Positions 1 to 64,000 of a stretch of DNA of 64,000 nucleotides are shown here, one piece after another (positions within the stretch are counted from its first letter, which is position 1; every line of letters begins with the position of its first letter). Both the position numbers and the translations under genes were made by a program. The notes below the pieces were generated by a model. That model saw only the letters and a program-made list of their open reading frames with translations. It was not told the DNA's origin and did not search any database. Origin of the DNA: a bacterium (GTDB lineage: Bacteria > Patescibacteriota > Dojkabacteria > JAKAPS01 > JAJZLI01). Where the stretch lies: the NCBI GenBank assembly GCA_021846685.1, contig JAJZWL010000003.1:17700-81699 (forward strand), in the 5' to 3' direction.

Positions 1-883
1 TAGAGATGAAAATAGACCATTAGGTATATTTTTATTTGTAGGGCCAACTGGAGTGGGAAAAACTGAATTAGCAAAACAAATGGCTCTAAAATATATTGGA
101 AATGCTAAGTCTCTTATTCAAGTAGATATGAGTGAATATATGGAAGCACACAGTGTATCTAAGTTTATAGGATCTCCTCCAGGTTATGTTGGTTATCAAG
201 AGGGTGGACAATTAACAGAATATATTAAAAATAAGCCATACTCAGTAGTATTATTTGATGAAATAGAGAAGGCTCATCCAGCAGTACTAAATATACTATT
301 ACAAGTAATGGAAGAGGGGCATTTGACTGACAGTCGGGGTAGATTTATCAATTTTAAGAACACAATAATTGTACTAACTTCTAATATAGGTTCAGATATT
401 ATAGAAAGTAGTACAGTTCTTGGGTTTAATGTAAGCGATGATAATTTAGATAGCTCTAAGACTGCATTAGATGTAGAGAATGAATATAATAAGATTGAAG
501 AAGAGACAATGATAAGGTTAAAAGATTATCTTTTACCTGAATTCTTAAATAGAATTGATGATATTATAGTATTTAAATCACTTAATAAATCTGATGCGTT
601 GAAAATTACCAAAAAATTGGGAATTAAATATAGCAAAAGACTTTTAAAAAACAAGATTGAATTATCTTACTCTGATAGTTTTATAAAATTCATATCAAAT
701 AAAGGTTTTAATGAAGAATTCGGTGCTCGACAAATAAAAAGAGTATTTAATAAATATACAGAAACTAGTCTAGCAACATTTTTTATTGAAAATTCAAACT
801 TAATGTCTACAGGGCTAACTCAAAGTATTAAGCTTCATTTAGATATTGATTCTGAAGATAAAGTTAACATCAAGATTCTCTAA
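1..883 (+). CDS. Clp/Hsp100 AAA+ ATPase (ClpB/ClpC family), C-terminal part; 5' end lies outside the window
   Basis: The reading frame is open from nt 2 (..RDENRPLGIFLFVGPTGVGKTELAKQ..), which is the D2 Walker A motif. It is followed by the sensor and C-terminal domain typical of Clp ATPases. Confidence 0.8.
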   Translation, partial: RDENRPLGIFLFVGPTGVGKTELAKQMALKYIGNAKSLIQVDMSEYMEAHSVSKFIGSPPGYVGYQEGGQLTEYIKNKPYSVVLFDEIEKAHPAVLNILLQVMEEGHLTDSRGRFINFKNTIIVLTSNIGSDIIESSTVLGFNVSDDNLDSSKTALDVENEYNKIEEETMIRLKDYLLPEFLNRIDDIIVFKSLNKSDALKITKKLGIKYSKRLLKNKIELSYSDSFIKFISNKGFNEEFGARQIKRVFNKYTETSLATFFIENSNLMSTGLTQSIKLHLDIDSEDKVNIKIL

Positions 884-886
884 ACA

Positions 887-931
887 GGTTATCCACATAA
901 ATTCGAACTTCCAAAGTTATCCACATAAATT
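887..931. promoter_or_regulatory. 16-bp direct repeat GTTATCCACATAAATT x2, each containing a perfect DnaA box (TTATCCACA), spaced 28 bp
   Basis: Read directly: ggTTATCCACAtaaatt ... agTTATCCACAtaaatt. This is a C-rich 9-mer in a 28% GC genome and is unlikely to arise by chance. Confidence 0.4.
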
Positions 932-989
932 AAGTATTACTTTCATATCAACATTTCCAAGCTTTTTATCGAACTAACAATCTATGGGG

Positions 990-1018
990 TTGACAAAAAA
1001 ATGGTTATAGGTTAAAAT
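990..1018 (+). promoter_or_regulatory. Sigma70-like promoter (TTGACA-N17-TAAAAT) driving the rplJL leader
   Basis: TTGACA at 990-995 and TAAAAT at 1013-1018 are separated by a 17-nt spacer, about 280 nt upstream of rplJ. Confidence 0.35.
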
Positions 1019-1137
1019 TTATTTAGTTCATTAAAAACTTATTTCCCTGGGTCTAGTTAGTAAAAGAAGCTTTGCTGGTCCCAAGGATATAGGTTTTTTG
1101 TAATAGTAAGTTAAATATATCTATTTAATTTATTATT

Positions 1138-1173
1138 GGGATCGGTGGGGGGCAGTACCGATCCCTTTTTTTT
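1138..1173 (+). terminator. Intrinsic terminator/attenuator hairpin inside the rplJ leader (probable L10(L12)4 autoregulatory leader)
   Basis: GGGATCGGT-(10 nt)-ACCGATCCC is followed by 8 T. It lies between the candidate promoter and the rplJ start. L10-leader attenuation is established in Bacillus. Confidence 0.55.
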
Positions 1174-1297
1174 ATTGACTATTTATCAATATTAAGATAA
1201 ACTTTAATCTGTTCTCTTAAATTTAGTTTAAGAAAGTAGGATCCGCATTTGTTATGGATTAAAAGTTCATCCTACTGAAACTATAAATTCTTTAAAA

Positions 1298-1831
1298 ATG
1301 GCAATTAATAAACAAAAAAAACAGGATATACTCATTGAATATATGAATGATATTAATTCTTCGGAATGTATTTTCTTAATTAATACTAGTGGGTTGTCTG
1401 TAAATGTAATTGATGAATTTAGAGTTAAATTAAGATCTTTAAATAATTCTAAATATAAATTGATAAAAAATACGCTATTTAAGTTAGCTCTGTCTAAAAA
1501 AGAACTTACTGAGGATATATTAACTAATATTTATGGTTATAATGCAGTAGTCTTTTCAATAAAAGATAGTAATTTAATTGCAAAAGAAATTGTTGATTTT
1601 GCAGAAAGTAATGGTGTAGAAATTAATTTTGGATTGTTAAACCTCAATCTACTTAATAAAAATGAAATAAAATCTCTAAGCCAGATCCCTAATAAGCAAA
1701 CATTAATAGGTTCCTTAATTTATGTATTGAATTTTAATACTAATAAAGTATTAAATGCATTAAACTATAATACTAAATTACTTATTAATAGTATTGATCT
1801 AGTAAAAGATAAAAAGGAGGTGAATGTATAA
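1298..1831 (+). CDS. rplJ: 50S ribosomal protein L10
   Basis: The product is 177 aa and sits immediately upstream of L7/L12 with a GGAGG ribosome-binding site. Composition is L10-like. Confidence 0.85.
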   Translation: MAINKQKKQDILIEYMNDINSSECIFLINTSGLSVNVIDEFRVKLRSLNNSKYKLIKNTLFKLALSKKELTEDILTNIYGYNAVVFSIKDSNLIAKEIVDFAESNGVEINFGLLNLNLLNKNEIKSLSQIPNKQTLIGSLIYVLNFNTNKVLNALNYNTKLLINSIDLVKDKKEVNV

Positions 1832-2232
1832 TGGAAGATAAAAAATTAAATAGTATTGTTGAAGAAATCGAAAAAATGAATATTTTAGAAGTTTCTAAGC
1901 TTGTTAAACTATTGGAAGATAAGTTTGATGTAAAAGCTAATAATCAAGTCCAGGTAGTTGCTTCTGGTGTATCTCAAGGCCAAGCAGATGGTTCAGATAA
2001 TGCAGGTACTCAAGAAAAGACTGCTTTTGAAGTGATATTAGAATCTACTGGTGAGAAAAAAATAGAAGTAATTAAAGCTTTAAGAGTAATTAATCCTGAA
2101 TTAGGTTTAAAGGAAGCTAAAGATTTAACTGAGGCTACTCCTAAAACTATTAAAGAGTCTGTAGATAAAGATGAAGCAGATAAGATTAAAAAAATGTTTG
2201 AAGATGCAGGTGCAACAATAACATTAAAATAA
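1831..2232 (+). CDS. rplL: 50S ribosomal protein L7/L12
   Basis: The N-terminal dimerisation helix, an Ala/Gly-rich hinge and the C-terminal domain (KIEVIKALRVI..GLKEAKDLTE) are all present. Confidence 0.92.
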   Translation: MEDKKLNSIVEEIEKMNILEVSKLVKLLEDKFDVKANNQVQVVASGVSQGQADGSDNAGTQEKTAFEVILESTGEKKIEVIKALRVINPELGLKEAKDLTEATPKTIKESVDKDEADKIKKMFEDAGATITLK

Positions 2233-2236
2233 AGTT

Positions 2237-2270
2237 AAGGGGATTGAAAATTTTAATCCCCTTTCTTTTT
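2237..2270. terminator. Bidirectional intrinsic terminator between rplL (+) and the convergent minus-strand gene
   Basis: AAGGGGATT-gaaaatttt-AATCCCCTT is followed by a T-run. Confidence 0.65.
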
Positions 2271-3597
2271 ATATAATAGCTGATATCCCCAAAAATAACC
2301 CAATTATTTCCCAATTAAACATTAAAGTTAAATATGAATGGAAAAAGTTAGATATAAATATTCCTATGAATCCTGATAAAAGAGATACTAATATAATCTT
2401 CTTATCCTTATCTAATTCTTTAACTTTATATAATATATTTTTAAAGAAATTAAAAAAGAAATACATATAAGATAAAAACCCTATAAGGCCAATTTCTGAT
2501 AACCATAATAAGAATAGGGGAGGATTATCTATGTTATTGTAGTAATAGTTGATATGTGGCTTTATGTAGGTTCCGAAATAGTAAGTAAATGTACCTAATC
2601 CTGTCCCAAAGATCATATGTTTTATAAATATGATATAACTATATTTTACTAAAATATAATGTCCTAAATATGAAAATCTTTCTTTGTAGTAAAAGTATTT
2701 AATTATTAAATTAATTTTAACAATCATGATTAATAACAAAATACTAAGAAGAATAATATAATATTTGAAATGCCTATGTTTGTAGAGTTTTAGTGCTATT
2801 ACTATATATATAATTGAAAATATCAAGCCAATAAGTGCACTTTTTGAAAATGTCATTATAAAATAAATGAATATTACAGGAGCTATATATCTAGCATATT
2901 TTGTAATATATTTTTCAGTATATTTTTTATTTAAAAAATATACTGAAATTAGTAGAGGAATTATTATTAATATATATCCTGCCGCTGTATTTACATCTGT
3001 GAAAGTGGAATCTGGCCTAAGAAAATTTATTCCATGTATAGTTGTAATAAAGGTATTTGGATTAATTGTAGAAGAATAGAGTAGTTTACTTATATTAAAT
3101 GTATCAAATTTAAAAAATAGATATCCGAAAAACTGTAGAATTCCATAAAGTGAAATAATAAGAGAAGAAACTAAAAGGGAATTGATGACTATTTTGACAT
3201 TTCTGTATATCACTAAGTAATAATAAGATATTATTATCAATAGAGCGTTCAATATGATATATATCGTTGCTTTTGTTGATAAGAATTTATTTAGTGAAAA
3301 AATATCAGATATTATAATACTTAAAATAATCAAGGCAATAGAGTACATAACTTTTTTCTCAAGTTTAAATTTCTTTCTTTTTAATAATAATAATTTTATG
3401 TCTTTATAGTTAACAAAAATTGTTAAAATTAAAATAGGAATAAATAGTATTATTGGATCAAGTGTAAACCCTAAATACAGATTAAATCTTTCTAGTGGTA
3501 ATAGAAGGATTGATATAGGAATAGAGAGTTTTGGATAATTTAGTGTTAAGATTGCTATTGCAAGATAGATTGTTATAAGAATTATAATTAGTAACAT
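2269..3597 (-). CDS. Polytopic membrane protein, O-antigen ligase/Wzy_C family (glycan polymerase/ligase or O-oligosaccharyltransferase-like)
   Basis: It has more than 10 predicted TM helices. A periplasmic loop carries a Wzy_C-like motif (GTGLGTF..NNIDNPPLFLLWLSEIGLIGF). It is co-directional with, and 4 nt from, the upstream mreB paralogue. Confidence 0.5.
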   Translation of the reverse strand: MLLIIILITIYLAIAILTLNYPKLSIPISILLLPLERFNLYLGFTLDPIILFIPILILTIFVNYKDIKLLLLKRKKFKLEKKVMYSIALIILSIIISDIFSLNKFLSTKATIYIILNALLIIISYYYLVIYRNVKIVINSLLVSSLIISLYGILQFFGYLFFKFDTFNISKLLYSSTINPNTFITTIHGINFLRPDSTFTDVNTAAGYILIIIPLLISVYFLNKKYTEKYITKYARYIAPVIFIYFIMTFSKSALIGLIFSIIYIVIALKLYKHRHFKYYIILLSILLLIMIVKINLIIKYFYYKERFSYLGHYILVKYSYIIFIKHMIFGTGLGTFTYYFGTYIKPHINYYYNNIDNPPLFLLWLSEIGLIGFLSYMYFFFNFFKNILYKVKELDKDKKIILVSLLSGFIGIFISNFFHSYLTLMFNWEIIGLFLGISAII

Positions 3598-3601
3598 AGT
3601 T

Positions 3602-4612
3602 TTATAAAGGATTTTTAATATTCTTAGAAAGTGCTTCTATATATTTTATTGCTTCAGCTGCACCTTCTGATACATTAAATAATGTATTATCATTAACATA
3701 CACTGGTATACCTATTGCTCTAGATAATAATACATCAATATTTCTTAGTAATGAAGTTCCTCCGCTTAAAAGAATTCCTCTGTCTATAATATCTGAAGAT
3801 AATTCTGGAGGAGTTTTTTCTAATATTTGCCTTGTAGTCTGAATTATTAGATTCAATGGAGACTTTATAGCCTCAACTACTATGTTTGTATCAATATTGA
3901 CAGCCTTAGGCATTCCGGTAATAGAATCTCTTCCCTTTATTTCCATCTCTAAAGGAGAGGTAAGGGGTAAAGCCGATCCAATATTAAGCTTTATATTTTC
4001 TGCCATTTGATTTCCGATAACTATCCCTCTGTTTTTCTTTAAAAAATTTATTATTGATTCATTTATATAATCACCACCTATTCTTATTGCATCAGATATA
4101 ACTATCCCATTAAGGGATATTATTGCAAATTCAGCAGTGCCACCCCCTATATTGATAACCATATTCCCAGATGAGGTTCCTATTGGTAAATTACACCCAA
4201 TAGCTGTTAATAGGGATTCTGGCATTAAGTAAACTTTTTTTGCTCCAGAATTCACAATTGCCTCATATATAGCTCTTTTTTCTACTGAAGTTAATCCTGA
4301 TGATATGCTAGCTACTACTTCTGATCCTGATAGAAACTTTGATTTAGATACCTTAGATAAAAAATGTTTTATCATTAATTCAGAGATCTTGTAATTAGCA
4401 ATAGCTCCTCCTTTGATGGGATTTTTAGAGATAATTCCTTCGGGAGTCTTGCCTAGCATTTCTTTTGCTTCATAACCTATTGCTATAACTGAATTGTCAT
4501 CTACCGATATCGCTACGACAGAAGGTTCATCTAGTAATATTCCTTTATTGAGACCTGATATTCGAGAATTAGATGTACCAAAATCTAATCCAAATTTATT
4601 TTTATTAAACAT
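3602..4612 (-). CDS. MreB/Mbl-family actin homologue (second paralogue)
   Basis: FGLDFGTSNS, EPSVVAI and GGGTAEFAIISLNGIV..RIGGD align with the phosphate-1, phosphate-2 and adenosine motifs of MreB. Confidence 0.8.
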   Translation of the reverse strand: MFNKNKFGLDFGTSNSRISGLNKGILLDEPSVVAISVDDNSVIAIGYEAKEMLGKTPEGIISKNPIKGGAIANYKISELMIKHFLSKVSKSKFLSGSEVVASISSGLTSVEKRAIYEAIVNSGAKKVYLMPESLLTAIGCNLPIGTSSGNMVINIGGGTAEFAIISLNGIVISDAIRIGGDYINESIINFLKKNRGIVIGNQMAENIKLNIGSALPLTSPLEMEIKGRDSITGMPKAVNIDTNIVVEAIKSPLNLIIQTTRQILEKTPPELSSDIIDRGILLSGGTSLLRNIDVLLSRAIGIPVYVNDNTLFNVSEGAAEAIKYIEALSKNIKNPL

Positions 4613-4688
4613 ATTTTTAAAAATTATTTTATTTTGTGCTATAATTCTAGCATATATTCTGCTGTATTGAAATATTTTTGATATATTT

Positions 4689-6128
4689 ATGAAAAATAAA
4701 AAAATAAAAAATTTTTTAAATAAAATATCTTCTTTTGTTATTATATTACTTATATTAGTAATAGCGCTATTTGTCGTTCTTTACGCAAGGGGTTATAATT
4801 TCGATATCTCTAATTTGTCAATAACATCTACAGGGATAATTAGGGTAAATACAACTCCAAATAACTCTCAAGTATACTTAAATAATAAATACGTAGGAAA
4901 TTCTCCTGTAGTTTTAAATTCTATAAATCCAGGAGCATATAACATAAAGGTTTTAAAGACTAATTATACTCAATGGGATAGTTTGGTCACAGTGAAGTCT
5001 GGGAATATCACAAATGTAGACCCATTCTTACTTCCTACGCAGGTTGATCAAAGCATAGTTAAGACTGCTGGAAATGTGTATAAAGTCATTTATAATAGGA
5101 ATAGTAACTATTTATATATTATTGTAGTAAAGAATAATATATATAAATTATATTACTTAAATTTATCTTTGATTACCCAAGGTTATAAATTAAATTATGT
5201 TACGAATCTAACTAAAATTATTAAATTTAATGGTAAAAATAATATAACAATTGAGAGTAATTCTTCTATAGCAAATATAATATTGCAATATAATAATAAA
5301 TATTATATTTATAATATAGCTACGAATAAATTATTATCTCTTAGTAAAATAATTTATTCTAATAATTTTACTAATATTAAATGGGCAGATTCGTCAAATT
5401 ATATTTTATTGAGAAATAAAAATTTATTATCAGTATTTAATTTATCTACTAACCAAACATACCTATTGTCATACACACCAAACTCTTCTTCGGGTATTTC
5501 ATACAGAGTCTTGAGTTCTAGTCAGATAATTTTTTCATTGTATAGTCGTAGTACTAATATTTCTAATATTTTCATTTCCAATTTAAATGGTACTGAAAAA
5601 ACACTTGTTTATAAAATAACAGGAGATATAAATAATATTTTTGTAAATAGTGAAGAGTCATATGTAGCAATTTCTGTAAAAGGAGGAAATAATTATTTGT
5701 TGTCATTAAAAAACAATATTTTGTCACATAAAATAAAGTTTGCTAGTCAATCTAAGATACTTACTTTTAATAGTCAGAATAACTACATATTGACAGAAAA
5801 GAACAATACAGTATATGCCTATTATATTAATAACCTATCAAAGATTTTAGTGATTGATAATTACAATCAATTACATAATTTAAAGCTGTATTCTTTAGGT
5901 AGTTATATATTTTTTCAAAAGAAAAATCCAAATAGCACAACCTATTCTTTATATGAACAAACAATAGGACTCAGTACCCCTGTTTTATTAAGTAAAGATA
6001 CTGTAGGTGATTATTATATTTCTGTTGGAGGGGATTATTTGTTTTTTAAATATTATTATAAAAATAGTACATACCTTTATGCTATGACTTTAATAAAAAA
6101 TAATAATATTTTCCCTTTTGCTCTATAA
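4689..6128 (+). CDS. Membrane-anchored PEGA-domain protein with an Asn/Tyr/Ser-rich beta-rich C-terminal region
   Basis: An N-terminal TM helix is followed by a PEGA-like segment (IRVNTTPNNSQVYLNNKYVGNSPVVL..GAYNIKVLKTNY..W). The remainder is a low-complexity beta-strand pattern. Confidence 0.45.
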   Translation: MKNKKIKNFLNKISSFVIILLILVIALFVVLYARGYNFDISNLSITSTGIIRVNTTPNNSQVYLNNKYVGNSPVVLNSINPGAYNIKVLKTNYTQWDSLVTVKSGNITNVDPFLLPTQVDQSIVKTAGNVYKVIYNRNSNYLYIIVVKNNIYKLYYLNLSLITQGYKLNYVTNLTKIIKFNGKNNITIESNSSIANIILQYNNKYYIYNIATNKLLSLSKIIYSNNFTNIKWADSSNYILLRNKNLLSVFNLSTNQTYLLSYTPNSSSGISYRVLSSSQIIFSLYSRSTNISNIFISNLNGTEKTLVYKITGDINNIFVNSEESYVAISVKGGNNYLLSLKNNILSHKIKFASQSKILTFNSQNNYILTEKNNTVYAYYINNLSKILVIDNYNQLHNLKLYSLGSYIFFQKKNPNSTTYSLYEQTIGLSTPVLLSKDTVGDYYISVGGDYLFFKYYYKNSTYLYAMTLIKNNNIFPFAL

Positions 6129-6133
6129 GTAAA

Positions 6134-6207
6134 TGTCCCTGATAGGATTCGAACCTATGACCTTCTCGTTAGGACCGAGATGCTCTATCCATCTGAGCTA
6201 CAGAGAC
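6134..6207 (-). tRNA. tRNA-Arg (anticodon CCU)
   Basis: The minus-strand cloverleaf has acceptor GTCTCTG/CAGGGAC, anticodon loop gTCCTAa and T-arm ATAGG-TTCGAAT-CCTAT. Confidence 0.85.
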
Positions 6208-6274
6208 ATGAATATTTTGAATATTTATTTATTATATAGTAAAATAGTCATTAAGTTAATATTAAATATATAAT

Positions 6275-6892
6275 ATGGATAATTATAAATATCAAAGAAC
6301 TTTAGTTTTAATAAAACATGATGGTGTGGCTAGGGGATTAGTTGGAGATATAATTTCAAGATTTGAAAGAATTGGTTTAAAAATTATTGCTATGAAGTTA
6401 ATTTTAGCAGATGATAATAGAGCAAAGAGTCATTATCCTGATTCTAAAGAATGGTATTTAAATGTAGGTAATAGGATAATATCAAATTATAAAGAAAAAG
6501 AATTGGATGTAAAGAAAGATTTTTCTACAGATGATCCTATTGAAATAGGTAAAATTATAAAATCATATAATGAAGAATATCTATTAGCTGGTCCGGTAGT
6601 AGCAATGGTATTAGAAGGTCCAGAGGCTATTAAAATAGTACGAAAGATATTGGGGTTAACAAATCCATTAGAATCTCCCGTAGGTACAATTAGGGGTGAT
6701 TATTCTTGGGATAATAATGAATTAGCTACATTGCAAAAAAGGCCCTTGTATAATTTAATGCATGCTTCAAGCTCTGAAGAGGATTCTTCGTATGAAATTA
6801 ATCTTTGGTTTGATAAAAGTGAATTATTAGATTATAAAATAAGTCCAGAGGATTTTACTGGGTGGAAAAGCAAATTATCTCCTAAAGAATAA
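6275..6892 (+). CDS. ndk: Nucleoside diphosphate kinase with an internal insertion of about 50 aa
   Basis: TLVLIKHDGVARGLVGDIISRFE plus NLMHASSS (catalytic His region) identify NDK. At 205 aa it is about 60 aa longer than the usual 140-150 aa. Confidence 0.8.
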   Translation: MDNYKYQRTLVLIKHDGVARGLVGDIISRFERIGLKIIAMKLILADDNRAKSHYPDSKEWYLNVGNRIISNYKEKELDVKKDFSTDDPIEIGKIIKSYNEEYLLAGPVVAMVLEGPEAIKIVRKILGLTNPLESPVGTIRGDYSWDNNELATLQKRPLYNLMHASSSEEDSSYEINLWFDKSELLDYKISPEDFTGWKSKLSPKE

Positions 6893-7558
6893 ACATATAT
6901 TTTTTATCATATAAGAATTTATCATATTAACTTATGTACCCCCATGCAAATTCTACAAAAATCTCTGTTTTGTCTGGAGATACATATCAAAAATCAAAGA
7001 AGTAGCACATTGGTATAATTGTGACTTTATACTTATTAATATGCTTTATTCAGACCTCTTAGCATAATATTATATGACTGATAAAGTCCATTAATAAATC
7101 TTAAATAAATGAAGATGTTTAGAATTTTGATTGTTATTACAAAAGAGTTTTTTAATGGGTAGTTTATGCTAATATAAATACCTATAATCTGTGTATATTT
7201 TCTATTTTAACCAACATTCTGCTGAAGAAATAGTTTACAGGAGATATATCTATTTTCAAATGAGGATATTTTCTTTATTAGCAGAACTTAAATCATTAAG
7301 ATCAAGACCGCCACCAAGATGTTCTGGGAGTGTTACTCCTTCAAGTGTTGTGAGACTACTTAGGATTCTTAACTCAGAAAGATTTTAATTTTGAGGTAAA
7401 AAGTCTGCCATTAAAGTAATTTCTATTACATTAAGAACATATAATCTTTTCTTTATGCACTATGTAACGAGTATTTTTGTGATTAAAGTTATAAATTTAT
7501 CTTATTCATACTTTTGATCACTATATCAAGAGACTGACAAAACTTACTAATATATTAG

Positions 7559-8824
7559 TTAATTAAGATTTTCATGTAAAGTTAGTAAAAAATCACTATT
7601 ATTTTTAGTTTTCTTTAATCTATCAATTAACAGTTCACTACTTTCTTGAGATTTTAATGTATCTAACATTCTCCTTATAATCCATGATTGATTTAATACT
7701 TCTGAAGATAGTAATTTTTCTTCATGTCTAGTTCCTGATTTTATAACATCTATTGCTGGATATATTCTACGTTCTGATAATTTTCTATCAAGATGTAATT
7801 CCATATTACCAGTTCCTTTAAATTCTTCAAATACTAAATCATCCATTCTGCTACCTGTATCTACTAATGCTGTTGCTATAATAGTTAAACTTCCATACTC
7901 CTCTAAGTTTCTAGCTGAACCAAAAAACTTTTTAGGTGGATATAAAGCAATAGGATCAAAACCTCCTGATAAAGTTCTTCCTGAAGGAGGAACTGTTATA
8001 TTATATGCTCTTGCTAGTCTTGTTAAACTATCCATAAGTAATAATACATCTCTTCCTTCTTCTACCAATCTTTTAGCTCTATCTAAAGCTATTTCAGCAA
8101 CTTTTATTTGATTATCTGGTTGCTCATCAAAATTAGATGCAAAAACTTCTCCTTTTGTTGATTTTCTTATATCTGTTACCTCTTCCGGCCTTTCTCCTAT
8201 TAGCAATATCATTAAATGTATCTCTGGATAATTCTTTGAAACGCCATCGGCTATATCTTTTAAAAGTGTTGTTTTCCCAGACTTAGGAGGGGATACTATC
8301 ATTCCTCTTTGTCCTTTGCCAATAGGAGCTAAAAGGTCTATCATTCTATTAGATAATCTAGTTTGATCTATTTCTAATAAAATTTGCTTGTCCGGAAATA
8401 TTGGAGTTAACCTTTCAAATGGAGTTCTTTTTGCAGCTTCATTTGGATCTCTTTCATTTATTTTTTCTATTTTTAATATACTTAAATATCTTTCATTATC
8501 TTTAGGTAATCTTGCTTTTCCTTTTATATAGTCTCCTTGTTTTAGATTAAATTTTTTTATTTGAGATCCTGAGACATATACATCATTTTCTCCTGGTAAC
8601 AAAGTATAAGATCTTAATATACCATGAATACCATCATTTATAACTTCTAAAATACCCTCAACTATAATATCAGCATCGCCCTTACTTAAAGATTTTAATA
8701 TACTAAATATAGTATCGCGTTTTCCTAATTCTTGATAGTTTTCTATGTTCTCTTTTTCTGCAATTATCCTTAATTCTGCTAAACTTTTTGAATCTAAACT
8801 TTGTAGTGAAAAATTCTCTTTCAT
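7559..8824 (-). CDS. rho: Transcription termination factor Rho
   Basis: An N-terminal RNA-binding/cold-shock-like domain is followed by a RecA-like ATPase with Walker A (PPKSGKTTLL) and a Rho C-terminus. Confidence 0.9.
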   Translation of the reverse strand: MKENFSLQSLDSKSLAELRIIAEKENIENYQELGKRDTIFSILKSLSKGDADIIVEGILEVINDGIHGILRSYTLLPGENDVYVSGSQIKKFNLKQGDYIKGKARLPKDNERYLSILKIEKINERDPNEAAKRTPFERLTPIFPDKQILLEIDQTRLSNRMIDLLAPIGKGQRGMIVSPPKSGKTTLLKDIADGVSKNYPEIHLMILLIGERPEEVTDIRKSTKGEVFASNFDEQPDNQIKVAEIALDRAKRLVEEGRDVLLLMDSLTRLARAYNITVPPSGRTLSGGFDPIALYPPKKFFGSARNLEEYGSLTIIATALVDTGSRMDDLVFEEFKGTGNMELHLDRKLSERRIYPAIDVIKSGTRHEEKLLSSEVLNQSWIIRRMLDTLKSQESSELLIDRLKKTKNNSDFLLTLHENLN

Positions 8825-8902
8825 ATTTTTATTGTGTAAATTTATATTATCATGGATTAGAGTGATATTAATATATTATTACAAAATGAATAAAATATCA
8901 AC

Positions 8903-9610
8903 TTAACTATTTATAAGTAATTTTATTAATTCATCATTGTGAATTTTAATAGATGGACCCATGGTAGGGCATACATAGATTGTTTTTAATAGTATACTAG
9001 CAGACTTCCCAGATACACTGATAAATGACTTTAATAAATCTATTAAATTCTCTAGCAACTCTTCCTTTGTATTTTCAATATTACCTATAATTGTATGTAG
9101 TGTCCCATTTGAATCTGATTTGAAGTCAAATTTTCCTCCTTTATATTTTTTTATAATATCTTCTAAATCATCAGTTACTGTTCCTAATTTAGGATTTGGC
9201 ATTAATGATTTAGGTCCTAATATTTTTCCTAATATAGCAATTTTAGGCATAACAGAAGGAGATGCTATAACCAAATCAAAATCATCCCAACCTTCTTGTA
9301 TTTTCTTTATATATAGATCTAATCCTACATAATTAAATTCTTTTTTTGTTTCAGGTTTGATATCCTTCTGATCTGTAAGTAACAATATTTTTTTATTTTT
9401 ACCTACTTTATTTTTATAATAGACACTTCCTCTTAATATTTGCTTATTTTCTTTTTTACTGATTTTAGTAGATATATGTACTTCAATGCTCCCTTTAAAA
9501 TTTGAAGTAGATAGCTCTTTAACTTTATCTAAAGATTCTAATATTGAAATATTTGTATTAGTATCAATTTTATTTTTTATTTGATTGTATTTTTTACTTC
9601 GTTTTTTCAT
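8903..9610 (-). CDS. rplA: 50S ribosomal protein L1
   Basis: The 235-aa product has the L1 family pattern and a conserved position after rplK. Confidence 0.88.
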   Translation of the reverse strand: MKKRSKKYNQIKNKIDTNTNISILESLDKVKELSTSNFKGSIEVHISTKISKKENKQILRGSVYYKNKVGKNKKILLLTDQKDIKPETKKEFNYVGLDLYIKKIQEGWDDFDLVIASPSVMPKIAILGKILGPKSLMPNPKLGTVTDDLEDIIKKYKGGKFDFKSDSNGTLHTIIGNIENTKEELLENLIDLLKSFISVSGKSASILLKTIYVCPTMGPSIKIHNDELIKLLINS

Positions 9611-9613
9611 AAT

Positions 9614-10036
9614 TTATTTTATAACTATACCCATATTTCTAGCTGTTCCTGCAATTATTTTTTTTGCTTGTTCAATGTCATCTGTATTAAGATCAGGTAT
9701 CTTAATTCTGGCGATTTCTTCTAATTGTGACTGAGTTAATGTTCCAACTTTTTCTTTTAACGATTCTTTTGATCCTTTATTAATATTTAATAAACTTTTT
9801 ATTAATACTGCTGCCGGAGGAGTTTTAATTATAAATTTAAAAGATCTATCTTTATATATATCTATAACAACTGGATAAATCAAATCTCCTTTATCTTTAG
9901 TTTGATTATTAAATTGATTACAAAAATCCATAATATTTACACCATGTTGTCCTAATGCAGGTCCTATTGGTGGAGTAGGAGTAGCTTTTCCTGCTTGTAT
10001 TTGTAATTTAACTTGTGTAATATTTTTTTTATCCAT
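9614..10036 (-). CDS. rplK: 50S ribosomal protein L11
   Basis: [18 protein letters not shown] is the L11 signature. Confidence 0.92.
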
Positions 10037-10044
10037 TAACTAAT

Positions 10045-10587
10045 TTATATTAATTTAATTTGCATTAAATCTAACTCTACTGGAGTTTCTCTTCCAAATA
10101 TAGATATTAATACTTTAACTTTACTTTTTTCTTCATTTACCTCATTTACTTTTCCATTAAAGTCTTTAAATGCTCCATCAGTAACTACTACTGCATCTCC
10201 AACATTGAAATAAGTTTGAACGGCTGGAGTTTCTACCTGCATAAATTTAAGGATTGCATCAACTTCTTTCTCATTTAATGGTGTTGGGTTGTTTCCTGCA
10301 CCTACAAATCCAGTAACTCCTTGAGTATCTCTTATAATAGGCCATGTATCCTTATTAAGTTCCATTTTAATTAATATATATCCAGGTAGAATTTTATCTT
10401 TAATTTGCTTTTTCTTTCCATCTGTAATAATTGTTTTATTTTGAGTAGGGATAACAATCTCTTTTATATATTTAGATAAATTGGCAGTATCAGCTCTTTG
10501 ATTAATAATTATAGAGACCTTATTTTCATATCCAGTAAAAACATTTACTGCATACCATTTGAAATTTTTCTTATTTTTCTTATCCAT
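10045..10587 (-). CDS. nusG: Transcription antitermination factor NusG
   Basis: KWYAVNVFTGYENKV marks the NGN domain. The C-terminal KOW region is VGDAVVVTDGAFKDFNGKV. Confidence 0.88.
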   Translation of the reverse strand: MDKKNKKNFKWYAVNVFTGYENKVSIIINQRADTANLSKYIKEIVIPTQNKTIITDGKKKQIKDKILPGYILIKMELNKDTWPIIRDTQGVTGFVGAGNNPTPLNEKEVDAILKFMQVETPAVQTYFNVGDAVVVTDGAFKDFNGKVNEVNEEKSKVKVLISIFGRETPVELDLMQIKLI

Positions 10588-10590
10588 AAT

Positions 10591-10761
10591 TTACAATATA
10601 AGAGACAATACTTTTTGAAATATAATATCTAATCCAAATAACATTAAACTAATAACTATTGATATCAAGACTACTTGAAAAGTAGAATTATACAAATCCT
10701 TACCTAGATACCACTTCGTATTTTTTAGTTCTACAAAAACTTCTTTTAAAAATTTAAACAC
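10591..10761 (-). CDS. secE: Preprotein translocase subunit SecE (56 aa, GTG start); not in the ORF track
   Basis: Manual translation gives VFKFLKEVFVELKNTKWYLGKDLYNSTFQVVLISIVISLMLFGLDIIFQKVLSLIL*. This has the SecE amphipathic-helix-plus-TM pattern and sits in the canonical position between tRNA-Trp and nusG. Confidence 0.6.
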   Translation of the reverse strand: MFKFLKEVFVELKNTKWYLGKDLYNSTFQVVLISIVISLMLFGLDIIFQKVLSLIL

Positions 10762-10836
10762 ATTAATTAGTATTGATAATAGATGATAACAAATATTTAC
10801 TATTATATCAATAATTAAAATAAATTAATTTCAAAT

Positions 10837-10907
10837 CAGGCTCAGGGGGATTTGAACCCTCATTGTTGGTTTTGGAGACCAATGTTCTACCATTGAACTA
10901 TGAGCCT
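10837..10907 (-). tRNA. tRNA-Trp (anticodon CCA)
   Basis: The acceptor AGGCTCA/TGAGCCT is a perfect 7 bp. The anticodon loop is CTCCAAA and the T-loop is TTCAAAT. Confidence 0.85.
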
Positions 10908-10908
10908 T

Positions 10909-11073
10909 CTATTTAACTTCTTTATGTAATGTATGTTTTTTACATTTTTGACAATATTTATTTATTTCCACTTTGTCAACTGTATTTGTAAAATTCTTCT
11001 CAGAGGTGTAATTCCTATTTTTACAAACAGGACATTCTAAGTTAATATATCTCCTATTTTCTTTTTTTGCCAT
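10909..11073 (-). CDS. rpmG: 50S ribosomal protein L33 (54 aa); not in the ORF track
   Basis: Manual translation gives MAKKENRRYINLECPVCKNRNYTSEKNFTNTVDKVEINKYCQKCKKHTLHKEVK*. This is a CxxC...CxxC zinc ribbon typical of L33, with an rpmG-tRNATrp-secE-nusG context. Confidence 0.75.
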   Translation of the reverse strand: MAKKENRRYINLECPVCKNRNYTSEKNFTNTVDKVEINKYCQKCKKHTLHKEVK

Positions 11074-11101
11074 AATATTAATATAATATATAATTTAAAA
11101 C

Positions 11102-11174
11102 AGCCTAGAAGCGGATTTGAACCGCTGACCTTTCCCTTACCATGGGAATGCTCTACCTGCTAAGCTATCTAGGC
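11102..11174 (-). tRNA. tRNA-Thr (anticodon GGU)
   Basis: A clean cloverleaf: GCCTAGA acceptor, anticodon loop ATGGTAA, T-arm AGCGG-TTCAAAT-CCGCT. Confidence 0.88.
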
Positions 11175-11176
11175 TT

Positions 11177-11260
11177 TGCAGGGAGGAGGATTCGAACCTC
11201 CGTAGCCATATTGGCAACTGATTTACAGTCAGCCGCGATTGTCCACTCCGCCATCCCTGC
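11177..11260 (-). tRNA. tRNA-Tyr (anticodon GUA), long variable arm
   Basis: The 84-nt gene has acceptor GCAGGGA/TCCCTGC, anticodon loop CTGTAAA and T-arm GGAGG-TTCGAAT-CCTCC. Confidence 0.85.
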
Positions 11261-11273
11261 ACTAAACCTAGAT

Positions 11274-11346
11274 TAGCCTCCTGTCAGACTTGAACTGACG
11301 ACCTGCTGTTTACAAAACAGCTGCTCTACCACTGAGCTAAGAAGGC
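11274..11346 (-). tRNA. tRNA-Thr (anticodon UGU)
   Basis: Acceptor GCCTTCT, D-arm AGCTCAGTGGTAGAGC, anticodon loop TTTGTAA and T-arm GTCAG-TTCAAGT-CTGAC. Confidence 0.82.
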
Positions 11347-11547
11347 ATAGTCTTCTTTTAGACAACTATTTTATCTGATTTATGTAATTTAATCAATTAA
11401 TTAACCCATCAATCTTATTAAATTTGATTTATTAAAACCAAAAATAAAAACTCAAACATATTTATAAAAATATATTATATTGTTTTTTAAAAAAATATAT
11501 TGTTAAATCAATTTTTTAAATTGATGGGTATATTTATTATAACAACT

Positions 11548-12180
11548 CTACAGGAATATTAATACACTATAAATTTTAGTTATTATAGGCATTATTATAA
11601 AACTTATAATTGAATAAAATCTACCATAAATAGGAATAATAGGAATTATGAGCAATATTAAGAAAAATATAGAATATTGCGTAATATATCTTTGTATATT
11701 CTCATTTTTTATTATATATGATAAAAAATTACCACCATCTAAAGGTGGCACAGGTATTAAGTTGAAAATTCCTAGTCCTATATTTATAATCATGACCTCT
11801 GAAAGTATATTTATAATTCTACTTATTAATAAGGTATTTATAGGCATTAGTATCGTCAATTTTATCAATAATAATGCTACTATAGTTAAGAAAAAGTTAG
11901 ATATTGGCCCTGCTAGAGAAATTATTAATGTATATAATTTTGGATCCTTTAAATTAGATTGATTAATTAGAGTTGGATTTCCCCATCCAAATCTAAATAA
12001 TGTTAATAGCATAAATAAAAAACCTAATAGAGTAATTTGTTTAGTAGGATCTAGAGTCAATCTTCCTTGATTTTTTGCAGTACTATCACCTAACAAATAA
12101 GCGACCAATGTATGCGAAAATTCATGAAACGATACACTAAAAATTATAATTATTCCTAAGAGTATTAGATTAAAATACAT
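11548..12180 (-). CDS. Peptidase M50 family (site-2 protease-like) membrane metalloprotease
   Basis: It has an HEFSH zinc motif in a TM helix and is polytopic. Confidence 0.6.
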   Translation of the reverse strand: MYFNLILLGIIIIFSVSFHEFSHTLVAYLLGDSTAKNQGRLTLDPTKQITLLGFLFMLLTLFRFGWGNPTLINQSNLKDPKLYTLIISLAGPISNFFLTIVALLLIKLTILMPINTLLISRIINILSEVMIINIGLGIFNLIPVPPLDGGNFLSYIIKNENIQRYITQYSIFFLILLIIPIIPIYGRFYSIISFIIMPIITKIYSVLIFL

Positions 12181-12249
12181 TTTAAATCTTGCATAAAATA
12201 TTTTTTTATTATATCATAACTGGGTATTAATTCATCTTTAAGGTTTTAT

Positions 12250-12477
12250 ATGTCTAGAGTTTGCGATATATGTAATAAAGGATTTTTGACTGTTACAAAC
12301 ATCAGTCATAAACATTCTGGTAGTTGGGCTAAAAAAGCACCTAAAACTAAGAGAAAATCATATCCTAATCTAAGGATGTTAAAAGTTATGCCAGATAATT
12401 CTAGTAATCTTATGAAAATTAAAGTATGTATGAGATGTTATAGAACAATTAGGGGTAAATCTATTAAGTTAAATTAA
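12250..12477 (+). CDS. rpmB: 50S ribosomal protein L28
   Basis: MSRVCDICNKG...SHKHSG..KRKSYPNL matches the L28 family N-terminus and length. Confidence 0.78.
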   Translation: MSRVCDICNKGFLTVTNISHKHSGSWAKKAPKTKRKSYPNLRMLKVMPDNSSNLMKIKVCMRCYRTIRGKSIKLN

Positions 12478-14469
12478 AGTTGAGGGTTCGATATCTATAA
12501 TTACTCCATTTTCTTGCATAAACGTTTTTCTGAGAAATTTTTTTACATTTTTTCCATCATTAAATATTTTTAAAATAATATTTTTTCTATATATATAATT
12601 TTTTTTATAAGGAAATCCACTTGTTGGTAAATAAATTTGAATACCTTCTAATTTTTCTTCTTTTATTTTTTGATAGATGTTCATTGATTTCAAATTAAGA
12701 GTTTTTTCATTTTTAGATTTAATAGTAATTTTTATCATTTCACAGAATGGAGGGTAATTAAATTTTTTTCTATTTATAATCTCATAATTATAGAGATCTA
12801 CGTAATTATTATTTTTAAGTAATTCTATAATTTTATTCTCTGTATCATATGTTTGTAATATTACTTTTCCCTCTAATCCTTTTCTCCCAATTCTTCCTAT
12901 TAATTGAGAAAGTTTTTGATAAGAATTTTCATAACCTTTATAGTCTGGAAAAGAAAAATCTAAATCTGCAGAGAGTATTCCTATTAAATGTATATTATTT
13001 AAATCCCATCCTTTTACTATTAATTGAGTGCCTATAATAATTTTTATATCTTTGTTATTTAATATTTTATATATTTCTTGATCATTATTAAATTCATTAT
13101 TAGTTTTGTAGTCTTTATCTAATATAAATATATTCTTTTTTTCTAATAAAAAAATCTTTTCTAATTCTTCAGCTATATATTGAGTTCCAAATCCATAAAA
13201 TTTAACCTCTTTATTTCCACAATTGCTACAAAGTAAGTTAGCTATATCTTTGATATATTCACAATGATGACAATATAAGTTATATAAACCTTTATCTTTA
13301 TGTATATTTAAGGGTATTTCGCAACGTGGACACTCTTCTATATGTCCACAATTATTACATAGTAATATTGGTGAAAATCCTCTTCTATTAATATAGAGTA
13401 TAGATTTTTTATTCTGTTTTAAGCTATTTATTATTTCTGATTGTAATTTTTTTGAAAATATTGAGTTATTACCGTTCTCTTTTTCTTCTTTTAAGTCTAT
13501 TATATCTAATTTAACTTTCGCATCTTCATTGTAGTGAAATTTTTCATCTAAAGATATAATTTTATACCCATTATTGTTTAAATATCTATAATAGATGTCT
13601 ATCCTGGGTGTTGCACTTCCTAATATTAATTGAGTATTATTTATTTCTGTAATATATTCTGCTAACTTTATGGTATCATATCGAGGATCTTGGTCTTGTT
13701 TGTAACTAATATCATGAAATTCATCAATTATGATTAACCCCAAATCTTTAAATCTTGAAAATATTGCAGATCTAGATCCTATGACTATATTCTTCATTCC
13801 TAAAGATATTAGATTATTCTCTATACCTTTATGTTTTTTTTGAATTTTGCTATGCATTATAGCTATATTATCTCCTCCGAATTCTTTTTGTATCTTAATA
13901 TATATTTGGGATGTCAGTGTGATATCTGGAACTAATAATAAAACTTGTTTATTCTTTTTTAAATAATCCTTTATTATTTCGATATAAATCTCAGTTTTAC
14001 CACTCCCTGTTACCCCATATAGTATAAACTTATTTATATGTTGAGACTTATTAATGCTAAAGTAGTCATTATAGACATCCTCTTGCTTTGGTGTTAGTTT
14101 CGATATTGATTCTGAATGAGTAGGAGTAGTTTTCTCTTTTTCAAGATTATTAGTCAGAGAGACTTTTTTTGTCAGATAAAGATTAATGGCATGATTTATC
14201 ATTGAATTGTAGTGAATGATTAAGTACTTGATTATTCTTAATTCTGTAATACTTAATTTAAGGTAAGTATCATTTAGATTTTCAATAATTTTTTTAATCT
14301 CAAAGTTATAGCTATCCTTGGTTTCTATTTTGTCTACAACAATACCTATTAATGATTTTTTTCCAAAAGGTACTAATACCACATCTCCTATATTCAAGTT
14401 GCTATTACTTGAATAAATAAAGGGTTGCTTAATCTTTAATTTAGTATTTACAAAAATTTTATAAAACAT
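12469..14469 (-). CDS. priA: Primosomal protein N' (PriA helicase)
   Basis: A DEAD-like helicase (GVTGSGKTE, DEFH) is followed by the PriA Cys-rich zinc-binding insert (CNNCGH..CPRCE..C..C). Confidence 0.85.
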   Translation of the reverse strand: MFYKIFVNTKLKIKQPFIYSSNSNLNIGDVVLVPFGKKSLIGIVVDKIETKDSYNFEIKKIIENLNDTYLKLSITELRIIKYLIIHYNSMINHAINLYLTKKVSLTNNLEKEKTTPTHSESISKLTPKQEDVYNDYFSINKSQHINKFILYGVTGSGKTEIYIEIIKDYLKKNKQVLLLVPDITLTSQIYIKIQKEFGGDNIAIMHSKIQKKHKGIENNLISLGMKNIVIGSRSAIFSRFKDLGLIIIDEFHDISYKQDQDPRYDTIKLAEYITEINNTQLILGSATPRIDIYYRYLNNNGYKIISLDEKFHYNEDAKVKLDIIDLKEEKENGNNSIFSKKLQSEIINSLKQNKKSILYINRRGFSPILLCNNCGHIEECPRCEIPLNIHKDKGLYNLYCHHCEYIKDIANLLCSNCGNKEVKFYGFGTQYIAEELEKIFLLEKKNIFILDKDYKTNNEFNNDQEIYKILNNKDIKIIIGTQLIVKGWDLNNIHLIGILSADLDFSFPDYKGYENSYQKLSQLIGRIGRKGLEGKVILQTYDTENKIIELLKNNNYVDLYNYEIINRKKFNYPPFCEMIKITIKSKNEKTLNLKSMNIYQKIKEEKLEGIQIYLPTSGFPYKKNYIYRKNIILKIFNDGKNVKKFLRKTFMQENGVIIDIEPSTLI

Positions 14470-14522
14470 TTTACTATAGTTATTATTAATGATACAATAT
14501 TATCGCTTTATTTAAAAATATT

Positions 14523-15581
14523 ATGACATCTTCAAATACATTTTGGAATTTTTTTACATTTGATATTGGTATAGATTTAGGGACTGCTAATACTTTGGTT
14601 TTTGTTAAAAACCAAGATATTAATATTTCTGAGCCTTCTGTAGTTGCATTAAACTCTAAGACTAAGGAAATATTAGCTGTTGGATCTGAAGCTCAAAAAA
14701 TGTTGGGACGAACACCTGCTTCTATTGTAGCCATAAGGCCTTTGAAGGATGGTGTAATATCAGATTTTGATTCTACAAAGGAAATGATCCATTATTTTAT
14801 AGAAAAAGTGCATAAAGATTCTAAGAAAATATTTAAAATAGCTAGACCTAGGATAGTTATTGGTATACCTTCTGCGATAACAGAAGTTGAGAAAAAAGCA
14901 GTCATTGATGCTGCAATATCAGCTGGAGCTAGAGATGTCTATTTAATTCAAGAGCCCATGGCGGCTGCAATAGGATGTAATTTGCCCGTAACTGAAGCAA
15001 TGGGATCTTTTATAGTAGATATAGGTGGAGGAACTTCAGATATAGCTGTTATTTCATTAGGTGGTATAGTTGTTGATAAATCAATAAGAATAGCTGGAGA
15101 TGAATTAACTCAAGATATTATTAACTATGTAAGAGGTAAATATAACTTATTGATAGGAGAAAGGTCGGCTGAACAGCTCAAAATTACTTTAGGGAATGCA
15201 TATCCTAGAAAAGAAAATAAAAAAGCTGAGATAAAAGGTAGAGATATATTACTTGGATTACCAAAAACTATTACAATATCTGAGGCAGAAATTAGAGAAG
15301 CTATGAGTAATTCTTTAAATATAATAATAGAAGCTATTTATGATGCTTTGGAAGAGACCCCTCCTGAATTAGTGTCTGATATTACTGAAAGAGGAATATA
15401 TTTGACTGGTGGTGGTGCTTTAATTTCAGGGATAAAGAAACTTTTTTCAGAAAAAATAAAAGTGCCTTTCATTATTGCTGATGATCCTCTTAAAAGTGTA
15501 GTAATAGGGGCTTCTAAAATATTGGAAGATGTAAATTTATTAGAGAGTATAAGTTCTTCTGATTCAGAAGATTATATTTAA
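14523..15581 (+). CDS. mreB: Rod-shape determining protein MreB
   Basis: DIGIDLGTANTLVFV, EPSVVAL and DIGGGTSDIAVISLGGIV are present, and it sits immediately upstream of mreC/mreD/PBP2. Confidence 0.92.
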   Translation: MTSSNTFWNFFTFDIGIDLGTANTLVFVKNQDINISEPSVVALNSKTKEILAVGSEAQKMLGRTPASIVAIRPLKDGVISDFDSTKEMIHYFIEKVHKDSKKIFKIARPRIVIGIPSAITEVEKKAVIDAAISAGARDVYLIQEPMAAAIGCNLPVTEAMGSFIVDIGGGTSDIAVISLGGIVVDKSIRIAGDELTQDIINYVRGKYNLLIGERSAEQLKITLGNAYPRKENKKAEIKGRDILLGLPKTITISEAEIREAMSNSLNIIIEAIYDALEETPPELVSDITERGIYLTGGGALISGIKKLFSEKIKVPFIIADDPLKSVVIGASKILEDVNLLESISSSDSEDYI

Positions 15582-15589
15582 ATGTTATA

Positions 15590-16393
15590 ATGAAATCTAG
15601 AAACACACAAAAAATAAAGTTACTAAACGGTATTACCTGGCTTTTAATTGTCGATATATTTATATTTTTGATATCCATGAAATTTTATTTTGCATACAAT
15701 GTACTAGATCCATTGATTATTCCTGTAAAAAATTATACTTCTAATATATCTTCAAATGTGGGAAATTTTTTTATTACACTAGAGAATCTTAATAATGTTA
15801 GTAAGCAGAATATAATATTACAAGATAAGATCTATTTATATAAGTCAAAAATTAATTCTTTGGAAAATAATAAGTCTAAAACGCTTTCAATCAGTAATCA
15901 ATTAAAGGGTAATTATTTAAATAATAAATATAAATATATATATTCTCAAATAATGTATTATGGTACAAATAATACATTTGGATATACTTATTTAAACTCA
16001 GGAAGTGCTCAGGGTGTGAAATTAAATGATCCTGTGGTTTTTGAAAACTATCTTGTAGGGGTTGTATCTAAGGTATTTAATAATTATTCTAAAGTAATGT
16101 TAATTTCTAATTTAAATATTAATGTTCCTGTACTGATCAATAATACTAATGGTATATTAAAGGGGAGTCTATCTAGTTCTTTAACTGTTCAAGATATTAC
16201 TCAATTAAATAATATTTCTTTAGGGAATGTAGTAATAACCTCTGGATTAGATGGCACGTTCCCTAAAAACTTAATAGTTGGAAATGTAGAGCAGGTAAAA
16301 GGAAGTAAGAGCGGCCTTTTTAAAGATATTTCTGTAGCTCCTGCTATAAATATAAATAACCTAAAATATCTTTTTATATTAAAATATGAATAA
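15590..16393 (+). CDS. mreC: Rod shape-determining protein MreC
   Basis: An N-terminal TM helix is followed by a coiled coil and a beta-rich C-terminus (GLDGTFPKNLIVGNV). Its position after mreB supports the call. Confidence 0.7.
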   Translation: MKSRNTQKIKLLNGITWLLIVDIFIFLISMKFYFAYNVLDPLIIPVKNYTSNISSNVGNFFITLENLNNVSKQNIILQDKIYLYKSKINSLENNKSKTLSISNQLKGNYLNNKYKYIYSQIMYYGTNNTFGYTYLNSGSAQGVKLNDPVVFENYLVGVVSKVFNNYSKVMLISNLNINVPVLINNTNGILKGSLSSSLTVQDITQLNNISLGNVVITSGLDGTFPKNLIVGNVEQVKGSKSGLFKDISVAPAININNLKYLFILKYE

Positions 16394-16877
16394 AAAATTG
16401 ATAACCATATACATAGTTTATAGCATATTATTGATGCTATTTAGCAGTTCTTTTCTGAATGTGATATTTATATCTGTTTTATTCTTTAATATAATGTTTA
16501 TTTTGAATATAAAAGTATTTTTTGAAGAAAAAATGAGATCTATGTTATACATATATATATTTATATATGGTTTGATTTTCGATCTGTATTTATTTAAACC
16601 TTTAGGAGAAACAAGTTTTTTATTCTTATTGCCTTTATTAATCCTGTATTTTTACCCTAGTTTAAGATTGCGATCGATAGTCTATATTTCATCTAGTTTT
16701 ATATTTAATATATTATTATTAATATATATATTAGGACCTAATTTTATAGGCAAAATTTATAATAATTATATTTTAATATTATTTATTATTGTGATATTAG
16801 CTATAGAGAGCACAATAATAAAGGTTTTTATAAAAAGAAAGAAAATTTCGAAAAATATATATACCATTGATATTTAA
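16386..16877 (+). CDS. mreD: Rod shape-determining protein MreD
   Basis: A small polytopic membrane protein that overlaps the mreC stop. Confidence 0.6.
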   Translation: MNKKLITIYIVYSILLMLFSSSFLNVIFISVLFFNIMFILNIKVFFEEKMRSMLYIYIFIYGLIFDLYLFKPLGETSFLFLLPLLILYFYPSLRLRSIVYISSSFIFNILLLIYILGPNFIGKIYNNYILILFIIVILAIESTIIKVFIKRKKISKNIYTIDI

Positions 16878-16882
16878 GTAAA

Positions 16883-18748
16883 ATGAATAATTTTGAAATT
16901 GATGATTTAAATAGTCTCCCAGATGATGATAATCATAAGATTATTAATAATGAGTTATTATCTAAAATATATTCTTATTTAATATACTCTATATTCGCAT
17001 TCTTTATATTAGTCTTGATATACTTTTCCGTTATAGAGTTTAAGAAATATAATAAGTTGTCAATAAATAATAGATTAATAACTACTCCTATTATTGCTCC
17101 TAGAGGTGTAATTTTTTCTAGGAATATGACCCAGCTTTCGTACAATATTCCTACATTTAATTTATATATTAATACTCAAAATTTAAGTAAATCTCATCTA
17201 AAAACAGATATTAGTATACTTTCTAAAATATTAGCTATAAGTAGTAAAAAGATTACAAAAATTGTTCAAAGTGGACTGAAGTCTGGGTACGTAGAAATAC
17301 CTATTGAAACGGGGATAAGTAATAAGAATGAAATATTAATTTCTTCAAATAGTCATTTATATGGTGTCAGCTTTAAACAAACATCTTATGTTAAATTTCG
17401 TTACAATAATTTATTATCTCATATATTGGGTTATACTGGCCCAATAAGTGAGCAAGAATTACTAAATAATAAAAATATGAATCCTTATGATATAGTCGGA
17501 AGATATGGCATTGAAGAAAGTTTCAACAATTATTTAACGGGAAAAGATGGGTATCAAATTAATGAGGTAGATACTTATGGAAATGCAGTATCTAAGTTTG
17601 CAAAAGTAAATCCTATCCCAGGTAATAATATTCAACTTACAGTTAGTGCTACTATTCAAAAAAAATTACAGCAATTAATTATTCAAAATATTAAGCAGAA
17701 TCCTAATCATGTTACGGGAGCAGTAGGTATTGTTGAAAATATTAATACTGGAGGTATTCTAGCTATGGTGAGTTATCCCACATTTAATAATAATAATTTT
17801 GAAGGCTTAGGTATAAGTCAATCTCAATATTCAAAATTATTAAATAACCCTGATACTCCATTGTTAAATAGGGCTATATCTACTCAGCAACCTATTGGAT
17901 CTATAATGAAAACTATACTTTTGTCTGCTGGTTTACAGACTGGGGCTATAACAAAAAATACGACATTCTCAGTTCCTGGAACTTTTAATTATGATGGAAC
18001 AGTCTTTGAAAATTATGCAAGAATAAATTGGGGTGAAGCTAATATAGAAAAATGCTTACAGTATTCAATTAATGTTTTTGCATTTAAAGCTGCTTTGAAA
18101 ATAGGAATAGGTAATTTTGTTAAATATGAAAAACTTTTTGGGTTAGGGAAGCCTACAGGAATACAACTACCAGGAGAAAGTTCTGGGATCATCGCAAATC
18201 CTAAAACTAAATTACAATTAACAGGTCAACCTTGGTATCCTGGTGATTTATTAAATTCGGCAATAGGTCAAGGTTACACAGAAGTTACTCCAATTCAAGT
18301 TGCTAATTTTATAAGTGCTATTGCTAATGGTGGGAAATTAATGAGACCAAGGATTGTAAAAGCTATATATAATTATAAAGGAAATTTAGTAAAAAAATAT
18401 AATCCTACTGTCATTAGGTCAGGTTTTGTATCTTCAAAAAATCTAGATATTATAAAAACTGGAATGTATCTGGCTGTGCAGCATGGTATAGATATTGCAG
18501 CTCAAAGTACTATAGCTGATAATGCAGGAAAGAGTGGAACAGCTCAATTTGGACAAGAATCATATAATCCAAATCCTGCAGCTAATAGATATTTACATTC
18601 TCATTCTTGGATGTCTTCATTTGCTCCATATAATAAACCTCAGATAGCAATGGTAGTATTTGAAGAGAATGGAGGAGTCAGCACTTATTCTGCAGAGGTT
18701 GTAAAAAATTTCATGAACTGGTATTTTGGTACATATTTAAAACATTAA
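16883..18748 (+). CDS. mrdA: Penicillin-binding protein 2 (elongasome transpeptidase)
   Basis: A TM anchor is followed by a PBP dimer domain and a transpeptidase domain with SIMK (SxxK) and KSGT motifs. Confidence 0.85.
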   Translation: MNNFEIDDLNSLPDDDNHKIINNELLSKIYSYLIYSIFAFFILVLIYFSVIEFKKYNKLSINNRLITTPIIAPRGVIFSRNMTQLSYNIPTFNLYINTQNLSKSHLKTDISILSKILAISSKKITKIVQSGLKSGYVEIPIETGISNKNEILISSNSHLYGVSFKQTSYVKFRYNNLLSHILGYTGPISEQELLNNKNMNPYDIVGRYGIEESFNNYLTGKDGYQINEVDTYGNAVSKFAKVNPIPGNNIQLTVSATIQKKLQQLIIQNIKQNPNHVTGAVGIVENINTGGILAMVSYPTFNNNNFEGLGISQSQYSKLLNNPDTPLLNRAISTQQPIGSIMKTILLSAGLQTGAITKNTTFSVPGTFNYDGTVFENYARINWGEANIEKCLQYSINVFAFKAALKIGIGNFVKYEKLFGLGKPTGIQLPGESSGIIANPKTKLQLTGQPWYPGDLLNSAIGQGYTEVTPIQVANFISAIANGGKLMRPRIVKAIYNYKGNLVKKYNPTVIRSGFVSSKNLDIIKTGMYLAVQHGIDIAAQSTIADNAGKSGTAQFGQESYNPNPAANRYLHSHSWMSSFAPYNKPQIAMVVFEENGGVSTYSAEVVKNFMNWYFGTYLKH

Positions 18749-18757
18749 TATTTAATC

Positions 18758-20905
18758 ATGTCAAAAAGTTTAATAATAGTAGAATCTCCAACAAAAGCAG
18801 TAACCTTGTCTAAATTTTTAGATAAAGATTATACTGTTATTGCAACGAAAGGTCATATAGAAGATCTTCCAAAGAGTAAATTCGGTATAGATGTAGATAA
18901 TCATTTTGCTCCAGAATATACTATATTAAAAGATAAAGAAAAATTATTAAAAGAAATTCAAAAAGGTGTAAATAATGCAGATGATGTCTATATCGCAACA
19001 GATCCTGATAGAGAGGGGGAGGCTATTGGCTGGCATTTATTACAAAATTTAAAGTTAGATAATAAAAAAGTTCTAAGAATAACTTTTCACGAAATAACAA
19101 AAAATGCTTTGTTAGAAGCTTTGAAAAATGCTCATGATTTGAATTATGATTTAGTTAATTCTCAAGTAGCAAGAAGAGTTTTAGATAGGGTTGTTGGGTA
19201 TAAATTGTCACCACTATTGTGGGAAAAAATTAGATATGGATTGTCTGCTGGTAGAGTACAGTCAGCGGCTTTAAAATTAATAGTTGATAGAGAAAAAGAA
19301 ATTCAAGCATTTCAAACTAATGAATATTGGAATATAACTTCTGATTTTAATATTAATTCTATTGTAATAACTTTTAATTTAAACAAACTTAATTCTAAAA
19401 AGATTCAGATTAATAATGAAGATGAAGCAAATAATATTTTAAAAGATATCTCATCAGGTAAATCTCATTTAAAAGAGATAAAAAATACTCAAATAAAAAA
19501 TAATCCTAAGCCTCCATATACAACTTCTACATTGCAACAAGATGCTAATTTGAAAATAGGATTTTCTTCTAAAAAAACTATGATGATAGCTCAGATGTTA
19601 TATGAAGGATTAGATATCAATGGAGAAAATGTTGGGTTAATAACTTATATGAGAACAGATTCTGTATCATTGTCTGATAATTCTATTAATGAAATAAGAA
19701 GTTTTGTTTCAAAAGAATATCCAAAAGAGTATTTACCTAATAGTAAAAATGTTTATAAGGTGAAAACTAAATTAGCTCAAGAGGCTCATGAAGCAATCAG
19801 ACCTTCAGATATATCTAAGATTCCAGATAAAATTAAAAAATATTTAACTCCAGACCAATATAAATTATATAAATTAATATGGTCTAGAGCTATTGCTTCT
19901 CAAATGAATCCTGCTATTTACAATAATAAAAAATTACTTTTAGATGTAAAATTAGAAAAAGAAAAGAAAATTTATGATTTCTCTTCAAATTTTTCAGATT
20001 TAGCTTTTGATGGATATAAAATTATATATAATGATGATAATAAAAAAGAGAATGATAATATTATTAAGTTTCCGTTCAATGTTCTTTCTGAGATTAAAAG
20101 TGTTTTATTTATAAAGTCAGATAAATCACAGCATTTTACAGAACCTCCTGCTAGATATAATGACGCTTCATTAATCAAAAAATGTGAAGAATCAGGAATA
20201 GGAAGGCCTTCGACTTACTCATCTATAATCTCTACTTTAATTAATAGAACATATATAGAGAGAAAAGAAAGACATTTTATCCCTACAGATACAGGGATGG
20301 TAGTCAGTGATTTTTTAGAAAAATATTTTTCTAATATAGTAGATATTAATTTTACTTCTAATATGGAAGATGATTTAGATAAGGTAGCTTCTGGAAAACT
20401 TAATTGGGAAAAAGTTGTTTCTGATTTTTACTATCCATTTGACAAAGATATATTAAAAAAAGAAAAAACTATAGAAAAAAGTGATGTAACTAATTTAGGA
20501 AAATCTGATGAAAAATGTCCTGAGTGTGGCTCTGATATGTTTATTAAATTAGGCAGATATGGGAAGTTTTTAAGTTGTTCTAGATATCCTGATTGTAAGG
20601 GTATGAAATCTATGGTTGAAATTGAGGTACAAGAGGTAGATGAAAAATGTCCTGAGTGTGGCTCTGAATTAGTCTTAAAAAAAGGTAGATTTGGAGATTT
20701 TTTTGCTTGTTCTAGATATCCTGATTGTAAATATACAAAATCTTTAAAAAATAAAGAAAAGAAAATTTTAGAATTATCTTGCCCTGATTGTGGTGAAGGA
20801 AAAATAGTTGAATTAAGAAACAAAAGAGGTCAAATATTTTATGGATGTAGTAATTATCCGAAATGTCATTTTACTTCCAATAATTTAGATAAAATTAAAT
20901 CATAA
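18758..20905 (+). CDS. topA: DNA topoisomerase I with three C-terminal C4 zinc ribbons
   Basis: The Toprim domain (ESPTKA..DPDREGE) and the topo IA core are followed by three CPxCG..CSxYPxC modules. Confidence 0.92.
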   Translation: MSKSLIIVESPTKAVTLSKFLDKDYTVIATKGHIEDLPKSKFGIDVDNHFAPEYTILKDKEKLLKEIQKGVNNADDVYIATDPDREGEAIGWHLLQNLKLDNKKVLRITFHEITKNALLEALKNAHDLNYDLVNSQVARRVLDRVVGYKLSPLLWEKIRYGLSAGRVQSAALKLIVDREKEIQAFQTNEYWNITSDFNINSIVITFNLNKLNSKKIQINNEDEANNILKDISSGKSHLKEIKNTQIKNNPKPPYTTSTLQQDANLKIGFSSKKTMMIAQMLYEGLDINGENVGLITYMRTDSVSLSDNSINEIRSFVSKEYPKEYLPNSKNVYKVKTKLAQEAHEAIRPSDISKIPDKIKKYLTPDQYKLYKLIWSRAIASQMNPAIYNNKKLLLDVKLEKEKKIYDFSSNFSDLAFDGYKIIYNDDNKKENDNIIKFPFNVLSEIKSVLFIKSDKSQHFTEPPARYNDASLIKKCEESGIGRPSTYSSIISTLINRTYIERKERHFIPTDTGMVVSDFLEKYFSNIVDINFTSNMEDDLDKVASGKLNWEKVVSDFYYPFDKDILKKEKTIEKSDVTNLGKSDEKCPECGSDMFIKLGRYGKFLSCSRYPDCKGMKSMVEIEVQEVDEKCPECGSELVLKKGRFGDFFACSRYPDCKYTKSLKNKEKKILELSCPDCGEGKIVELRNKRGQIFYGCSNYPKCHFTSNNLDKIKS
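20508..20735 (+). repeat. Intragenic tandem duplication (about 132-bp period) encoding topA zinc-ribbon modules
   Basis: Two near-identical 25-28-nt blocks (atgaaaaatgtcctgagtgtggctctga and tgttctagatatcctgattgtaa) each recur 132 bp apart. Confidence 0.6.
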
Positions 20906-21104
20906 AGTGAAGTTCAGTATAATTTACTAAAGAAATTAAATGTAACTATAGATGCTGATATAAATTATGTTTGTTTTGCCACTAATTTGTCATACATATT
21001 TATAGATGTTATAATTATTTCATTAATTTATATCATACACACTTAAATATCTCTTTGCTTAGTATACTAAGGCTATTTTTAAGTGGAAGTTTAAAGGAGA
21101 AAAT

Positions 21105-21782
21105 ATGGAAATAACATTACAAGATCTACTTCAAGCAGGAGTTCACTTTGGTCATCAAACTAAAAGGTGGAATCCTAAAATGAAAAAATATATATATACC
21201 TCAGTTAGTAATTCTCACATAATAAATCTAGATATGACATTAGATTTATTGAATGACGCTGTTAAGTTCTTATTAACATTAGATCCTAAAAATATATTAT
21301 TTGTTGGAACAAAAAAACAAATACAAGATATTGTTAAAGATAAAGCTATGTTAATAAATTCTTTTTATATAAATGAAAGATGGCCTGGTGGTCTTTTGAC
21401 TAACTTTAAAACAATATCATTAAGTTTAAAAAAGATAGATGAGTATGATAAATTATTATCAGAAGATCCTGCAAATAGTGGAAGAACAAAATTAGAAATT
21501 TTGAAAATATCAGAAGACAGATCTAAATTATTAAGAATATATGGAGGTATTAGAGGAATTTCTCAAAAATTAGATGCAATTGTTGTTGTAGATGTTAAGA
21601 TAGAACAAGTAGCTATTAAAGAAGCAAAAAAATTGGGAATTCCTATAGTTGCAATAGTAGATACTAATGTAGATCCAGATCTTATTGATTATCCTATTCC
21701 AGGGAATGATGATGGTATAAAATCTGTAGATTTGCTATTGAGTTATATTGTTAATAATATTAAAAATAAAAAAAAGGAGTAA
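21105..21782 (+). CDS. rpsB: 30S ribosomal protein S2
   Basis: LLQAGVHFGHQTKRWNPKM is the S2 signature. It has a GGAG ribosome-binding site. Confidence 0.92.
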   Translation: MEITLQDLLQAGVHFGHQTKRWNPKMKKYIYTSVSNSHIINLDMTLDLLNDAVKFLLTLDPKNILFVGTKKQIQDIVKDKAMLINSFYINERWPGGLLTNFKTISLSLKKIDEYDKLLSEDPANSGRTKLEILKISEDRSKLLRIYGGIRGISQKLDAIVVVDVKIEQVAIKEAKKLGIPIVAIVDTNVDPDLIDYPIPGNDDGIKSVDLLLSYIVNNIKNKKKE

Positions 21783-21786
21783 TAAT

Positions 21787-22380
21787 ATGAGTATAGATTT
21801 GAATTTAATAAGGCAATTGAGAGATATGACTGGAGCAGGGGTTAATGATTGTAAAAAAGCCCTTGAAGAAGCCTCTAATAATTTAGAAGAAGCAGTTAAG
21901 ATTTTAAGAAAAAATGGAATATCTAAGTCACTATCTAAAAGTAGTAGAGAAGTGACTGAGGGATGGATTGGAAGTTATATCCATCATAATGGAAAATTAG
22001 CTTCATTAGTTATTTTAAAATGTGAAACTGATTTTGTGGCTAGAACAGATATTTTTAAAGATTTAGCTCATTCTTTAGCAGTACAGGTGGTAACTTCAGA
22101 TCCTATTTATATTTCTAGGGATGATGTTCCAAAAGAAGTATTAGATAAAGAAATTGAAATGATCAAAGAAGATAAAAATTTTGGTGATAAGAAAAAAGAT
22201 GTTCAGGATAAGATGATTGAAGGTAAGTTAGAAAGAATGTATTCTGAAATATGTTTTATGGATCAACCTTTTTATAAAGATGATAAGATAAAAGTTTCTG
22301 ATGTTATAACTGAAGCTATTTCAAAAACAGGAGAAAATATAAAGATACAAAAGTTTGTTAGGTTTGAGTTAGGTAGTTAA
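21787..22380 (+). CDS. tsf: Elongation factor Ts (short form)
   Basis: LIRQLRDMTGAGVNDCKKALEE is the UBA-like N-terminus of EF-Ts. The start was moved to the Met at 21787, just after the rpsB stop. Confidence 0.85.
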   Translation: MSIDLNLIRQLRDMTGAGVNDCKKALEEASNNLEEAVKILRKNGISKSLSKSSREVTEGWIGSYIHHNGKLASLVILKCETDFVARTDIFKDLAHSLAVQVVTSDPIYISRDDVPKEVLDKEIEMIKEDKNFGDKKKDVQDKMIEGKLERMYSEICFMDQPFYKDDKIKVSDVITEAISKTGENIKIQKFVRFELGS

Positions 22381-22928
22381 TGGATACAAAAGAGTTTAAA
22401 GGTAAAATATTAAAAAATATTGATTTTTTTTCTCAAGATATAAAGTCTTTAAATACAGGAAAAGCTAATATTTCATTAATTGAAGATATTAAGGTTGCTG
22501 CATATTCGAGTTTAATGCCATTATCTCAAATAGCAACTCTTACGACTCCAGAATTTAATACAATATTAATTCAACCTTGGGATAAATTAAATATAGATCC
22601 TATTTATAATGCCTTGATAAGTTCTAATATTGGATTAAATCCTATAAAGTCAGTAGATGAAATAAGACTTCCAATTCCTCCTTTAAGCGAGGAAAGAAGA
22701 AAAGAGTATGTTAAACTATTAAGTACAAAATTAGAGAATTCTAGAATTTCAATAAGAAATATTAGAAAGGATTTTTTAAATCATTTAAAAAATCAAGAAG
22801 AAAAGAAAGAGATTAGTGAGAGTGAAGAAGAGAGGATAGAAGAAGATATTGAAAAGATTATACAGGATAGTAATGAAGAATTGAATAAGATATATGAACA
22901 TAAGAAACAAGAACTTTTAACCATATAA
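22380..22928 (+). CDS. frr: Ribosome recycling factor
   Basis: RRF family length and pattern (..NTGKANISLIEDIKV..PEFNTILIQPWD..). Confidence 0.88.
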   Translation: MDTKEFKGKILKNIDFFSQDIKSLNTGKANISLIEDIKVAAYSSLMPLSQIATLTTPEFNTILIQPWDKLNIDPIYNALISSNIGLNPIKSVDEIRLPIPPLSEERRKEYVKLLSTKLENSRISIRNIRKDFLNHLKNQEEKKEISESEEERIEEDIEKIIQDSNEELNKIYEHKKQELLTI

Positions 22929-22932
22929 TAAT

Positions 22933-24087
22933 ATGATATACGTAATAACTCTTATAATTTTCATAATATTATTAAGCTTTTTAATAATAATTCATGAGTG
23001 GGGACATATGTATGTTGCCTTGAAAAGAGGAGTTATTGTGCAAAGTTTTGCAATAGGATTTGGGCCTAAACTTTTTTCATTTACTAAGAATGGTGTAGAG
23101 TACAGAATAAATATTTTGCCCTTTGGTGGTTATGTTAGTTTATTTGGAGATGATGATCCAACTAAAAAATTAAAAGGCTCTTTGTCTGCAGCAACTCCAC
23201 TAACTAAATTTTTGATAACTATAGCAGGTGTGTTCATGAATTTTATCTTTGCTGTGATAGCTTTATTTGTATTTTTAATTTTTATTAATTTTAAGTTTTA
23301 TTATTCTAATATTATTCCTAATTTTCATTTTACATTTGGAACTAATGTAAATAATATATTATTCTCGCCAATACCTCATAATAAAACTTCCTCTTTGTCT
23401 AAAGATCACGTTAAACCTGGGGTATATATTATAAATAGGGTTAATAATGTTAATATAAATTCAATTAGTCAGTTGGAAAATATAGTTTCGAAGAACAAGG
23501 GAAAATATTTGAAATTTAATTATTCTAATGTAAATAATTTGAGTCTTTTTGGTATTTCAATCGGAAAATCTTACAATAAAGAATTTTTATCTAGAAAAAG
23601 TTATCCGAAAAATTCAGGGCCAGTAGGTATTTCTATTGAAAAAATATCGCATATAGAATTTAACTCTATTTTATCTAAAATAGGCGCATTAGTGACCTTT
23701 CCATATGATGTACTACAATTAACATTTCAGGGATTCTCTTATCTTATTCATGAATCTATAAAGCAAAATAATTCTAAAATTTTAACTAGTCAGGTTGCAG
23801 GACCAGTTGGTATCTATATGTATACTAATATATTATTTCAGAATGATGGATTAGTAGGTATTATTTTTATATTTGGAATAATATCGTTATCATTGTCAAT
23901 TATGAATTTACTACCAATACCTCCTTTAGATGGATTTTATGTATTATTGGCTATTTTAGAAGGAGTTTTCTCTATCAAAATAAATGATAAGTTAATGTAT
24001 TATTTATCTATAATAGGAGTAGTATTCTTTATCATATTAATGATATTAGTTACCCTAAATGACTTAATAAATTTTAAAATAATATAA
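22933..24087 (+). CDS. rseP: RIP metalloprotease RseP (M50 site-2 protease)
   Basis: An HEWGH motif in TM1, an internal PDZ-like region and a C-terminal LLPIPPLDG motif are present. It follows frr, as is common. Confidence 0.8.
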   Translation: MIYVITLIIFIILLSFLIIIHEWGHMYVALKRGVIVQSFAIGFGPKLFSFTKNGVEYRINILPFGGYVSLFGDDDPTKKLKGSLSAATPLTKFLITIAGVFMNFIFAVIALFVFLIFINFKFYYSNIIPNFHFTFGTNVNNILFSPIPHNKTSSLSKDHVKPGVYIINRVNNVNINSISQLENIVSKNKGKYLKFNYSNVNNLSLFGISIGKSYNKEFLSRKSYPKNSGPVGISIEKISHIEFNSILSKIGALVTFPYDVLQLTFQGFSYLIHESIKQNNSKILTSQVAGPVGIYMYTNILFQNDGLVGIIFIFGIISLSLSIMNLLPIPPLDGFYVLLAILEGVFSIKINDKLMYYLSIIGVVFFIILMILVTLNDLINFKII

Positions 24088-24133
24088 ATTTGTTGACATA
24101 ATATTTTTGTGATATACTACAATATGTGTTTTT

Positions 24134-24487
24134 ATGTCTATATGCATGGAAGATGTTTGTATATTTTGTAAAATTATAAGAAAAGAGATAGATTCAAATA
24201 TAATATTTGAAGATGATAAATTTATAGTTTTTTCAGATATCTCTCCTGTTGCAGAAATACATAAACTCATAGTTCCTAAAAAACATATAAATAATTTAAC
24301 TGATTTTAAAGATAATAGTCTGATTATTTATTGGGAAGATGTCATTAAAGTAATAAATAAATTAGTAGATATTTTAGAAGTTTCTAATTTTAAAATAGTT
24401 ATAAATAATGGCGATAAATTACAATTAGTTAAGCATTTACATTTGCATTTCCTTTCTGGAGAAAAAGTAAATGATAAAGTTAATTAG
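24134..24487 (+). CDS. HIT-family nucleotide hydrolase
   Basis: CIFCKI at the N-terminus and an HLHLHF histidine-triad motif. Confidence 0.75.
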   Translation: MSICMEDVCIFCKIIRKEIDSNIIFEDDKFIVFSDISPVAEIHKLIVPKKHINNLTDFKDNSLIIYWEDVIKVINKLVDILEVSNFKIVINNGDKLQLVKHLHLHFLSGEKVNDKVN

Positions 24488-24501
24488 GAGGTGAATTAAA
24501 T

Positions 24502-24729
24502 ATGGCAATCATAGTAAGAGAAAATGAAGCATTTGAGTCTGCTTGGAGGCGTTTTACTCGAGAATTAATAAGTAATGGAGTTCTTGAAGAACTTAAAGAT
24601 AGAGCTTATTATAAAAAACCTTCAGTAGAAAGAACTGCTTTAAGAAGAGAATTTAAAAAAAGAAAAACAAAACATCATAGAGCTATGAGAAAAATTAGAA
24701 GTAAATATGGTAAAGGTTTTTCTATGTAA
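24502..24729 (+). CDS. rpsU: 30S ribosomal protein S21
   Basis: MAIIVRENEAFESAWRRFTR.. with a basic C-terminus, preceded by a GGAGG ribosome-binding site. Confidence 0.85.
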   Translation: MAIIVRENEAFESAWRRFTRELISNGVLEELKDRAYYKKPSVERTALRREFKKRKTKHHRAMRKIRSKYGKGFSM

Positions 24730-24735
24730 TTAATT

Positions 24736-25176
24736 ATGTATAAAAAGTTACAAGAAGATTTAAAAGAAGCTATAAAAACAAAAGACAGAGATAGATTGTC
24801 TGTAATTAGGTTATTATCTTCTAAATTGAAAGATGAATCTATAAATTTGCATGTAAAAGAAATCAGTGATGATGTATTTTTTGATGTTTTGAAGAAATAT
24901 ATAAAACAAAATAAAGAGAATATTATAAATTATAATAATTTAAATAGAGAAGATTTGGCTAAAAAAGAAGAATATGAATTATCTATTTTAGAACTATATA
25001 TGCCAGTTCAACTCTCTGAAGATGAATTAATAGATATTATTAAAAAAGAAGTCAGTGGTATAGCAGATTTTTCTCAAAAAGATATAGGTGTAATCATTAA
25101 AAATATTACAGAAAAATATACAAATAGAGTAGATGGGAAAAGAATAAGTGATATTATTCGCAAATTATATTTATGA
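24736..25176 (+). CDS. GatB/YqeY-domain protein
   Basis: The family pattern is present, with the conserved rpsU-yqeY adjacency seen in Firmicutes-like genomes. Confidence 0.6.
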   Translation: MYKKLQEDLKEAIKTKDRDRLSVIRLLSSKLKDESINLHVKEISDDVFFDVLKKYIKQNKENIINYNNLNREDLAKKEEYELSILELYMPVQLSEDELIDIIKKEVSGIADFSQKDIGVIIKNITEKYTNRVDGKRISDIIRKLYL

Positions 25177-25589
25177 TATATCAAAGCTATAAAAACTTCT
25201 ATGATATAGATGAAAATAGATTTAATTATATATCTTCTTATGTTTTTAATTATCTCAATTTAGAAAAAAAACAATTTTCCTTATTTATTGTGGGAAAATC
25301 CAAAATAAGGAATTTAAATAAAATATATCATCATTTAGATACATATACCGATATAATATCTTTAGAATATAAGGACCCTTTTTATATCGGCGAAATTTTT
25401 ATTAGTCCTGATTTAGTACATAAGAATTCACAAAGATTTAACTGTACATTTTTTATAGAATTAGATAGAGTGTTTATACATGGACTCTTACATATATTAG
25501 GGTATAATCATATTAATACTTTAAATAATCATGAAAAAATGTTTATAATTCAGGAAGATATATTAAAAAAACTTAAATGGAATATTTAA
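25173..25589 (+). CDS. ybeY: Endoribonuclease YbeY (rRNA maturation)
   Basis: The HGLLHILGYNH zinc-binding motif. Confidence 0.85.
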   Translation: MIYQSYKNFYDIDENRFNYISSYVFNYLNLEKKQFSLFIVGKSKIRNLNKIYHHLDTYTDIISLEYKDPFYIGEIFISPDLVHKNSQRFNCTFFIELDRVFIHGLLHILGYNHINTLNNHEKMFIIQEDILKKLKWNI

Positions 25590-26089
25590 TTATAGGTTTG
25601 GGAAATCCAGGAAATGAATATTTACATACAAGGCATAATTTAGGCTTTATTTTTGTAGATTTTATTGTAAATAAACTAGGACTTAATTCAAATGATTTTA
25701 GTTTTAATAAAAATTTTAATGCCGAGATATTAAAATATAATACTATCTTATTTTTAAAACCTATGACTTTTATGAATAATTCCGGATATTCAGTATCAAA
25801 GGCAATAAATTATTATGACTTTAAGAATATATATTTAATCTATGATGATTTAGATCTGCATTTAGGAGATTTTAAAATTGGCGAAAAAAGTCCTAAATCA
25901 CATAATGGAGTAATTTCAACCAAAGAACAAATTAATCAGGAATTTATTAGTATAAGAATTGGTATTAATTCTGATAGAAATCCAAATATTACGGGAGCAG
26001 ATTATGTTTTAGGAAAAATTTCTAAGGAAGAACAAGAAATACTAATTACAGTATTTGAAAATATAATTAAACAACTTACTTTTTTATAA
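25577..26089 (+). CDS. pth: Peptidyl-tRNA hydrolase
   Basis: IIGLGNPGNEY..TRHNLGF N-terminal signature. Confidence 0.88.
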   Translation: MEYLIIGLGNPGNEYLHTRHNLGFIFVDFIVNKLGLNSNDFSFNKNFNAEILKYNTILFLKPMTFMNNSGYSVSKAINYYDFKNIYLIYDDLDLHLGDFKIGEKSPKSHNGVISTKEQINQEFISIRIGINSDRNPNITGADYVLGKISKEEQEILITVFENIIKQLTFL

Positions 26090-26093
26090 AATT

Positions 26094-28478
26094 TTGAAAG
26101 ATAACAATATATTTAATATTCAAAATATTTTTGAATTAGATAGAAATTTTTCTAATTTAAAAAAAATGATAAATAATGATGTAGATTCATCTATTAAGGT
26201 GTCTGGCATACCTGAGCCTATTATATATTTTTTCCCTGAATTAGTAGAATCATTTTTAGAAAATTATTCATTTAGTTATTCATATAAAAATGTTCATTTT
26301 GATTATTTCATAATTGATAAAAAAACTACATATTCAGAATTATTAGAAATTTTAAGTAGTCTTTCTTTTTATGAAAAAGTAGATATTATAGATAATAATT
26401 CTGAATACTCTATTTTAGGTGACAAGATAGATATATCATTCAATAATATTATTTACAGATTTATATTCTTTGGAGAAGATTTGGAAGATATTTCTATAAG
26501 AGATTTTCTGACTTTTAAATACTTATTTTCAGTAGACAGAGTTTATCTCTATAAAGAAAGTGATATATATTTATCTTCTTTTCTTAAAAATCTATCAAAG
26601 ACATCAGTATATTTTTCAGAAGAACTGGATACTGCTGATCTGAAATTTGATTATATCTTATTTCCAAAGTATTATTTATCTTATGAAAATTTATCTAGAT
26701 TTATTCCGGAAGGTATAGATAATATAATAATATCTAGTTCTAAGGGTAATATAGAAGAAGAGTATTTCAAAAATAAAAAAATTATATATACAAATTTAAA
26801 TTTTCCATGTGGTTTTTATTCTTTAAATTCAAAATGTGCAATATTGACTGATGTTGAATTATATGGAGAATTTAATTTAAATATCTATAGAAGTAAAAAA
26901 AGTAAACGTATAGTAACAGATTTTATAGATGGAAAGATTTATGAAGGTGATTATATTGTCCATATAAATCATGGTATTGGTATTTTTAAGGGTATTATAT
27001 CTAAAAAAATTAATAATGAATCAAAAGATTTTTTAATAATAGAATATGCAAATGAGGATAAATTGTTTATTCCAATTGAAATTTCAGATAGAATAACCAA
27101 ATATATTTCATCGTATAATAAAAAGCCTAAATTAACGCGACTAGGTACTTCAGAATGGCTCAATATTAAGAAAAAAGTTTCTAAAGAGATAGAAGATATA
27201 GCAAAAGAGATAATATTTACTCATGCTCAAAGAAATATTGCAAAAAGATCTTTTCTGTATACCCCAAGTGATTTAGAAGATGAATTTAATGCTCAATTTG
27301 AGCATATAGAAACAAGTGATCAGTTATTAGCTATAGATGATGTAAGAAAAGATATGTATTCTGAAAAAATTATGGATAGGTTAATAGTAGGAGATGTAGG
27401 GTTTGGTAAAACTGAAGTAGCAGCAAGAGCTTCATTTATAGCAGTGATCAATGATAAGCAAGTTTTAATTGTGGCCCCAACAACTATATTGGTAGAGCAA
27501 CATTATCAGGTATTTCGAAAAAGATTTTCTTCATTTCCAGTTAACATAGCATCTTTAAGTCGAAATACAAGGGCAAAAGATAGAAAAGATATTCATAATA
27601 AGATCAAAAGTGGAGAATTAGATATATTAATTTCTACTCATAAAGCATTTTTTGAGAATTTAGAGTTTAAAAATTTAGGATTAATAGTTGTAGATGAAGA
27701 GCAACGATTTGGTGTTAAGCAAAAAGAAAAATTAAAAAATATAAAAATAGATGTAGATTATTTATCAATGACTGCCACTCCTATTCCTAGAACTTTATAT
27801 TCTGCGTTTACAGGAATAAAAGATATTAGTATCATATCAACCCCTCCAGTAGGGAGAACCTCTATTAAAACAGATATAATAGATTTTGATATAAAGAATT
27901 TTGGAGAAATAGTTAATCTTGAAATTAGGAGAGGTGGGCAAGTATTTTTTTTACATAATAATATATCTACTTTATATAATATAAAGAGTTTATTTAATAA
28001 TTATTATCCAAATATCAAAATTGAAATAGCTTTTGGTGCTATAAATAATTTAGATAATATTTTGTCTCGATTCAAGAATAAAGAATTTGATATGCTTATC
28101 TCTACTTCTATTATAGAGAATGGAATAGATTTTCCTAATGTAAATACTATCATTATAAATCAAGCATTTAGATTTGGTTTAGCTCAGTTATATCAAATTA
28201 GGGGTAGAGTAGGTAGGTCAGATCGATCATCCTATTGTTATTTAGTCTGTCCTCAAAAAATATTAATGAATAATAAAATTATTAAAGAAAGACTAAATAC
28301 TTTAGTGAAAAATCAAAATGTAGGGAGTGGTTTTAATATTTCTATTAAAGATTTGGAAATAAGAGGCGCAGGAGATTTGGTAGGAGTCAATCAACATGGT
28401 AATATATATAGAGTTGGGTTTGATTTATATTCTCAGATTTTACAAAAAATTATAGATGATATTAATGCTCAAAATTAA
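26094..28478 (+). CDS. mfd: Transcription-repair coupling factor, compact form (794 aa)
   Basis: A superfamily 2 translocase (GDVGFGKTEVA, DEEQRFG, QLYQIRGRVGR) is placed after pth. The N-terminal UvrB-homology region is shortened. Confidence 0.75.
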   Translation: MKDNNIFNIQNIFELDRNFSNLKKMINNDVDSSIKVSGIPEPIIYFFPELVESFLENYSFSYSYKNVHFDYFIIDKKTTYSELLEILSSLSFYEKVDIIDNNSEYSILGDKIDISFNNIIYRFIFFGEDLEDISIRDFLTFKYLFSVDRVYLYKESDIYLSSFLKNLSKTSVYFSEELDTADLKFDYILFPKYYLSYENLSRFIPEGIDNIIISSSKGNIEEEYFKNKKIIYTNLNFPCGFYSLNSKCAILTDVELYGEFNLNIYRSKKSKRIVTDFIDGKIYEGDYIVHINHGIGIFKGIISKKINNESKDFLIIEYANEDKLFIPIEISDRITKYISSYNKKPKLTRLGTSEWLNIKKKVSKEIEDIAKEIIFTHAQRNIAKRSFLYTPSDLEDEFNAQFEHIETSDQLLAIDDVRKDMYSEKIMDRLIVGDVGFGKTEVAARASFIAVINDKQVLIVAPTTILVEQHYQVFRKRFSSFPVNIASLSRNTRAKDRKDIHNKIKSGELDILISTHKAFFENLEFKNLGLIVVDEEQRFGVKQKEKLKNIKIDVDYLSMTATPIPRTLYSAFTGIKDISIISTPPVGRTSIKTDIIDFDIKNFGEIVNLEIRRGGQVFFLHNNISTLYNIKSLFNNYYPNIKIEIAFGAINNLDNILSRFKNKEFDMLISTSIIENGIDFPNVNTIIINQAFRFGLAQLYQIRGRVGRSDRSSYCYLVCPQKILMNNKIIKERLNTLVKNQNVGSGFNISIKDLEIRGAGDLVGVNQHGNIYRVGFDLYSQILQKIIDDINAQN

Positions 28479-28513
28479 TTCTTTTTTATGAATTTTTATT
28501 ATATAATAAGCCT

Positions 28514-29524
28514 ATGAAAAAAAGGATTTTAACTGGAGATAGACCAACTGGACAATTACATATAGGTCATTATGTAGGGTCTTTGAAATCTAGATTAGAA
28601 TTCCAAAATGAATTTGATACCTTGGTATTGATAGCCAATATACAGGCACTGACTGATAATTTTGATGATCCAGCTAAGGTGAATTCCAATATATTAGAGG
28701 TTTTAAAGGATTATATTGCAGTTGGATTAGATCCTAATCTTGTAACTTTTATATTACAGTCTGAAATTTCAGAGATATCAGATTTAACTGTTATATATTC
28801 TAATTTAGTTAGTATATCTAGATTAATGAGAAATCCTACTGTAAAATCTGAAATTATTCAGAAAAAGAATAAATTTTCTAAAGACTCTGTTACTTTTGGA
28901 TTTTTAGGTTATCCTATAAATCAAGCTGCCGATATCACTACATTTATGGCTGATCTTGTTCCTGTCGGAGGTGATCAAGCCCCAATGGTAGAACAAACAG
29001 TAGAAATAGTTAAAAAATTTAATGGAATTTATGGAGATGTATTGAAAATTCCTCAAATTTATATAAGTGAATATCCTAGATTAGTAGGGTTAGATGGTAA
29101 ATCAAAAATGTCTAAAAGTTTAAATAATACAATTAATTTTTCAGACAGCACTGAAATTATAAAGAATAAAATAATGACAATGTATACTGATCCTAATCGA
29201 ATTCATAAAAATGATCCAGGTAGGGTAGAGGGTAATCCAGTTTTTATATATCATAATATTTTTAATACAAATAAATCAGAGGTAAAAGAATTAGAGGCCA
29301 GATACAGAAAAGGTACTGTGGGTGATGTCGAGGTAAAAGAAAGATTATTTGAATCTATTGAGGCATTTATTTATCCTATTAGAGAGACAAGATTATCTTT
29401 GGAGAATAAGGAAGAATACTTATTAGAAATATTAGACCAAGGTACAAAAAGAGGAAAGAAAATTGCATCAGAAACACTGAATAAGGTAAAAGAGGCCTTA
29501 TATTTAAATATTTTAAAAAAATAA
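28514..29524 (+). CDS. trpS: Tryptophanyl-tRNA synthetase
   Basis: TGDRPTGQLHIGHYVG (HIGH motif) and KMSKS motifs. The 336-aa length is typical of TrpRS. Confidence 0.88.
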   Translation: MKKRILTGDRPTGQLHIGHYVGSLKSRLEFQNEFDTLVLIANIQALTDNFDDPAKVNSNILEVLKDYIAVGLDPNLVTFILQSEISEISDLTVIYSNLVSISRLMRNPTVKSEIIQKKNKFSKDSVTFGFLGYPINQAADITTFMADLVPVGGDQAPMVEQTVEIVKKFNGIYGDVLKIPQIYISEYPRLVGLDGKSKMSKSLNNTINFSDSTEIIKNKIMTMYTDPNRIHKNDPGRVEGNPVFIYHNIFNTNKSEVKELEARYRKGTVGDVEVKERLFESIEAFIYPIRETRLSLENKEEYLLEILDQGTKRGKKIASETLNKVKEALYLNILKK

Positions 29525-29528
29525 GATT

Positions 29529-30752
29529 ATGAAAGTTAATTTAGATCCATTAAAAGGTTTTAATGATTATTATCCTGAAAAATATTTTGTCAAAAAATAT
29601 ATTATAGATATTTTGTCAGAGGTATCTAATTCATTTGGGTATTTATATTATGAGGGTCCTATTATCGAAGAAACACTTTTGTATGAAGTTAAGTCTGGGC
29701 AATCAATAGTAGAGGAGGCTTATTCTTTTATAGATAGAGGAGATAGAAGAGTGACTCTACGTCCTGAAATGACACCTACTTTAGCAAGAATGTTGGCTTC
29801 TAAGTCTGTTAATTATAAAAAACCTATTAGGTGGTATTCTATTCCTGTGTTATTTAGAAATGAGAATCCTCAGAAAGCTAGACAGAGAGAGTTTAGTCAA
29901 TATAATGTAGATATTATAGGCACTTCATCTAGCAAATCTGATATAGAAATTTTAGAAATTTCCATGAATATAATGCGAAAGTTAGGATTTAATGATGATG
30001 ATTTAGAAATATTAATTAATAACAGAGAGATTGCGTATAGAATATTAACTAAATATACTGATGATATAAATTCTCTTATTAAGGTAATAGATAAAAAAAA
30101 TAAGCTTTCAGAATCAGAATTTATTGATTTAGTAGGGAAAAATGTTAAAAATGTACATTATATTGATAAAATAATGACTTATTTAAATAATCCAGAAGAA
30201 GATATAGATGAAGAAATCACTAAATTTATAGGTGAAGCTTCTAAATTTAATTTAAATCTTATCTATGATCCTACAATAGTTAGAGGATTAGATTATTATA
30301 CGGGAAATGTTTTTGAAATTTGGGATAAGAAAAGATTAATTAAACGTGCTATATTTGGAGGAGGGAGATATTCTAATTTAATATCTACTTTGGGAGGAGA
30401 AAATGTAGATTCAGTAGGTATTGCTTGTGGAATTGAAGTATTAATACCTTTACTTGAAGCGTATGATAAACTTCCAAAATTAGATATTTCCTATGATTAT
30501 TTTGTTTCAACTTTTGAAAATATAGATGATAGTTTATATCATAATATTGTCTCTAAATTAAGGAGTAAAAATAATTCAGTTATATATAATGTTAATAATG
30601 ATTGGAATTTAAAAAAGCAACTGGAATATGCGTTAAGTATTAATGTTAAGAACTTTATTATATTAGGAGAAAAAGAGTTAGCAGATAATTCTATTTTAAT
30701 TAAAAATTTGGGGAAAAATACAGAGAATAAGATATTAATTAAAGATTTATGA
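29529..30752 (+). CDS. hisS: Histidyl-tRNA synthetase
   Basis: Class II motifs, LRPEMTPTLARM, RGLDYYTGNVFE and GGGRYS. Confidence 0.85.
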   Translation: MKVNLDPLKGFNDYYPEKYFVKKYIIDILSEVSNSFGYLYYEGPIIEETLLYEVKSGQSIVEEAYSFIDRGDRRVTLRPEMTPTLARMLASKSVNYKKPIRWYSIPVLFRNENPQKARQREFSQYNVDIIGTSSSKSDIEILEISMNIMRKLGFNDDDLEILINNREIAYRILTKYTDDINSLIKVIDKKNKLSESEFIDLVGKNVKNVHYIDKIMTYLNNPEEDIDEEITKFIGEASKFNLNLIYDPTIVRGLDYYTGNVFEIWDKKRLIKRAIFGGGRYSNLISTLGGENVDSVGIACGIEVLIPLLEAYDKLPKLDISYDYFVSTFENIDDSLYHNIVSKLRSKNNSVIYNVNNDWNLKKQLEYALSINVKNFIILGEKELADNSILIKNLGKNTENKILIKDL

Positions 30753-32224
30753 ATGATTTAATCCTTTATCAACAATATAGACCTCAAAAATTTACAGATC
30801 TTATTGCAAGGGAATCTGTATCTAAAGTTTTAATGAATGAAATTTTAAATAAAAATATTGCAAATGCATATATATTTTTTGGTAATAAAGGAACTGGAAA
30901 AACTTCTATAGCAAGAATCTTTTCTAAGGCTATTAACTGTTTAGACTTAGAAAAAAATGGAGATCCATGTAATAAATGTGTTAATTGTGTCGCTATTAAT
31001 GATTCAAATTTTATGGATTTATTAGAAATTGATGCTGCCTCTAATAGGGGAATTGATGATATCAGAGAGCTTAAGGATAAGATTCAATTTGCTCCTGTTA
31101 TGGGGAAATATAAAATTTATATTATTGATGAAGTTCACATGTTAACAAAGGATGCTTTTAATGCTTTATTAAAAACATTAGAAGAACCGCCTAAAAATGT
31201 AGTATTTATTTTAGCAACAACTGAGATTAATAAAGTTCCAGAAACAATTATATCGAGATGTCAGAGATTTGATTTTTTGAATGCCTCATATCAGGATTTG
31301 TCAGATCAATTAAATAAAGTTATTAAGTTAGAAAAAATAAAAATTGATGATTCTATAAAAGAATTAATTATTACTGTAGCTGATGGTAGTTTTAGAGATA
31401 CTATGACAAATCTTCAAAAAGTATTAGCTATATATAGTGAAAATTTAACATATAAAGATGTTGTGACAATACTTAATTTCCCGGATATAGAATTTATTAA
31501 AATTATATGGAAAGATCTTTTTGAAGGAAATTTAGATACTATATTAGATAATTTTGAAAAAAATACAATAAATATAATATCCTTTATTAAGAATTCTTTA
31601 GATTTTATAAAGAAAGTGCTAGTTAATAGGACTTTAAGTAAAAAATATTATGACATTGATGATGAAATATTTGAAAATATATCAACTCAAAAAATATTAA
31701 ATATAGTGAATATTTTAATAAAAACATTAGATGATATTAGAGTGTCGTCATCTGATTTAGTATGTTTAGAGATATCATTTATATTTATGATGCAAGATTT
31801 AAATATAGAATATAAAGCGCCAGTTCAAAATAAAAGTAAATCCTTGGAAACTAAAATTGATTTAAAAAAAACGGTATTAATAACAGAAGATAATATTTTA
31901 TCAGTGAAATTACGTAATAATTGGACTGAAATTATAGAGAAATCTAAAGTATTTAATCATCATATGAGTGGGTTTTTATCAAAATCAGCTTTTTCTTTTG
32001 ATGATAAAAAATTAATAATAATAGTTCCTTTTGCTTTTTATAGAGATATGTTGATAGAGGTTAAAAGTAAGGAATATTTATCTTCTTTGATCAAGGAAGT
32101 TATAGGAGATGATTTTGTTTTAGATTGTATTGTTGATAAAAAAGTAAAACCAATAGTATCAGTTTCTCAACAAAAGAATGTAGATGAAGATGACATAAAA
32201 GAGCTATTTGAAATAGATTCATAA
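30749..32224 (+). CDS. dnaX: DNA polymerase III subunit gamma/tau
   Basis: An AAA+ Walker A (GNKGTGKTS), a zinc module CNKCVNCV, and a following ybaB-recR pair. Confidence 0.85.
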   Translation: MNDLILYQQYRPQKFTDLIARESVSKVLMNEILNKNIANAYIFFGNKGTGKTSIARIFSKAINCLDLEKNGDPCNKCVNCVAINDSNFMDLLEIDAASNRGIDDIRELKDKIQFAPVMGKYKIYIIDEVHMLTKDAFNALLKTLEEPPKNVVFILATTEINKVPETIISRCQRFDFLNASYQDLSDQLNKVIKLEKIKIDDSIKELIITVADGSFRDTMTNLQKVLAIYSENLTYKDVVTILNFPDIEFIKIIWKDLFEGNLDTILDNFEKNTINIISFIKNSLDFIKKVLVNRTLSKKYYDIDDEIFENISTQKILNIVNILIKTLDDIRVSSSDLVCLEISFIFMMQDLNIEYKAPVQNKSKSLETKIDLKKTVLITEDNILSVKLRNNWTEIIEKSKVFNHHMSGFLSKSAFSFDDKKLIIIVPFAFYRDMLIEVKSKEYLSSLIKEVIGDDFVLDCIVDKKVKPIVSVSQQKNVDEDDIKELFEIDS

Positions 32225-32283
32225 TTTTAAATTTATCTATTTTTGTGTTATTATAATAATGATTATTTTAGAATATTAATGCA

Positions 32284-32589
32284 ATGGCAAACCCTTTTTC
32301 TCAAGCAAAAGATCTATATAAATTACAAAGTGAAGCTAGAAAGCTTCAGAAAGATTTAGAGTCAAAAATATTTAAAGGTGAATCTAAAAAATCTTTAATT
32401 AAAATTTCTTTAAATGGTACTGGAGAAATAATGGATCTAGAGGTTGATGATATATTATTTGATAAAGATAGAAAGGCCGACTTCATAATACACATTAAAG
32501 AAGCATACAAAGATGCACAGAAAAAAATTGCGAAAGATATGTCTAAAGACATGGATCTTTCAAAATTAAAAAATATGATGGGTATGTAA
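32284..32589 (+). CDS. ybaB: Nucleoid-associated protein YbaB/EbfC
   Basis: The 101-aa YbaB family pattern, in the conserved dnaX-ybaB-recR position. Confidence 0.8.
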   Translation: MANPFSQAKDLYKLQSEARKLQKDLESKIFKGESKKSLIKISLNGTGEIMDLEVDDILFDKDRKADFIIHIKEAYKDAQKKIAKDMSKDMDLSKLKNMMGM

Positions 32590-33207
32590 TTGTTTATGGA
32601 TAATAAAACTCCTATTTCTATTTTATCTGAAGAATTTTCCAAATTGCCTGGTATAGGTAGTAAAACTGCAATGAGAATGGCATACTTCTATGTACATCAT
32701 AAACATAATATACAGCCATTAATTAATGCTCTCGAAAAAGTATCTAGTAATTTAGATAAATGCGTTATTTGCAATATTATTACTAATAAAAATAGTAATC
32801 CTTGTCAATATTGTGCCGATGAAATGAGAAATAAGAATTTAATTTGTATTGTTGAAAATGATACTGATGTAGAACATATAGAAAAATCTAATTCTTTTAA
32901 AGGTGTATATCATATTTTAGGAGGACTAATATCTCCTTTATCAAATATTTCATCTAATGATATAGAATTATTATCATTAAAGAAAAGATTAGATGGAAGT
33001 ACAGATAATTTTGAAATAATTATTGCTACAAATTTTACTACAGAAGGAGAAGCGACGGGTTTATTTATAAGACAATATTTGAAAGATTTTAATAATATAA
33101 AATTTTCTAGGCTTGCCAGTGGTCTTCCTTTTGGTTCTAATCTTGAATATGTAGATTCTTATACAATAGGGAAAGCCATAGATAGGAGGATTGAGTATGA
33201 CAGTTAG
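32590..33207 (+). CDS. recR: Recombination protein RecR
   Basis: A helix-hairpin-helix (LPGIGSKTAMRMA), a C4 zinc finger (C..C...C..C) and a Toprim domain. Confidence 0.88.
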   Translation: MFMDNKTPISILSEEFSKLPGIGSKTAMRMAYFYVHHKHNIQPLINALEKVSSNLDKCVICNIITNKNSNPCQYCADEMRNKNLICIVENDTDVEHIEKSNSFKGVYHILGGLISPLSNISSNDIELLSLKKRLDGSTDNFEIIIATNFTTEGEATGLFIRQYLKDFNNIKFSRLASGLPFGSNLEYVDSYTIGKAIDRRIEYDS

Positions 33208-34582
33208 ATTGAATGACTCTTTTTCAAATATTAAAGATTTTAATCCAATAGAAAATAATAAAGTTAAGATTTATACTTGTGGTCCAACAGTACAAAGTTA
33301 TATCCACATCGGTAATCTTAGAGCTTATATTCTTTCTGACATATTAAAGAAATCTCTACAATATATTGGTTTTGAGATAGATGATGCAATGAATATTACA
33401 GATGTTGGTCATTTAACTACAGATGGAGATGAGGGGGAAGATAAATTAGAAAAAAAATCAAAAGAAGAAAATATTTCGATAAATAATATTATAGATAGGT
33501 ATACTAATTATTTTTATCAGACTATTGCCAGGATGAATGTGACTAAAACTTCAAAGATGTATAAAGCTTCGGAGACAATAGATACTCAAATCGAAATGAT
33601 TAAGATTTTAGAAAAAAAAGGATTTGCCTATAAAACTACTACTGGTGTTTATTTTGATATTTCTAAATTTAAAGATTATTCAGATCTTATTAATCAAAAA
33701 AGTAAAGACCAGAAAAAAGTTTCTAGAAATACTGTAGTTGAAGATAAGACAAAAAAGAATGCGCAAGATTTCAGGTTATGGCAAACGGCATACCCAGAGC
33801 ATATTATGCAATGGGATAGTCCTTGGGGAAGAGGTTTTCCAGGATGGCATATTGAATGTTCTGCTATTATTTATAAAGCATTAGGAGAAAATATAGATAT
33901 ACATACAGGAGGAATAGATCTCAGGAATACTCATCATGTTAATGAAATAGCTCAGAGTAAGTCTGCATTTGGGGGAGAGTTTGTTAATCATTGGATTCAT
34001 AACGGTATTGTATTAATAGATGGTGTGAAGATGTCTAAAAGTTTAAATAATATATATAAAATAGAAGATATTGAGAGTAAAGGGTATAATATTTTATCGT
34101 TAAGATATTTATATTTGAATGCTCATTATTCAATTCCTATCAATTTTACATTTGAATCTTTGAAATCTGCAGAGAATGCTTTAAATAGAATATATAATTT
34201 TATTAAAATTAATAAAAATCTTTATCAAAAAGACAGTGTCCCAAATGAAAAATACAAATTAAAATTTATTGAACAGATAGAAAATAATATAAATACTCCT
34301 GGAATGTTGGATGTGTTATGGGGTGTTATTCGGGATACTAAATTAGATATATCAGAGAAGTTAATTACTATATTAGATTTTGATAGGGTTTTATCTTTAG
34401 ATTTTGAGAAATATTTTAATATAGATATCCCTGAGGATATAATTGGTCTATTAAATAAAAGAAATATTTTAAGGAGCGATAAGCAGTGGAAAGAGTCTGA
34501 TGAGATAAGAGATGTAATTAATGAAAAGGGTTTTAGAATTATAGATTTAAAAGATAAATCTTTTGTAATAAAGAATGGATAA
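33191..34582 (+). CDS. cysS: Cysteinyl-tRNA synthetase
   Basis: CGPTVQSYIHIGN (HIGH motif), KMSKS, and the Cys-binding W..PWGRGFPGWHIEC. Confidence 0.88.
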   Translation: MSMTVRLNDSFSNIKDFNPIENNKVKIYTCGPTVQSYIHIGNLRAYILSDILKKSLQYIGFEIDDAMNITDVGHLTTDGDEGEDKLEKKSKEENISINNIIDRYTNYFYQTIARMNVTKTSKMYKASETIDTQIEMIKILEKKGFAYKTTTGVYFDISKFKDYSDLINQKSKDQKKVSRNTVVEDKTKKNAQDFRLWQTAYPEHIMQWDSPWGRGFPGWHIECSAIIYKALGENIDIHTGGIDLRNTHHVNEIAQSKSAFGGEFVNHWIHNGIVLIDGVKMSKSLNNIYKIEDIESKGYNILSLRYLYLNAHYSIPINFTFESLKSAENALNRIYNFIKINKNLYQKDSVPNEKYKLKFIEQIENNINTPGMLDVLWGVIRDTKLDISEKLITILDFDRVLSLDFEKYFNIDIPEDIIGLLNKRNILRSDKQWKESDEIRDVINEKGFRIIDLKDKSFVIKNG

Positions 34583-35912
34583 AAAAATTAAAGATAAAAT
34601 ATCTAAAGATATATATGACATTTCTTACACATTAAAATCTAAAGGTTTTAATGTGTATTTAGTAGGTGGATCAATAAGGGATATATTCCTTAATAAGGAT
34701 ATTGATGATTATGATTTAGCAACTGATGCTACTCCTGATCAGTTAAAAAAAATTTTTCCTAAAGCTATTTTATTTGGAGAAAAATTTGGAACAATAATGT
34801 TAATAATTGATAATAATAGAGTAGAAATTACTACACTTAGGAAAGAATCAGATTATGATGATGGGAGGCATCCATCTAAAGTTTCTTTTATTAAAGATAT
34901 AAATGAAGATTTAAAAAGGCGTGACTTTACCGTAAATGCAATAGCTTTTGATCTAATAAATTTTAATATTATAGATCTTTTTAATGGAGAAGGTGATATT
35001 ACAAAAAAAATAATAAGAGCAGTAGGAAATCCAGATGCAAGGTTTGAAGAAGATGCATTAAGATTATTGAGAGCAGTTAGATTTTCTCTAAAATTAGGAT
35101 TTAAAATAGAGCAGAATACATATAATTCAATTAAAAAGAATGCTCACTTGATTGAATTTATTTCTAAAGAAAGAGTAAGAGATGAATTTTTGAAAATTAT
35201 TTCTGGGGATAATTCATCAAAAGGTATAGAATTATTAAGAGAGACAGGACTTCTACAATACATAATGCCAGAATTGTTAGTATGTGTAGGTGTAATACAA
35301 AATAAATTTCACTCTTTAGATGTATATAATCACTTATTACTCTCAATGGACAAAGCTGATGAGAAAATTAAATTGGTAGCATTACTTCATGATATAGGAA
35401 AACCTCAAACAAAGGAGGGTGAACATTTTTTTGCACATGAAAAAGTTGGAGCTGATATTGCTAGAAATATATTGACTAGATTGAAATTCCCAAAAGAAGA
35501 GATATATATGACTTGTAAATTAATTCAATTGCATCTCTTTTTTTATAATGATAGCTGGTCAGATGGAGCAGTAAGAAGGTTTTTAAGAAAAGTGGAAGAT
35601 GATAAGTCTTTAGAATTATTATTTTTATTAAGGGAAGCTGACGAAAAAGGAAATCCTATATCAACTTATGATTTTAATAATTTAGAGAAATTAAAAAAAA
35701 GGATTCAAAAAATTAAAGAAAAAGATAGATTTATGAGTATAAAAGATTTAAAAATTAATGGTTATGATTTAATGAAAATTGGGTATCAAAAGGACAGATT
35801 TTTAGGAGAGACTTTAAATCTTTTATTAGATGCTATAATAGAAGATCCTAGTATAAATACCAAAGAAAGTTTATTGGCTATTGCTAAGGATAAATTAGAT
35901 CATTTTGTATAA
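34575..35912 (+). CDS. cca: CCA-adding tRNA nucleotidyltransferase with HD domain
   Basis: Pol-beta NTase head (GGSIRD..DYDLAT, RRDFTVNA) plus an HD motif (HD..K). Confidence 0.85.
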   Translation: MDKKIKDKISKDIYDISYTLKSKGFNVYLVGGSIRDIFLNKDIDDYDLATDATPDQLKKIFPKAILFGEKFGTIMLIIDNNRVEITTLRKESDYDDGRHPSKVSFIKDINEDLKRRDFTVNAIAFDLINFNIIDLFNGEGDITKKIIRAVGNPDARFEEDALRLLRAVRFSLKLGFKIEQNTYNSIKKNAHLIEFISKERVRDEFLKIISGDNSSKGIELLRETGLLQYIMPELLVCVGVIQNKFHSLDVYNHLLLSMDKADEKIKLVALLHDIGKPQTKEGEHFFAHEKVGADIARNILTRLKFPKEEIYMTCKLIQLHLFFYNDSWSDGAVRRFLRKVEDDKSLELLFLLREADEKGNPISTYDFNNLEKLKKRIQKIKEKDRFMSIKDLKINGYDLMKIGYQKDRFLGETLNLLLDAIIEDPSINTKESLLAIAKDKLDHFV

Positions 35913-35915
35913 TAT

Positions 35916-36959
35916 ATGTCTTTAAAAGTTGGAATAGTAGGTATCCCTAATGTTGGAAAATCAACATTATTTAATGCTTTAACAAATAATGCAGTACCAT
36001 CTGAAAATTTCCCGTTCTGTACTATAGATCCAAATGTGGGGATAGTATATGTTGATGATGATAGGTTAACTCAGATTAATGAGATAGTGAAATCAAAGAG
36101 TGTTGTTAAAGCAGATATAACATTTATTGATATAGCTGGTCTTATTAAAGGTTCTTCTAAAGGAGAAGGATTGGGTAATAAATTTTTATCACATATTTAT
36201 GATATTGATTTGATATTAGAGGTTGTAAGAGATTTTAAAAATGATAGTATTATTCATATTGAAAATTCTATTGATCCTAAAAGGGATATAGATATAATAA
36301 AGACAGAATTAATATTAAAAGATTTAGATACATTAAAGAAATTAAAAGAAAATTCATCAAAAGAACTTAAAAAAGATCCTACTTATAGTCAGGATATATT
36401 AATATTTAATAAGTTAGAAGAAATATTAGATAAAGGTGATTTGATTTTCAATCATGATTTTAGTATTAGCGAAAAGATAGTTTTAAAAAAATATAATTTT
36501 TTAACCAATAAAAAATTTATATATTTATATAACTCAGAGGAATATCAATCTCATATTGATGGAAATTCTATTTATATGAATATATTATTTGAATATGAAC
36601 TTTCTAAGATGTCTGAAGAGGAGAAACAGTTATTTATGGAAGATTTATCTATCAAAAGTGCAGGGTTAAGTATATTAACTAAATTTGCATTTGATAAGGT
36701 GGGATTGCAAGTATTTTTTACAGCAGGAGAGAAGGAAGTTAGATCTTGGGTTATTAAAAAAGGTACTAATGCACCAGATGCTGCATCTGTAATTCATACT
36801 GATTTTAAAAAAAATTTCATAAAAATGGAAGTAGTATCTTTTGATGATTTTATAAAATTTAAAGGTTGGAATAATGCAAAAGAAAATGGAGCATTAAAAA
36901 TAGTTGGATCAGATTATATTTTGAACGATGGAGATGTAATAATAGTAAGACATTCTTAG
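35916..36959 (+). CDS. ychF: Ribosome-binding ATPase YchF
   Basis: GIVGIPNVGKSTLFNALT G1 motif plus a C-terminal TGS domain. Confidence 0.9.
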   Translation: MSLKVGIVGIPNVGKSTLFNALTNNAVPSENFPFCTIDPNVGIVYVDDDRLTQINEIVKSKSVVKADITFIDIAGLIKGSSKGEGLGNKFLSHIYDIDLILEVVRDFKNDSIIHIENSIDPKRDIDIIKTELILKDLDTLKKLKENSSKELKKDPTYSQDILIFNKLEEILDKGDLIFNHDFSISEKIVLKKYNFLTNKKFIYLYNSEEYQSHIDGNSIYMNILFEYELSKMSEEEKQLFMEDLSIKSAGLSILTKFAFDKVGLQVFFTAGEKEVRSWVIKKGTNAPDAASVIHTDFKKNFIKMEVVSFDDFIKFKGWNNAKENGALKIVGSDYILNDGDVIIVRHS

Positions 36960-37002
36960 GATTCATTCATTATTAATCTTTTAAGAATAGTATATTAATT
37001 AT

Positions 37003-37415
37003 TGGAGATGGTGGGAATCGAACCCACATCCATGAAGATATATGTATATATGGAATTACAAGTTTATCAATTTAATTTAAATTATCATTTTTATATTGAC
37101 AAATCTATGATAATTTTAATATTTAGAGAGTTATGTTTTCGTGTTATAGTCCAATATTAAGAACTAACAACCTTGAGCTTGATATTGTTTAAGCAAGATA
37201 AAACTTACAAGCATATGTCTCATCTTACTCTAAGTTTATTATGCTAAACTTAGATTGTATTGTGGAACAGCAAGTTTTGCTTTTAAATTAGCAAAAAATT
37301 CAGCCACTTTACTTTTTGTATTATTTACATTTATTGTTTTAATAATTTTTAAAAGATTATCAAACTTTACTTGCTATATATACATCTATTTTTCTTGTCA
37401 AAACCGGTCATCCCC
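37003..37415 (-). ncRNA. ssrA: Transfer-messenger RNA (tmRNA, SsrA), about 413 nt; not in the ORF track
   Basis: The minus strand begins GGGGAUGACCGGUUUUGACAAG, matching the tmRNA 5' consensus GGGGnUGA..GG.UUCGAC. It ends GGAUGUGGGUUCGAUUCCCACCAUCUCCA, a T-arm plus acceptor. The acceptor pairs with the 5' end through a G3:U70 wobble, the tRNA-Ala identity element. An internal frame ..AKLAVPQYNLSLA ends in tandem UAA UAA. Confidence 0.7.
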
Positions 37416-37507
37416 TAGTTTCTTAAGATTAATGTAAAAACGGATATATAAGTATATATTATATTATAAAAGGGCAAAATATAACAACTTTTAATTATAT
37501 CATAATT

Positions 37508-38104
37508 ATGGTAATCTTTCAATTAGGTATGTTTAATAATAAAAGTCATAAAGGGAGTATTAATTTGTTAAATAATATAGAAGAACCCAGGGATTCTTCT
37601 GAATTATTTTATACGTGGGTTGTGAATTATGGTAGATATATATTAATAGGTGTTGAAATTATAGTTATTATAGTTTTTGTATCAAAAATATTAGTTGACC
37701 AAGAGTATAATTATGCAATTTCCACATCATATAGTATGCAAAGCAAATTTAAATCAAAATCACTTCAGAACAAGGTGAATTTAATAACTAGTTATCAAAA
37801 TAAAATGAGTACAATTGTTGGTTTATCTCAAGTTAGGTTTAATTATGAATATACCCTAAATAAGATATTAACACTAATTCCTAAAGGAATTAGTGTGCAA
37901 TCAATAGATATTCAATATAATAATTTTAATATTGTAGGGGTTTCTAATAATTATAATTCATTACAAAAATTATTAGATAAATTTAAGTCAGACAGTAAAG
38001 ACTTTAGTAAAGTATATTTGCCATCTTTGTCTAATTCAGTTAATTTAAATCAAACTAATAATGTATCATTTTCTTTGTCTGGTAATATTAATTTAAAGCA
38101 TTAA
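37508..38104 (+). CDS. PilN-like type IV pilus assembly protein (candidate)
   Basis: An N-terminal INLL motif is followed by a single TM helix and a periplasmic domain of about 130 aa. The size and topology fit PilN. Confidence 0.35.
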   Translation: MVIFQLGMFNNKSHKGSINLLNNIEEPRDSSELFYTWVVNYGRYILIGVEIIVIIVFVSKILVDQEYNYAISTSYSMQSKFKSKSLQNKVNLITSYQNKMSTIVGLSQVRFNYEYTLNKILTLIPKGISVQSIDIQYNNFNIVGVSNNYNSLQKLLDKFKSDSKDFSKVYLPSLSNSVNLNQTNNVSFSLSGNINLKH

Positions 38105-38764
38105 TTGTATTTTATGGAGTATTTGAATATAAAAAAAACTAGGGATTATTTTACTACTAAATTTCAAAATAAAAGATATAGATTCTATTATTATTTGACT
38201 TTATCTTTAATAACTATATTAGTATTCATTGTATTTGCAATATATCCCACTATTAATCAAATATTTCAAGAATTAAATACAATTACTATAATTAATGGTC
38301 AAAATACGCAAATGCAAAGTAGATATAGTGAAATAAATAGTACTTATAGTCAATATAAAACTTTAGTTGTTCCGAATAAAGAGATATTTTCCAATTCACT
38401 TCCTAATAATAAGAATACTGGTTATATATTTGCTAATTTATATCAAATTATGAAAAATAATAATTTGAGTCTAAATACTATATCTTTTAATTCTTCTTCT
38501 CATTTATCAAGTATAGAACCTCTTTTCCCAATTGTTGCCAATAGTAGTTTAGGTATATTTAATATATCAATTTCTTCCTCAGGAACATATAACTCATATT
38601 TATCTTTTTTGTCGACATTATCTAAGTATCCTCAAAAAATATTAGTTTATAACTTATCTTTTTCACCAAATTCACAAAATTCTTCCGTTAATGGAGTTTC
38701 TGTGAGTAATTTGTTAAAAACTCAAGGAAGTGTAAGTTTTGAGGCGTTGGTATTTTATTATTAG
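38105..38764 (+). CDS. PilO-like bitopic membrane protein (candidate)
   Basis: An N-terminal TM helix is followed by a predicted coiled coil and an alpha/beta domain, and the gene is translationally coupled to the upstream gene. Confidence 0.3.
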   Translation: MYFMEYLNIKKTRDYFTTKFQNKRYRFYYYLTLSLITILVFIVFAIYPTINQIFQELNTITIINGQNTQMQSRYSEINSTYSQYKTLVVPNKEIFSNSLPNNKNTGYIFANLYQIMKNNNLSLNTISFNSSSHLSSIEPLFPIVANSSLGIFNISISSSGTYNSYLSFLSTLSKYPQKILVYNLSFSPNSQNSSVNGVSVSNLLKTQGSVSFEALVFYY

Positions 38765-38773
38765 TTAAAAAAT

Positions 38774-39019
38774 ATGAAAAAAGTATTAAGTATAGTAATT
38801 TTAACTTTTGTAGTAGTGTTATTGTGGATAGCATTTTCGATATATTCTATATATATAAAGAAAGAGTCACTAATTAATGTCCCTCAGTCATATATGCAAT
38901 CATTTAATACTCAAATGTATAGTTCTCAGTTTAAAATATTATTGAAAAATCAAAGTTATTTATGTGTGACTAAAGAGTTTAAATCAAAAAAATGTTTAAA
39001 TTCAAGTATTGTTAATTAA
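38774..39019 (+). CDS. Small single-pass membrane protein, hypothetical
   Basis: 81 aa with an N-terminal TM helix. It is the third gene of the same cluster. Confidence 0.3.
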   Translation: MKKVLSIVILTFVVVLLWIAFSIYSIYIKKESLINVPQSYMQSFNTQMYSSQFKILLKNQSYLCVTKEFKSKKCLNSSIVN

Positions 39020-39071
39020 TATAAGGAATAAATTGATTTTCAAAACTCTCAATATATTAACAATAGAGTTG

Positions 39072-39100
39072 TTGACAAGAATAATTTATTATGTTAGTAT
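39072..39100 (+). promoter_or_regulatory. Candidate sigma70 promoter for rpoB (TTGACA-N17-TAGTAT)
   Basis: A perfect -35 hexamer at 39072-39077 and a TA-rich -10 element, about 120 nt upstream of rpoB. Confidence 0.35.
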
Positions 39101-39217
39101 AAAATTTAGTTTTCTTAACTTATGTTTTAATGAATAAAGCTTCATTGTTATTTTTGTTTCTTTTATGTTAATCTCTTAGTTGAGTTAATTTTTTTTTGTT
39201 TTAGATAAATTATATAC

Positions 39218-42200
39218 ATGGATAGACTAAATCTTTCAACTATTTACCACGAAAATAATAAGATTTTTGATTACCCAGATTTAATAGAAGCACAAGTAAG
39301 ATCATATGATTTGTTCCTTGAGGAAAATATAAAATCTTTGTTTGATGAAATAAACCCAATTGTAGATAATACAGGGAAATTATGGGTTTTAGAATTTTTA
39401 GATTATAGATTTGGTGATATTACTAGATCTTCTAAAGAAGCTATTAGAAAGGGGTTAAGTTATGTAAGGCCTTTGTATTTTAATGTTGAATTAACTAATA
39501 AGGTTACTGGTGAAGTTAAGCAGCAAGAGTTGTTTATAGCTGAATTACCAATAATGACGGAATCTGGTAGTTTTATTATTAATGGTCATGAAAGAGTTGT
39601 AATTCATCAGATAGTTAGGGCAGAAGGTGTTTTGTTCACTGAAAATGGAAAAGCATTTAATAAGCAAAGGTTATATTCTGCAAAGCTAATAACTGCTATT
39701 GGTCCTTGGGTAACTTTTGAAGTTAACAAGCATAATGTAATGTCATTAAAATTTGCTCCTAGAAAGAATAAAATTTTAGTTACTACTTTATTAAGAGCTT
39801 TGGGGTATTCCACAAATTCAGATATTTTAAATTTATTTTCTGATGTAGATAATAATCAAGACAGGAAATTTATAGAATCAACTTTGGTTAAAGATCCTAC
39901 TCATAATCATACTGAAGCAGTATTGGAAATTTATAGAAAGATAAGACCTGATATCTCAGTTAATTATGATAATGCATTAGCTTATATTAACAGTTTGTTT
40001 TTTAATCCGAGAAAATTATATTTAGGAAAAACTGGAAGATATAAGTTAAATAAAAAATTAGGATTTGATAGACCTTTAGATAAAGATAATTATGTTTTAT
40101 TTAAGGAAGACATAGTAGCTATTGTAAAGAGATTGATAGAGGTAAGTAATGGAGTTATACCTGCAGATGATGTAGATTCTCTAAGTAACAGAAGGGTTAA
40201 GAGTGTTGGTGAATTATTATCAGATTATATTAGGGTTGGAGTAAGAAGAGTTGAAAAAATTGTTAAAGATAGGATGAGTATAATGTCTACTGATGAATTA
40301 TTAACTCCTTCTATGCTTATAAGTGCAAAACCTTTTGTTTCTGTTATTAATGAATTTTTTGGTAGTAGTGCTGTTTCTGTATCTATGGATCAAGCTAATG
40401 TACTAAGTGAGATTAGTAATAAAAGAAGAGTTACTGCTGGAGGTCCAGGTGGATTAACTAAAGAGAGTGCTACTTTCTCAGTTAGAGATATGCATTATTC
40501 TCAATATTCTAGATTATGTCCTGTTGAAACTCCTGAAGGACAACATATAGGTATAGTAAATCACTTAAGTATTTATGCAAGAATTAATGAATATGGATTT
40601 ATAGAAACTCCTTATGAAAAAGTCTTAAATACAGTTTCTTTTGATTCAAATAAGCTTTTAAATAGAATTTTAAGGGCTGACTTGAAGGTAGGGAATAAGG
40701 CATATAAATCTGGGGATGTAATTAATTCTGATTTATCAAAAGTAATTATAAAGGATAAATTAAAAGATATATTGGTATTACCATATCTTTCTGGAGATAT
40801 AGAATATTTTGATGCAGATGAAGAATTTAATTTTATTATTGCTAGTTTGAATACTAAAATAGATTCTCATGGGAATATATTAGATAATATATTAGAAATT
40901 AGATCTAAAGGAGATTACTCTTTGGGCACATCTACAAGTATTAATTATATCGAGGTTTCGACTACTCAAATAGGAGGAGTTTCTTTAAATTTGATACCTT
41001 TTGCTGCAGGTAATAAAGCAGATAGAACTTTAATGGGATCTAATATGCAAAAGCAGGCAGTGCCTTTGCTTACTCCAGAAGCTCCAATCATAGGAACTGG
41101 AGTAGAAGGTATTGTTGCTCAAAATTCTCATAGGTCATATTTTGCTAAAGATGATGGAGTAGTAGAGTATGCTGATTCTAAAAGGATTAGTGTTCAATAT
41201 AAAAATAAAAATTCTGATAAAGAAACTTATTTTGCAGACAAATTTATACCTACTAATAAATCAACTTCTTTTTCTCAAAAGGTAATTTTGAATAAAGGAA
41301 CTAGTTTTAAAAAGGGAGATGTATTAGTTGATGGTCCTAGTATAAGTAATGGAGAATTAGCTCTAGGTAAGAATTTATTAGTTGGATATATGATGTATGA
41401 AGGTTATAATTATGAAGATGGAATTGTAATTTCAGAAAGGTTAGTTAAAGAAGATGTATTGACCTCTGTACACGTTAAATGTTATACGCACGATATAAAA
41501 GAGACTAGATTGGGTCCTGAAATGACAACTAGGGATATCCCTAATGTATCGTTAACTTCTTTAAAAGATTTGGATGAAAATGGAATCGTTAGATTAGGTG
41601 CTTATGTAGAGTCAGGAAGTATTCTTGTTGGTATAGTAGCACCTAAGGGTGAAGTAGAACTTACTGCAGAAGAAAAATTATTAAGATCTATATTTGGAGA
41701 TATAGCTAAGGATGTTAGGGATAATTCATTGAGAGTTCCTAATGGTGAATCTGGAGTTATAACAGATATTGAGATACTAGAGAGAGAAGATGATTCTAAT
41801 AAATTATCACCAGGTGTCATAAAGCAAATTAAAGTATGGGTTGCTAGAACTCATAAGATAGGATTAGGTGATAAATTATCAGGAAGATTTGGAGATAAAG
41901 GTGTAATATCAAAAATACTTCCAGTAGAGGATATGCCTTATTTAGAAGATGGTACACCTTTAGATATATTGCTTTCTCCTTCTAGTATAACTAGAAGATT
42001 AAATTTTGGGCAATTGCATGAAATACATTATAGTAAGATTGCAAAAAAAATTGGAAAAAATTTAGCATTTCCTATTTTTTCTCAAATTGATGAAAATAAA
42101 TTAGAAAATCTTTTAAAAGATAATAATATTAAACCAGAAGATATTGAGGATAAAGTCTCTTTGTATGATGGTAGAGATGGTTCTAAGTTCCAAAATAAAA

Positions 42201-42721
42201 TTACTGTAGGTCAAAGGTATATACTAGTATTAGATCATTTGGCAGATTCAAAAGTTCATGCAAGATCTACAGGTAGTTATACTGTGGTTAATCAACAACC
42301 ATTGGGTGGTAAGTCAAATATGGGAGGTATGAGATTCGGGGAAATGGAAGTATGGGCATTAGAAGCTTATGGAGCTGCATATACACTTCAAGAAATGTTA
42401 TCTATAAAGTCAGATGACATAATAGGAAGATCTGAAGCATACAAATCGATTATTCATAATAGAAAGATACAAATGGTCGGAATTCCTGAGTCATTTAAGG
42501 TATTGCTATCAGAATTAAAGTCTCTGTGTTTAAATATAGAGCCTACTGAAGTAATCATAGATAATATCTCAGAAGAGGAATCAAATATTCCTGAAGATGT
42601 CATGATTGAAGAAGGTGTTATAGTGACAGAGGATAATGGGAATGATATTGTAGAGAATGTTATGGTAGGTAGTGATCCTGCTGTATTAGAAGAAAATGAG
42701 AATAGTATTGAGTCAAATTAA
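39218..42721 (+). CDS. rpoB: DNA-directed RNA polymerase subunit beta
   Basis: 1167 aa with conserved beta-subunit blocks throughout (..GPGGLTKESA..RDMHYS.., NMQKQAVP). Confidence 0.95.
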   Translation: MDRLNLSTIYHENNKIFDYPDLIEAQVRSYDLFLEENIKSLFDEINPIVDNTGKLWVLEFLDYRFGDITRSSKEAIRKGLSYVRPLYFNVELTNKVTGEVKQQELFIAELPIMTESGSFIINGHERVVIHQIVRAEGVLFTENGKAFNKQRLYSAKLITAIGPWVTFEVNKHNVMSLKFAPRKNKILVTTLLRALGYSTNSDILNLFSDVDNNQDRKFIESTLVKDPTHNHTEAVLEIYRKIRPDISVNYDNALAYINSLFFNPRKLYLGKTGRYKLNKKLGFDRPLDKDNYVLFKEDIVAIVKRLIEVSNGVIPADDVDSLSNRRVKSVGELLSDYIRVGVRRVEKIVKDRMSIMSTDELLTPSMLISAKPFVSVINEFFGSSAVSVSMDQANVLSEISNKRRVTAGGPGGLTKESATFSVRDMHYSQYSRLCPVETPEGQHIGIVNHLSIYARINEYGFIETPYEKVLNTVSFDSNKLLNRILRADLKVGNKAYKSGDVINSDLSKVIIKDKLKDILVLPYLSGDIEYFDADEEFNFIIASLNTKIDSHGNILDNILEIRSKGDYSLGTSTSINYIEVSTTQIGGVSLNLIPFAAGNKADRTLMGSNMQKQAVPLLTPEAPIIGTGVEGIVAQNSHRSYFAKDDGVVEYADSKRISVQYKNKNSDKETYFADKFIPTNKSTSFSQKVILNKGTSFKKGDVLVDGPSISNGELALGKNLLVGYMMYEGYNYEDGIVISERLVKEDVLTSVHVKCYTHDIKETRLGPEMTTRDIPNVSLTSLKDLDENGIVRLGAYVESGSILVGIVAPKGEVELTAEEKLLRSIFGDIAKDVRDNSLRVPNGESGVITDIEILEREDDSNKLSPGVIKQIKVWVARTHKIGLGDKLSGRFGDKGVISKILPVEDMPYLEDGTPLDILLSPSSITRRLNFGQLHEIHYSKIAKKIGKNLAFPIFSQIDENKLENLLKDNNIKPEDIEDKVSLYDGRDGSKFQNKITVGQRYILVLDHLADSKVHARSTGSYTVVNQQPLGGKSNMGGMRFGEMEVWALEAYGAAYTLQEMLSIKSDDIIGRSEAYKSIIHNRKIQMVGIPESFKVLLSELKSLCLNIEPTEVIIDNISEEESNIPEDVMIEEGVIVTEDNGNDIVENVMVGSDPAVLEENENSIESN

Positions 42722-42739
42722 TTATTTTATTTATTATAT

Positions 42740-45700
42740 TTGTATATGTTAAAAGATTTTAAAGCACTAAAGATAACCTTAGCTTCACCTTCACAAATTT
42801 TAGATTGGTCTCATGGTGAGGTTAAGAAGGCAGAAACAATTAATTATAGAACTCAAAGATCCGAGGTAGGGGGATTGATGTGTGAGAAGATTTTTGGTCC
42901 AACCAAGAATTATGAATGTTATTGTGGTAAATATAAAAAAATAAGATATAAAGGTATTATATGTGATAAATGTGGAGTTGAAGTCACTACACGAAATGTT
43001 AGAAGGGAGAGATTAGGGCATATTAAATTAGCATCTCCAATAACTCATATTTGGTTTGTTCATGAAGTGCCTAATAAATTATCTTTATTATTAGATATTC
43101 CTCAAAAAAAACTTATTTCTGTAGTTTATTTTTCTAGATATATTATCTTATCAGTAGATTCTGAAAAAAAGAAAGAAGCAATTGATGTCGTTAAGGAAAA
43201 GATATCTGTAGCTGAATCTGAATATAATAAAGATTTAAAAGATAAAATAAAGATTCTAAATGAAGAGCAGGACAAGGAATTAAAAACTAAAAGATCTGAA
43301 CTTAAAAAAGAGGGGATGGATAATGAATCTATAGATCTCCAAATTGAAAAGCAGAATTTTAAATTTAGACAACAAGTTGCTAGATTAAAAGAGGTAGAAT
43401 CATCAGCATTTGAAGAAATTTCTAAAGAGAATGATAATCTTTTAGAATTAGTAAAGAAAATTAATGTTGGTGAAGTGATATCAGAAGAAGAATATGGGAC
43501 TTTATTAGATAATAATTTAGAATTTTATGAATTAGATATGGGTTCTGAGTCAATTAGAAAATTGTTGTCGAATTTAGATCTAGATACACTTTCTAAAGAG
43601 TTGTATAAAGATATTAATTCTAAATCTGCTCAAAGGAGAGTTAGGGTAATTCAAAGATTAAAAATAATAGAAGGATTTAGAAAGAATAATATGAAACCAG
43701 AGTGGATGGTATTAGATGTTATTCCTGTTATTCCACCTGATTTGAGACCTATTATTCAACTATCTGGAGGTAAATTTGCAACATCTGATCTTAATGATTT
43801 ATACAGAAGAGTTATTAATAGAAACAATAGATTAAAAAAATTAATGGATTTAGGAGCTCCAGAGGTTATTTTGAGAAATGAAAAAAGAATGTTACAAGAG
43901 AGTGTAGATGCGTTGTTTGATAATCAGCATAGACCTTCTGCACCTGTAGTAAACTCTAGGAGAATCCCATATAAGTCTTTATCTGATAATATAAGAGGAA
44001 AATATGGAAGATTTAGAGGTAATCTTTTAGGTAAAAGAGTAGATTATTCAGGTAGAGCTGTAATTACTAGTGGTCCTGAATTATCATTGACTCAATGTGG
44101 TCTTCCTAAAAAAATGGCTTTAGAATTATTTAGACCTTTTGTTATGAGAGAAATCCTCTATAGAGGAATTTCACCTAATATTAAGAGTGCGAAAGTATTA
44201 TTTGAAAGTGCAACTCCTGAAGTATGGGATATTTTAGAAGAAATAATCAAAGATAGACCTGTACTTTTAAATAGAGCTCCTACTTTGCATAAGCAAGGAA
44301 TTCAAGGATTCTTTCCAATACTTATTGAAGGAGATGCTATTCAATTACATCCTTTAGTTTGTGAAGGATTTAATGCTGATTTCGATGGAGATGCAATGAC
44401 AGTTCATGTGCCATTATCTGAAAGTGCAATAGAAGAAGTTATAAATCTTACAATGACAGACAGTAATTTATTTTTAGCTTCTGATGCTACTCCTATAGTT
44501 ACTTTGAAAAAAGATATGGTTTATGGTTGTTATTATGTAACCTCTATTGAAAAAGTAAATTTGGATAAGGTTTTTTCATCCTCAGAAGATTTATTATCAG
44601 CATACAATAAAGGTATAATTTCTTTAAGGGAGTTAGTTAAGGTTAGAATAGATGGTAAATTAATAGATTCTTCAGTAGGTAGAATTATTTTTAACCAATC
44701 TTTGCATGGAAGTGTTCCTGAGTTTATAAATGATTCAGTAAATGACAAAATCATAACTGATATTGTTGTAAATGCAGTTGATTCAATTGGGAAAAAAGAA
44801 ACATTATTGATGTTAGATGATCTTAAGAGTTTAGGATTTAAATATGCATTAAAATCAGATTTTTCTATTTCAATTGAAGATTGTCAAATGTTGCCTAATA
44901 AAGATGATTTAATTTTAGGAGCAGATAAGGAAATTGAAAAAATTGCAGATAGTTTTAAAGAAGGATTAATAACTAAAAAAGAAAGAGTACAATTATCTAC
45001 TGATGTATGGAAGGGTGTTACTGACGATATTGCAGAAAAATCTTTAAATAATCTTAAAGAAGGGAATTTATTTAAAACTATTGTTGATAATAAATTTATG
45101 GGTGCTAATATTGATCAATTAAAGCAAATTATAGGAATGAAAGGTTTAGTGCTTGATCCTAATGGAAATATAATTGAATTACCTATAAAATCAAATTATG
45201 TTGATGGTCTGAGTGTTTTTGAATATTTAGTTGAAGCTAGATCTTCTCGAAAAGGTTTGGCAGATGTAGCTTTGAGAACTTCAAATACAGGATATTTAAC
45301 TAGAAAAATGGTAGATGTATCTCATGATGTAATCATAAGATTAGAAGATTGTAATAATTTTGGAGAAGGATATATTTTATCTAAAAATGAAGATAGAAAA
45401 TTAAATTTTGAATCAAGAATATATGGAAGAGTTATATCTGAAGATGTGAAAAATAAAAAAGGTGAAATTTTCTACTCTACTAATACTATTATTGATAGAA
45501 AGTTAGCTAAAGAGATAAATAATAATAAAGAAATAGAATCGATTACAGTTAGAACTCCTTTAACTTGTGGAGCTCAATATGGTATTTGTGCTATGTGTTA
45601 TGGATATGATATTAGTGAAAATGAATTAGTTAAAGTAGGGAAGGCAGTAGGAGTTATTGCTGCTCAATCTTTAGGACAAAAAGGATCTCAACTAACTTTA

Positions 45701-46615
45701 AACTCAAAACATTTATCTGGTATTGTTGGAGGAGTAGATATGTCTAGAGGTGCTCCTAGGATAGAGGAACTTTTAGAGGCTAGAATTCCAAAAGGAGAAG
45801 CAAAAATTGCTGATATAGATGGAGTAGTTAAAATTGAAAATATCAATAATGTTGTAAAACTAAAAATAGTATCTGAAAATAATATAGGAAAAGATTATAT
45901 TTTAGTTAAAGGAGACGTTCCTGCATTTGAAGGAGAAAAGAAAGTTAATCCGGGCAATTTATTATTTGTAAGTAAAGATGGAACTCAAGTAGTATCTCCA
46001 TTTAAAGGTCTTGCAAAAATAGAAGACGGTAAAGTTTATGTAGAAAGTACAAAATCTTTGGAAGTAGAATATACATTTGATCCTGAAGATATTATATTGG
46101 TATCTGATGGAGAAAAGATTAAAGTAGGAACATTATTAACTAAAGGTAATATAGATCCTAATGTTTTACTTAAAGCAGTAGGTATTCATAAAGCTCAAAA
46201 ATATATTATTGATAATTTATTGGATACTTATGAAAGTCAAGGTATTAGTGTTTATGATAAACATATTGAGATTTTAGTTTCTCAAATGGGAAGATATGTA
46301 AAAGTTCTAGATCCAGGGGATAGTGATGTGTTACCAGGCTCTTATAAAGATATATTTTTTATTAATGAAGAAAATAAGCATTTAAAAGATAAGAATTTGA
46401 AAGAAATAAAATTTGAAAGAAAATTATCAGGGATAACCTCAGCAGCATTGCATACTGAAAGTTTTCTTTCAGCAGCTTCTTTCCAAGAACAGGTTAGAGT
46501 TCTTTCAGAAGCAGCAATTTCAGGTAAAACTGATTATTTGCGTGGTTTGAAAGAAAATGTTATCATTGGACGTAAAATCCCAGTGGGGGATGAAGCTAGA
46601 TTAGTTAATGGATAA
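42740..46615 (+). CDS. rpoC: DNA-directed RNA polymerase subunit beta'
   Basis: 1291 aa with a zinc finger (CYCGKY..C..C), the NADFDGD catalytic motif and the trigger loop region. Confidence 0.95.
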   Translation: MYMLKDFKALKITLASPSQILDWSHGEVKKAETINYRTQRSEVGGLMCEKIFGPTKNYECYCGKYKKIRYKGIICDKCGVEVTTRNVRRERLGHIKLASPITHIWFVHEVPNKLSLLLDIPQKKLISVVYFSRYIILSVDSEKKKEAIDVVKEKISVAESEYNKDLKDKIKILNEEQDKELKTKRSELKKEGMDNESIDLQIEKQNFKFRQQVARLKEVESSAFEEISKENDNLLELVKKINVGEVISEEEYGTLLDNNLEFYELDMGSESIRKLLSNLDLDTLSKELYKDINSKSAQRRVRVIQRLKIIEGFRKNNMKPEWMVLDVIPVIPPDLRPIIQLSGGKFATSDLNDLYRRVINRNNRLKKLMDLGAPEVILRNEKRMLQESVDALFDNQHRPSAPVVNSRRIPYKSLSDNIRGKYGRFRGNLLGKRVDYSGRAVITSGPELSLTQCGLPKKMALELFRPFVMREILYRGISPNIKSAKVLFESATPEVWDILEEIIKDRPVLLNRAPTLHKQGIQGFFPILIEGDAIQLHPLVCEGFNADFDGDAMTVHVPLSESAIEEVINLTMTDSNLFLASDATPIVTLKKDMVYGCYYVTSIEKVNLDKVFSSSEDLLSAYNKGIISLRELVKVRIDGKLIDSSVGRIIFNQSLHGSVPEFINDSVNDKIITDIVVNAVDSIGKKETLLMLDDLKSLGFKYALKSDFSISIEDCQMLPNKDDLILGADKEIEKIADSFKEGLITKKERVQLSTDVWKGVTDDIAEKSLNNLKEGNLFKTIVDNKFMGANIDQLKQIIGMKGLVLDPNGNIIELPIKSNYVDGLSVFEYLVEARSSRKGLADVALRTSNTGYLTRKMVDVSHDVIIRLEDCNNFGEGYILSKNEDRKLNFESRIYGRVISEDVKNKKGEIFYSTNTIIDRKLAKEINNNKEIESITVRTPLTCGAQYGICAMCYGYDISENELVKVGKAVGVIAAQSLGQKGSQLTLNSKHLSGIVGGVDMSRGAPRIEELLEARIPKGEAKIADIDGVVKIENINNVVKLKIVSENNIGKDYILVKGDVPAFEGEKKVNPGNLLFVSKDGTQVVSPFKGLAKIEDGKVYVESTKSLEVEYTFDPEDIILVSDGEKIKVGTLLTKGNIDPNVLLKAVGIHKAQKYIIDNLLDTYESQGISVYDKHIEILVSQMGRYVKVLDPGDSDVLPGSYKDIFFINEENKHLKDKNLKEIKFERKLSGITSAALHTESFLSAASFQEQVRVLSEAAISGKTDYLRGLKENVIIGRKIPVGDEARLVNG

Positions 46616-46624
46616 TATAAATAT

Positions 46625-47038
46625 ATGTCAAGAATATCACAGTTAGTAAGAAAACCTAGGAAAAGTAAAGTTAAAAATATAAAGTATAAGGCTTTAACAT
46701 TTACTTATAATTCTAAAAAAAATAAATATACTAGGGTAAATTCTCCATTTAAGAGAGGGGTATGTACTGTAGTCAGAACAACTACTCCTAAAAAACCTAA
46801 TTCTGCATTAAGAAAAATTGCAAAAGTTAGGTTGTCTAACAAAATGGAAGTTACTGCATATATTCCAGGTGAAGATCATAAATTGCAAGAACATTCTGTT
46901 GTTCTAATTAAAGCAGGCAGAGTGCCTGATGTTCCTGTTGCTAAATATCATATAGTTAGAGGTACTTATGATGATGCAGAAGGGGTAGAAAATAGAAAGC
47001 AATCTAGGTCTAAATATGGAGTAAAAAAAGGTAAATAA
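46625..47038 (+). CDS. rpsL: 30S ribosomal protein S12
   Basis: [26 protein letters not shown] signature. Confidence 0.93.
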
Positions 47039-47058
47039 AAAAATATAAGAATTTAATT

Positions 47059-47523
47059 ATGAGAGGAAAAAAAATAACAAAAAGAAAAATAAGTCCAGAT
47101 GTAAAATATGGAAATGTTAATATAGAAAAATTTATTAACAAGGTTATGATTGGAGGTAAAAAATCTATATCTAGAGTAATTGTGTATGGTGCATTAGAAG
47201 AAGCTGCATCAACATTAAAGATTGAACCTCTAGATCTATTTAATAAAGTCATAGAAAACACCACTCCTTCAGTAGAAGTTAGATCTAGAAGAGTTGGTGG
47301 TGCCAATTTTCAAGTTCCTATTCCTGTATCTCCTGATAGACAAGTTACTTTAGCTTTAAGATGGATTATATCTGCAGCTAGAGATAGAAAAGGTATGCCA
47401 ATGAAAGAAAGGTTGGGTAAAGAGTTTGTAGAAGCATATAATAATGCAGGTGGAGCAGTTAAAAAGAAAACTGACATCGAAAAGATGGCAGAAGCAAATA
47501 AAGCTTTCTCATATTTAGCTTAA
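47059..47523 (+). CDS. rpsG: 30S ribosomal protein S7
   Basis: The 154-aa S7 family product, in the rpsL-rpsG-fusA order. Confidence 0.93.
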
Positions 47524-47542
47524 TAATTTAAAAATAAATTTA

Positions 47543-49600
47543 ATGGATAATATACGAAATATCGGTATAATAGCTCATATAGATGCTGGTAAAACTACTA
47601 GTACAGAAAGAATATTATACTATACTGGAAAAACATATAAAATTGGAGAAGTTCATGAAGGTGAGGCTGTAATGGATTGGATGGATCAAGAAAAAGAAAG
47701 AGGTATTACTATTACATCTGCTGCAACCACAACATTTTGGATTTTAAATAATAATAAATACAGAATCAATATTATAGATACTCCGGGACATGTAGATTTT
47801 ACAGCTGAAGTGGAAAGATCATTAAGGGTTTTAGATGGTGGAGTCGTGGTGTTTGATGGGAAAATGGGTGTAGAACCTCAATCTGAAACTGTATGGAGAC
47901 AGGCAGATAAATATAATGTTCCAAGAATATGTTTTATTAATAAATTAGATGGAATTGGAGCTGATTTCTATATGTCTTATAAATCAATTATAGAAAGATT
48001 AGGTGCCAATATAGTAATAATGCAATTACCTATTGGGGCTGAAAGTAATCTTAAGGGATTGGTTGATTTAGTTACTAAAAAAGCATATATATATACAAAT
48101 GATTTGGGAACCGATATTAAAGAAGAAGATGTTCCTGAAGATATGAAAGATAAGGTTGAAGAATATCGTACTCAATTAATAGAAAAAGCTTCAGAGTATG
48201 ATGATTCTGTAATGGAAAAATATTTGAATGGAGATGAATTAACTCACGAAGATATTTATAAAGGAATAAGAGCAGGAGTTATTTCAGGTGACTTATTCCC
48301 AGTTTTTGGAGGAAGTGCTCTTAAAAATAAAGGATTTCAGTTATTATTAGATGCAATAATAAGATATTTACCATCTCCTATGGATGCAGGAGATATAAAA
48401 GCTTTAAATGATAAAGAGGAAGAAATAGCAATAAAGGTATCTCCGGACTCTCCTTTTTGTGCATTGGCTTTCAAAATAATGTCTGATCCTCATGTAGGAA
48501 AATTAACTTTCTTTAGGATATATTCAGGAAAAATTAAAAAAGGGTCATTTATTTATAATTCATCAAAAGGTGTTGAAGAAAGAGTATCGAGGATTCTCTT
48601 AATGCATGCTAACCATAGAGAAGAAACAGATGAGTTATCAGCTGGAGATATTGGCGCTATAGTTGGATTAAAAGCAACTACTACAGGAGATACATTGTGT
48701 AATAGTTCTGATAAAATTTTACTAGAAAGTATTACATTTCCAGAACCTGTTGTATCTATTGCAATAGAGCCTAAAACTAAGGCAGATCAAGAAAAAATGT
48801 CATTAGCTATCCATAAATTGGCAGAAGAAGATCCTACATTCCAAATGAAATCTGACCAGGAAACTGGACAAACAATAATCTCTGGAATGGGAGAGTTACA
48901 CTTAGATATCTTAGTTGACAGAATGAAACGAGAATTTTCAGTAGAGGCTAATATAGGAGCTCCTCAGGTTGCATATCGAGAAAGTATTACAAAAGAGTCT
49001 AATGCTGAAGGTAAATATATTAAACAATCAGGAGGAAGAGGTCAATATGGACACTGTTTTCTTAGAATTAATCCAAGAAACAGAGGTGAAGGTTTCGAAT
49101 TTAAGAATGAAATTAAAGGAGGTTCTATCCCACAAGAATATATTCCTGCTATTGAGAAAGGTATTATAGAAACTATGAATGCAGGAGTGGTAGCAGGGTA
49201 CCCTGTTGTAGATGTTTCTGTAACTTTATATGATGGATCTTTTCATGAAGTTGATTCATCTGAAATGGCATTTAAGATTGCTGCATCTATGGCTTTTAAA
49301 GATGCTATGAGGATAGCAGCACCTATTTTATTAGAGCCTATAATGAAGGTTGAAGTTGTTACTCCAGATGAATTTTTAGGAACTATAACTGGTAATTTAA
49401 CAAGTAAAAGAGGATTAATGATTGGAACAGAGTTAAGAGGAAATGCTAGAGTAATAGAAATTGAAGTTCCTTTGGCAAATATGTTTGGCTTTACAACTGA
49501 ATTAAGATCTATGTCTTCTGGAAGAGCTACTTCTACAATGGAATTTGAAAAATATGAGGTTGTTCCTAAAAATGTTGTTGAAGAAATAACAAAGTCATAA
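47543..49600 (+). CDS. fusA: Elongation factor G
   Basis: [17 protein letters not shown] and NKLD GTPase motifs plus domains II-V. Confidence 0.93.
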
Positions 49601-49641
49601 TTTTGAGATACCTTATATTCAATATTATTAATTAAGTCTAT

Positions 49642-49670
49642 TTATTTACTAATTTCTTTAGTGCTATAAT
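49642..49670 (+). promoter_or_regulatory. Candidate promoter with an extended -10 (TGcTATAAT) for tRNA-Leu/efp
   Basis: TGCTATAAT at 49662-49670 lies 12 nt upstream of the tRNA 5' end. Confidence 0.4.
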
Positions 49671-49681
49671 GGAGAAATTAT

Positions 49682-49765
49682 GCCGGGATGGCGGAATTGG
49701 TAGACGCACAGGACTCAAAATCCTGCGAGGATTTCCTCATGAGGGTCCGAGTCCCTCTCTCGGTA
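49682..49765 (+). tRNA. tRNA-Leu (anticodon CAA), class II with long variable arm
   Basis: Acceptor GCCGGGA, D-arm TGGCGGAATTGGTAGACGC, anticodon loop CTCAAAA, variable stem GAGGA/TCCTC and T-arm GAGGG-TCCGAGT-CCCTC. The acceptor stem needs two G-U pairs and the T-loop is atypical (C55). Confidence 0.78.
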
Positions 49766-49788
49766 ATTATTTAAAAGTCATTAATGTT

Positions 49789-50337
49789 ATGTCAAATTTA
49801 AATTCTAGTCAATTAAGGAGTGGAACTGTATTTAAAGACGGTAAAGACAATTTGTTGGTATTGAAATATGAGCATGTAACTCAAGGTCGAGGTGGTACAA
49901 CAATTAAATTAAAAGTTAAAAATATACTAACAGGGTCTATTATTGAAAAAGGTTATAATGTAAATGATAAATTTGAAAGTGTAGATGTAAATAAATCATC
50001 AGCTCAATTTCTTTATTCTGATGGAGGAGTATGTTATTTTATGGATTCTACATCTTTTAATCAATTTGAATTCAACATAGAAAATAAATATCTATCACCT
50101 GGAGAAAAAATTATAGTAACTTATTTAGAAGATAAGCCAATAGATATAGAGATTCCTAATATAGTAAGCTTAAAGGTGGAATATACAGAGTCCTCAAGTA
50201 AGGGTAATACAGTAAATAATGCATTAAAAACAGCAAAACTTGAAACTGGAATGGAAATTAAAGTTCCAATGTTCATTAATATAGGGGATAATATAAAAAT
50301 AAATACTCAGAATGAAGAATATGTCGGAAGAGCTTAA
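49789..50337 (+). CDS. efp: Elongation factor P
   Basis: MSNLNSSQLRSGTVFKDGK..KYEHVTQGRGGTTIKLKVKNILTG matches the EF-P KOW domain. The ORF-track start at 49669 runs through the tRNA, so the start was trimmed to the ATG at 49789. Confidence 0.88.
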   Translation: MSNLNSSQLRSGTVFKDGKDNLLVLKYEHVTQGRGGTTIKLKVKNILTGSIIEKGYNVNDKFESVDVNKSSAQFLYSDGGVCYFMDSTSFNQFEFNIENKYLSPGEKIIVTYLEDKPIDIEIPNIVSLKVEYTESSSKGNTVNNALKTAKLETGMEIKVPMFINIGDNIKINTQNEEYVGRA

Positions 50338-51607
50338 TATAAAAACAAGTGTATTAGAAAATGATATTAGGTTAATAACTTCTAATGTTAAAGATTCTCA
50401 ATTTGTATCGATTAATATATTTGTGGATGCTGGAAATAGAGATGAAGAGAAAAATGAGCAAGGAATTGCTCATTTTTTAGAGCATATAATGTTTTCTGGC
50501 ACAAAAAAAAGAAAGGATAATAAAGAGATTAGTTTTGAAGTAGAAACTATTGGTGGTTATTTTAATGCAGTAACATCGGATGAATATACCATTTATTATG
50601 TTAAAGTGCCTTATGAAAATTTTCTTAAAGCTTTAGATATAATTTCAGATATGTTTTTAAATTCTACTTTTGACCCAGATTTTATTAATTTAGAAAAAGG
50701 TATAGTGAAACAAGAGTTGAATATGTATAAAGATAATCCTAGAAGAACTGTTTATGATAATTTTACTAAATTGTTATATAAAGGCTCTAGTTTATCTGGA
50801 GATATAGATAAACAGATAAAATTATTAGATACGATAAATAGAGAAAAAATTCTTAACTTTATATCCAAATATTATTTAAATAAAAATACAATTATTTCTA
50901 TTGTAGGGAATATTTCAAATTATGATGTTGAAAAAGAAGTTTCAAATATCTTTATGTCAAAAAAATCAATAGAACCTACATATCAACGGAGTAAGGCTGT
51001 ATTTAATGAAAATGAAAACAAAGTAATTCATGTAAAAAAAGATATTAATCAAAGTAATTTTATATTAGGAGCAAAGGGTTTCTCATTACACACAGAATAT
51101 TACTATCCTCTAGTCTTAATGTCTACAATTCTGGGAGGAGGAGAAGGGTCTCATTTATTTCAATTTTTGCGAAATAAATTAGGTGTAGCTTATTATGCCT
51201 CTTCTTATAATTCTTTATACTCTGATACAGGATACTTTATTATATCTGCTGGTGTTGAAAACAATAGTTTTTTAAAGTCATTACATTCTTTAATTCAATT
51301 TTTAAATGAATTTAAAAATGGTAATTTTAACAAAGAAGATATTGATAGAGCAAAAGGGTATGTTCTTGGTGGTATATTATCTCAATTAGAAACCGTAGAT
51401 AGTATTGCAGATTTTATATTAACTGATTATGCATATTTAGGAAAAGTAAGGAATATAGAAGAGATGAGAGAGAATATAATGTCTGTGAAGAAAAATGATA
51501 TACTGGATGTATTTAATTTAATTTATAAAGATCTATACTTATCAGCAATAACTTCTGTTAAATATGATGATAATGAATATGATAATATATTAAGAAATGT
51601 ACGTTAG
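50321..51607 (+). CDS. Peptidase M16 (pitrilysin/insulinase-like) family protein
   Basis: HFLEH inverted zinc motif (HxxEH) and a two-domain M16 architecture. Confidence 0.7.
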   Translation: MSEELNIKTSVLENDIRLITSNVKDSQFVSINIFVDAGNRDEEKNEQGIAHFLEHIMFSGTKKRKDNKEISFEVETIGGYFNAVTSDEYTIYYVKVPYENFLKALDIISDMFLNSTFDPDFINLEKGIVKQELNMYKDNPRRTVYDNFTKLLYKGSSLSGDIDKQIKLLDTINREKILNFISKYYLNKNTIISIVGNISNYDVEKEVSNIFMSKKSIEPTYQRSKAVFNENENKVIHVKKDINQSNFILGAKGFSLHTEYYYPLVLMSTILGGGEGSHLFQFLRNKLGVAYYASSYNSLYSDTGYFIISAGVENNSFLKSLHSLIQFLNEFKNGNFNKEDIDRAKGYVLGGILSQLETVDSIADFILTDYAYLGKVRNIEEMRENIMSVKKNDILDVFNLIYKDLYLSAITSVKYDDNEYDNILRNVR

Positions 51608-52163
51608 TATAATTGTAAATTTAATTGTTTTTTTTATTGCATCTTTTACACTCTGGATATTTTTTGTAAAAAAAAGAATATTTTCGAATAATGATTTTTG
51701 GGATTTCATATTATTATTATTATTATTTTCTCTTATTGGATACCATTTTCTTTTGTATTTAGGAGTGTTAATAGCAAATTTTATAGCTACTTTAATCTTT
51801 TTTAAATTAAAAACTTATCTTTACAACGATATTTTTGATTTTTTTGCCATATTTACAGCTATTATATTTATCCCTAATTTTATTTTCTTAGGCTATATAT
51901 ATTTATTAATATTAGTCTTAGTTATAGTGTTAATATTATTTTTAAGATATATTAATGTAAATTATGGTGTAAGTATTTTTTTATTTGTTTATTCAATATT
52001 ATACTTTAAGAATAAGAGTTTATGGGCATTTTCTCATAATTATATATATAATTTAGATTTAGATGCCATAATTTTTTTAATCTCTTTTCTTTTTATATTT
52101 TTGAATATATTTTTTAAAGCTAATAAAAATACATATAAGAATATTTTGAAAAGAAAAGTTTAG
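51597..52163 (+). CDS. Polytopic membrane protein, hypothetical
   Basis: A very hydrophobic 188-aa product with five or six TM helices and no recognisable motif. Confidence 0.3.
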   Translation: MYVSIIVNLIVFFIASFTLWIFFVKKRIFSNNDFWDFILLLLLFSLIGYHFLLYLGVLIANFIATLIFFKLKTYLYNDIFDFFAIFTAIIFIPNFIFLGYIYLLILVLVIVLILFLRYINVNYGVSIFLFVYSILYFKNKSLWAFSHNYIYNLDLDAIIFLISFLFIFLNIFFKANKNTYKNILKRKV

Positions 52164-52405
52164 ACTGTAGTATTTAGTGAGAATTAATAAGCATATTAAT
52201 AAACTCAAAGAGTATACTGTTTCAAAGTATAAGATAACATAATTTGTTTCTCGAAGATTTTGTTAGAATTTAAGTGTGAGCTAATAATTTATTAGAATTT
52301 AATGAAGTGGAATATATATAATGTACCATACAACTCCACATATCTTTTTATTTTCCTATATTGTGTTATAATAGAGGTCCAAAAATTTTTTTTTTTAATA
52401 TAAAT

Positions 52406-52744
52406 ATGAATATAGATGAGACAAAAAAACAATTAGAAGAGATGAAGTTAAAAGTCCAGAGAGAGATTGCTAATGTAGATAGATCAGTCCAATCTATTCC
52501 TGATTCAGAAATTGCAGAAGAATTTGAGGGTGCAGATATAATGAATGGCAAAATAGATAATTTCAGAATAAAAGATAGTTTAATAGAAGAATTGGGTGAT
52601 ATAGATATAGCTTTGTCTAAAATAAAGAAAAATAAGTATGGCATTTGTGAGAATTGCAAAAATCCCATTGAAGACAAAAGATTAGGGATGTATCCTTTTG
52701 CAAGATACTGTATGAAATGTATGATACAATTTGATAATGATTAA
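52406..52744 (+). CDS. DksA/TraR-family C4 zinc-finger protein
   Basis: A coiled-coil N-terminus and C-terminal CENCKNPIEDKRLGMYPFARYCMKCM (DksA/TraR CxxC-17-CxxC). The start was set at the Met at 52406. Confidence 0.65.
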   Translation: MNIDETKKQLEEMKLKVQREIANVDRSVQSIPDSEIAEEFEGADIMNGKIDNFRIKDSLIEELGDIDIALSKIKKNKYGICENCKNPIEDKRLGMYPFARYCMKCMIQFDND

Positions 52745-53681
52745 CAATGAGGAAATTTTTGAAATTACATCTAATTATAGTACAAGACTAGATATATTAT
52801 TATCTGACTCTCAGAACCTTTCCAGAAATCATTTTAGAAAATTAATTAAAGATGGTTTTGTTACTGTGAATGATAATTTAGTCAGGAAGACTAAATTCAA
52901 AGTTAATATAGGCGATAAGATTAAGTATAGAGAATTTAAATATGTAAAAGATTTATCAGATATTGTTCCTCAACGAATTAAAATCAATATTATATATGAG
53001 GATGAAAACATTATAGTTGTAAATAAGCCTGAAGGATTGGTAGTACATCCAGCAGCCGGGAATCAAAGGAATACACTTTTAAATGGAATTATATTTAAAT
53101 TAAAATTTGAACATATATTGAATGAAAGACCCGGTGTTGTTCATAGATTAGATAAAAAAACCTCTGGTGTAATCATTTTTGCTAAGAATGAATATACATT
53201 AAATTTTTTGATTAATCAGTTTAAATCCAGAGAAGTAGAAAAGAAATATTTGGTTTTAGTAAAAGGTATTGTAAATCCAAATGCATCTAATATAAGTAAA
53301 GTTGATAATAAAAATTTTTATATTAAGGGTAATATTAAAAGAAGTAAATATAATAGAAAACTATTTACTCTGTCAGATACAGGAAAAGAGGCTATTACTT
53401 ATTTTAAAATCATAAAATATATTAATAAGGAATTTACATTACTTGAAGCTTATCCTAAAACAGGGAGAACACATCAAATAAGGGTTTCTCTATCTAGTAT
53501 AAATCATCCTGTAGTAGGGGATGATGCATATTCTAGAAATTCTATATCCTATCCTCATATGTTTTTACATTCATATTCTTTAAAGATAAATATACCTGAT
53601 AAGGGAGAACAGGAATTTAAGGCTAATTTACCTAATTTTTGGAAAAATATCCCTGGGGTATATCCTTTGTATAAAGTATAA
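52731..53681 (+). CDS. rluD: RluA-family 23S rRNA pseudouridine synthase (RluD-like)
   Basis: An S4 domain N-terminus and the catalytic HRLDKKTSGV motif. Confidence 0.85.
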   Translation: MIMINNEEIFEITSNYSTRLDILLSDSQNLSRNHFRKLIKDGFVTVNDNLVRKTKFKVNIGDKIKYREFKYVKDLSDIVPQRIKINIIYEDENIIVVNKPEGLVVHPAAGNQRNTLLNGIIFKLKFEHILNERPGVVHRLDKKTSGVIIFAKNEYTLNFLINQFKSREVEKKYLVLVKGIVNPNASNISKVDNKNFYIKGNIKRSKYNRKLFTLSDTGKEAITYFKIIKYINKEFTLLEAYPKTGRTHQIRVSLSSINHPVVGDDAYSRNSISYPHMFLHSYSLKINIPDKGEQEFKANLPNFWKNIPGVYPLYKV

Positions 53682-53685
53682 AGTA

Positions 53686-53985
53686 ATGTCTGAAAAATTT
53701 ATTAAGATCAATGAAAGTTTTAAGTGCTTATACTGTGGGCTTTTTAATGAAAAAGATAAACACGGGTCATGTAGGAATCATTGTTATTATTGTTTATACT
53801 CACTACATGTAGATATATATCCTGGAGATAGAAAAGAGAGCTGTAATGGATTAATGAAACCTATAGATATAAAAACAATTGGTGGTAAAAATATAATATA
53901 CCATAAATGCTTGAATTGTAATAAAATAAATAAAAATAAATCATTACCTGATGATAACTTAATAAATTTTTATGAACTATATTAA
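53686..53985 (+). CDS. RNHCP-domain Cys-rich small protein
   Basis: CLYCG..GSCRNHCYYC..CNG..C.NC contains the RNHC motif characteristic of the RNHCP domain. Confidence 0.45.
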   Translation: MSEKFIKINESFKCLYCGLFNEKDKHGSCRNHCYYCLYSLHVDIYPGDRKESCNGLMKPIDIKTIGGKNIIYHKCLNCNKINKNKSLPDDNLINFYELY

Positions 53986-55144
53986 AAGAAAAGACAAAAT
54001 AAATAAAAAAATCTTGGTATTAATTATTTTTATTGTAATTGTTGGAATATATGTTTTTAGTTCTAGTTTATTAGCTTTTAATAATATAAAATTTCAAAAT
54101 GATCCTGGTTATAAAGGTTCTTATAAAAATTGGAATAATTTAAATACAATTAATATATTGGTTTTATACAACAATAATGTTTATGGTAATAATTTAAATA
54201 CATATAATGCTATATTATCCATTGATCCAAAGGGTACAGTATCTGTTCTAAATATACCTTCAAACCTAAACATCTTAACGGCCCCTAATTCTTATCAGAC
54301 ATTAAATACTGTATATGCGGTTGGAAACTTGAATTCACCTCAAACAGGGGTAAATCTGGCCTTAAAATACTTAAGATATAACCTTGCTATCCCAATAGAA
54401 GGATATATTTCTTTTAACTCTCATAGCATAGATGTATTAAAAGGTGGAATATCTATAGATTCTTTATATAGTTTCAAATATGGGAAGGTGGTTGTGAATA
54501 CAGGATATAATACACTAAGTTTATCTTCTATAAAAACTATATTAGGTATTACTAAGGATACTCAGACAAGTTTATATTTAAAAAATACAATATTTGATAG
54601 TATAATGTCTAAATATTTAAATCCTTTATCTATTATCGATTTTAGTAAAACATCATCAGGTTTGAAAAGTATTTTTTATTCTAATATTAATAAAGGTTCT
54701 TTGAATAATGTTTTATATAATATGTATAAAGTAGGTATAAATAATTTTAAGTCATATTATGTTCCAATTAATGAATCTAATACAAATATTAATCTTAAGA
54801 ATGTTGATTATTACATAAGAAATAACTTTTTAGATTATTCTTTTTCAAATAGTTCTGTATTAGTACAGATCTTAGATGCATCTAATAGTAATACAGCTGT
54901 ATATCAATTTAGTAGATATATTGATAATTTAGGAGGGAATATATCGTCAGTGGGTATTTATAATGGTAATCAAAAGAAGGATTTAATATATGTAAGTAAT
55001 ATTAAAAAATATGCATATGATGTTTCTGTTATTAAAAAGATTTTAGGAGATAATAATGTTAAAATAATTGATAGAACCCCTAGTTTTTTTTATACTGGGT
55101 CAATAATCGTTGTTTTAGGTACAGATGATACTTATATTTATTAA
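53972..55144 (+). CDS. Membrane-anchored LytR-CpsA-Psr (LCP)-like protein, divergent
   Basis: An N-terminal TM helix. NILVL..AILSIDPKGTVSVLNIPSNL..LNTVYAVGN parallels the LCP core (NILLLG..RSD..PRD..INAAYAFGG), but the conserved Arg/Asp residues are not all present. Confidence 0.38.
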   Translation: MNYIKRKDKINKKILVLIIFIVIVGIYVFSSSLLAFNNIKFQNDPGYKGSYKNWNNLNTINILVLYNNNVYGNNLNTYNAILSIDPKGTVSVLNIPSNLNILTAPNSYQTLNTVYAVGNLNSPQTGVNLALKYLRYNLAIPIEGYISFNSHSIDVLKGGISIDSLYSFKYGKVVVNTGYNTLSLSSIKTILGITKDTQTSLYLKNTIFDSIMSKYLNPLSIIDFSKTSSGLKSIFYSNINKGSLNNVLYNMYKVGINNFKSYYVPINESNTNINLKNVDYYIRNNFLDYSFSNSSVLVQILDASNSNTAVYQFSRYIDNLGGNISSVGIYNGNQKKDLIYVSNIKKYAYDVSVIKKILGDNNVKIIDRTPSFFYTGSIIVVLGTDDTYIY

Positions 55145-55152
55145 ATAAAGAT

Positions 55153-55929
55153 ATGTCAGGACACTCTAAGTGGTCTACAATTAAAAGGTCAAAGGAAGCA
55201 AATGATAAACAAAGAGCTAAATACTTTACAAAAAGCTTAAATCAAATAGTTATGGCAGTAAGGTATGGTGAAGATAATATCGAGAGTAATCATTTATTAA
55301 AGACTGCAATAGAAAATGCCAAATCTTTAAATATTCCAACAAAATCAATAGAGAATGCGATAAGAAAGGGAAGTGGAAAAGATAAAGAATATTCTAATTT
55401 TGAAAATGTGTTTTATGAAGCTTATGGACCTGGAAACGTCTCTATATTAATTGAATGTTTTACAGATAACAAAAATAGAATAGTATCTGAAATAAGATTA
55501 GTTCTAGAAAGGAATGAAGGAAAAATACTTAATAATGGTACTGTTAATTGGCAATTTGAATTACAAGTACTTTTTATATTAAAAATAGAAACTGATTCTA
55601 GCAAGAAAAATAAAGTAAATTATCAATCTATTAATAATTTTTCAAAAATAATAAATAAAGATGAATTCGAAGGTGATATATTGGATATGGATGGTATTCT
55701 TGATTATGAAATTAAAGAAGATGCTTTTTTCTTATATATAGATCCTGAAAAGGTGAAGTATTTAAAGGATTTGTTAGAAAGTAAGAAAATATTAATTGAT
55801 AGTATTGAAAAAATATATGTTCCTAAAATGAAAATGGATGTGTCAGATGAAAATATTAGTAAAAATAATAAATTAATTGATTTGCTGAGTAATATCGATA
55901 ATGTAGAGAATGTTTATGGTAATATATAG
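55153..55929 (+). CDS. yebC: YebC/PmpR-family transcriptional regulator
   Basis: MSGHSKWSTIKRSKEANDKQRAKYFTK N-terminus, upstream of ruvCAB. Confidence 0.9.
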   Translation: MSGHSKWSTIKRSKEANDKQRAKYFTKSLNQIVMAVRYGEDNIESNHLLKTAIENAKSLNIPTKSIENAIRKGSGKDKEYSNFENVFYEAYGPGNVSILIECFTDNKNRIVSEIRLVLERNEGKILNNGTVNWQFELQVLFILKIETDSSKKNKVNYQSINNFSKIINKDEFEGDILDMDGILDYEIKEDAFFLYIDPEKVKYLKDLLESKKILIDSIEKIYVPKMKMDVSDENISKNNKLIDLLSNIDNVENVYGNI

Positions 55930-55931
55930 AT

Positions 55932-56426
55932 ATGTCTAAAAAAATATTAGGAGTAGATCCGGGGTTTGCTATATTAGGTTGGGGATTCATCGAGGGAGTC
56001 GGTATATCCAACGTTAATACAGTAGAGTGGGGTGCTATAACTACAAGTTCAAAAGAAAAAATAGAGGACAGATTACTTTTAATATATAAAGAATTATCAA
56101 ATATAGTATCATTATTCAAACCTGATGAAATAGCATTAGAAAAATTATTTTTTAATACAAATTCAAAAACTGTTATATCTGTTGGTCAATCTCAAGGTAT
56201 AGTTTTATTAATTGCAGCATTAAATAAGATTCCTATTTATCAATATACTCCACTACAAGTGAAAAATTCACTAACGGGTTATGGTGTGGCTAATAAAAAA
56301 CAAATACAAAATATGTTAAAATTAGTACTAAAGCTAGATGATATTCCAAAACCAGATGATGCTGCAGATGGAATAGCATTAGCATTATGTCATTTACAAA
56401 CAAATATTTATGATAGGATATCTTAA
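55932..56426 (+). CDS. ruvC: Holliday junction resolvase RuvC
   Basis: ILGVDPGFAILGWG and the catalytic acidic residues (D..E..D..D) are present. Confidence 0.88.
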   Translation: MSKKILGVDPGFAILGWGFIEGVGISNVNTVEWGAITTSSKEKIEDRLLLIYKELSNIVSLFKPDEIALEKLFFNTNSKTVISVGQSQGIVLLIAALNKIPIYQYTPLQVKNSLTGYGVANKKQIQNMLKLVLKLDDIPKPDDAADGIALALCHLQTNIYDRIS

Positions 56427-56988
56427 GGGTTTTATACAATATAGAGGAAAAGGATATATAGTTATTAATGTTAATAATATTGGATATAAAGTTGAAGTCA
56501 CAGAGAAATTGTTAGACCTTTCTTATCAAAGTTCTGAAATTGAACTATATATTTATCCTGAATCTTCAGAAAGAGGATCTAGATTATTTGGATTTTTAGA
56601 TGAAAAAAGTCTTAATATTTTTGAATTATTATTAACTGTAAATGGAATTGGCCCTAAGGGAGCTTTAAATATATTATCTAATAGTAATGTAGATGAGTTA
56701 TCTTCTGCTATTGATAGGGCAGATGTTAAATTTTTATCATCAATTCCTTCTTTGGGGAAAAGAATGGCTGAAAGAATGATTTTAGACTTAAAAGGTAAAA
56801 TTGATTTTTCTGAAAATTATGGAATTTGGAGTTCAGTAAGAAGTGCTTTAGTAAATTTAAACTATTCTAATGTAGAAATAGATTCTATTAGGGAGGAGTT
56901 TAAAGAAAAATATGAAGATATAGATGATACCTCAGAAGCTATAAGGATGTCTATACTACTTTTAAATGATAGTAAAAAATATGAATAA
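56410..56988 (+). CDS. ruvA: Holliday junction branch migration protein RuvA
   Basis: MIGYLKG..GYIVINVNNIGYKV is the OB-fold N-terminus, followed by helix-hairpin-helix motifs. Confidence 0.85.
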   Translation: MIGYLKGFIQYRGKGYIVINVNNIGYKVEVTEKLLDLSYQSSEIELYIYPESSERGSRLFGFLDEKSLNIFELLLTVNGIGPKGALNILSNSNVDELSSAIDRADVKFLSSIPSLGKRMAERMILDLKGKIDFSENYGIWSSVRSALVNLNYSNVEIDSIREEFKEKYEDIDDTSEAIRMSILLLNDSKKYE

Positions 56989-57976
56989 AGATTTAATAAA
57001 GGAAAATGATTTATTTAAAAATATAAGACCAATGACATTTAATGATGTTATTGGACGAAAGAAAGAGAAACAGAATCTTTCAATATTAATTGATGCTGCA
57101 AAATCAAGGGGAGATGTTTTAGATCATATATTATTCTATGGTCCCCCAGGACTGGGTAAAACAACGTTATCTTCTGTTGTTGCAAGTGAAATGGGAGTTA
57201 ATATAAAAATAACTTCTGGTCCTGCATTAACTAGGGCTGCAGATATAGCGTCAATAGTTACTAGATTGTCAAAGGGTGATATCTTATTTATTGATGAAAT
57301 ACATAGATTAAATAAAATAATAGAAGAAAAATTATATTCTGCTATGGAAGATTATGCTTTAGATGTAGTTATAGGCACTGGACCTTCTGCAGATATAGTA
57401 AGGATTGACTTAAATCCATTTACTATAATTGGAGCAACTACTAGGATAGGTTTGATTGCAGCTCCTTTACGAGAAAGATTTGGAGCCATTTTTAGATTGG
57501 ATTACTATACTCAAGAGGATATTGCCGAGATTGTATTTAGAAGCGCAAATATACTTGATGTAAAGCTAGATAATGGTGCTATATTAGAGATTGCTAATAG
57601 AAGTAGAGGTACTGCAAGAATAGCAAATAGATTATTAAAAAGAGTAAGAGATTATGCTCAGGTATATAATATTAGTAATATAAAAAAAGAAGACGCAATT
57701 AAGGCCTTTGAAGCCCAAAGTATAGATAAAATGGGGTTAGATGAACTAGATTTAAAAATCTTAGAAGTTATCGTGATAAATTTTAATGGTGGCCCTGTAG
57801 GTATAAGTACTATTTCTGATTCAGTCTCAGAAGAAGTTGAGACTATTGAAGACGTTTGTGAACCATTTTTAATTCAATCTGGATTTATTAAAAAAACTCC
57901 AAGAGGTCGTGTTGCAACAAAATTTGCATTTGATTATTTACAAATTCCTTACAATGAAGAACTTTCTATTATATAA
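56966..57976 (+). CDS. ruvB: Holliday junction helicase RuvB
   Basis: An AAA+ domain with GPPGLGKTTL and DEIHRL motifs and a winged-helix C-terminus. Confidence 0.93.
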   Translation: MIVKNMNKDLIKENDLFKNIRPMTFNDVIGRKKEKQNLSILIDAAKSRGDVLDHILFYGPPGLGKTTLSSVVASEMGVNIKITSGPALTRAADIASIVTRLSKGDILFIDEIHRLNKIIEEKLYSAMEDYALDVVIGTGPSADIVRIDLNPFTIIGATTRIGLIAAPLRERFGAIFRLDYYTQEDIAEIVFRSANILDVKLDNGAILEIANRSRGTARIANRLLKRVRDYAQVYNISNIKKEDAIKAFEAQSIDKMGLDELDLKILEVIVINFNGGPVGISTISDSVSEEVETIEDVCEPFLIQSGFIKKTPRGRVATKFAFDYLQIPYNEELSII

Positions 57977-58754
57977 AAATATCAGGATAATTAGTCTTAT
58001 AAGTAGTTTTCTTATAGTGCTATTAACTTTTATTGTACTTATATTTTTTCAACAAAAATCTTTTATTATAGAATTATTATTAATAATAATAGCTTATCTA
58101 GTATCTTTATTAATAATAAATTTTAATTTTAATGTTAAAGAACTCTTCAGCGTATTGATAATGCCAAGTTTAATTGTTTTTTTATTTTTTTCTTTTTTAA
58201 CTTTATATCAATCTTTATATCAAAATATTTATTTAATCATATTTTTAGGACTAGTATATTTTGTTTTTCTTTATGCATCATTTATACATATGAGTATTAT
58301 TAATGTTTTAAAATTTGAAAAAGTTCCATTAGTACGTTTCTCATATACAATTAATTACATAATTATTACAGTATTGGCTTATTTTTCTTTTTTGTATAGT
58401 TTCTTACAAAAAGATATTTTTCTTATATTGTTGTATATAATTATATTTGCCTTTATTATAATTTTTGAAAATTTAATATCATTAGAGTATGAAGTAAAAG
58501 ATAGGGTGCTGTATGTTTGTATTGGAATTGTAATATTTTTGATATTAGGTATTTTCTTCCTTTTTTATCCTATATCCATATTTATTGCAGCATTGTCATT
58601 ATCTCTTGTAATGTATATATATAATGGAATATTATTGCACAACAGAATAAGTAGAATGGGTGTATTTAATTATTTTGAATACTTTATATTTTCCTTAATA
58701 ATCATCATATCCTTGATATATATTCCGTCGTGGGGGATTGCTGGCCATCTATAG
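57954..58754 (+). CDS. Polytopic membrane protein, hypothetical (start uncertain; overlaps the ruvB 3' end)
   Basis: Predicted to have at least seven TM helices, with no motif. Confidence 0.3.
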   Translation: MKNFLLYKNIRIISLISSFLIVLLTFIVLIFFQQKSFIIELLLIIIAYLVSLLIINFNFNVKELFSVLIMPSLIVFLFFSFLTLYQSLYQNIYLIIFLGLVYFVFLYASFIHMSIINVLKFEKVPLVRFSYTINYIIITVLAYFSFLYSFLQKDIFLILLYIIIFAFIIIFENLISLEYEVKDRVLYVCIGIVIFLILGIFFLFYPISIFIAALSLSLVMYIYNGILLHNRISRMGVFNYFEYFIFSLIIIISLIYIPSWGIAGHL

Positions 58755-59160
58755 ATACAGGAATCATAAATTAGTTATTATTGCAATTAGTACATATAAA
58801 TAATCCGATTTTTTACAGTTTAAAATAATTATATTACAGATAGATAATCTACAAGTCGTCCTAAATGTATTGGTACAAAGCCAAAAGTAGGGGAATACAC
58901 ACATAGGTAACCCTATAGTAATATAATAATGATCAATAATATAACGGGGGATTTATGACTTATAGTATTTTTTAAAGTGGTGTGGATAAGTCGGCAATAT
59001 ATATAAATATTGTGCTAAGTATAGTCTATTTATGTTCAGTGGTATTAGTATTAGAAATAAAAAACAAAATATATTTTTTAAATAGGTTTGTATATTATAG
59101 AGAGTATTGTATATGAGAAGAGAAGTCCCTATTCTTTTAAATTGAGATATCTAGTCGCCA

Positions 59161-59204
59161 TTTATATAACTGAGTATAATCACCCTTATACTCAGTTATA
59201 TAAA
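59161..59204. repeat. Perfect 19-bp inverted repeat (palindrome) with a 6-nt spacer in a long non-coding region
   Basis: TTTATATAACTGAGTATAA-tcaccc-TTATACTCAGTTATATAAA, checked base by base. Confidence 0.6.
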
Positions 59205-59666
59205 TTTATCCTTTCAAATTCACTCCCCTTCTATACCCCTCTATTTTGAACGTTTTGCACCTTAGATATATCAATATACCTTTTTCTCTTAAATTAGACT
59301 AACTTATTTTAATTATTTATTTAATTAAAGATATGTATTTATTCTCTTCTAAGTTTATGTAACTTTTTTTTAATTTACCAATATTATTATTCTTTTTAAT
59401 AAATTAAGGAAAAATATATTTTATAATATCAATATAGCTTTAAACTAGGAAAATATAGTAATATGATGGAATTTATTATTTCCTTAAATATATAATTTAA
59501 CCTCTTAATATAAAAGACTACTCCCCTGCTAGTGTCCCGGAGAAGAGGATCTATATTCTATTTATGTTGTTATGAAAGTATAAATGAGTCCTTTTTATGA
59601 TATTAATAGTATTTTAATACTTTGGAGTATATAATATTAATATTATTTTATATAAGGTTATATTGT

Positions 59667-59885
59667 ATGTCTGATACTAAAATAGATTTAACAAAAAATG
59701 GTCCTTTAAAAGTTTCTGGAGATTTTACTATAGAAGATGAAAAAGGTAATTTAATAGATACTATAAATATGGATGAAGTCTATTTATGTCGATGTGGAAA
59801 TTCTTCAGAAAAGCCTTTTTGTGATGGAACACATGCAATATGCCACTTTGATTCATCTGTCGGTATGCAAGATTATTCTTCATGA
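59667..59885 (+). CDS. CDGSH iron-sulfur (mitoNEET-like) domain protein
   Basis: CRCGNSSEKPFCDGTHA is the CDGSH [2Fe-2S] motif (C-x-C-x2-S-x3-P-x-CDG(S/T)H). The start was set at the Met at 59667. Confidence 0.7.
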   Translation: MSDTKIDLTKNGPLKVSGDFTIEDEKGNLIDTINMDEVYLCRCGNSSEKPFCDGTHAICHFDSSVGMQDYSS

Positions 59886-60553
59886 AAATTTTTCTAAAAG
59901 ATAAAAAACAATTGTCTCAAGATATTTTTGAATTTGTATTTACTCCTGAGAAAGAAATTAATTGGATCTCTGGTCAATTCCTACAATATTATATAGATTG
60001 TAAAGATGATACTAGAGGTTCAGATAGATTTTTTACAATTACTTCTTCTCCTTTAGAAAAAGATATACTTTTAACTACTCGATTCTCTATTCCTGGAAGT
60101 ATGTTTAAACAAAAATTAAAAGATTTAAAAATTGGAGAGAGTATCTCTGCAGAAGGTCCATGGGGAAAATTTGTATTAGATAATGATTATGAATCTAAAA
60201 AACTTTTTTTTATTGCTGGAGGAATAGGAATTACTCCATTTAGATCAATCATTAAAGATTTCTTATTAAAAAAAGAGAATAATGTAGATATTACCCTACT
60301 CTACTATAATAAAACTGATAAATTTATTTATAGAGATGAATTTGATAATAGTTTTGTAAAAACATATTATCAAGTTGGTAGTATGAGTATGAATTCTTTA
60401 AAAGATAATATTGTAATATCTACAAATTCTTTATATTATGTCTCAGGGCCAGAGGGTTTTGTGAAAAATACAGAAGATATTCTTATAAATCAACTTAATA
60501 TTCCAAAAACTCTTATTAAAACGGATTTTTTCCCAGGTTATACTTCAGTATAG
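59882..60553 (+). CDS. Ferredoxin-NADP reductase-like FAD/NAD(P)-binding oxidoreductase
   Basis: An FAD-binding RFFTITSSP motif (RxYS-like) and an NAD-binding GGIGITPF motif (GGxGxxP). The start overlaps the stop of the upstream CDGSH gene. Confidence 0.7.
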   Translation: MKIFLKDKKQLSQDIFEFVFTPEKEINWISGQFLQYYIDCKDDTRGSDRFFTITSSPLEKDILLTTRFSIPGSMFKQKLKDLKIGESISAEGPWGKFVLDNDYESKKLFFIAGGIGITPFRSIIKDFLLKKENNVDITLLYYNKTDKFIYRDEFDNSFVKTYYQVGSMSMNSLKDNIVISTNSLYYVSGPEGFVKNTEDILINQLNIPKTLIKTDFFPGYTSV

Positions 60554-60593
60554 CATTGAAACTATATCTCTTTTCATATAGTATATTAACTAT

Positions 60594-61565
60594 ATGGATC
60601 CAATTATACTAGATCATAAAAAAGATTTTCTATTAAATCTTTTAAACAATAATTATAGTAATGAAACTATATATAATTATAAGAGAGATTTATCTTTATT
60701 TGAATTATTTTTAACATTTAAAAATATTGAATTTGAAAATATTGGCAAAAATGATATTGTCATATTTAAAGACTTTTTACGTACTGGTGAGTATATAAAT
60801 ATATTAAAATTGGATACAAATAATGTCCATAATTTCAGTAAAGATTCTAAAGGTAATCTTTCTCCTAGATCTATTAATAGAGTATTATCATCTCTTAGAA
60901 CATATATTAGATATTTAATAGATTTTGATTTAGATTTTCCTATATCTCCAGAAGTAATTAAGTTAATTAAAACAGAAAAAAAATCATCTCAAGTTGCAGA
61001 ATTTGATGAACTTATAAGATTAATAGAATTTCCTTCTATTTATGAGAAAAATGATTTCGTAAAATTAAGAAATAGAGCTATATTAGAGACTTTATTTTCT
61101 ACAGGTATGCGAATTTCAGAACTTGTATCTTTGAATAAAGATCAAATTAATGATGATGGAAAAATCTATGTTTTAGGAAAAGGAAGAAAACAAAGATTTG
61201 TGTATCTTACTGAAAGAGCCAAGAAAAATATTTTTAATTATTTAGAATTACGAAATGATGAAAATAATGCCCTATTTGTTCCAATAAGAGGAGGGAGAAA
61301 TGGAAATGTAAATTCAAGAATATCTACTAATTATATTCAGGATAAGATTTCTTTTTATAGAAAAAAAATAGGAATAATAGTTCCTACGAGTGCTCATAGT
61401 TTAAGACATGGTTTTGCTACTTATTTAGCTGAAAAAGGTGCTAATGCAGTTGCAATTCAAATACTTTTGGGTCACGAATCTTTACAGACTACAAATAAAT
61501 ATATGCATGCTTCTGATAAATATGCAGAAGAAACTCATAAAAAGTATCATCCATTAAAAGAATAA
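60594..61565 (+). CDS. Tyrosine recombinase, XerC/XerD-like
   Basis: An N-terminal SAM-like core-binding domain and a C-terminal catalytic block (ARGTARISEL ... HSLRHGFATYL...LLGHESLQTTNKYMH) carrying the R..HxxR..Y residues. Confidence 0.75.
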   Translation: MDPIILDHKKDFLLNLLNNNYSNETIYNYKRDLSLFELFLTFKNIEFENIGKNDIVIFKDFLRTGEYINILKLDTNNVHNFSKDSKGNLSPRSINRVLSSLRTYIRYLIDFDLDFPISPEVIKLIKTEKKSSQVAEFDELIRLIEFPSIYEKNDFVKLRNRAILETLFSTGMRISELVSLNKDQINDDGKIYVLGKGRKQRFVYLTERAKKNIFNYLELRNDENNALFVPIRGGRNGNVNSRISTNYIQDKISFYRKKIGIIVPTSAHSLRHGFATYLAEKGANAVAIQILLGHESLQTTNKYMHASDKYAEETHKKYHPLKE

Positions 61566-61569
61566 ATTT

Positions 61570-61911
61570 TTAATTACAACCAGGTTGTGAGTTATTATAA
61601 TTAGGTTTAACTGGGTTATCATTATATTTATTTATTATACTTCCACTTCCTGGATAATAGGTACACAATGTTCCCCCATTATTATAAATTGAATATTGGA
61701 ATACACTAGGTACTGATGTTAATGATTGCTCTTTTAATTGTACTTGCTTTGATGTTCCTCTATATTGAGAATATGCATTTATTATATATTGTTGTATAAA
61801 TTGAGGAGTACTACTAGCATACTCTTTTTTACTTGAAAATAAAAATGATACTAATATAAGAGATACGACAAATATAGATAAAACGATGTATTTTATATTA
61901 TGTTTATTCAT
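61570..61911 (-). CDS. Small secreted protein with signal peptide, hypothetical
   Basis: An N-terminal hydrophobic signal or anchor, then an S/T/N/Y-rich body with Cys residues near the C-terminus. Confidence 0.35.
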   Translation of the reverse strand: MNKHNIKYIVLSIFVVSLILVSFLFSSKKEYASSTPQFIQQYIINAYSQYRGTSKQVQLKEQSLTSVPSVFQYSIYNNGGTLCTYYPGSGSIINKYNDNPVKPNYNNSQPGCN

Positions 61912-62000
61912 TGTTATTTTAACTTTTAATACATTTATAATATAATATATGTTATCTTAAAGTAAAGGGGTATCTTAAATCTATTGCATTAGTATAAATA

Positions 62001-63959
62001 ATGAAGAAGTTATTAAATAAAATTTTTAATCCACCATTGGATATTCTTGTTTTTAAAATATATATATATTGGTTTCTATTAGGAATATCTATATTTATAT
62101 TTTTTTCTAATTATATTTCTAGTATATTTGCATCATTAGTCCTTCTAATTTTTTCGTCTGGTTTTTTTATCTTAAGATATTTAAGAGGAGATATAAAATT
62201 ACCATCTAAATTCGCATACTTATTCCCTATTTTCATTCTTATATCAATTTTATCTGTTTTTTTTAGTGTTGATAAATATGCTTCTATATTAAGTTTAATT
62301 ATATATATTTCTTTATTTATAATATTTATTCTTTCTTTTGATATTTTATCTAAGTCAAAGATTTTGCAGTGGTTCTTATCGTGGTTATTATTTGTAGGAT
62401 CTATATTTTCTATTATAGGACTAGTTTATTATTTTGAAGGATTCAGTAAATATTTTGTAGGTACATTAAATAATTCTTTTGTATCTAGCGCCTTCTTACT
62501 TTTGCTTATACCAATTTCTTTTTATTTTTATATTTTTTCTAATAAAATTTCATTAAAAATAATCACTCTGATCTCTTCATCTCTTTTAGTAATATCTTTA
62601 TTCTTAACATTTTCATATTTTGGATATATTGCTTTATTAATAGAATTGATATGTATATTCTTTATTTTAAGGGAATATTGGATAAAAGATTTATTAAAAA
62701 TTTTTGTATTAATAATATTTATAGCTTTACTTTTTATTGCTATTTTTAATCACCACAAACCTTTTAATACTTTCTATAATAAGTCTAGTAATATAACATC
62801 TGTTTTGAATATATCTTCAAATCAAAGAATTGCCTTATATAAAAATGAATGGAATATTTTTCTTAAAAGACCTATATTAGGCTATGGTGTAGGTACTGTC
62901 TCTGATATATTTAAAAAATATGAATATTCTCCTTGGTTATATATTAATCATGGTTATAATTTTTTTATAGATATATTTTTGGAAGTAGGTATATTTGGAG
63001 GATTATCCTTTTTAATCTTTTTCGCATTTATTTTATATAAAGGTTTTTCAAATATATTTTCGAATTCTAAATACTTGAAATATCAAAAAAAATCCCCTGA
63101 TAATTTTATATTCATTCCAATATTTATCTCTATTTTAGGTGTCATATTTTATTCTTTTTTTAATAATGACTTATCGAGTATTGCTATCTTATTACCTTTA
63201 TTTATATTTGTAGGAATTATATTTAATTATTTTACAACTGAATATAAAGTTTTAAATGGAGTTTCTCGTATTATGTTTATACTATCTATTCTTTTAGTAT
63301 TTGTCTCTTTTGATATGTATTTATCAGGTATATTTTACAATAATGGTATAAAAATTTTGGATGGTAATTTAAATATTACTAAACCTCAAGTAAATACTGC
63401 TCTAAGCTATTTTAATAATTCTTCTTTGTTATTTCCTTTTAATTATAATACATACAATGAAAAAGGAATTAGTTATGAATATTTAAAAGAATATAGTAGT
63501 GCTATATCTAATTTTAAAACATCATTAAGTATTAATACTTATAATCCAAATACAAATTATGAATTAGGGAAAGCATATTATTTTAGTAGTAAGTATAAAA
63601 AATCATTATTATACTTTAAAGATGCCTATAATTTTAATAAGTTATATTCACCTGAATATGATTTGTCTTTAGGAGAATATTATACATTTAGACATCAAAA
63701 GAATAAAGCAATAAAGGTATATAAAGAATCTTTAAAATCTTTCCCATTAAAAAATAAATTATATGAGAAATATTCGCAAATTTTTAATAATAATGGATTT
63801 AACAATAATCTTTCATCTATTTATTCTGATTTATATTCAATAACAAAGAATAAATATTATTATAATTTATACAAAAAGTTATCTCCTCTACAAATACAAA
63901 TAAAAAATAATAGTAAAGTTACTACAAAAGTTAAAGTTAAGACTCCAGTAAAAAAATAA
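62001..63959 (+). CDS. Wzy_C (O-antigen ligase/polymerase-like) polytopic membrane protein fused to C-terminal TPR-like repeats
   Basis: About 12 TM helices with a Wzy_C-like loop (YGVGTVSDIF..INHGYNFFIDIFLEVGIFGGLSF), followed by a roughly 200-aa soluble tail with Y/L/K TPR-like periodicity. Confidence 0.5.
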   Translation: MKKLLNKIFNPPLDILVFKIYIYWFLLGISIFIFFSNYISSIFASLVLLIFSSGFFILRYLRGDIKLPSKFAYLFPIFILISILSVFFSVDKYASILSLIIYISLFIIFILSFDILSKSKILQWFLSWLLFVGSIFSIIGLVYYFEGFSKYFVGTLNNSFVSSAFLLLLIPISFYFYIFSNKISLKIITLISSSLLVISLFLTFSYFGYIALLIELICIFFILREYWIKDLLKIFVLIIFIALLFIAIFNHHKPFNTFYNKSSNITSVLNISSNQRIALYKNEWNIFLKRPILGYGVGTVSDIFKKYEYSPWLYINHGYNFFIDIFLEVGIFGGLSFLIFFAFILYKGFSNIFSNSKYLKYQKKSPDNFIFIPIFISILGVIFYSFFNNDLSSIAILLPLFIFVGIIFNYFTTEYKVLNGVSRIMFILSILLVFVSFDMYLSGIFYNNGIKILDGNLNITKPQVNTALSYFNNSSLLFPFNYNTYNEKGISYEYLKEYSSAISNFKTSLSINTYNPNTNYELGKAYYFSSKYKKSLLYFKDAYNFNKLYSPEYDLSLGEYYTFRHQKNKAIKVYKESLKSFPLKNKLYEKYSQIFNNNGFNNNLSSIYSDLYSITKNKYYYNLYKKLSPLQIQIKNNSKVTTKVKVKTPVKK

Positions 63960-64000
63960 ATTAATTACTTTCTATGGTAGATACAATATCATCTTTATTA

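What the first reader, a model, noticed from the sequence alone, without database searches (positions are those of the whole stretch)
2269..6128. Second MreB paralogue in an operon with a Wzy_C-family polytopic membrane protein, divergent from a PEGA-domain protein
The canonical elongasome operon (mreB-mreC-mreD-mrdA, 14523-18748) is complete elsewhere in the window. Here a separate, clearly MreB-type actin (3602-4612) is translationally coupled to a 442-aa, more-than-10-TM protein with an O-antigen-ligase/Wzy_C-like periplasmic loop. A 75-bp divergent promoter region separates them from a TM-anchored PEGA-domain protein with a long Asn/Tyr-rich beta-rich region. A second Wzy_C protein fused to TPR repeats lies at 62001-63959. 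The pairing of a cytoskeletal filament with a glycan polymerase/ligase or O-oligosaccharyltransferase-like enzyme suggests a dedicated surface-polymer or protein-glycosylation positioning module. This gene pairing is not a standard described operon.
Basis: inference. Interest (0 to 1): 0.6.

Follow-up and report, generated by a model that had tools for sequence, protein, structure and literature searches.

The report
Second MreB coupled to glycan enzymes
In a candidate-phyla-radiation (CPR, or Patescibacteria) bacterium, a second, lineage-specific copy of the cell-shape actin MreB is co-transcribed with a WaaL-like membrane glycan transferase and faces a surface-exposed PEGA/β-propeller protein; this turns out to be the local version of a widespread, undescribed CPR gene module linking that actin to cell-envelope sugar-polymer enzymes.

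Summary
The genes are a Wzy_C-family 12-TM protein (2269-3597, -), an MreB paralogue 4 nt upstream of it (3602-4612, -), and a divergent TM-PEGA-β-propeller protein (4689-6128, +). A conventional mreB-mreC-mreD-like-PBP2 operon lies at 14523-18748.

The MreB2→Wzy_C adjacency, with −4 to +10 nt spacing, holds in all 10 related loci examined. It persists down to 47-55% MreB identity and 26% Wzy_C identity, and it survives rearranged flanks.

MreB2 belongs to a separate, CPR-type MreB clade that is never followed by mreC. In that clade the core conserved pair is a PEGA protein facing MreB2. The downstream slot is filled by GT4, WecG/TagA-type GT26 or Wzy_C genes in 29 of 49 loci (24 of 31 PEGA-linked loci). 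murA is often directly upstream. One locus (L093) has MreB-Wzy_C-GT26-GT in a single operon.

The membrane protein's model is closest to the O-antigen ligase WaaL and further from RodA/FtsW.

Best reading: this is a second, MreB2-centred envelope-glycopolymer assembly module. Physical coupling between its proteins is inferred and not shown. The existence of two CPR MreB clades was already published, but I found no description of this module. I rate it a new variant of a known kind, with moderately high interest.

The parts
2237..2263 (.). G+C-rich hairpin (AAGGGGATT…AATCCCCTT) between the convergent rplL (1831-2232, +) and the 3' end of the Wzy_C-like gene. It is a terminator-like site that closes the operon.
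   Evidence: Sequence read. It is one of only 2 terminator-like sites in 1800-6400 (1.1 expected by shuffling, so the evidence is weak).
2269..3597 (-). Wzy_C-family polytopic membrane glycosyltransferase (442 aa, about 12 TM, N-in/C-in). It is WaaL-like and is predicted to transfer an undecaprenyl-diphosphate-linked glycan on the outer face of the membrane.
   Evidence: Pfam Wzy_C 34.6 bits. The AF2 model has pLDDT 67 and pTM 0.72. Foldseek best hit is WaaL 7TPG at E 5.7e-5 and TM 0.55/0.59, with FtsW/RodA at TM 0.26-0.47. Invariant residues E36, R37, R194, D201, N203, H313, E368, N417 and H420 all fall in loops or helix ends that I assign to the outer face, using the model's helices and the positive-inside rule (inference). 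The subfamily has 21 representatives at E<=1e-30 among 1.84 billion.
3598..3601 (-). 4-nt junction (AACT) between the MreB2 stop codon TAA and the Wzy_C ATG, consistent with co-transcription and possible translational coupling.
   Evidence: The equivalent spacing is −4 to +10 nt in 10 loci.
3602..4612 (-). MreB2: a CPR-type MreB paralogue (336 aa). It has a short N-terminus. The catalytic Glu is kept (E132). The phosphate-2 Asp is replaced by Asn (N154), and SGGT replaces TGGG in the adenosine motif.
   Evidence: MreB_Mbl 367 bits. It is 40% identical to MreB1. It scores 285 bits to Geobacillus MreB, against 373 bits for MreB1. In the NJ tree it falls in the PEGA-linked clade, separate from mreC-linked MreBs.
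4613..4688 (.). 76-bp divergent intergenic region between mreB2 and the PEGA gene. It presumably holds both promoters; an extended −10-like TG-TATAAT lies at 4616-4645 (+).
   Evidence: The promoter scan is not above background in this AT-rich DNA (38 found, 37.3 expected), so the promoters are not established. The divergent spacing is 62-79 bp in L001-L008, L011 and L012.
4689..6128 (+). Bitopic surface protein. It has a basic cytoplasmic tail of about 15 aa, a TM helix, a conserved A-R-G-Y boundary motif, a PEGA β-sandwich (about 36-115) and a β-propeller (about 129-467), with everything after the TM helix lying outside the cell.
   Evidence: PEGA 47.8 bits. The AF2 model has pLDDT 74.6. Foldseek returns generic WD40, tricorn and DPP-IV propellers at E about 1e-8. 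The L007 homologue carries precomputed β-propeller Pfam hits. Family members lie divergently upstream of MreB2-type genes in 40 loci.
6275..6892 (+). Nucleoside diphosphate kinase (205 aa). It is a recurrent neighbour of the PEGA gene in this clade. Whether it belongs to the module is uncertain.
   Evidence: Pfam NDK 118 bits. NDK lies next to the PEGA gene in L001-L005, L007, L012 and L093, but in varying orientation.
14523..18748 (+). For contrast, and not part of the module: the conventional mreB1-mreC-mreD-like-PBP2 operon, followed by topA, with no rodA.
   Evidence: for MreB, MreC and PBP2. for the MreD-like 6-TM ORF. One search shows MreB1 clustering with mreC-linked MreBs.

Best explanation
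This locus is the local form of a CPR-wide cell-envelope module built around a second, CPR-type MreB.

The conserved core is a divergent pair. One gene is a bitopic protein whose PEGA and β-propeller domains lie outside the cell. The other is MreB2.

The gene or genes co-transcribed after mreB2 encode enzymes that build or transfer an undecaprenyl-(di)phosphate-linked, non-peptidoglycan glycan:
- GT4 and TagA/WecG-type GT26 enzymes, which act on the cytoplasmic face, in most branches;
- a WaaL-like Wzy_C enzyme, which acts on the outer face, in this window's branch;
- both kinds in L093.

Proposed mechanism:
- MreB2 polymerises on the inner face of the membrane (inferred from family membership).
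- It organises or localises the membrane steps of a wall-glycopolymer or surface-protein glycosylation pathway (inferred from context).
- The Wzy_C protein uses its outward-facing Arg/His site to move the Und-PP-linked glycan onto its acceptor: a growing chain, the wall or a surface protein (inferred from fold and conserved residues).
- The PEGA-propeller protein acts outside the membrane as the wall- or glycan-binding partner, or as the acceptor (speculative).

Shown here: the gene identities, the fold class, the conservation and tightness of the operon, the separate MreB clade, and the recurrent association with glycan enzymes.

Not shown here: any protein-protein contact, filament formation, the glycan, or the acceptor.
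For: 1.

2. The triad PEGA⇄MreB2→Wzy_C is present in L001-L005, L007, L011, L012 and L093. MreB→Wzy_C is also seen on the short contigs L094 and L095. These loci span MreB identity 47-92% and Wzy_C identity down to 26%, with different flanks. The stop/start spacing is −4 to +10 nt.

3. From the Wzy_C side, all 3 tested subfamily members at 156 bits or more have MreB directly upstream. The next relatives do not: the 129-bit one sits in a classical Wzz/GT2/GT4/polyprenyl-P-transferase cluster and the 112-bit one sits next to a sortase. This ties the enzyme to Und-PP-glycan pathways.

4. In the NJ tree of 93 MreBs, mreC/PBP2-linked genes (including MreB1) and PEGA-linked genes (including MreB2) separate. 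No gene has both contexts: 40 are PEGA-linked, 24 are MreC-linked, 0 are both.

5. Of 49 dereplicated MreB2-type loci with at least 1.2 kb downstream, 29 carry GT4, GT26 or Wzy_C co-directionally within 2.5 kb. The figure is 24 of 31 for PEGA-linked loci and 0 of 21 for mreC-type loci. No such glycosyltransferase gene lies upstream in any locus.

6. murA lies directly upstream in 16 MreB2-type loci, which places the gene in a wall-synthesis neighbourhood.

7. Fold: WaaL is the best match and SEDS proteins score lower. The invariant R194 and H313 echo WaaL's Und-PP-binding Arg-191 and acceptor-activating His-313.

8. Precedent: B. subtilis MreB associates with the LCP enzymes that attach wall teichoic acid. 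CPR bacteria are single-membrane and peptidoglycan-walled, and may use wall polysaccharides instead of teichoic acids.
Against: - No interaction evidence of any kind was obtained.
- The PEGA protein's cytoplasmic tail is only about 3-15 residues long and has no conserved motif beyond basic residues, so a direct PEGA-MreB2 contact lacks support.
- The mreC-type control loci have 42-70% GC and are mostly non-CPR, so the 0 of 21 contrast is not phylogenetically matched.
- 20 of 49 MreB2-type loci have no glycan enzyme downstream; holB, MATCAP and other genes are there instead.
- murA upstream fits a general wall-synthesis role as well as it fits a glycopolymer-specific one.
- The Wzy_C Pfam score is only 3 bits over threshold, and the structural model has moderate confidence (pLDDT 67).
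- The equivalence of R194 and H313 to the WaaL residues could not be checked by an explicit alignment.
- The tree is a simple NJ tree without support values.
- The phosphate-2 Asp→Asn change might mean altered or weak ATPase or polymerisation activity.
Confidence: 0.55

Rival explanations
1. MreB2 is simply a second general elongation MreB, like Mbl or MreBH in Bacillus, working with the same peptidoglycan machinery as MreB1. Its neighbours (murA, glycosyltransferases, Wzy_C, the PEGA protein) are there because envelope genes tend to cluster and be co-expressed. There is no dedicated MreB2-glycan enzyme complex.
For: murA is directly upstream in 16 loci. One class A PBP, one MurB and one M23 peptidase are among the downstream neighbours. 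20 of 49 loci have no glycan enzyme downstream. MreB paralogues with overlapping roles are well known in Firmicutes.
Against: The downstream slot is specifically and directionally enriched for GT4, GT26 and Wzy_C across deep divergence. The −4 to +10 nt coupling to Wzy_C persists from 92% down to 47% MreB identity. MreB2-type genes are never next to mreC, mreD or PBP2, whereas MreB1-type genes are. The PEGA partner is specific to this clade.
Confidence: 0.25
2. The Wzy_C-like protein is an O-oligosaccharyltransferase of the kind that glycosylates S-layer proteins or pilins. Its substrate is the adjacent PEGA-propeller surface protein or another surface protein. MreB2 only co-ordinates where this glycoprotein is inserted. 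This is a variant of the main explanation that names a specific acceptor.
For: The Wzy_C domain is shared by O-OTases (established knowledge of the family). The CPR envelope has no LPS acceptor. Pfam describes the PEGA domain as S-layer-like (my recollection, not checked here). Sortase genes lie nearby in L007, L093 and L097. If H313 is equivalent to WaaL His-313, its presence resembles ligases rather than polymerases, which carry Asp or Glu at that position.
Against: There is no PglL_A hit at E<=0.1. The PEGA-MreB2 pair persists in most branches without any Wzy_C gene, so PEGA is not tied to this enzyme. The Asn/Tyr richness of the PEGA protein is what a 25% GC genome produces anyway. No residue-level evidence exists.
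Confidence: 0.12
3. The Wzy_C-like protein is a divergent replacement for RodA. On this reading it is a peptidoglycan glycan-strand polymerase that pairs with MreB2 (and PBP2) to form an alternative Rod system, which would explain why the mre operon lacks rodA.
For: No SEDS gene was found in the 64-kb window, and the mreBCD-PBP2 operon is followed by topA. WaaL and SEDS proteins are distant relatives with a shared fold. FtsW and RodA are the second-best structural matches.
Against: There is no FTSW_RODA_SPOVE hit. WaaL is the clearly better structural match, at TM 0.55-0.59 against 0.26-0.47. The protein has about 12 TM helices, not the 10 of SEDS proteins. An invariant His sits where SEDS proteins have an essential Asp, by position only. 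The nearest non-MreB-coupled relative is in a Wzz-type polysaccharide cluster. It is co-operonic with GT26/GT4 and not with a bPBP. RodA is reported in most Patescibacteria classes and could simply lie outside this window.
Confidence: 0.05
4. The adjacency is accidental and carries no function.
For: None beyond the general fact that small genomes pack genes tightly.
Against: The arrangement recurs in at least 10 loci with rearranged flanks and deep sequence divergence. The PEGA association holds in 40 loci.
Confidence: 0.02

Closest known systems
Rod complex / elongasome (MreB-MreC-MreD-RodZ-PBP2-RodA)
   Same: An MreB-family actin is encoded together with a polytopic glycosyltransferase of the WaaL/SEDS fold class that uses undecaprenyl-diphosphate-linked donors. 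A bitopic protein with a large extracytoplasmic domain accompanies them. murA is often adjacent in relatives.
   Different: There is no MreC, MreD, bPBP or SEDS gene in the module, and the window carries these (apart from a SEDS gene) in a separate operon with MreB1. The enzyme is WaaL-like, not SEDS. The bitopic partner has no RodZ-type cytoplasmic HTH and no MreC domain. MreB2 forms a separate clade.
MreB-associated wall teichoic acid assembly in Bacillus subtilis (Tag enzymes and the LCP ligases TagTUV)
   Same: An MreB cytoskeleton is linked to synthesis or attachment of a non-peptidoglycan wall glycopolymer made on undecaprenyl phosphate. A TagA/TarA-type GT26 is a recurrent member of the CPR module.
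   Different: In Bacillus the link is protein-protein association and not an operon, and it uses the general MreB isoforms. Here a dedicated paralogue is co-transcribed with the enzymes. In this window the extracytoplasmic enzyme is a Wzy_C protein and not an LCP ligase; only a sub-threshold LCP-like ORF exists, at 53972-55144.
O-antigen ligase WaaL (CAZy GT121; PDB 7TPG)
   Same: It is the best structural match. Both have about 12 TM helices and a Wzy_C domain. Invariant Arg and His sit on the outer face at positions (R194, H313) similar to WaaL Arg-191 and His-313.
   Different: There is no LPS or lipid A-core context. CPR cells have a single membrane. Sequence similarity to 7TPG is undetectable, and a second conserved Arg was not identified. 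No known WaaL is coupled to MreB, as far as the searched literature shows.
Wzy-type polysaccharide polymerases and Wzy_C-domain O-oligosaccharyltransferases (PglL/PilO and the S-layer OTases WsaB/WsfB)
   Same: They share the superfamily and the chemistry, which is transfer from Und-PP-glycan on the outer face. The nearest non-MreB-coupled relative lies in a Wzz-containing polysaccharide cluster.
   Different: There is no Wzx or Wzz gene and no pilin gene next to the window gene, and no PglL_A domain. The WsaB/WsfB comparison is from my own knowledge and was not tested.
Two clades of CPR MreB (Takahashi et al. 2020, bioRxiv 10.1101/2020.05.13.095042)
   Same: That paper reports that CPR MreBs split into two clades, that some species hold both, and that this suggests different roles. 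MreB1 and MreB2 here fit that picture.
   Different: The passage retrieved from that paper is purely phylogenetic. The gene-context definition found here (PEGA partner, murA, GT4/GT26/Wzy_C) does not appear in that passage or in any paper found by the searches.

Membership tests
MreB/Mbl actin-like proteins (PF06723) | Full-length match to the family profile above the curated threshold | tested here: met
   PF06723 367 bits against a cutoff of 27. NF010539 379.8 > 293. TIGR00904 360.9, just below its cutoff of 365.75. 285 bits to Geobacillus MreB 7ZPT.
MreB/Mbl actin-like proteins (PF06723) | Intact nucleotide-binding motifs (phosphate-1 DxGT, catalytic Glu, phosphate-2 DxGGGT, adenosine GG) | tested here: inconclusive
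   D10-F-G-T and E132 are kept. The phosphate-2 Asp is Asn (N154) in MreB2 and in 7 of 7 Wzy_C-coupled genes, against Asp in 22 of 24 mreC-linked MreBs. SGGT replaces TGGG. The functional consequence is unknown.
MreB/Mbl actin-like proteins (PF06723) | Operon or neighbourhood with mreC/mreD (conventional rod-shape MreB) | tested here: not met
   MreB2-type genes are never followed by mreC or PBP2 (0 of 40 PEGA-linked loci). MreB1 at 14523 is.
MreB/Mbl actin-like proteins (PF06723) | Polymerises into membrane-bound antiparallel double filaments | not testable with these tools
   This needs biochemistry or cryo-EM. MreB2 has a short N-terminus (MFNKNKFG…) with no obvious amphipathic helix. The membrane-insertion loop was not analysed.
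O-antigen ligase WaaL / Wzy_C superfamily (PF04932; CAZy GT121) | Wzy_C domain above the Pfam gathering score | tested here: met
   34.6 bits against 31.7 for the window protein, covering residues 242-377. 43.1 bits for the L001 orthologue, and 5 of 5 subfamily members in the bulk scan. NCBIfam gives no hit.
O-antigen ligase WaaL / Wzy_C superfamily (PF04932; CAZy GT121) | 12-TM fold with a long extracytoplasmic loop, superimposable on WaaL | tested here: met
   The AF2 model (pLDDT 67, pTM 0.72) has about 12 TM helices and an outer loop at about 303-360. Foldseek top hit is 7TPG_B at E 5.7e-5 and TM 0.55/0.59. Confidence is moderate only.
O-antigen ligase WaaL / Wzy_C superfamily (PF04932; CAZy GT121) | Two Und-PP-binding Arg residues and one acceptor-activating His on the outer face (Arg-191, Arg-265 and His-313 in 7TPG) | tested here: inconclusive
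   R194 and H313 are invariant and are assigned to the outer face (topology inferred). A second invariant Arg in the right place was not identified; R37 or K346 are candidates. No explicit alignment to 7TPG could be obtained. The residue roles come from Meitil et al. 2024.
O-antigen ligase WaaL / Wzy_C superfamily (PF04932; CAZy GT121) | Acts on lipid A-core in an LPS-producing, double-membraned cell | tested here: not met
   No LPS gene was identified among the window ORFs annotated. Patescibacteria are inferred to have a single membrane plus peptidoglycan. The protein is therefore WaaL-like in fold but is not a WaaL in function.
SEDS peptidoglycan polymerases (RodA/FtsW; PF01098; GT119) | FTSW_RODA_SPOVE profile match, 10 TM helices, and pairing with a class B PBP | tested here: not met
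   There is no such Pfam hit at E<=0.1. The model has about 12 TM helices. TM-scores to FtsW and RodA are 0.26-0.47, below those to WaaL. The neighbours are MreB2 and rplL, not a bPBP.
PglL/PilO-type O-oligosaccharyltransferases | PglL_A domain and/or linkage to a pilin or glycoprotein substrate gene | tested here: not met
   No PglL_A hit at E<=0.1. The PilN/PilO-like genes of the window are 34 kb away. The acceptor remains unknown.
Wzx/Wzy-dependent polysaccharide polymerases (BP-Pol) | Location in a cluster with Wzx flippase, Wzz co-polymerase, an initiating transferase and repeat-unit glycosyltransferases | tested here: inconclusive
   This is not so in the window. It is partly so in L093 (GT26 and GT genes follow). 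It is fully so for the nearest non-MreB-coupled relative, L096 (Wzz, DegT, GT2, GT4 x2, Bac_transf).
PEGA-domain proteins (PF08308) | PEGA domain above threshold | tested here: met
   47.8 bits against 20.8, covering residues 49-111. All homologues carry PF08308.
RodZ (the bitopic MreB-binding partner) | Cytoplasmic helix-turn-helix domain that binds MreB, then a TM helix, then a periplasmic domain | tested here: not met
   The cytoplasmic tail is only about 3-15 residues across the family and has no conserved motif. No HTH or RodZ hit was found. Only the overall bitopic layout is similar.

The most novel reading that the evidence does not exclude
MreB2, the PEGA-propeller protein and the Und-P/Und-PP glycan enzymes (GT26, GT4, Wzy_C) form a previously unrecognised second actin-guided envelope machine. 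It would be ancestral to much of the CPR and distinct from the Rod complex. It would lay down a wall glycopolymer or a glycosylated surface layer in a spatially patterned way. The PEGA-propeller would be the outside reader or anchor, and the Asn-for-Asp MreB2 would be a slow-hydrolysing, stable scaffold.
Probability: 0.3. Interest if true: 0.8.

Novelty: new variant of a known kind. Interest (0 to 1): 0.6.

Why it matters
CPR/Patescibacteria make up a large share of bacterial diversity, and almost nothing is known experimentally about how their envelope is built or how these ultrasmall epibionts shape their surface.

A dedicated MreB paralogue that is wired at the operon level to glycan-assembly enzymes and to a surface PEGA/β-propeller protein would have three consequences.

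1. It gives the previously noted 'second CPR MreB' a concrete, testable function.
2. It would extend the principle of cytoskeleton-guided wall synthesis from peptidoglycan to another envelope polymer, through a genetically separable system.
3. It nominates a small, well-defined gene set for experiments in the few genetically tractable CPR strains: the PEGA protein, MreB2, and Wzy_C or GT26/GT4.

It also offers a natural MreB variant (Asn in the phosphate-2 motif) for studying how nucleotide hydrolysis tunes MreB filaments.

Tried and rejected
- The genome-contig scan with MreB2 alone gave only two close relatives, L011 and L012.
- The metagenome scan with the Wzy_C alignment matched 250 patterns but none was confirmed.
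- Profile and single-sequence searches against PDB sequences did not reach WaaL, and the search with the second Wzy_C protein hit only TPR proteins. The WaaL structure paper was not held. Catalytic-residue equivalence therefore could not be shown.
- The promoter scan was at background level in this AT-rich DNA.
- Iterating the PEGA-family profile found no further members.
- I looked for a conserved cytoplasmic motif in the PEGA tail as a possible MreB-binding peptide, by analogy with PilN-PilM. None was found.
- I considered the Wzy_C protein as a RodA substitute and rejected it (see rivals).
- I suspected the ORF at 53972-55144 of being an LCP ligase. It gave only a sub-threshold hit, E 0.12.
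- I first thought the phosphate-2 Asn was diagnostic of the whole PEGA-linked clade. It is not: the counts are N 15, D 8, other 8.
- The organism could not be named beyond 'Patescibacteria group bacterium'.

Full report
**Setting.** The window has about 25% GC. It carries housekeeping genes (rplJ/rplL, rho, rpoB/C region, tRNAs, tmRNA). Its closest protein relatives are labelled 'Patescibacteria group bacterium'. It is therefore a CPR/Patescibacteria chromosome segment.

**Observation.**
- 2269-3597(-) encodes a 442-aa polytopic protein with a Pfam Wzy_C match of 34.6 bits (cutoff 31.7).
- 3602-4612(-) encodes a 336-aa MreB_Mbl protein (367 bits).
- 4689-6128(+) encodes a 479-aa protein with one N-terminal TM helix and a PEGA domain (47.8 bits).
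- The MreB2 stop and the Wzy_C start are 4 nt apart.
- The divergent spacer is 76 bp.
- A G+C-rich hairpin separates the 3' end of the Wzy_C gene from the convergent rplL.
- The conventional operon at 14523-18748 holds MreB1 (455 bits), MreC, a 163-aa 6-TM ORF with no family hit (MreD-like by position only) and PBP2, followed by topA.
- No SEDS protein was found in any window ORF tested.
- The Wzy_C+TPR protein at 62001-63959 is real but only 28% identical to the 442-aa protein.

**The two MreBs.** MreB1 and MreB2 are 40% identical. MreB1 is the more conventional of the two: it scores 373 bits to Geobacillus MreB, against 285 bits for MreB2. It passes both NCBIfam MreB models, whereas MreB2 just misses TIGR00904. 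All 120 of the best database matches to MreB2 are nearer to MreB2 than to MreB1. MreB2 keeps phosphate-1 (D10) and the catalytic Glu (E132). It has Asn for the phosphate-2 Asp (N154) and SGGT for TGGG. The Asn is present in 7 of 7 Wzy_C-coupled genes. It is present in only about half of the other PEGA-linked genes, and it is rare in mreC-linked MreBs, where 22 of 24 have Asp.

**Conservation of the adjacency.**
- Context look-ups for MreB2 relatives at 84%, 77%, 67% and 55% identity all show PEGA ⇄ MreB → Wzy_C. This includes L005, where the ribosomal-protein flanks are rearranged, and L007, which has quite different neighbours.
- Two GTDB species genomes show the same arrangement.
- I then started from the Wzy_C side. 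An exhaustive profile search found a small subfamily: 21 representatives at E<=1e-30 out of 1.84 billion.
- All three members tested at 156 bits or more have an MreB2-type gene directly upstream (L093, L094, L095).
- The next relatives do not. L096 (129 bits) lies inside a classical Wzz / aminotransferase / epimerase / GT2 / GT4 / polyprenyl-phosphate-transferase cluster, and L097 (112 bits) lies beside a sortase.
- The stop-to-start spacing is −4 to +10 nt in all 10 loci.

**The wider module.**
- A metagenome scan with an MreB2-type alignment returned 80 more loci.
- Using my own ORF calling and profiles, I found a PEGA-family gene divergently upstream in 40 loci overall. Among the 60 metagenome loci with at least 1.2 kb upstream, 25 have it, and in 16 it is immediately adjacent.
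- MreC/PBP2 lies downstream in 24 loci. No locus has both contexts.
- In a neighbour-joining tree, the mreC-linked MreBs (with MreB1) and the PEGA-linked MreBs (with MreB2) form separate clades. The Wzy_C-coupled genes are one sub-branch, next to the Dojkabacteria locus L008 and to L010 and L027; L010's MreB, P0117, is labelled Microgenomates.
- Some CPR loci hold both paralogues 3-5 kb apart (L055, L077, L079, L083).
- Caveat: the mreC-type metagenome loci have 42-70% GC and so are mostly not CPR.

**What follows MreB2-type genes elsewhere.**
- Pfam on the 97 genes in the two downstream positions of 61 dereplicated loci gives 18 GT4, 14 WecG/TagA/CpsF (GT26), 5 Wzy_C, 15 holB and 2 MATCAP.
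- Per locus, 29 of 49 have a GT4, GT26 or Wzy_C gene co-directionally within 2.5 kb. The figure is 24 of 31 among PEGA-linked loci and 0 of 21 among mreC-type loci. No such glycosyltransferase gene lies upstream in any locus.
- The GT26 genes pass the WecB/TagA/CpsF superfamily cutoff, and their best specific resemblance is to TarA.
- L093 unites the variants in one operon: PEGA ⇄ MreB-Wzy_C-GT26-GT5/GT4.
- Upstream, 15 of 55 neighbours are in the EPSP_synthase fold family. The three tested score above the murA equivalog cutoff.
- murA is co-directional and directly upstream in 16 MreB2-type loci, five of them with the PEGA gene beyond it.

**The membrane enzyme.**
- An AF2 model from 13 orthologues (pLDDT 67, pTM 0.72) shows about 12 TM helices.
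- Foldseek against the PDB puts WaaL (7TPG) first, at E 5.7e-5 and TM 0.55/0.59. FtsW and RodA follow at TM 0.26-0.47.
- Basic loops at about 64-80, 222-235, 270-277 and 393-402 suggest an N-in/C-in topology. That places all the invariant polar residues (E36, R37, R194, D201, N203, H313, E368, N417, H420) outside. This is my inference from the positive-inside rule and the model.
- In WaaL, Arg-191 and Arg-265 bind Und-PP and His-313 activates the acceptor. Related polymerases and SEDS proteins carry Asp or Glu at the His position (Meitil et al. 2024).
- R194 and H313 here are suggestive, but I could not obtain an explicit alignment.
- SEDS proteins and WaaL are acknowledged distant relatives.

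**The PEGA protein.**
- The AF2 model (pLDDT 74.6) gives a TM helix (4-33), a PEGA β-sandwich (about 36-110) and a β-propeller (about 129-467).
- The PDB matches are generic WD40, tricorn and DPP-IV propellers.
- Across the family, the cytoplasmic tail is about 3-15 mostly basic residues with no conserved motif. An A-(R/Q)-G-Y-(R/K) motif marks the outer membrane boundary.

**Interpretation.**
- The data establish a conserved, operon-level association of a CPR-type MreB paralogue with (a) an extracytoplasmic PEGA-propeller protein and (b) enzymes of undecaprenyl-phosphate-linked glycan assembly, within a wall-synthesis neighbourhood (murA).
- In this window the enzyme is a WaaL-like Wzy_C protein.
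- CPR cells are reported to have one membrane and a peptidoglycan wall, possibly decorated with wall polysaccharides. The enzyme therefore cannot be a true LPS ligase. A wall-glycopolymer polymerase or ligase, or a protein O-glycosyltransferase, is the reasonable function.
- The idea that MreB2 filaments organise these steps rests on family knowledge and on the Bacillus precedent of MreB association with teichoic-acid attachment enzymes. It is inferred and not shown.

**Prior knowledge.** Takahashi et al. (bioRxiv 2020) reported two CPR MreB clades, with some species holding both, and suggested different roles. Full-text searches combining MreB with PEGA domain, O-antigen ligase, CPR/Patescibacteria, or glycosyltransferase and gene neighbourhood found no description of this module. 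The library does not cover most subscription journals.

**Verdict.** I rate it a new variant of a known kind (MreB-linked envelope synthesis), with interest 0.6.

Noticed in passing
L010:7044-8204 and L027:7056-8222 (with L010:8201-13020): In two loci (L010, whose MreB is labelled Microgenomates, and L027), the gene right after the MreB2-type gene is a MATCAP-family (PF08014, 'microtubule-associated tyrosine carboxypeptidase') protein. In L010 it is followed by four ATP-grasp/RimK-like ligase genes. A carboxypeptidase plus amino-acid ligases beside a cytoskeletal protein recalls tubulin C-terminal tyrosination and glutamylation cycles, and raises the question of whether this MreB is post-translationally modified.
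   Followed up: partly
L033, L043, L049, L055, L056, L062, L065, L067, L069, L077, L079, L082, L083, L090 and others (upstream of the MreB match): murA (UDP-GlcNAc 1-carboxyvinyltransferase; above the TIGR01072 cutoff in the 3 tested) lies co-directionally and directly upstream of MreB2-type genes in 16 loci. In five of them it sits between the PEGA gene and mreB2.
   Followed up: yes
L055:9998-11116, L077:8195-8798, L079:11583-12629, L083:11075-11714: A second, MreB1-like gene lies 3-5 kb downstream of the MreB2-type gene in several CPR loci. In this window the two are 10 kb apart. This hints at an old local duplication with retained loose synteny.
   Followed up: partly
The Asn is found in all 7 Wzy_C-coupled genes and in 92 of the 120 best database matches, but rarely in mreC-linked MreBs. 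The effect on ATP hydrolysis is unknown.
   Followed up: partly
window 14523-20905: The mreB1-mreC-mreD-like-PBP2 operon is followed by topA rather than rodA. No SEDS gene was found in any window ORF tested, and the mreD-like ORF (16386-16877) matches no Pfam or NCBIfam model.
   Followed up: partly
window 53972-55144: A 390-aa ORF with one N-terminal TM segment. Its only family signal is a sub-threshold LytR_cpsA_psr (LCP glycopolymer ligase) match (E 0.12, 12.9 bits against a cutoff of 24.6). It may be a very divergent or degenerate LCP protein.
   Followed up: partly
window 62001-63959 (with 60594-61565): A second Wzy_C protein (about 13 TM segments) is fused to C-terminal TPR repeats. It has weak NCBIfam similarity to IctB-family and exosortase-associated O-glycosylation ligase models. 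It lies just downstream of a XerC/D-type tyrosine recombinase gene and is unrelated in context to MreB.
   Followed up: partly
window 57909-58754 and 51597-52163: Two small polytopic membrane ORFs (281 aa with about 9 TM segments; 188 aa with about 6 TM segments) have no Pfam match even at E<=5.
   Followed up: no
window 37508-38764: A PilN-domain protein (33.8 bits) is followed by a 219-aa single-TM ORF with a weak PilO match (E 0.03). This is probably a type IV pilus PilN/PilO pair, next to the tmRNA gene at 37000-37415.
   Followed up: no
window 49669-50337: The efp ORF as listed begins 13 nt before a tRNA hit (49682-49765, +) and overlaps it. The EF-P domains start at residue 46, so the true efp start is probably downstream of the tRNA.
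   Followed up: no
window 6275-6892; also L001, L003, L005, L007 (two copies), L012, L093: A nucleoside diphosphate kinase gene accompanies the PEGA gene throughout the Wzy_C-coupled clade, though in varying orientation. The protein is long (about 200 aa) and matches the NDK profile in two stretches, which suggests an insertion.
   Followed up: no
L006:7011-7841: At the end of this short contig, the Wzy_C gene is truncated and followed by an inverted fragment that also matches the Wzy_C profile. This is probably an assembly artefact.
   Followed up: no
L007:3274-3924, L093:1823-2503, L097:2169-3134: Sortase genes lie within a few genes of the Wzy_C subfamily members in three loci. This is consistent with a Gram-positive-type wall that carries covalently anchored surface proteins.
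   Followed up: no

Follow-up and report, generated by a model that had tools for sequence, protein, structure and literature searches.

The tmRNA of Escherichia coli is 363 nt long, the tag of Helicobacter pylori begins with VNNT... and comprises about 14 residues, and the tags of Mycoplasma end in ...YAFA. Published tmRNAs range from 250 to 425 nt in length with mRNA-like domains of 48–126 nt; alanine codons are by far the commonest resume codons, and Gly, Asp, Arg, Ser and Glu codons have also been catalogued (PMC1168896). In E. coli, the reading frame is set four nucleotides 3' of A86 (U85-A86-G-U-C, followed by GCA) and the resume codon lies 11–12 nt after pseudoknot PK1 (PMC2481249). The E. 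coli tag has 11 residues. The tag of M. pneumoniae, a species that lacks ClpXP, has 27 and is recognised by Lon; in Mycoplasma, the extended tag and Lon have co-evolved where ClpXP is missing (PMC8403727). For H. pylori SsrA, GUA (Val) has been reported as the resume codon that is essential in vivo, and an SsrA-SmpB mutant has been described at the SmpB-contact triplet G19 A20 C21 (PMC2584231).

Work on tRNA introns in Patescibacteria routinely detects tmRNAs with the same tools that were applied here (PMC13011429), and among the papers searched we found none that names tmRNA and SmpB alongside Patescibacteria. Here, we describe a locus in a 64-kb stretch of DNA (the window) with a GC content of about 26%. 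Positions 37003–37415 on the minus strand very probably constitute a single, functional, one-piece tmRNA (SsrA) of an uncultured Patescibacteria (CPR) bacterium that tags with a 29-codon frame starting at GUA.

Results

Two independent detectors, ARAGORN and the Rfam covariance model, identified the gene. ARAGORN called a tmRNA at exactly 37003–37415 (minus strand), and RF00023 matched over model positions 1–374 of 374 with 63 bits (gathering score 47 bits; E = 3.2e-22 with the full 64 kb of the window searched). The RF00023 score is just 16 bits over the threshold, as expected at 26% GC, and no other Rfam family matched over 37003–37415. With 413 nt the RNA falls inside the published length range; on the minus strand its 5' end reads GGGGAUGACCGGUUUUGACAAG and its 3' end GUGGGUUCGAUUCCCACCAUCUCCA. 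An earlier note on this DNA had recognised both ends on the minus strand, read them as a tmRNA with a tRNA-Ala-like domain and proposed Infernal/Rfam and ARAGORN as a check. Both ends are present where it had placed them, both tools match, RF00023 at full length and above its cutoff, and comparative covariation bears out the identification. The note had further called the gene unannotated: the gene is real, but the label has no biological meaning; default tools detect it above threshold. The coordinates of all features are given in Table 1.

Table 1. Features of the ssrA locus in window coordinates, and tag sequences of the window and its relatives
Feature	Position	Strand	Description	Basis
Candidate promoters	37458..37522	-	two candidate sigma-70-like promoters, TTGAAA-17-TG-TATAAT (37522-37494) and TTGTTA-18-TATAAT (37487-37458)	consensus scan
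Mature tmRNA (ssrA)	37003..37415	-	413 nt, G1 to discriminator A413	ARAGORN, RF00023, sequence
Acceptor stem, 5' strand (H1)	37409..37415	-	GGGGAUG, with G3 of G3:U	7/7 pairs, invariant in 9/9 sequences
D-loop-like segment	37397..37405	-	GGUUUUGAC	alignment of nine tmRNAs
Helix 2, 5' strand	37369..37385	-	tmRNA 31-47, pairs with 37042-37063	pair counts
PK1	37339..37368	-	tmRNA 48-77: stem a 48-51/61-64, stem b 53-59/71-77	crossing helices
Frame-setting upstream element	37329..37334	-	AUAAAU (-6 to -1), A at -4 invariant	nine sequences
Tag frame	37236..37328	-	predicted resume GUA (37328-37326), 29 sense codons = VNNTKSKVAEFFANLKAKLAVPQYNLSLA, UAA UAA (37241-37236)	ARAGORN, Rfam alignment, conservation
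Spurious antisense ORF	37255..37437	+	60 aa, over tmRNA 5' half	no Pfam match; not conserved as called gene
Helix 5 (H5)	37229..37254	-	UCUAAGUUU / AAACUUAGA, first UAA in loop	hairpin search
PK2	37177..37228	-	tmRNA 188-239	helices 89% and 93% paired; 3 and 2 pairs changed on both sides
PK3	37116..37171	-	tmRNA 245-300	helices 70% and 78% paired; 4 pairs each changed on both sides
PK4	37064..37115	-	tmRNA 301-352	helices 96% paired; 8/9 and 3/8 pairs changed on both sides
Helix 2, 3' strand	37042..37063	-	tmRNA 353-374	pair counts
T-arm	37011..37027	-	GUGGG-UUCGAUU-CCCAC	5/5 pairs invariant; Rfam alignment
Acceptor stem, 3' strand	37003..37010	-	CAUCUCC (37010-37004) and discriminator A (37003)	alignment, sequence
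cca	34575..35912	+	CCA tRNA nucleotidyltransferase	NCBIfam PRK13299 305.6 bits (cutoff 290); Pfam PolyA_pol and HD
Window tag			VNNTKSKVAEFFANLKAKLAVPQYNLSLA	
L087 tag			VNNIKSKVSEFVGNLKSTFTPQYNLSLA	
L088 tag			VNNIKSKVSAFVDNLKTAFVSPSYNLNLA	
L089 tag			VNNIKSKVSAVVNAIFAKPAFYLNVA	
L091 tag			ANKVKNFVSNAVAQIRTTLFSQPALNLNIA	
L092 tag			VERIRNYVGNIKDAITKFVSVPALNLSIA	
L093 tag			VERIKNYVGNIKDAITTFVSQPALNLSVV	

The gene order at the locus is cysS-cca-ychF, then ssrA, then a PilN-like gene, two unknown ORFs and rpoB-rpoC. Twelve metagenomic contigs, among them the NCBI MAG GCA_027424875.1, carry an identical YchF together with the same locus, and all six ssrA copies examined among the contigs with identical YchF encode the same tag. 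Relatives were gathered from graded YchF homologs; two of them are labelled 'Patescibacteria group bacterium' by NCBI. Eight further loci with YchF 54–80% identical have the same gene order, each with a minus-strand tmRNA in the gap between ychF and the pilN-like gene. In the syntenic gap of YchF relatives at 49–50% identity (L103, L104), no tmRNA was detected by ARAGORN or Rfam. Since it is present at 54–100% YchF identity and absent at 49–50%, the arrangement ychF–ssrA–pilN-like gene marks one Patescibacteria clade.

The structure was analysed on an alignment of nine syntenic tmRNAs, that of the window and those of the eight relatives (L087–L094). The RNAalifold consensus contained 23 compensated pairs and included acceptor stem, helix 2 and T-arm as well as portions of the downstream domains. 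We also laid the full structure of the window tmRNA including its pseudoknots on the alignment and counted pairs against partners slid by 1–3 columns and against 500 shuffles. In this count 88.9% of the cells paired, a value biased upward because the structure was taken from the window sequence, compared to 40–46% in the slid controls; 35 pairs had changed on both sides, a measure free of that bias, compared to 7–16 in the controls. None of the 500 shuffles reached the observed values for pairing or compensation.

Covariation was good for PK4, PK2, helix 2 and stem b of PK1. Helix 2 comprises 16 pairs with 93–100% of cells paired and five pairs changed on both sides. The earlier note had suggested folding the region for PK1; its crossing helices were found independently in each of the nine sequences, and stem b covaries with four pairs changed on both sides. 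The H5 hairpin enclosing the stop codon is likewise present in 9/9 sequences; its outer part is 84% paired and its inner part aligns less well. A search for perfect stems recovered the downstream crossing helices in eight of the nine sequences, the search anchor having failed for L088. PK3 is the weakest-supported domain, its stem b being recovered by RNAalifold; for PK3 and inner H5 44–78% of cells paired, values that are lower partly through alignment quality.

In the tRNA-like domain, all seven acceptor pairs form and the sole wobble is G3:U at the third pair, just as the earlier note had read it. This G3:U, the entire acceptor stem and the T-arm (7 + 5 pairs) are invariant across the nine-sequence alignment. 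The same holds for G11, G12, U15, U16, G17, A18 and C19 in the D-loop-like region; the GAC in this segment corresponds to the SmpB-contact triplet of H. pylori SsrA and may likewise contact SmpB.

CCA is not encoded in the window tmRNA gene, which ends in ...CUCCA followed by AUA. The ssrA 3' CCA is also non-encoded in three relatives and encoded in the other five. A CCA end is likewise missing from all six tRNA genes of the window. The cca gene is located two genes from ssrA, and this proximity is kept across the clade. As the tmRNA and 6/6 tRNA genes do not encode CCA and the product of cca scores above the NCBIfam cutoff, addition of CCA can be regarded as a genome-wide requirement.

The two candidate promoters lie 43–79 nt upstream of the mature 5' end. 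Transcription from either of them would yield a leader of about 35–70 nt for removal by RNase P. The scan returned 14 matches where 8.5 were expected, and such matches are weak evidence because they are common in AT-rich DNA.

According to the earlier note, the resume codon could not be fixed by eye. By comparison it can be fixed as the predicted GUA (Val) at 37328–37326, on which an invariant A at position -4, the distance to PK1, the Rfam alignment and ARAGORN converge. The motif A-(U/C)-A-A-A-U directly precedes G(U/C)A in 9/9 sequences, with positions -6 and -4 to -1 invariant, and in the window tmRNA the end of PK1 is 10 nt away from GUA. The Rfam alignment places the consensus resume codon GCa on the GUA of the window, and ARAGORN starts at this site too, in the window as well as in most relatives. 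At this position one relative, L091, has GCA (Ala) instead of GUA. The frame is open for 6–23 codons upstream of GUA; no stop codon thus delimits the start, which is deduced from comparison and position.

Translated from the GUA/GCA site, all nine sequences yield related tags of 26–30 residues (Table 1). They share a conserved N-terminal block (VNNIKSKVS / VERIKNYVG) and the C-terminal motif P-x-(Y/F/L)-(N/Y)-L-(S/N)-(L/I/V)-A, with L093 ending in ...LSVV. Including the tmRNA-borne alanine, 30 residues would be appended in the case of the window tmRNA. The tandem UAA UAA is restricted to the window and L087, while the other relatives have a single UAA. The internal frame ...AEFFANLKAKLAVPQYNLSLA ending in UAA UAA that the earlier note had described is present in the window tmRNA. 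Of the tag it had listed, the part from AEFF to LSLA is correct, but the eight residues VNNTKSKV are missing at its start. The ending ...LSLA, which it had considered divergent, is real and conserved in the lineage; still uncharged and hydrophobic, it is best seen as a variant and not as an anomaly.

The tag frame evolves like a protein-coding stretch. Across the nine sequences, differences at third codon positions exceed those at first or second positions about 1.7-fold, synonymous changes make up about half of the codon differences that involve one nucleotide, and Ser at codon 9 is preserved across TCA and AGC codons. Within the closest clade, codons 1–8 contain six variable sites, of which five fall on third positions (hypergeometric P = 0.007). 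The conservation of the first codons could partly stem from constraints at the RNA level.

The third-position excess, the synonymous changes and the TCA/AGC exchange at Ser argue against a reading in which the tmRNA is real but resumes at a downstream GCU or GCA (Ala) codon and encodes less, for example the 21-aa frame of the earlier note, AEFFANLKAKLAVPQYNLSLA, or else ANLKAKLAVPQYNLSLA or AKLAVPQYNLSLA. The predominance of Ala among known resume codons (PMC1168896) speaks for such a start, as do several in-frame GCN codons within the window tag and the short Ala-initiated tags that ARAGORN chose in four relatives (AKPAFYLNVA in L089, L090 and L094; AITKFVSVPALNLSIA in L092). However, the internal Ala codons show no positional conservation among the relatives, whereas in the upstream VNN(I/T)KSKV(S/A) the protein sequence is conserved and nucleotide changes fall mostly on third positions (P = 0.007). 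The invariant A-x-A-A-A-U with A at -4 stands solely before GUA, the codon on which the Rfam alignment sets its consensus, and the 10-nt distance to PK1 compares to 11–12 nt in E. coli (PMC2481249). Moreover, resumption at GUA has been established experimentally in H. pylori (PMC2584231). Taken together, a downstream Ala start is unlikely, and from the comparison the short ARAGORN tags of the four relatives are taken to be mis-starts.

With the start at GUA, the tag is only mildly unusual in its 29 codons, its first codon for Val and its ...LSLA ending. There is precedent for a long tag, for a Val resume codon and for a non-encoded CCA. An amphipathic helix in the central part of the tag was also considered, and its hydrophobic moment was equalled by 8–39% of shuffles and is not significant.

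Discussion

The window tmRNA is an ordinary addition to a near-universal RNA family and has the canonical one-piece architecture. With E. coli SsrA and RF00023 it shares the tRNA-Ala-like domain, G3:U, the T-arm, the discriminator A, helix 2, PK1, a U-A at -5/-4 that sets the frame, a stop codon in the loop of helix 5 and three further pseudoknots; position -5 is U or C among the nine sequences. As in E. coli, the C-terminus of the tag is uncharged and ends in Ala. In contrast to E. coli SsrA, it has 413 nt at 26% GC, GUA instead of GCA as resume codon, a non-encoded CCA and a tag that ends in ...NLSLA instead of ...YALAA and comprises 29 codons compared to 11 residues (PMC8403727). The GUA (Val) resume codon is shared with H. 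pylori SsrA. However, the tag of H. pylori is short and ends in ...AKAA, and this bacterium is an unrelated member of the Campylobacterota that possesses ClpXP. With the SsrA of Mycoplasma and Mesoplasma the window tmRNA has in common a genome-reduced, AT-rich host and a long tag rich in hydrophobic and aromatic residues, although these tags show no sequence similarity to that of the window. Mycoplasma is the best functional analogy for why the tag may have lengthened; a protease switch in this clade is only a hypothesis.

As tmRNA genes are known integration targets, an extra ssrA copy that is decaying or carried by a mobile element (a pseudogene, an island or the remnant of a phage attachment site) instead of a working tmRNA has to be considered as well. 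The modest Rfam score would fit such an origin, and so would a 3.4-kb insertion with AbiEii, HicB and MazE genes that adjoins the 3' end of ssrA in L093. Still, the window gene is full length with all domains intact, it has housekeeping genes on both sides (cysS-cca-ychF and rpoB-rpoC) and occupies this place in nine genomes, and its compensatory changes and coding signature indicate purifying selection. In its vicinity within the window, neither another tmRNA nor an integrase nor an att-like repeat of the 3' end is present. We therefore regard an extra, non-working copy as very improbable. The L093 insertion itself was assessed as an ssrA-integrated island, which could not be established: it contains neither a duplicate of the tmRNA 3' end nor an integrase, and a 17-nt repeat lies inside the AbiEii ORF.

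That a plus-strand protein gene (ORF 37255–37437 or 37002–37160) occupies the locus and merely resembles a tmRNA by coincidence is hardly credible: ORFs of 60 and 52 aa do exist and similar small ORFs are annotated in some related contigs, but neither has a Pfam match, the called ORFs vary in position and length among the relatives and are missing in most, and RF00023 (E 3e-22) together with RNA-type covariation accounts for the conservation. The earlier note had rightly dismissed the call at 37255–37437 as spurious; it has no Pfam match, and ORFs in the gap are found in some related loci only, at differing positions and lengths.

For a working tmRNA resuming at GUA, we infer charging, partnership with SmpB, tagging in vivo and the choice of protease by homology with studied tmRNAs. 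The precursor would be trimmed and CCA would be added by the CCA-adding enzyme encoded two genes away. Alanyl-tRNA synthetase would charge the RNA with Ala via the G3:U pair. Together with SmpB and EF-Tu, the charged tmRNA would enter the vacant A site once a ribosome has stalled on a non-stop mRNA, and the nascent chain would be transferred to the tmRNA-borne Ala. Translation would resume at GUA, 10 nt beyond PK1 and four nucleotides beyond the invariant A. It would then proceed through 29 codons and terminate at the UAA in the helix 5 loop, leaving a rescued protein with the C-terminus A-VNNTKSKVAEFFANLKAKLAVPQYNLSLA, and this tag may mark it for an ATP-dependent protease.

Within the 64-kb window, a tblastn search with an approximate E. 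coli SmpB query gave nothing better than E = 0.3 and the Pfam survey revealed no SmpB; the survey likewise found no ClpX, ClpP, Lon or FtsH in the window. The C-terminal part of a two-ring Hsp100 of the ClpB/ClpA/ClpC type is encoded at 2–883. We tentatively suggest, as a possibility that we consider rather doubtful, that this clade of family level evolved an extended tag (about 30 residues) that has a conserved C-terminal degron of its own and a conserved N-terminal block, the cause being that its tag is read by a protease or adaptor other than ClpXP/SspB. If true, this would be a second, independent case of co-evolution of tag and protease after that of Mycoplasma (Lon), here in genome-reduced CPR bacteria.

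Beyond a correct annotation the value of the finding is small, as almost all bacteria possess a tmRNA and default pipelines detect this one. Nevertheless, two spurious ORF calls are removed, and the tag frame is fixed for a clade in which ARAGORN alone gives inconsistent starts. A conserved tag of 26–30 residues with a Val resume codon is documented in Patescibacteria. It provides a defined degron for asking which AAA+ protease handles rescued proteins in reduced, episymbiotic bacteria.

A few further observations concern the genome and its wider surroundings. A wider search of contigs with YchF listed 80 loci at 41–47% identity (Gracilibacteria, Peribacteria and many Proteobacteria) and no close relative. 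The scarcity of TGA at ORF ends, together with Gracilibacteria as the top YchF matches, raised the question of a reassigned UGA. Neither code 4 nor code 25 was adopted: not one of 19,327 codons is an in-frame TGA, and the two TGA stops occur in ATGA overlaps with the following gene.

Finally, we scanned metagenomes with a 29-nt pattern of the T-arm/acceptor 3' end. Of the eight loci retrieved, none belongs to this clade; they comprise two tRNA-Ala genes, one permuted tmRNA and further tmRNAs whose tags are unrelated. Three Patescibacteria-type tmRNAs from groundwater and lake metagenomes (L098, L101 and L102) have the identical 29-nt 3' end, are one-piece and encode tags of 17–23 residues. In contrast to the window tmRNA, they have an Ala resume codon and a different genomic context, and their tags are unrelated (ANSKSYAPSYKYALAYS; AKLKNYASMFGNMQFAYARPAFA). 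Given that the same 3' end is combined with quite different tags of 17–23 residues, tag diversity in Patescibacteria looks high.

Genetic code and CCA addition

The genetic code of this genome is the standard one (code 11). TGA very rarely serves as a stop codon in the window and ends only two of 58 genes, both as ATGA overlaps with the start of the next gene, while the remaining genes end in TAA (46) or TAG (10). A UGA-recoded code as in Gracilibacteria, Absconditabacteria or Mollicutes was rejected, as TGA never occurs in frame in the 19,327 codons of all window genes. None of the six tRNA genes in the window encodes the 3' CCA, and therefore the CCA-adding enzyme encoded by cca must be essential. 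Across the clade, cca and ssrA remain near each other.

Related tmRNAs and the possible handling of tagged proteins

Among the metagenomic loci matched by the 29-nt T-arm/acceptor pattern of the tmRNA 3' end, four (L096, L098, L101 and L102) carry tmRNAs in which this end is identical. Despite the common 3' end, their tags are unrelated to that of the window. They are ANSKSYAPSY(K/Q)YALAYS with a C-terminal Ser, AKLKNYASMFGNMQFAYARPAFA with 23 aa, and ANDNFFDNVAIAA, which belongs to a permuted, two-piece tmRNA. At L095 and L099 the pattern matched tRNA-Ala genes inside dense tRNA arrays.

The window starts inside a gene for a two-ring Hsp100 ATPase. This fragment scored best with ClpB (301 bits), followed by ClpA (268), and is not ClpX. 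The protein could bear on the handling of tagged proteins, and the fragment is too partial to classify.

A single terminator-like hairpin, a 9-bp stem followed by a T-run, was observed in the ssrA region. It lies on the minus strand within the plus-strand PilN-like ORF and upstream of the ssrA promoter candidates; the minus strand has no gene that would use it.

Gene order in the window and in relatives

Positions of features in the window and in related loci
Feature	Locus	Position	Strand
Hsp100 fragment	window	2-883	
L10-L7/L12	window	1298-2232	+
Rod-shape genes	window	3602-4612	-
Rod-shape genes	window	14523-18748	+
tRNA genes	window	6133-6208, 10837-11346, 49681-49766	
nusG-L11-L1	window	8903-10587	-
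Example genes for stop codon use	window	24736-25176, 29529-30752	
cca	window	34575-35912	+
PilN-like gene and two conserved unknown ORFs	window	37508-39019	
Hairpin	window	37579-37600	-
rpoB-rpoC	window	39218-46615	+
Gap beside ychF	L103	8760-10001	
Gap beside ychF	L104	11089-12004	
Insertion	L093	4777-8186	
17-nt repeat	L093	4848-4864, 8645-8661	
rpoB (two ORFs)	L091	13204-16677	
tmRNA	L096	1181-1507	
tmRNA	L098	3171-3541	
tmRNA	L101	4816-5185	
tmRNA	L102	1437-1839	

In the relative L093, a 3.4-kb insertion separates ychF from the ssrA 3' end and carries genes for AbiEii, a 200-aa unknown protein, a HicB-like antitoxin and two MazE-like antitoxins. Neither an integrase nor a duplicate of the tmRNA 3' end was found for this insertion, and the sole repeat is an exact one of 17 nt. 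Between cca and ychF, a beta-CASP/metallo-beta-lactamase (RNase J-like) gene occurs in L089, L090, L091 and L094 (at ~8600-9994 in each) and in L104 (8529-9989) and is missing in the window, L087, L088, L092 and L093. Gene-free gaps of 0.9-1.2 kb adjoin ychF in the more distant loci L103 and L104, and no tmRNA, tRNA or Rfam match was obtained in them.

The window also encodes two MreB paralogs, MreC and a PBP2-type transpeptidase. A 163-aa protein at the position expected for MreD matched no family, and its identification as MreD is a guess by gene order. Together with this protein, these genes make up a complete rod-shape system in a Patescibacteria bacterium with a small genome.

The customary nusG-L11-L1-L10-L7/L12-rpoB-rpoC cluster is broken into three parts in the window, and rpoB instead follows the PilN-like gene and two unknown ORFs that are conserved. 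In L091, rpoB was called as two ORFs (605 and 550 aa), while it is a single ORF of ~1160 aa in all other relatives; this could reflect a frameshift, a misassembly or a true split of the gene.
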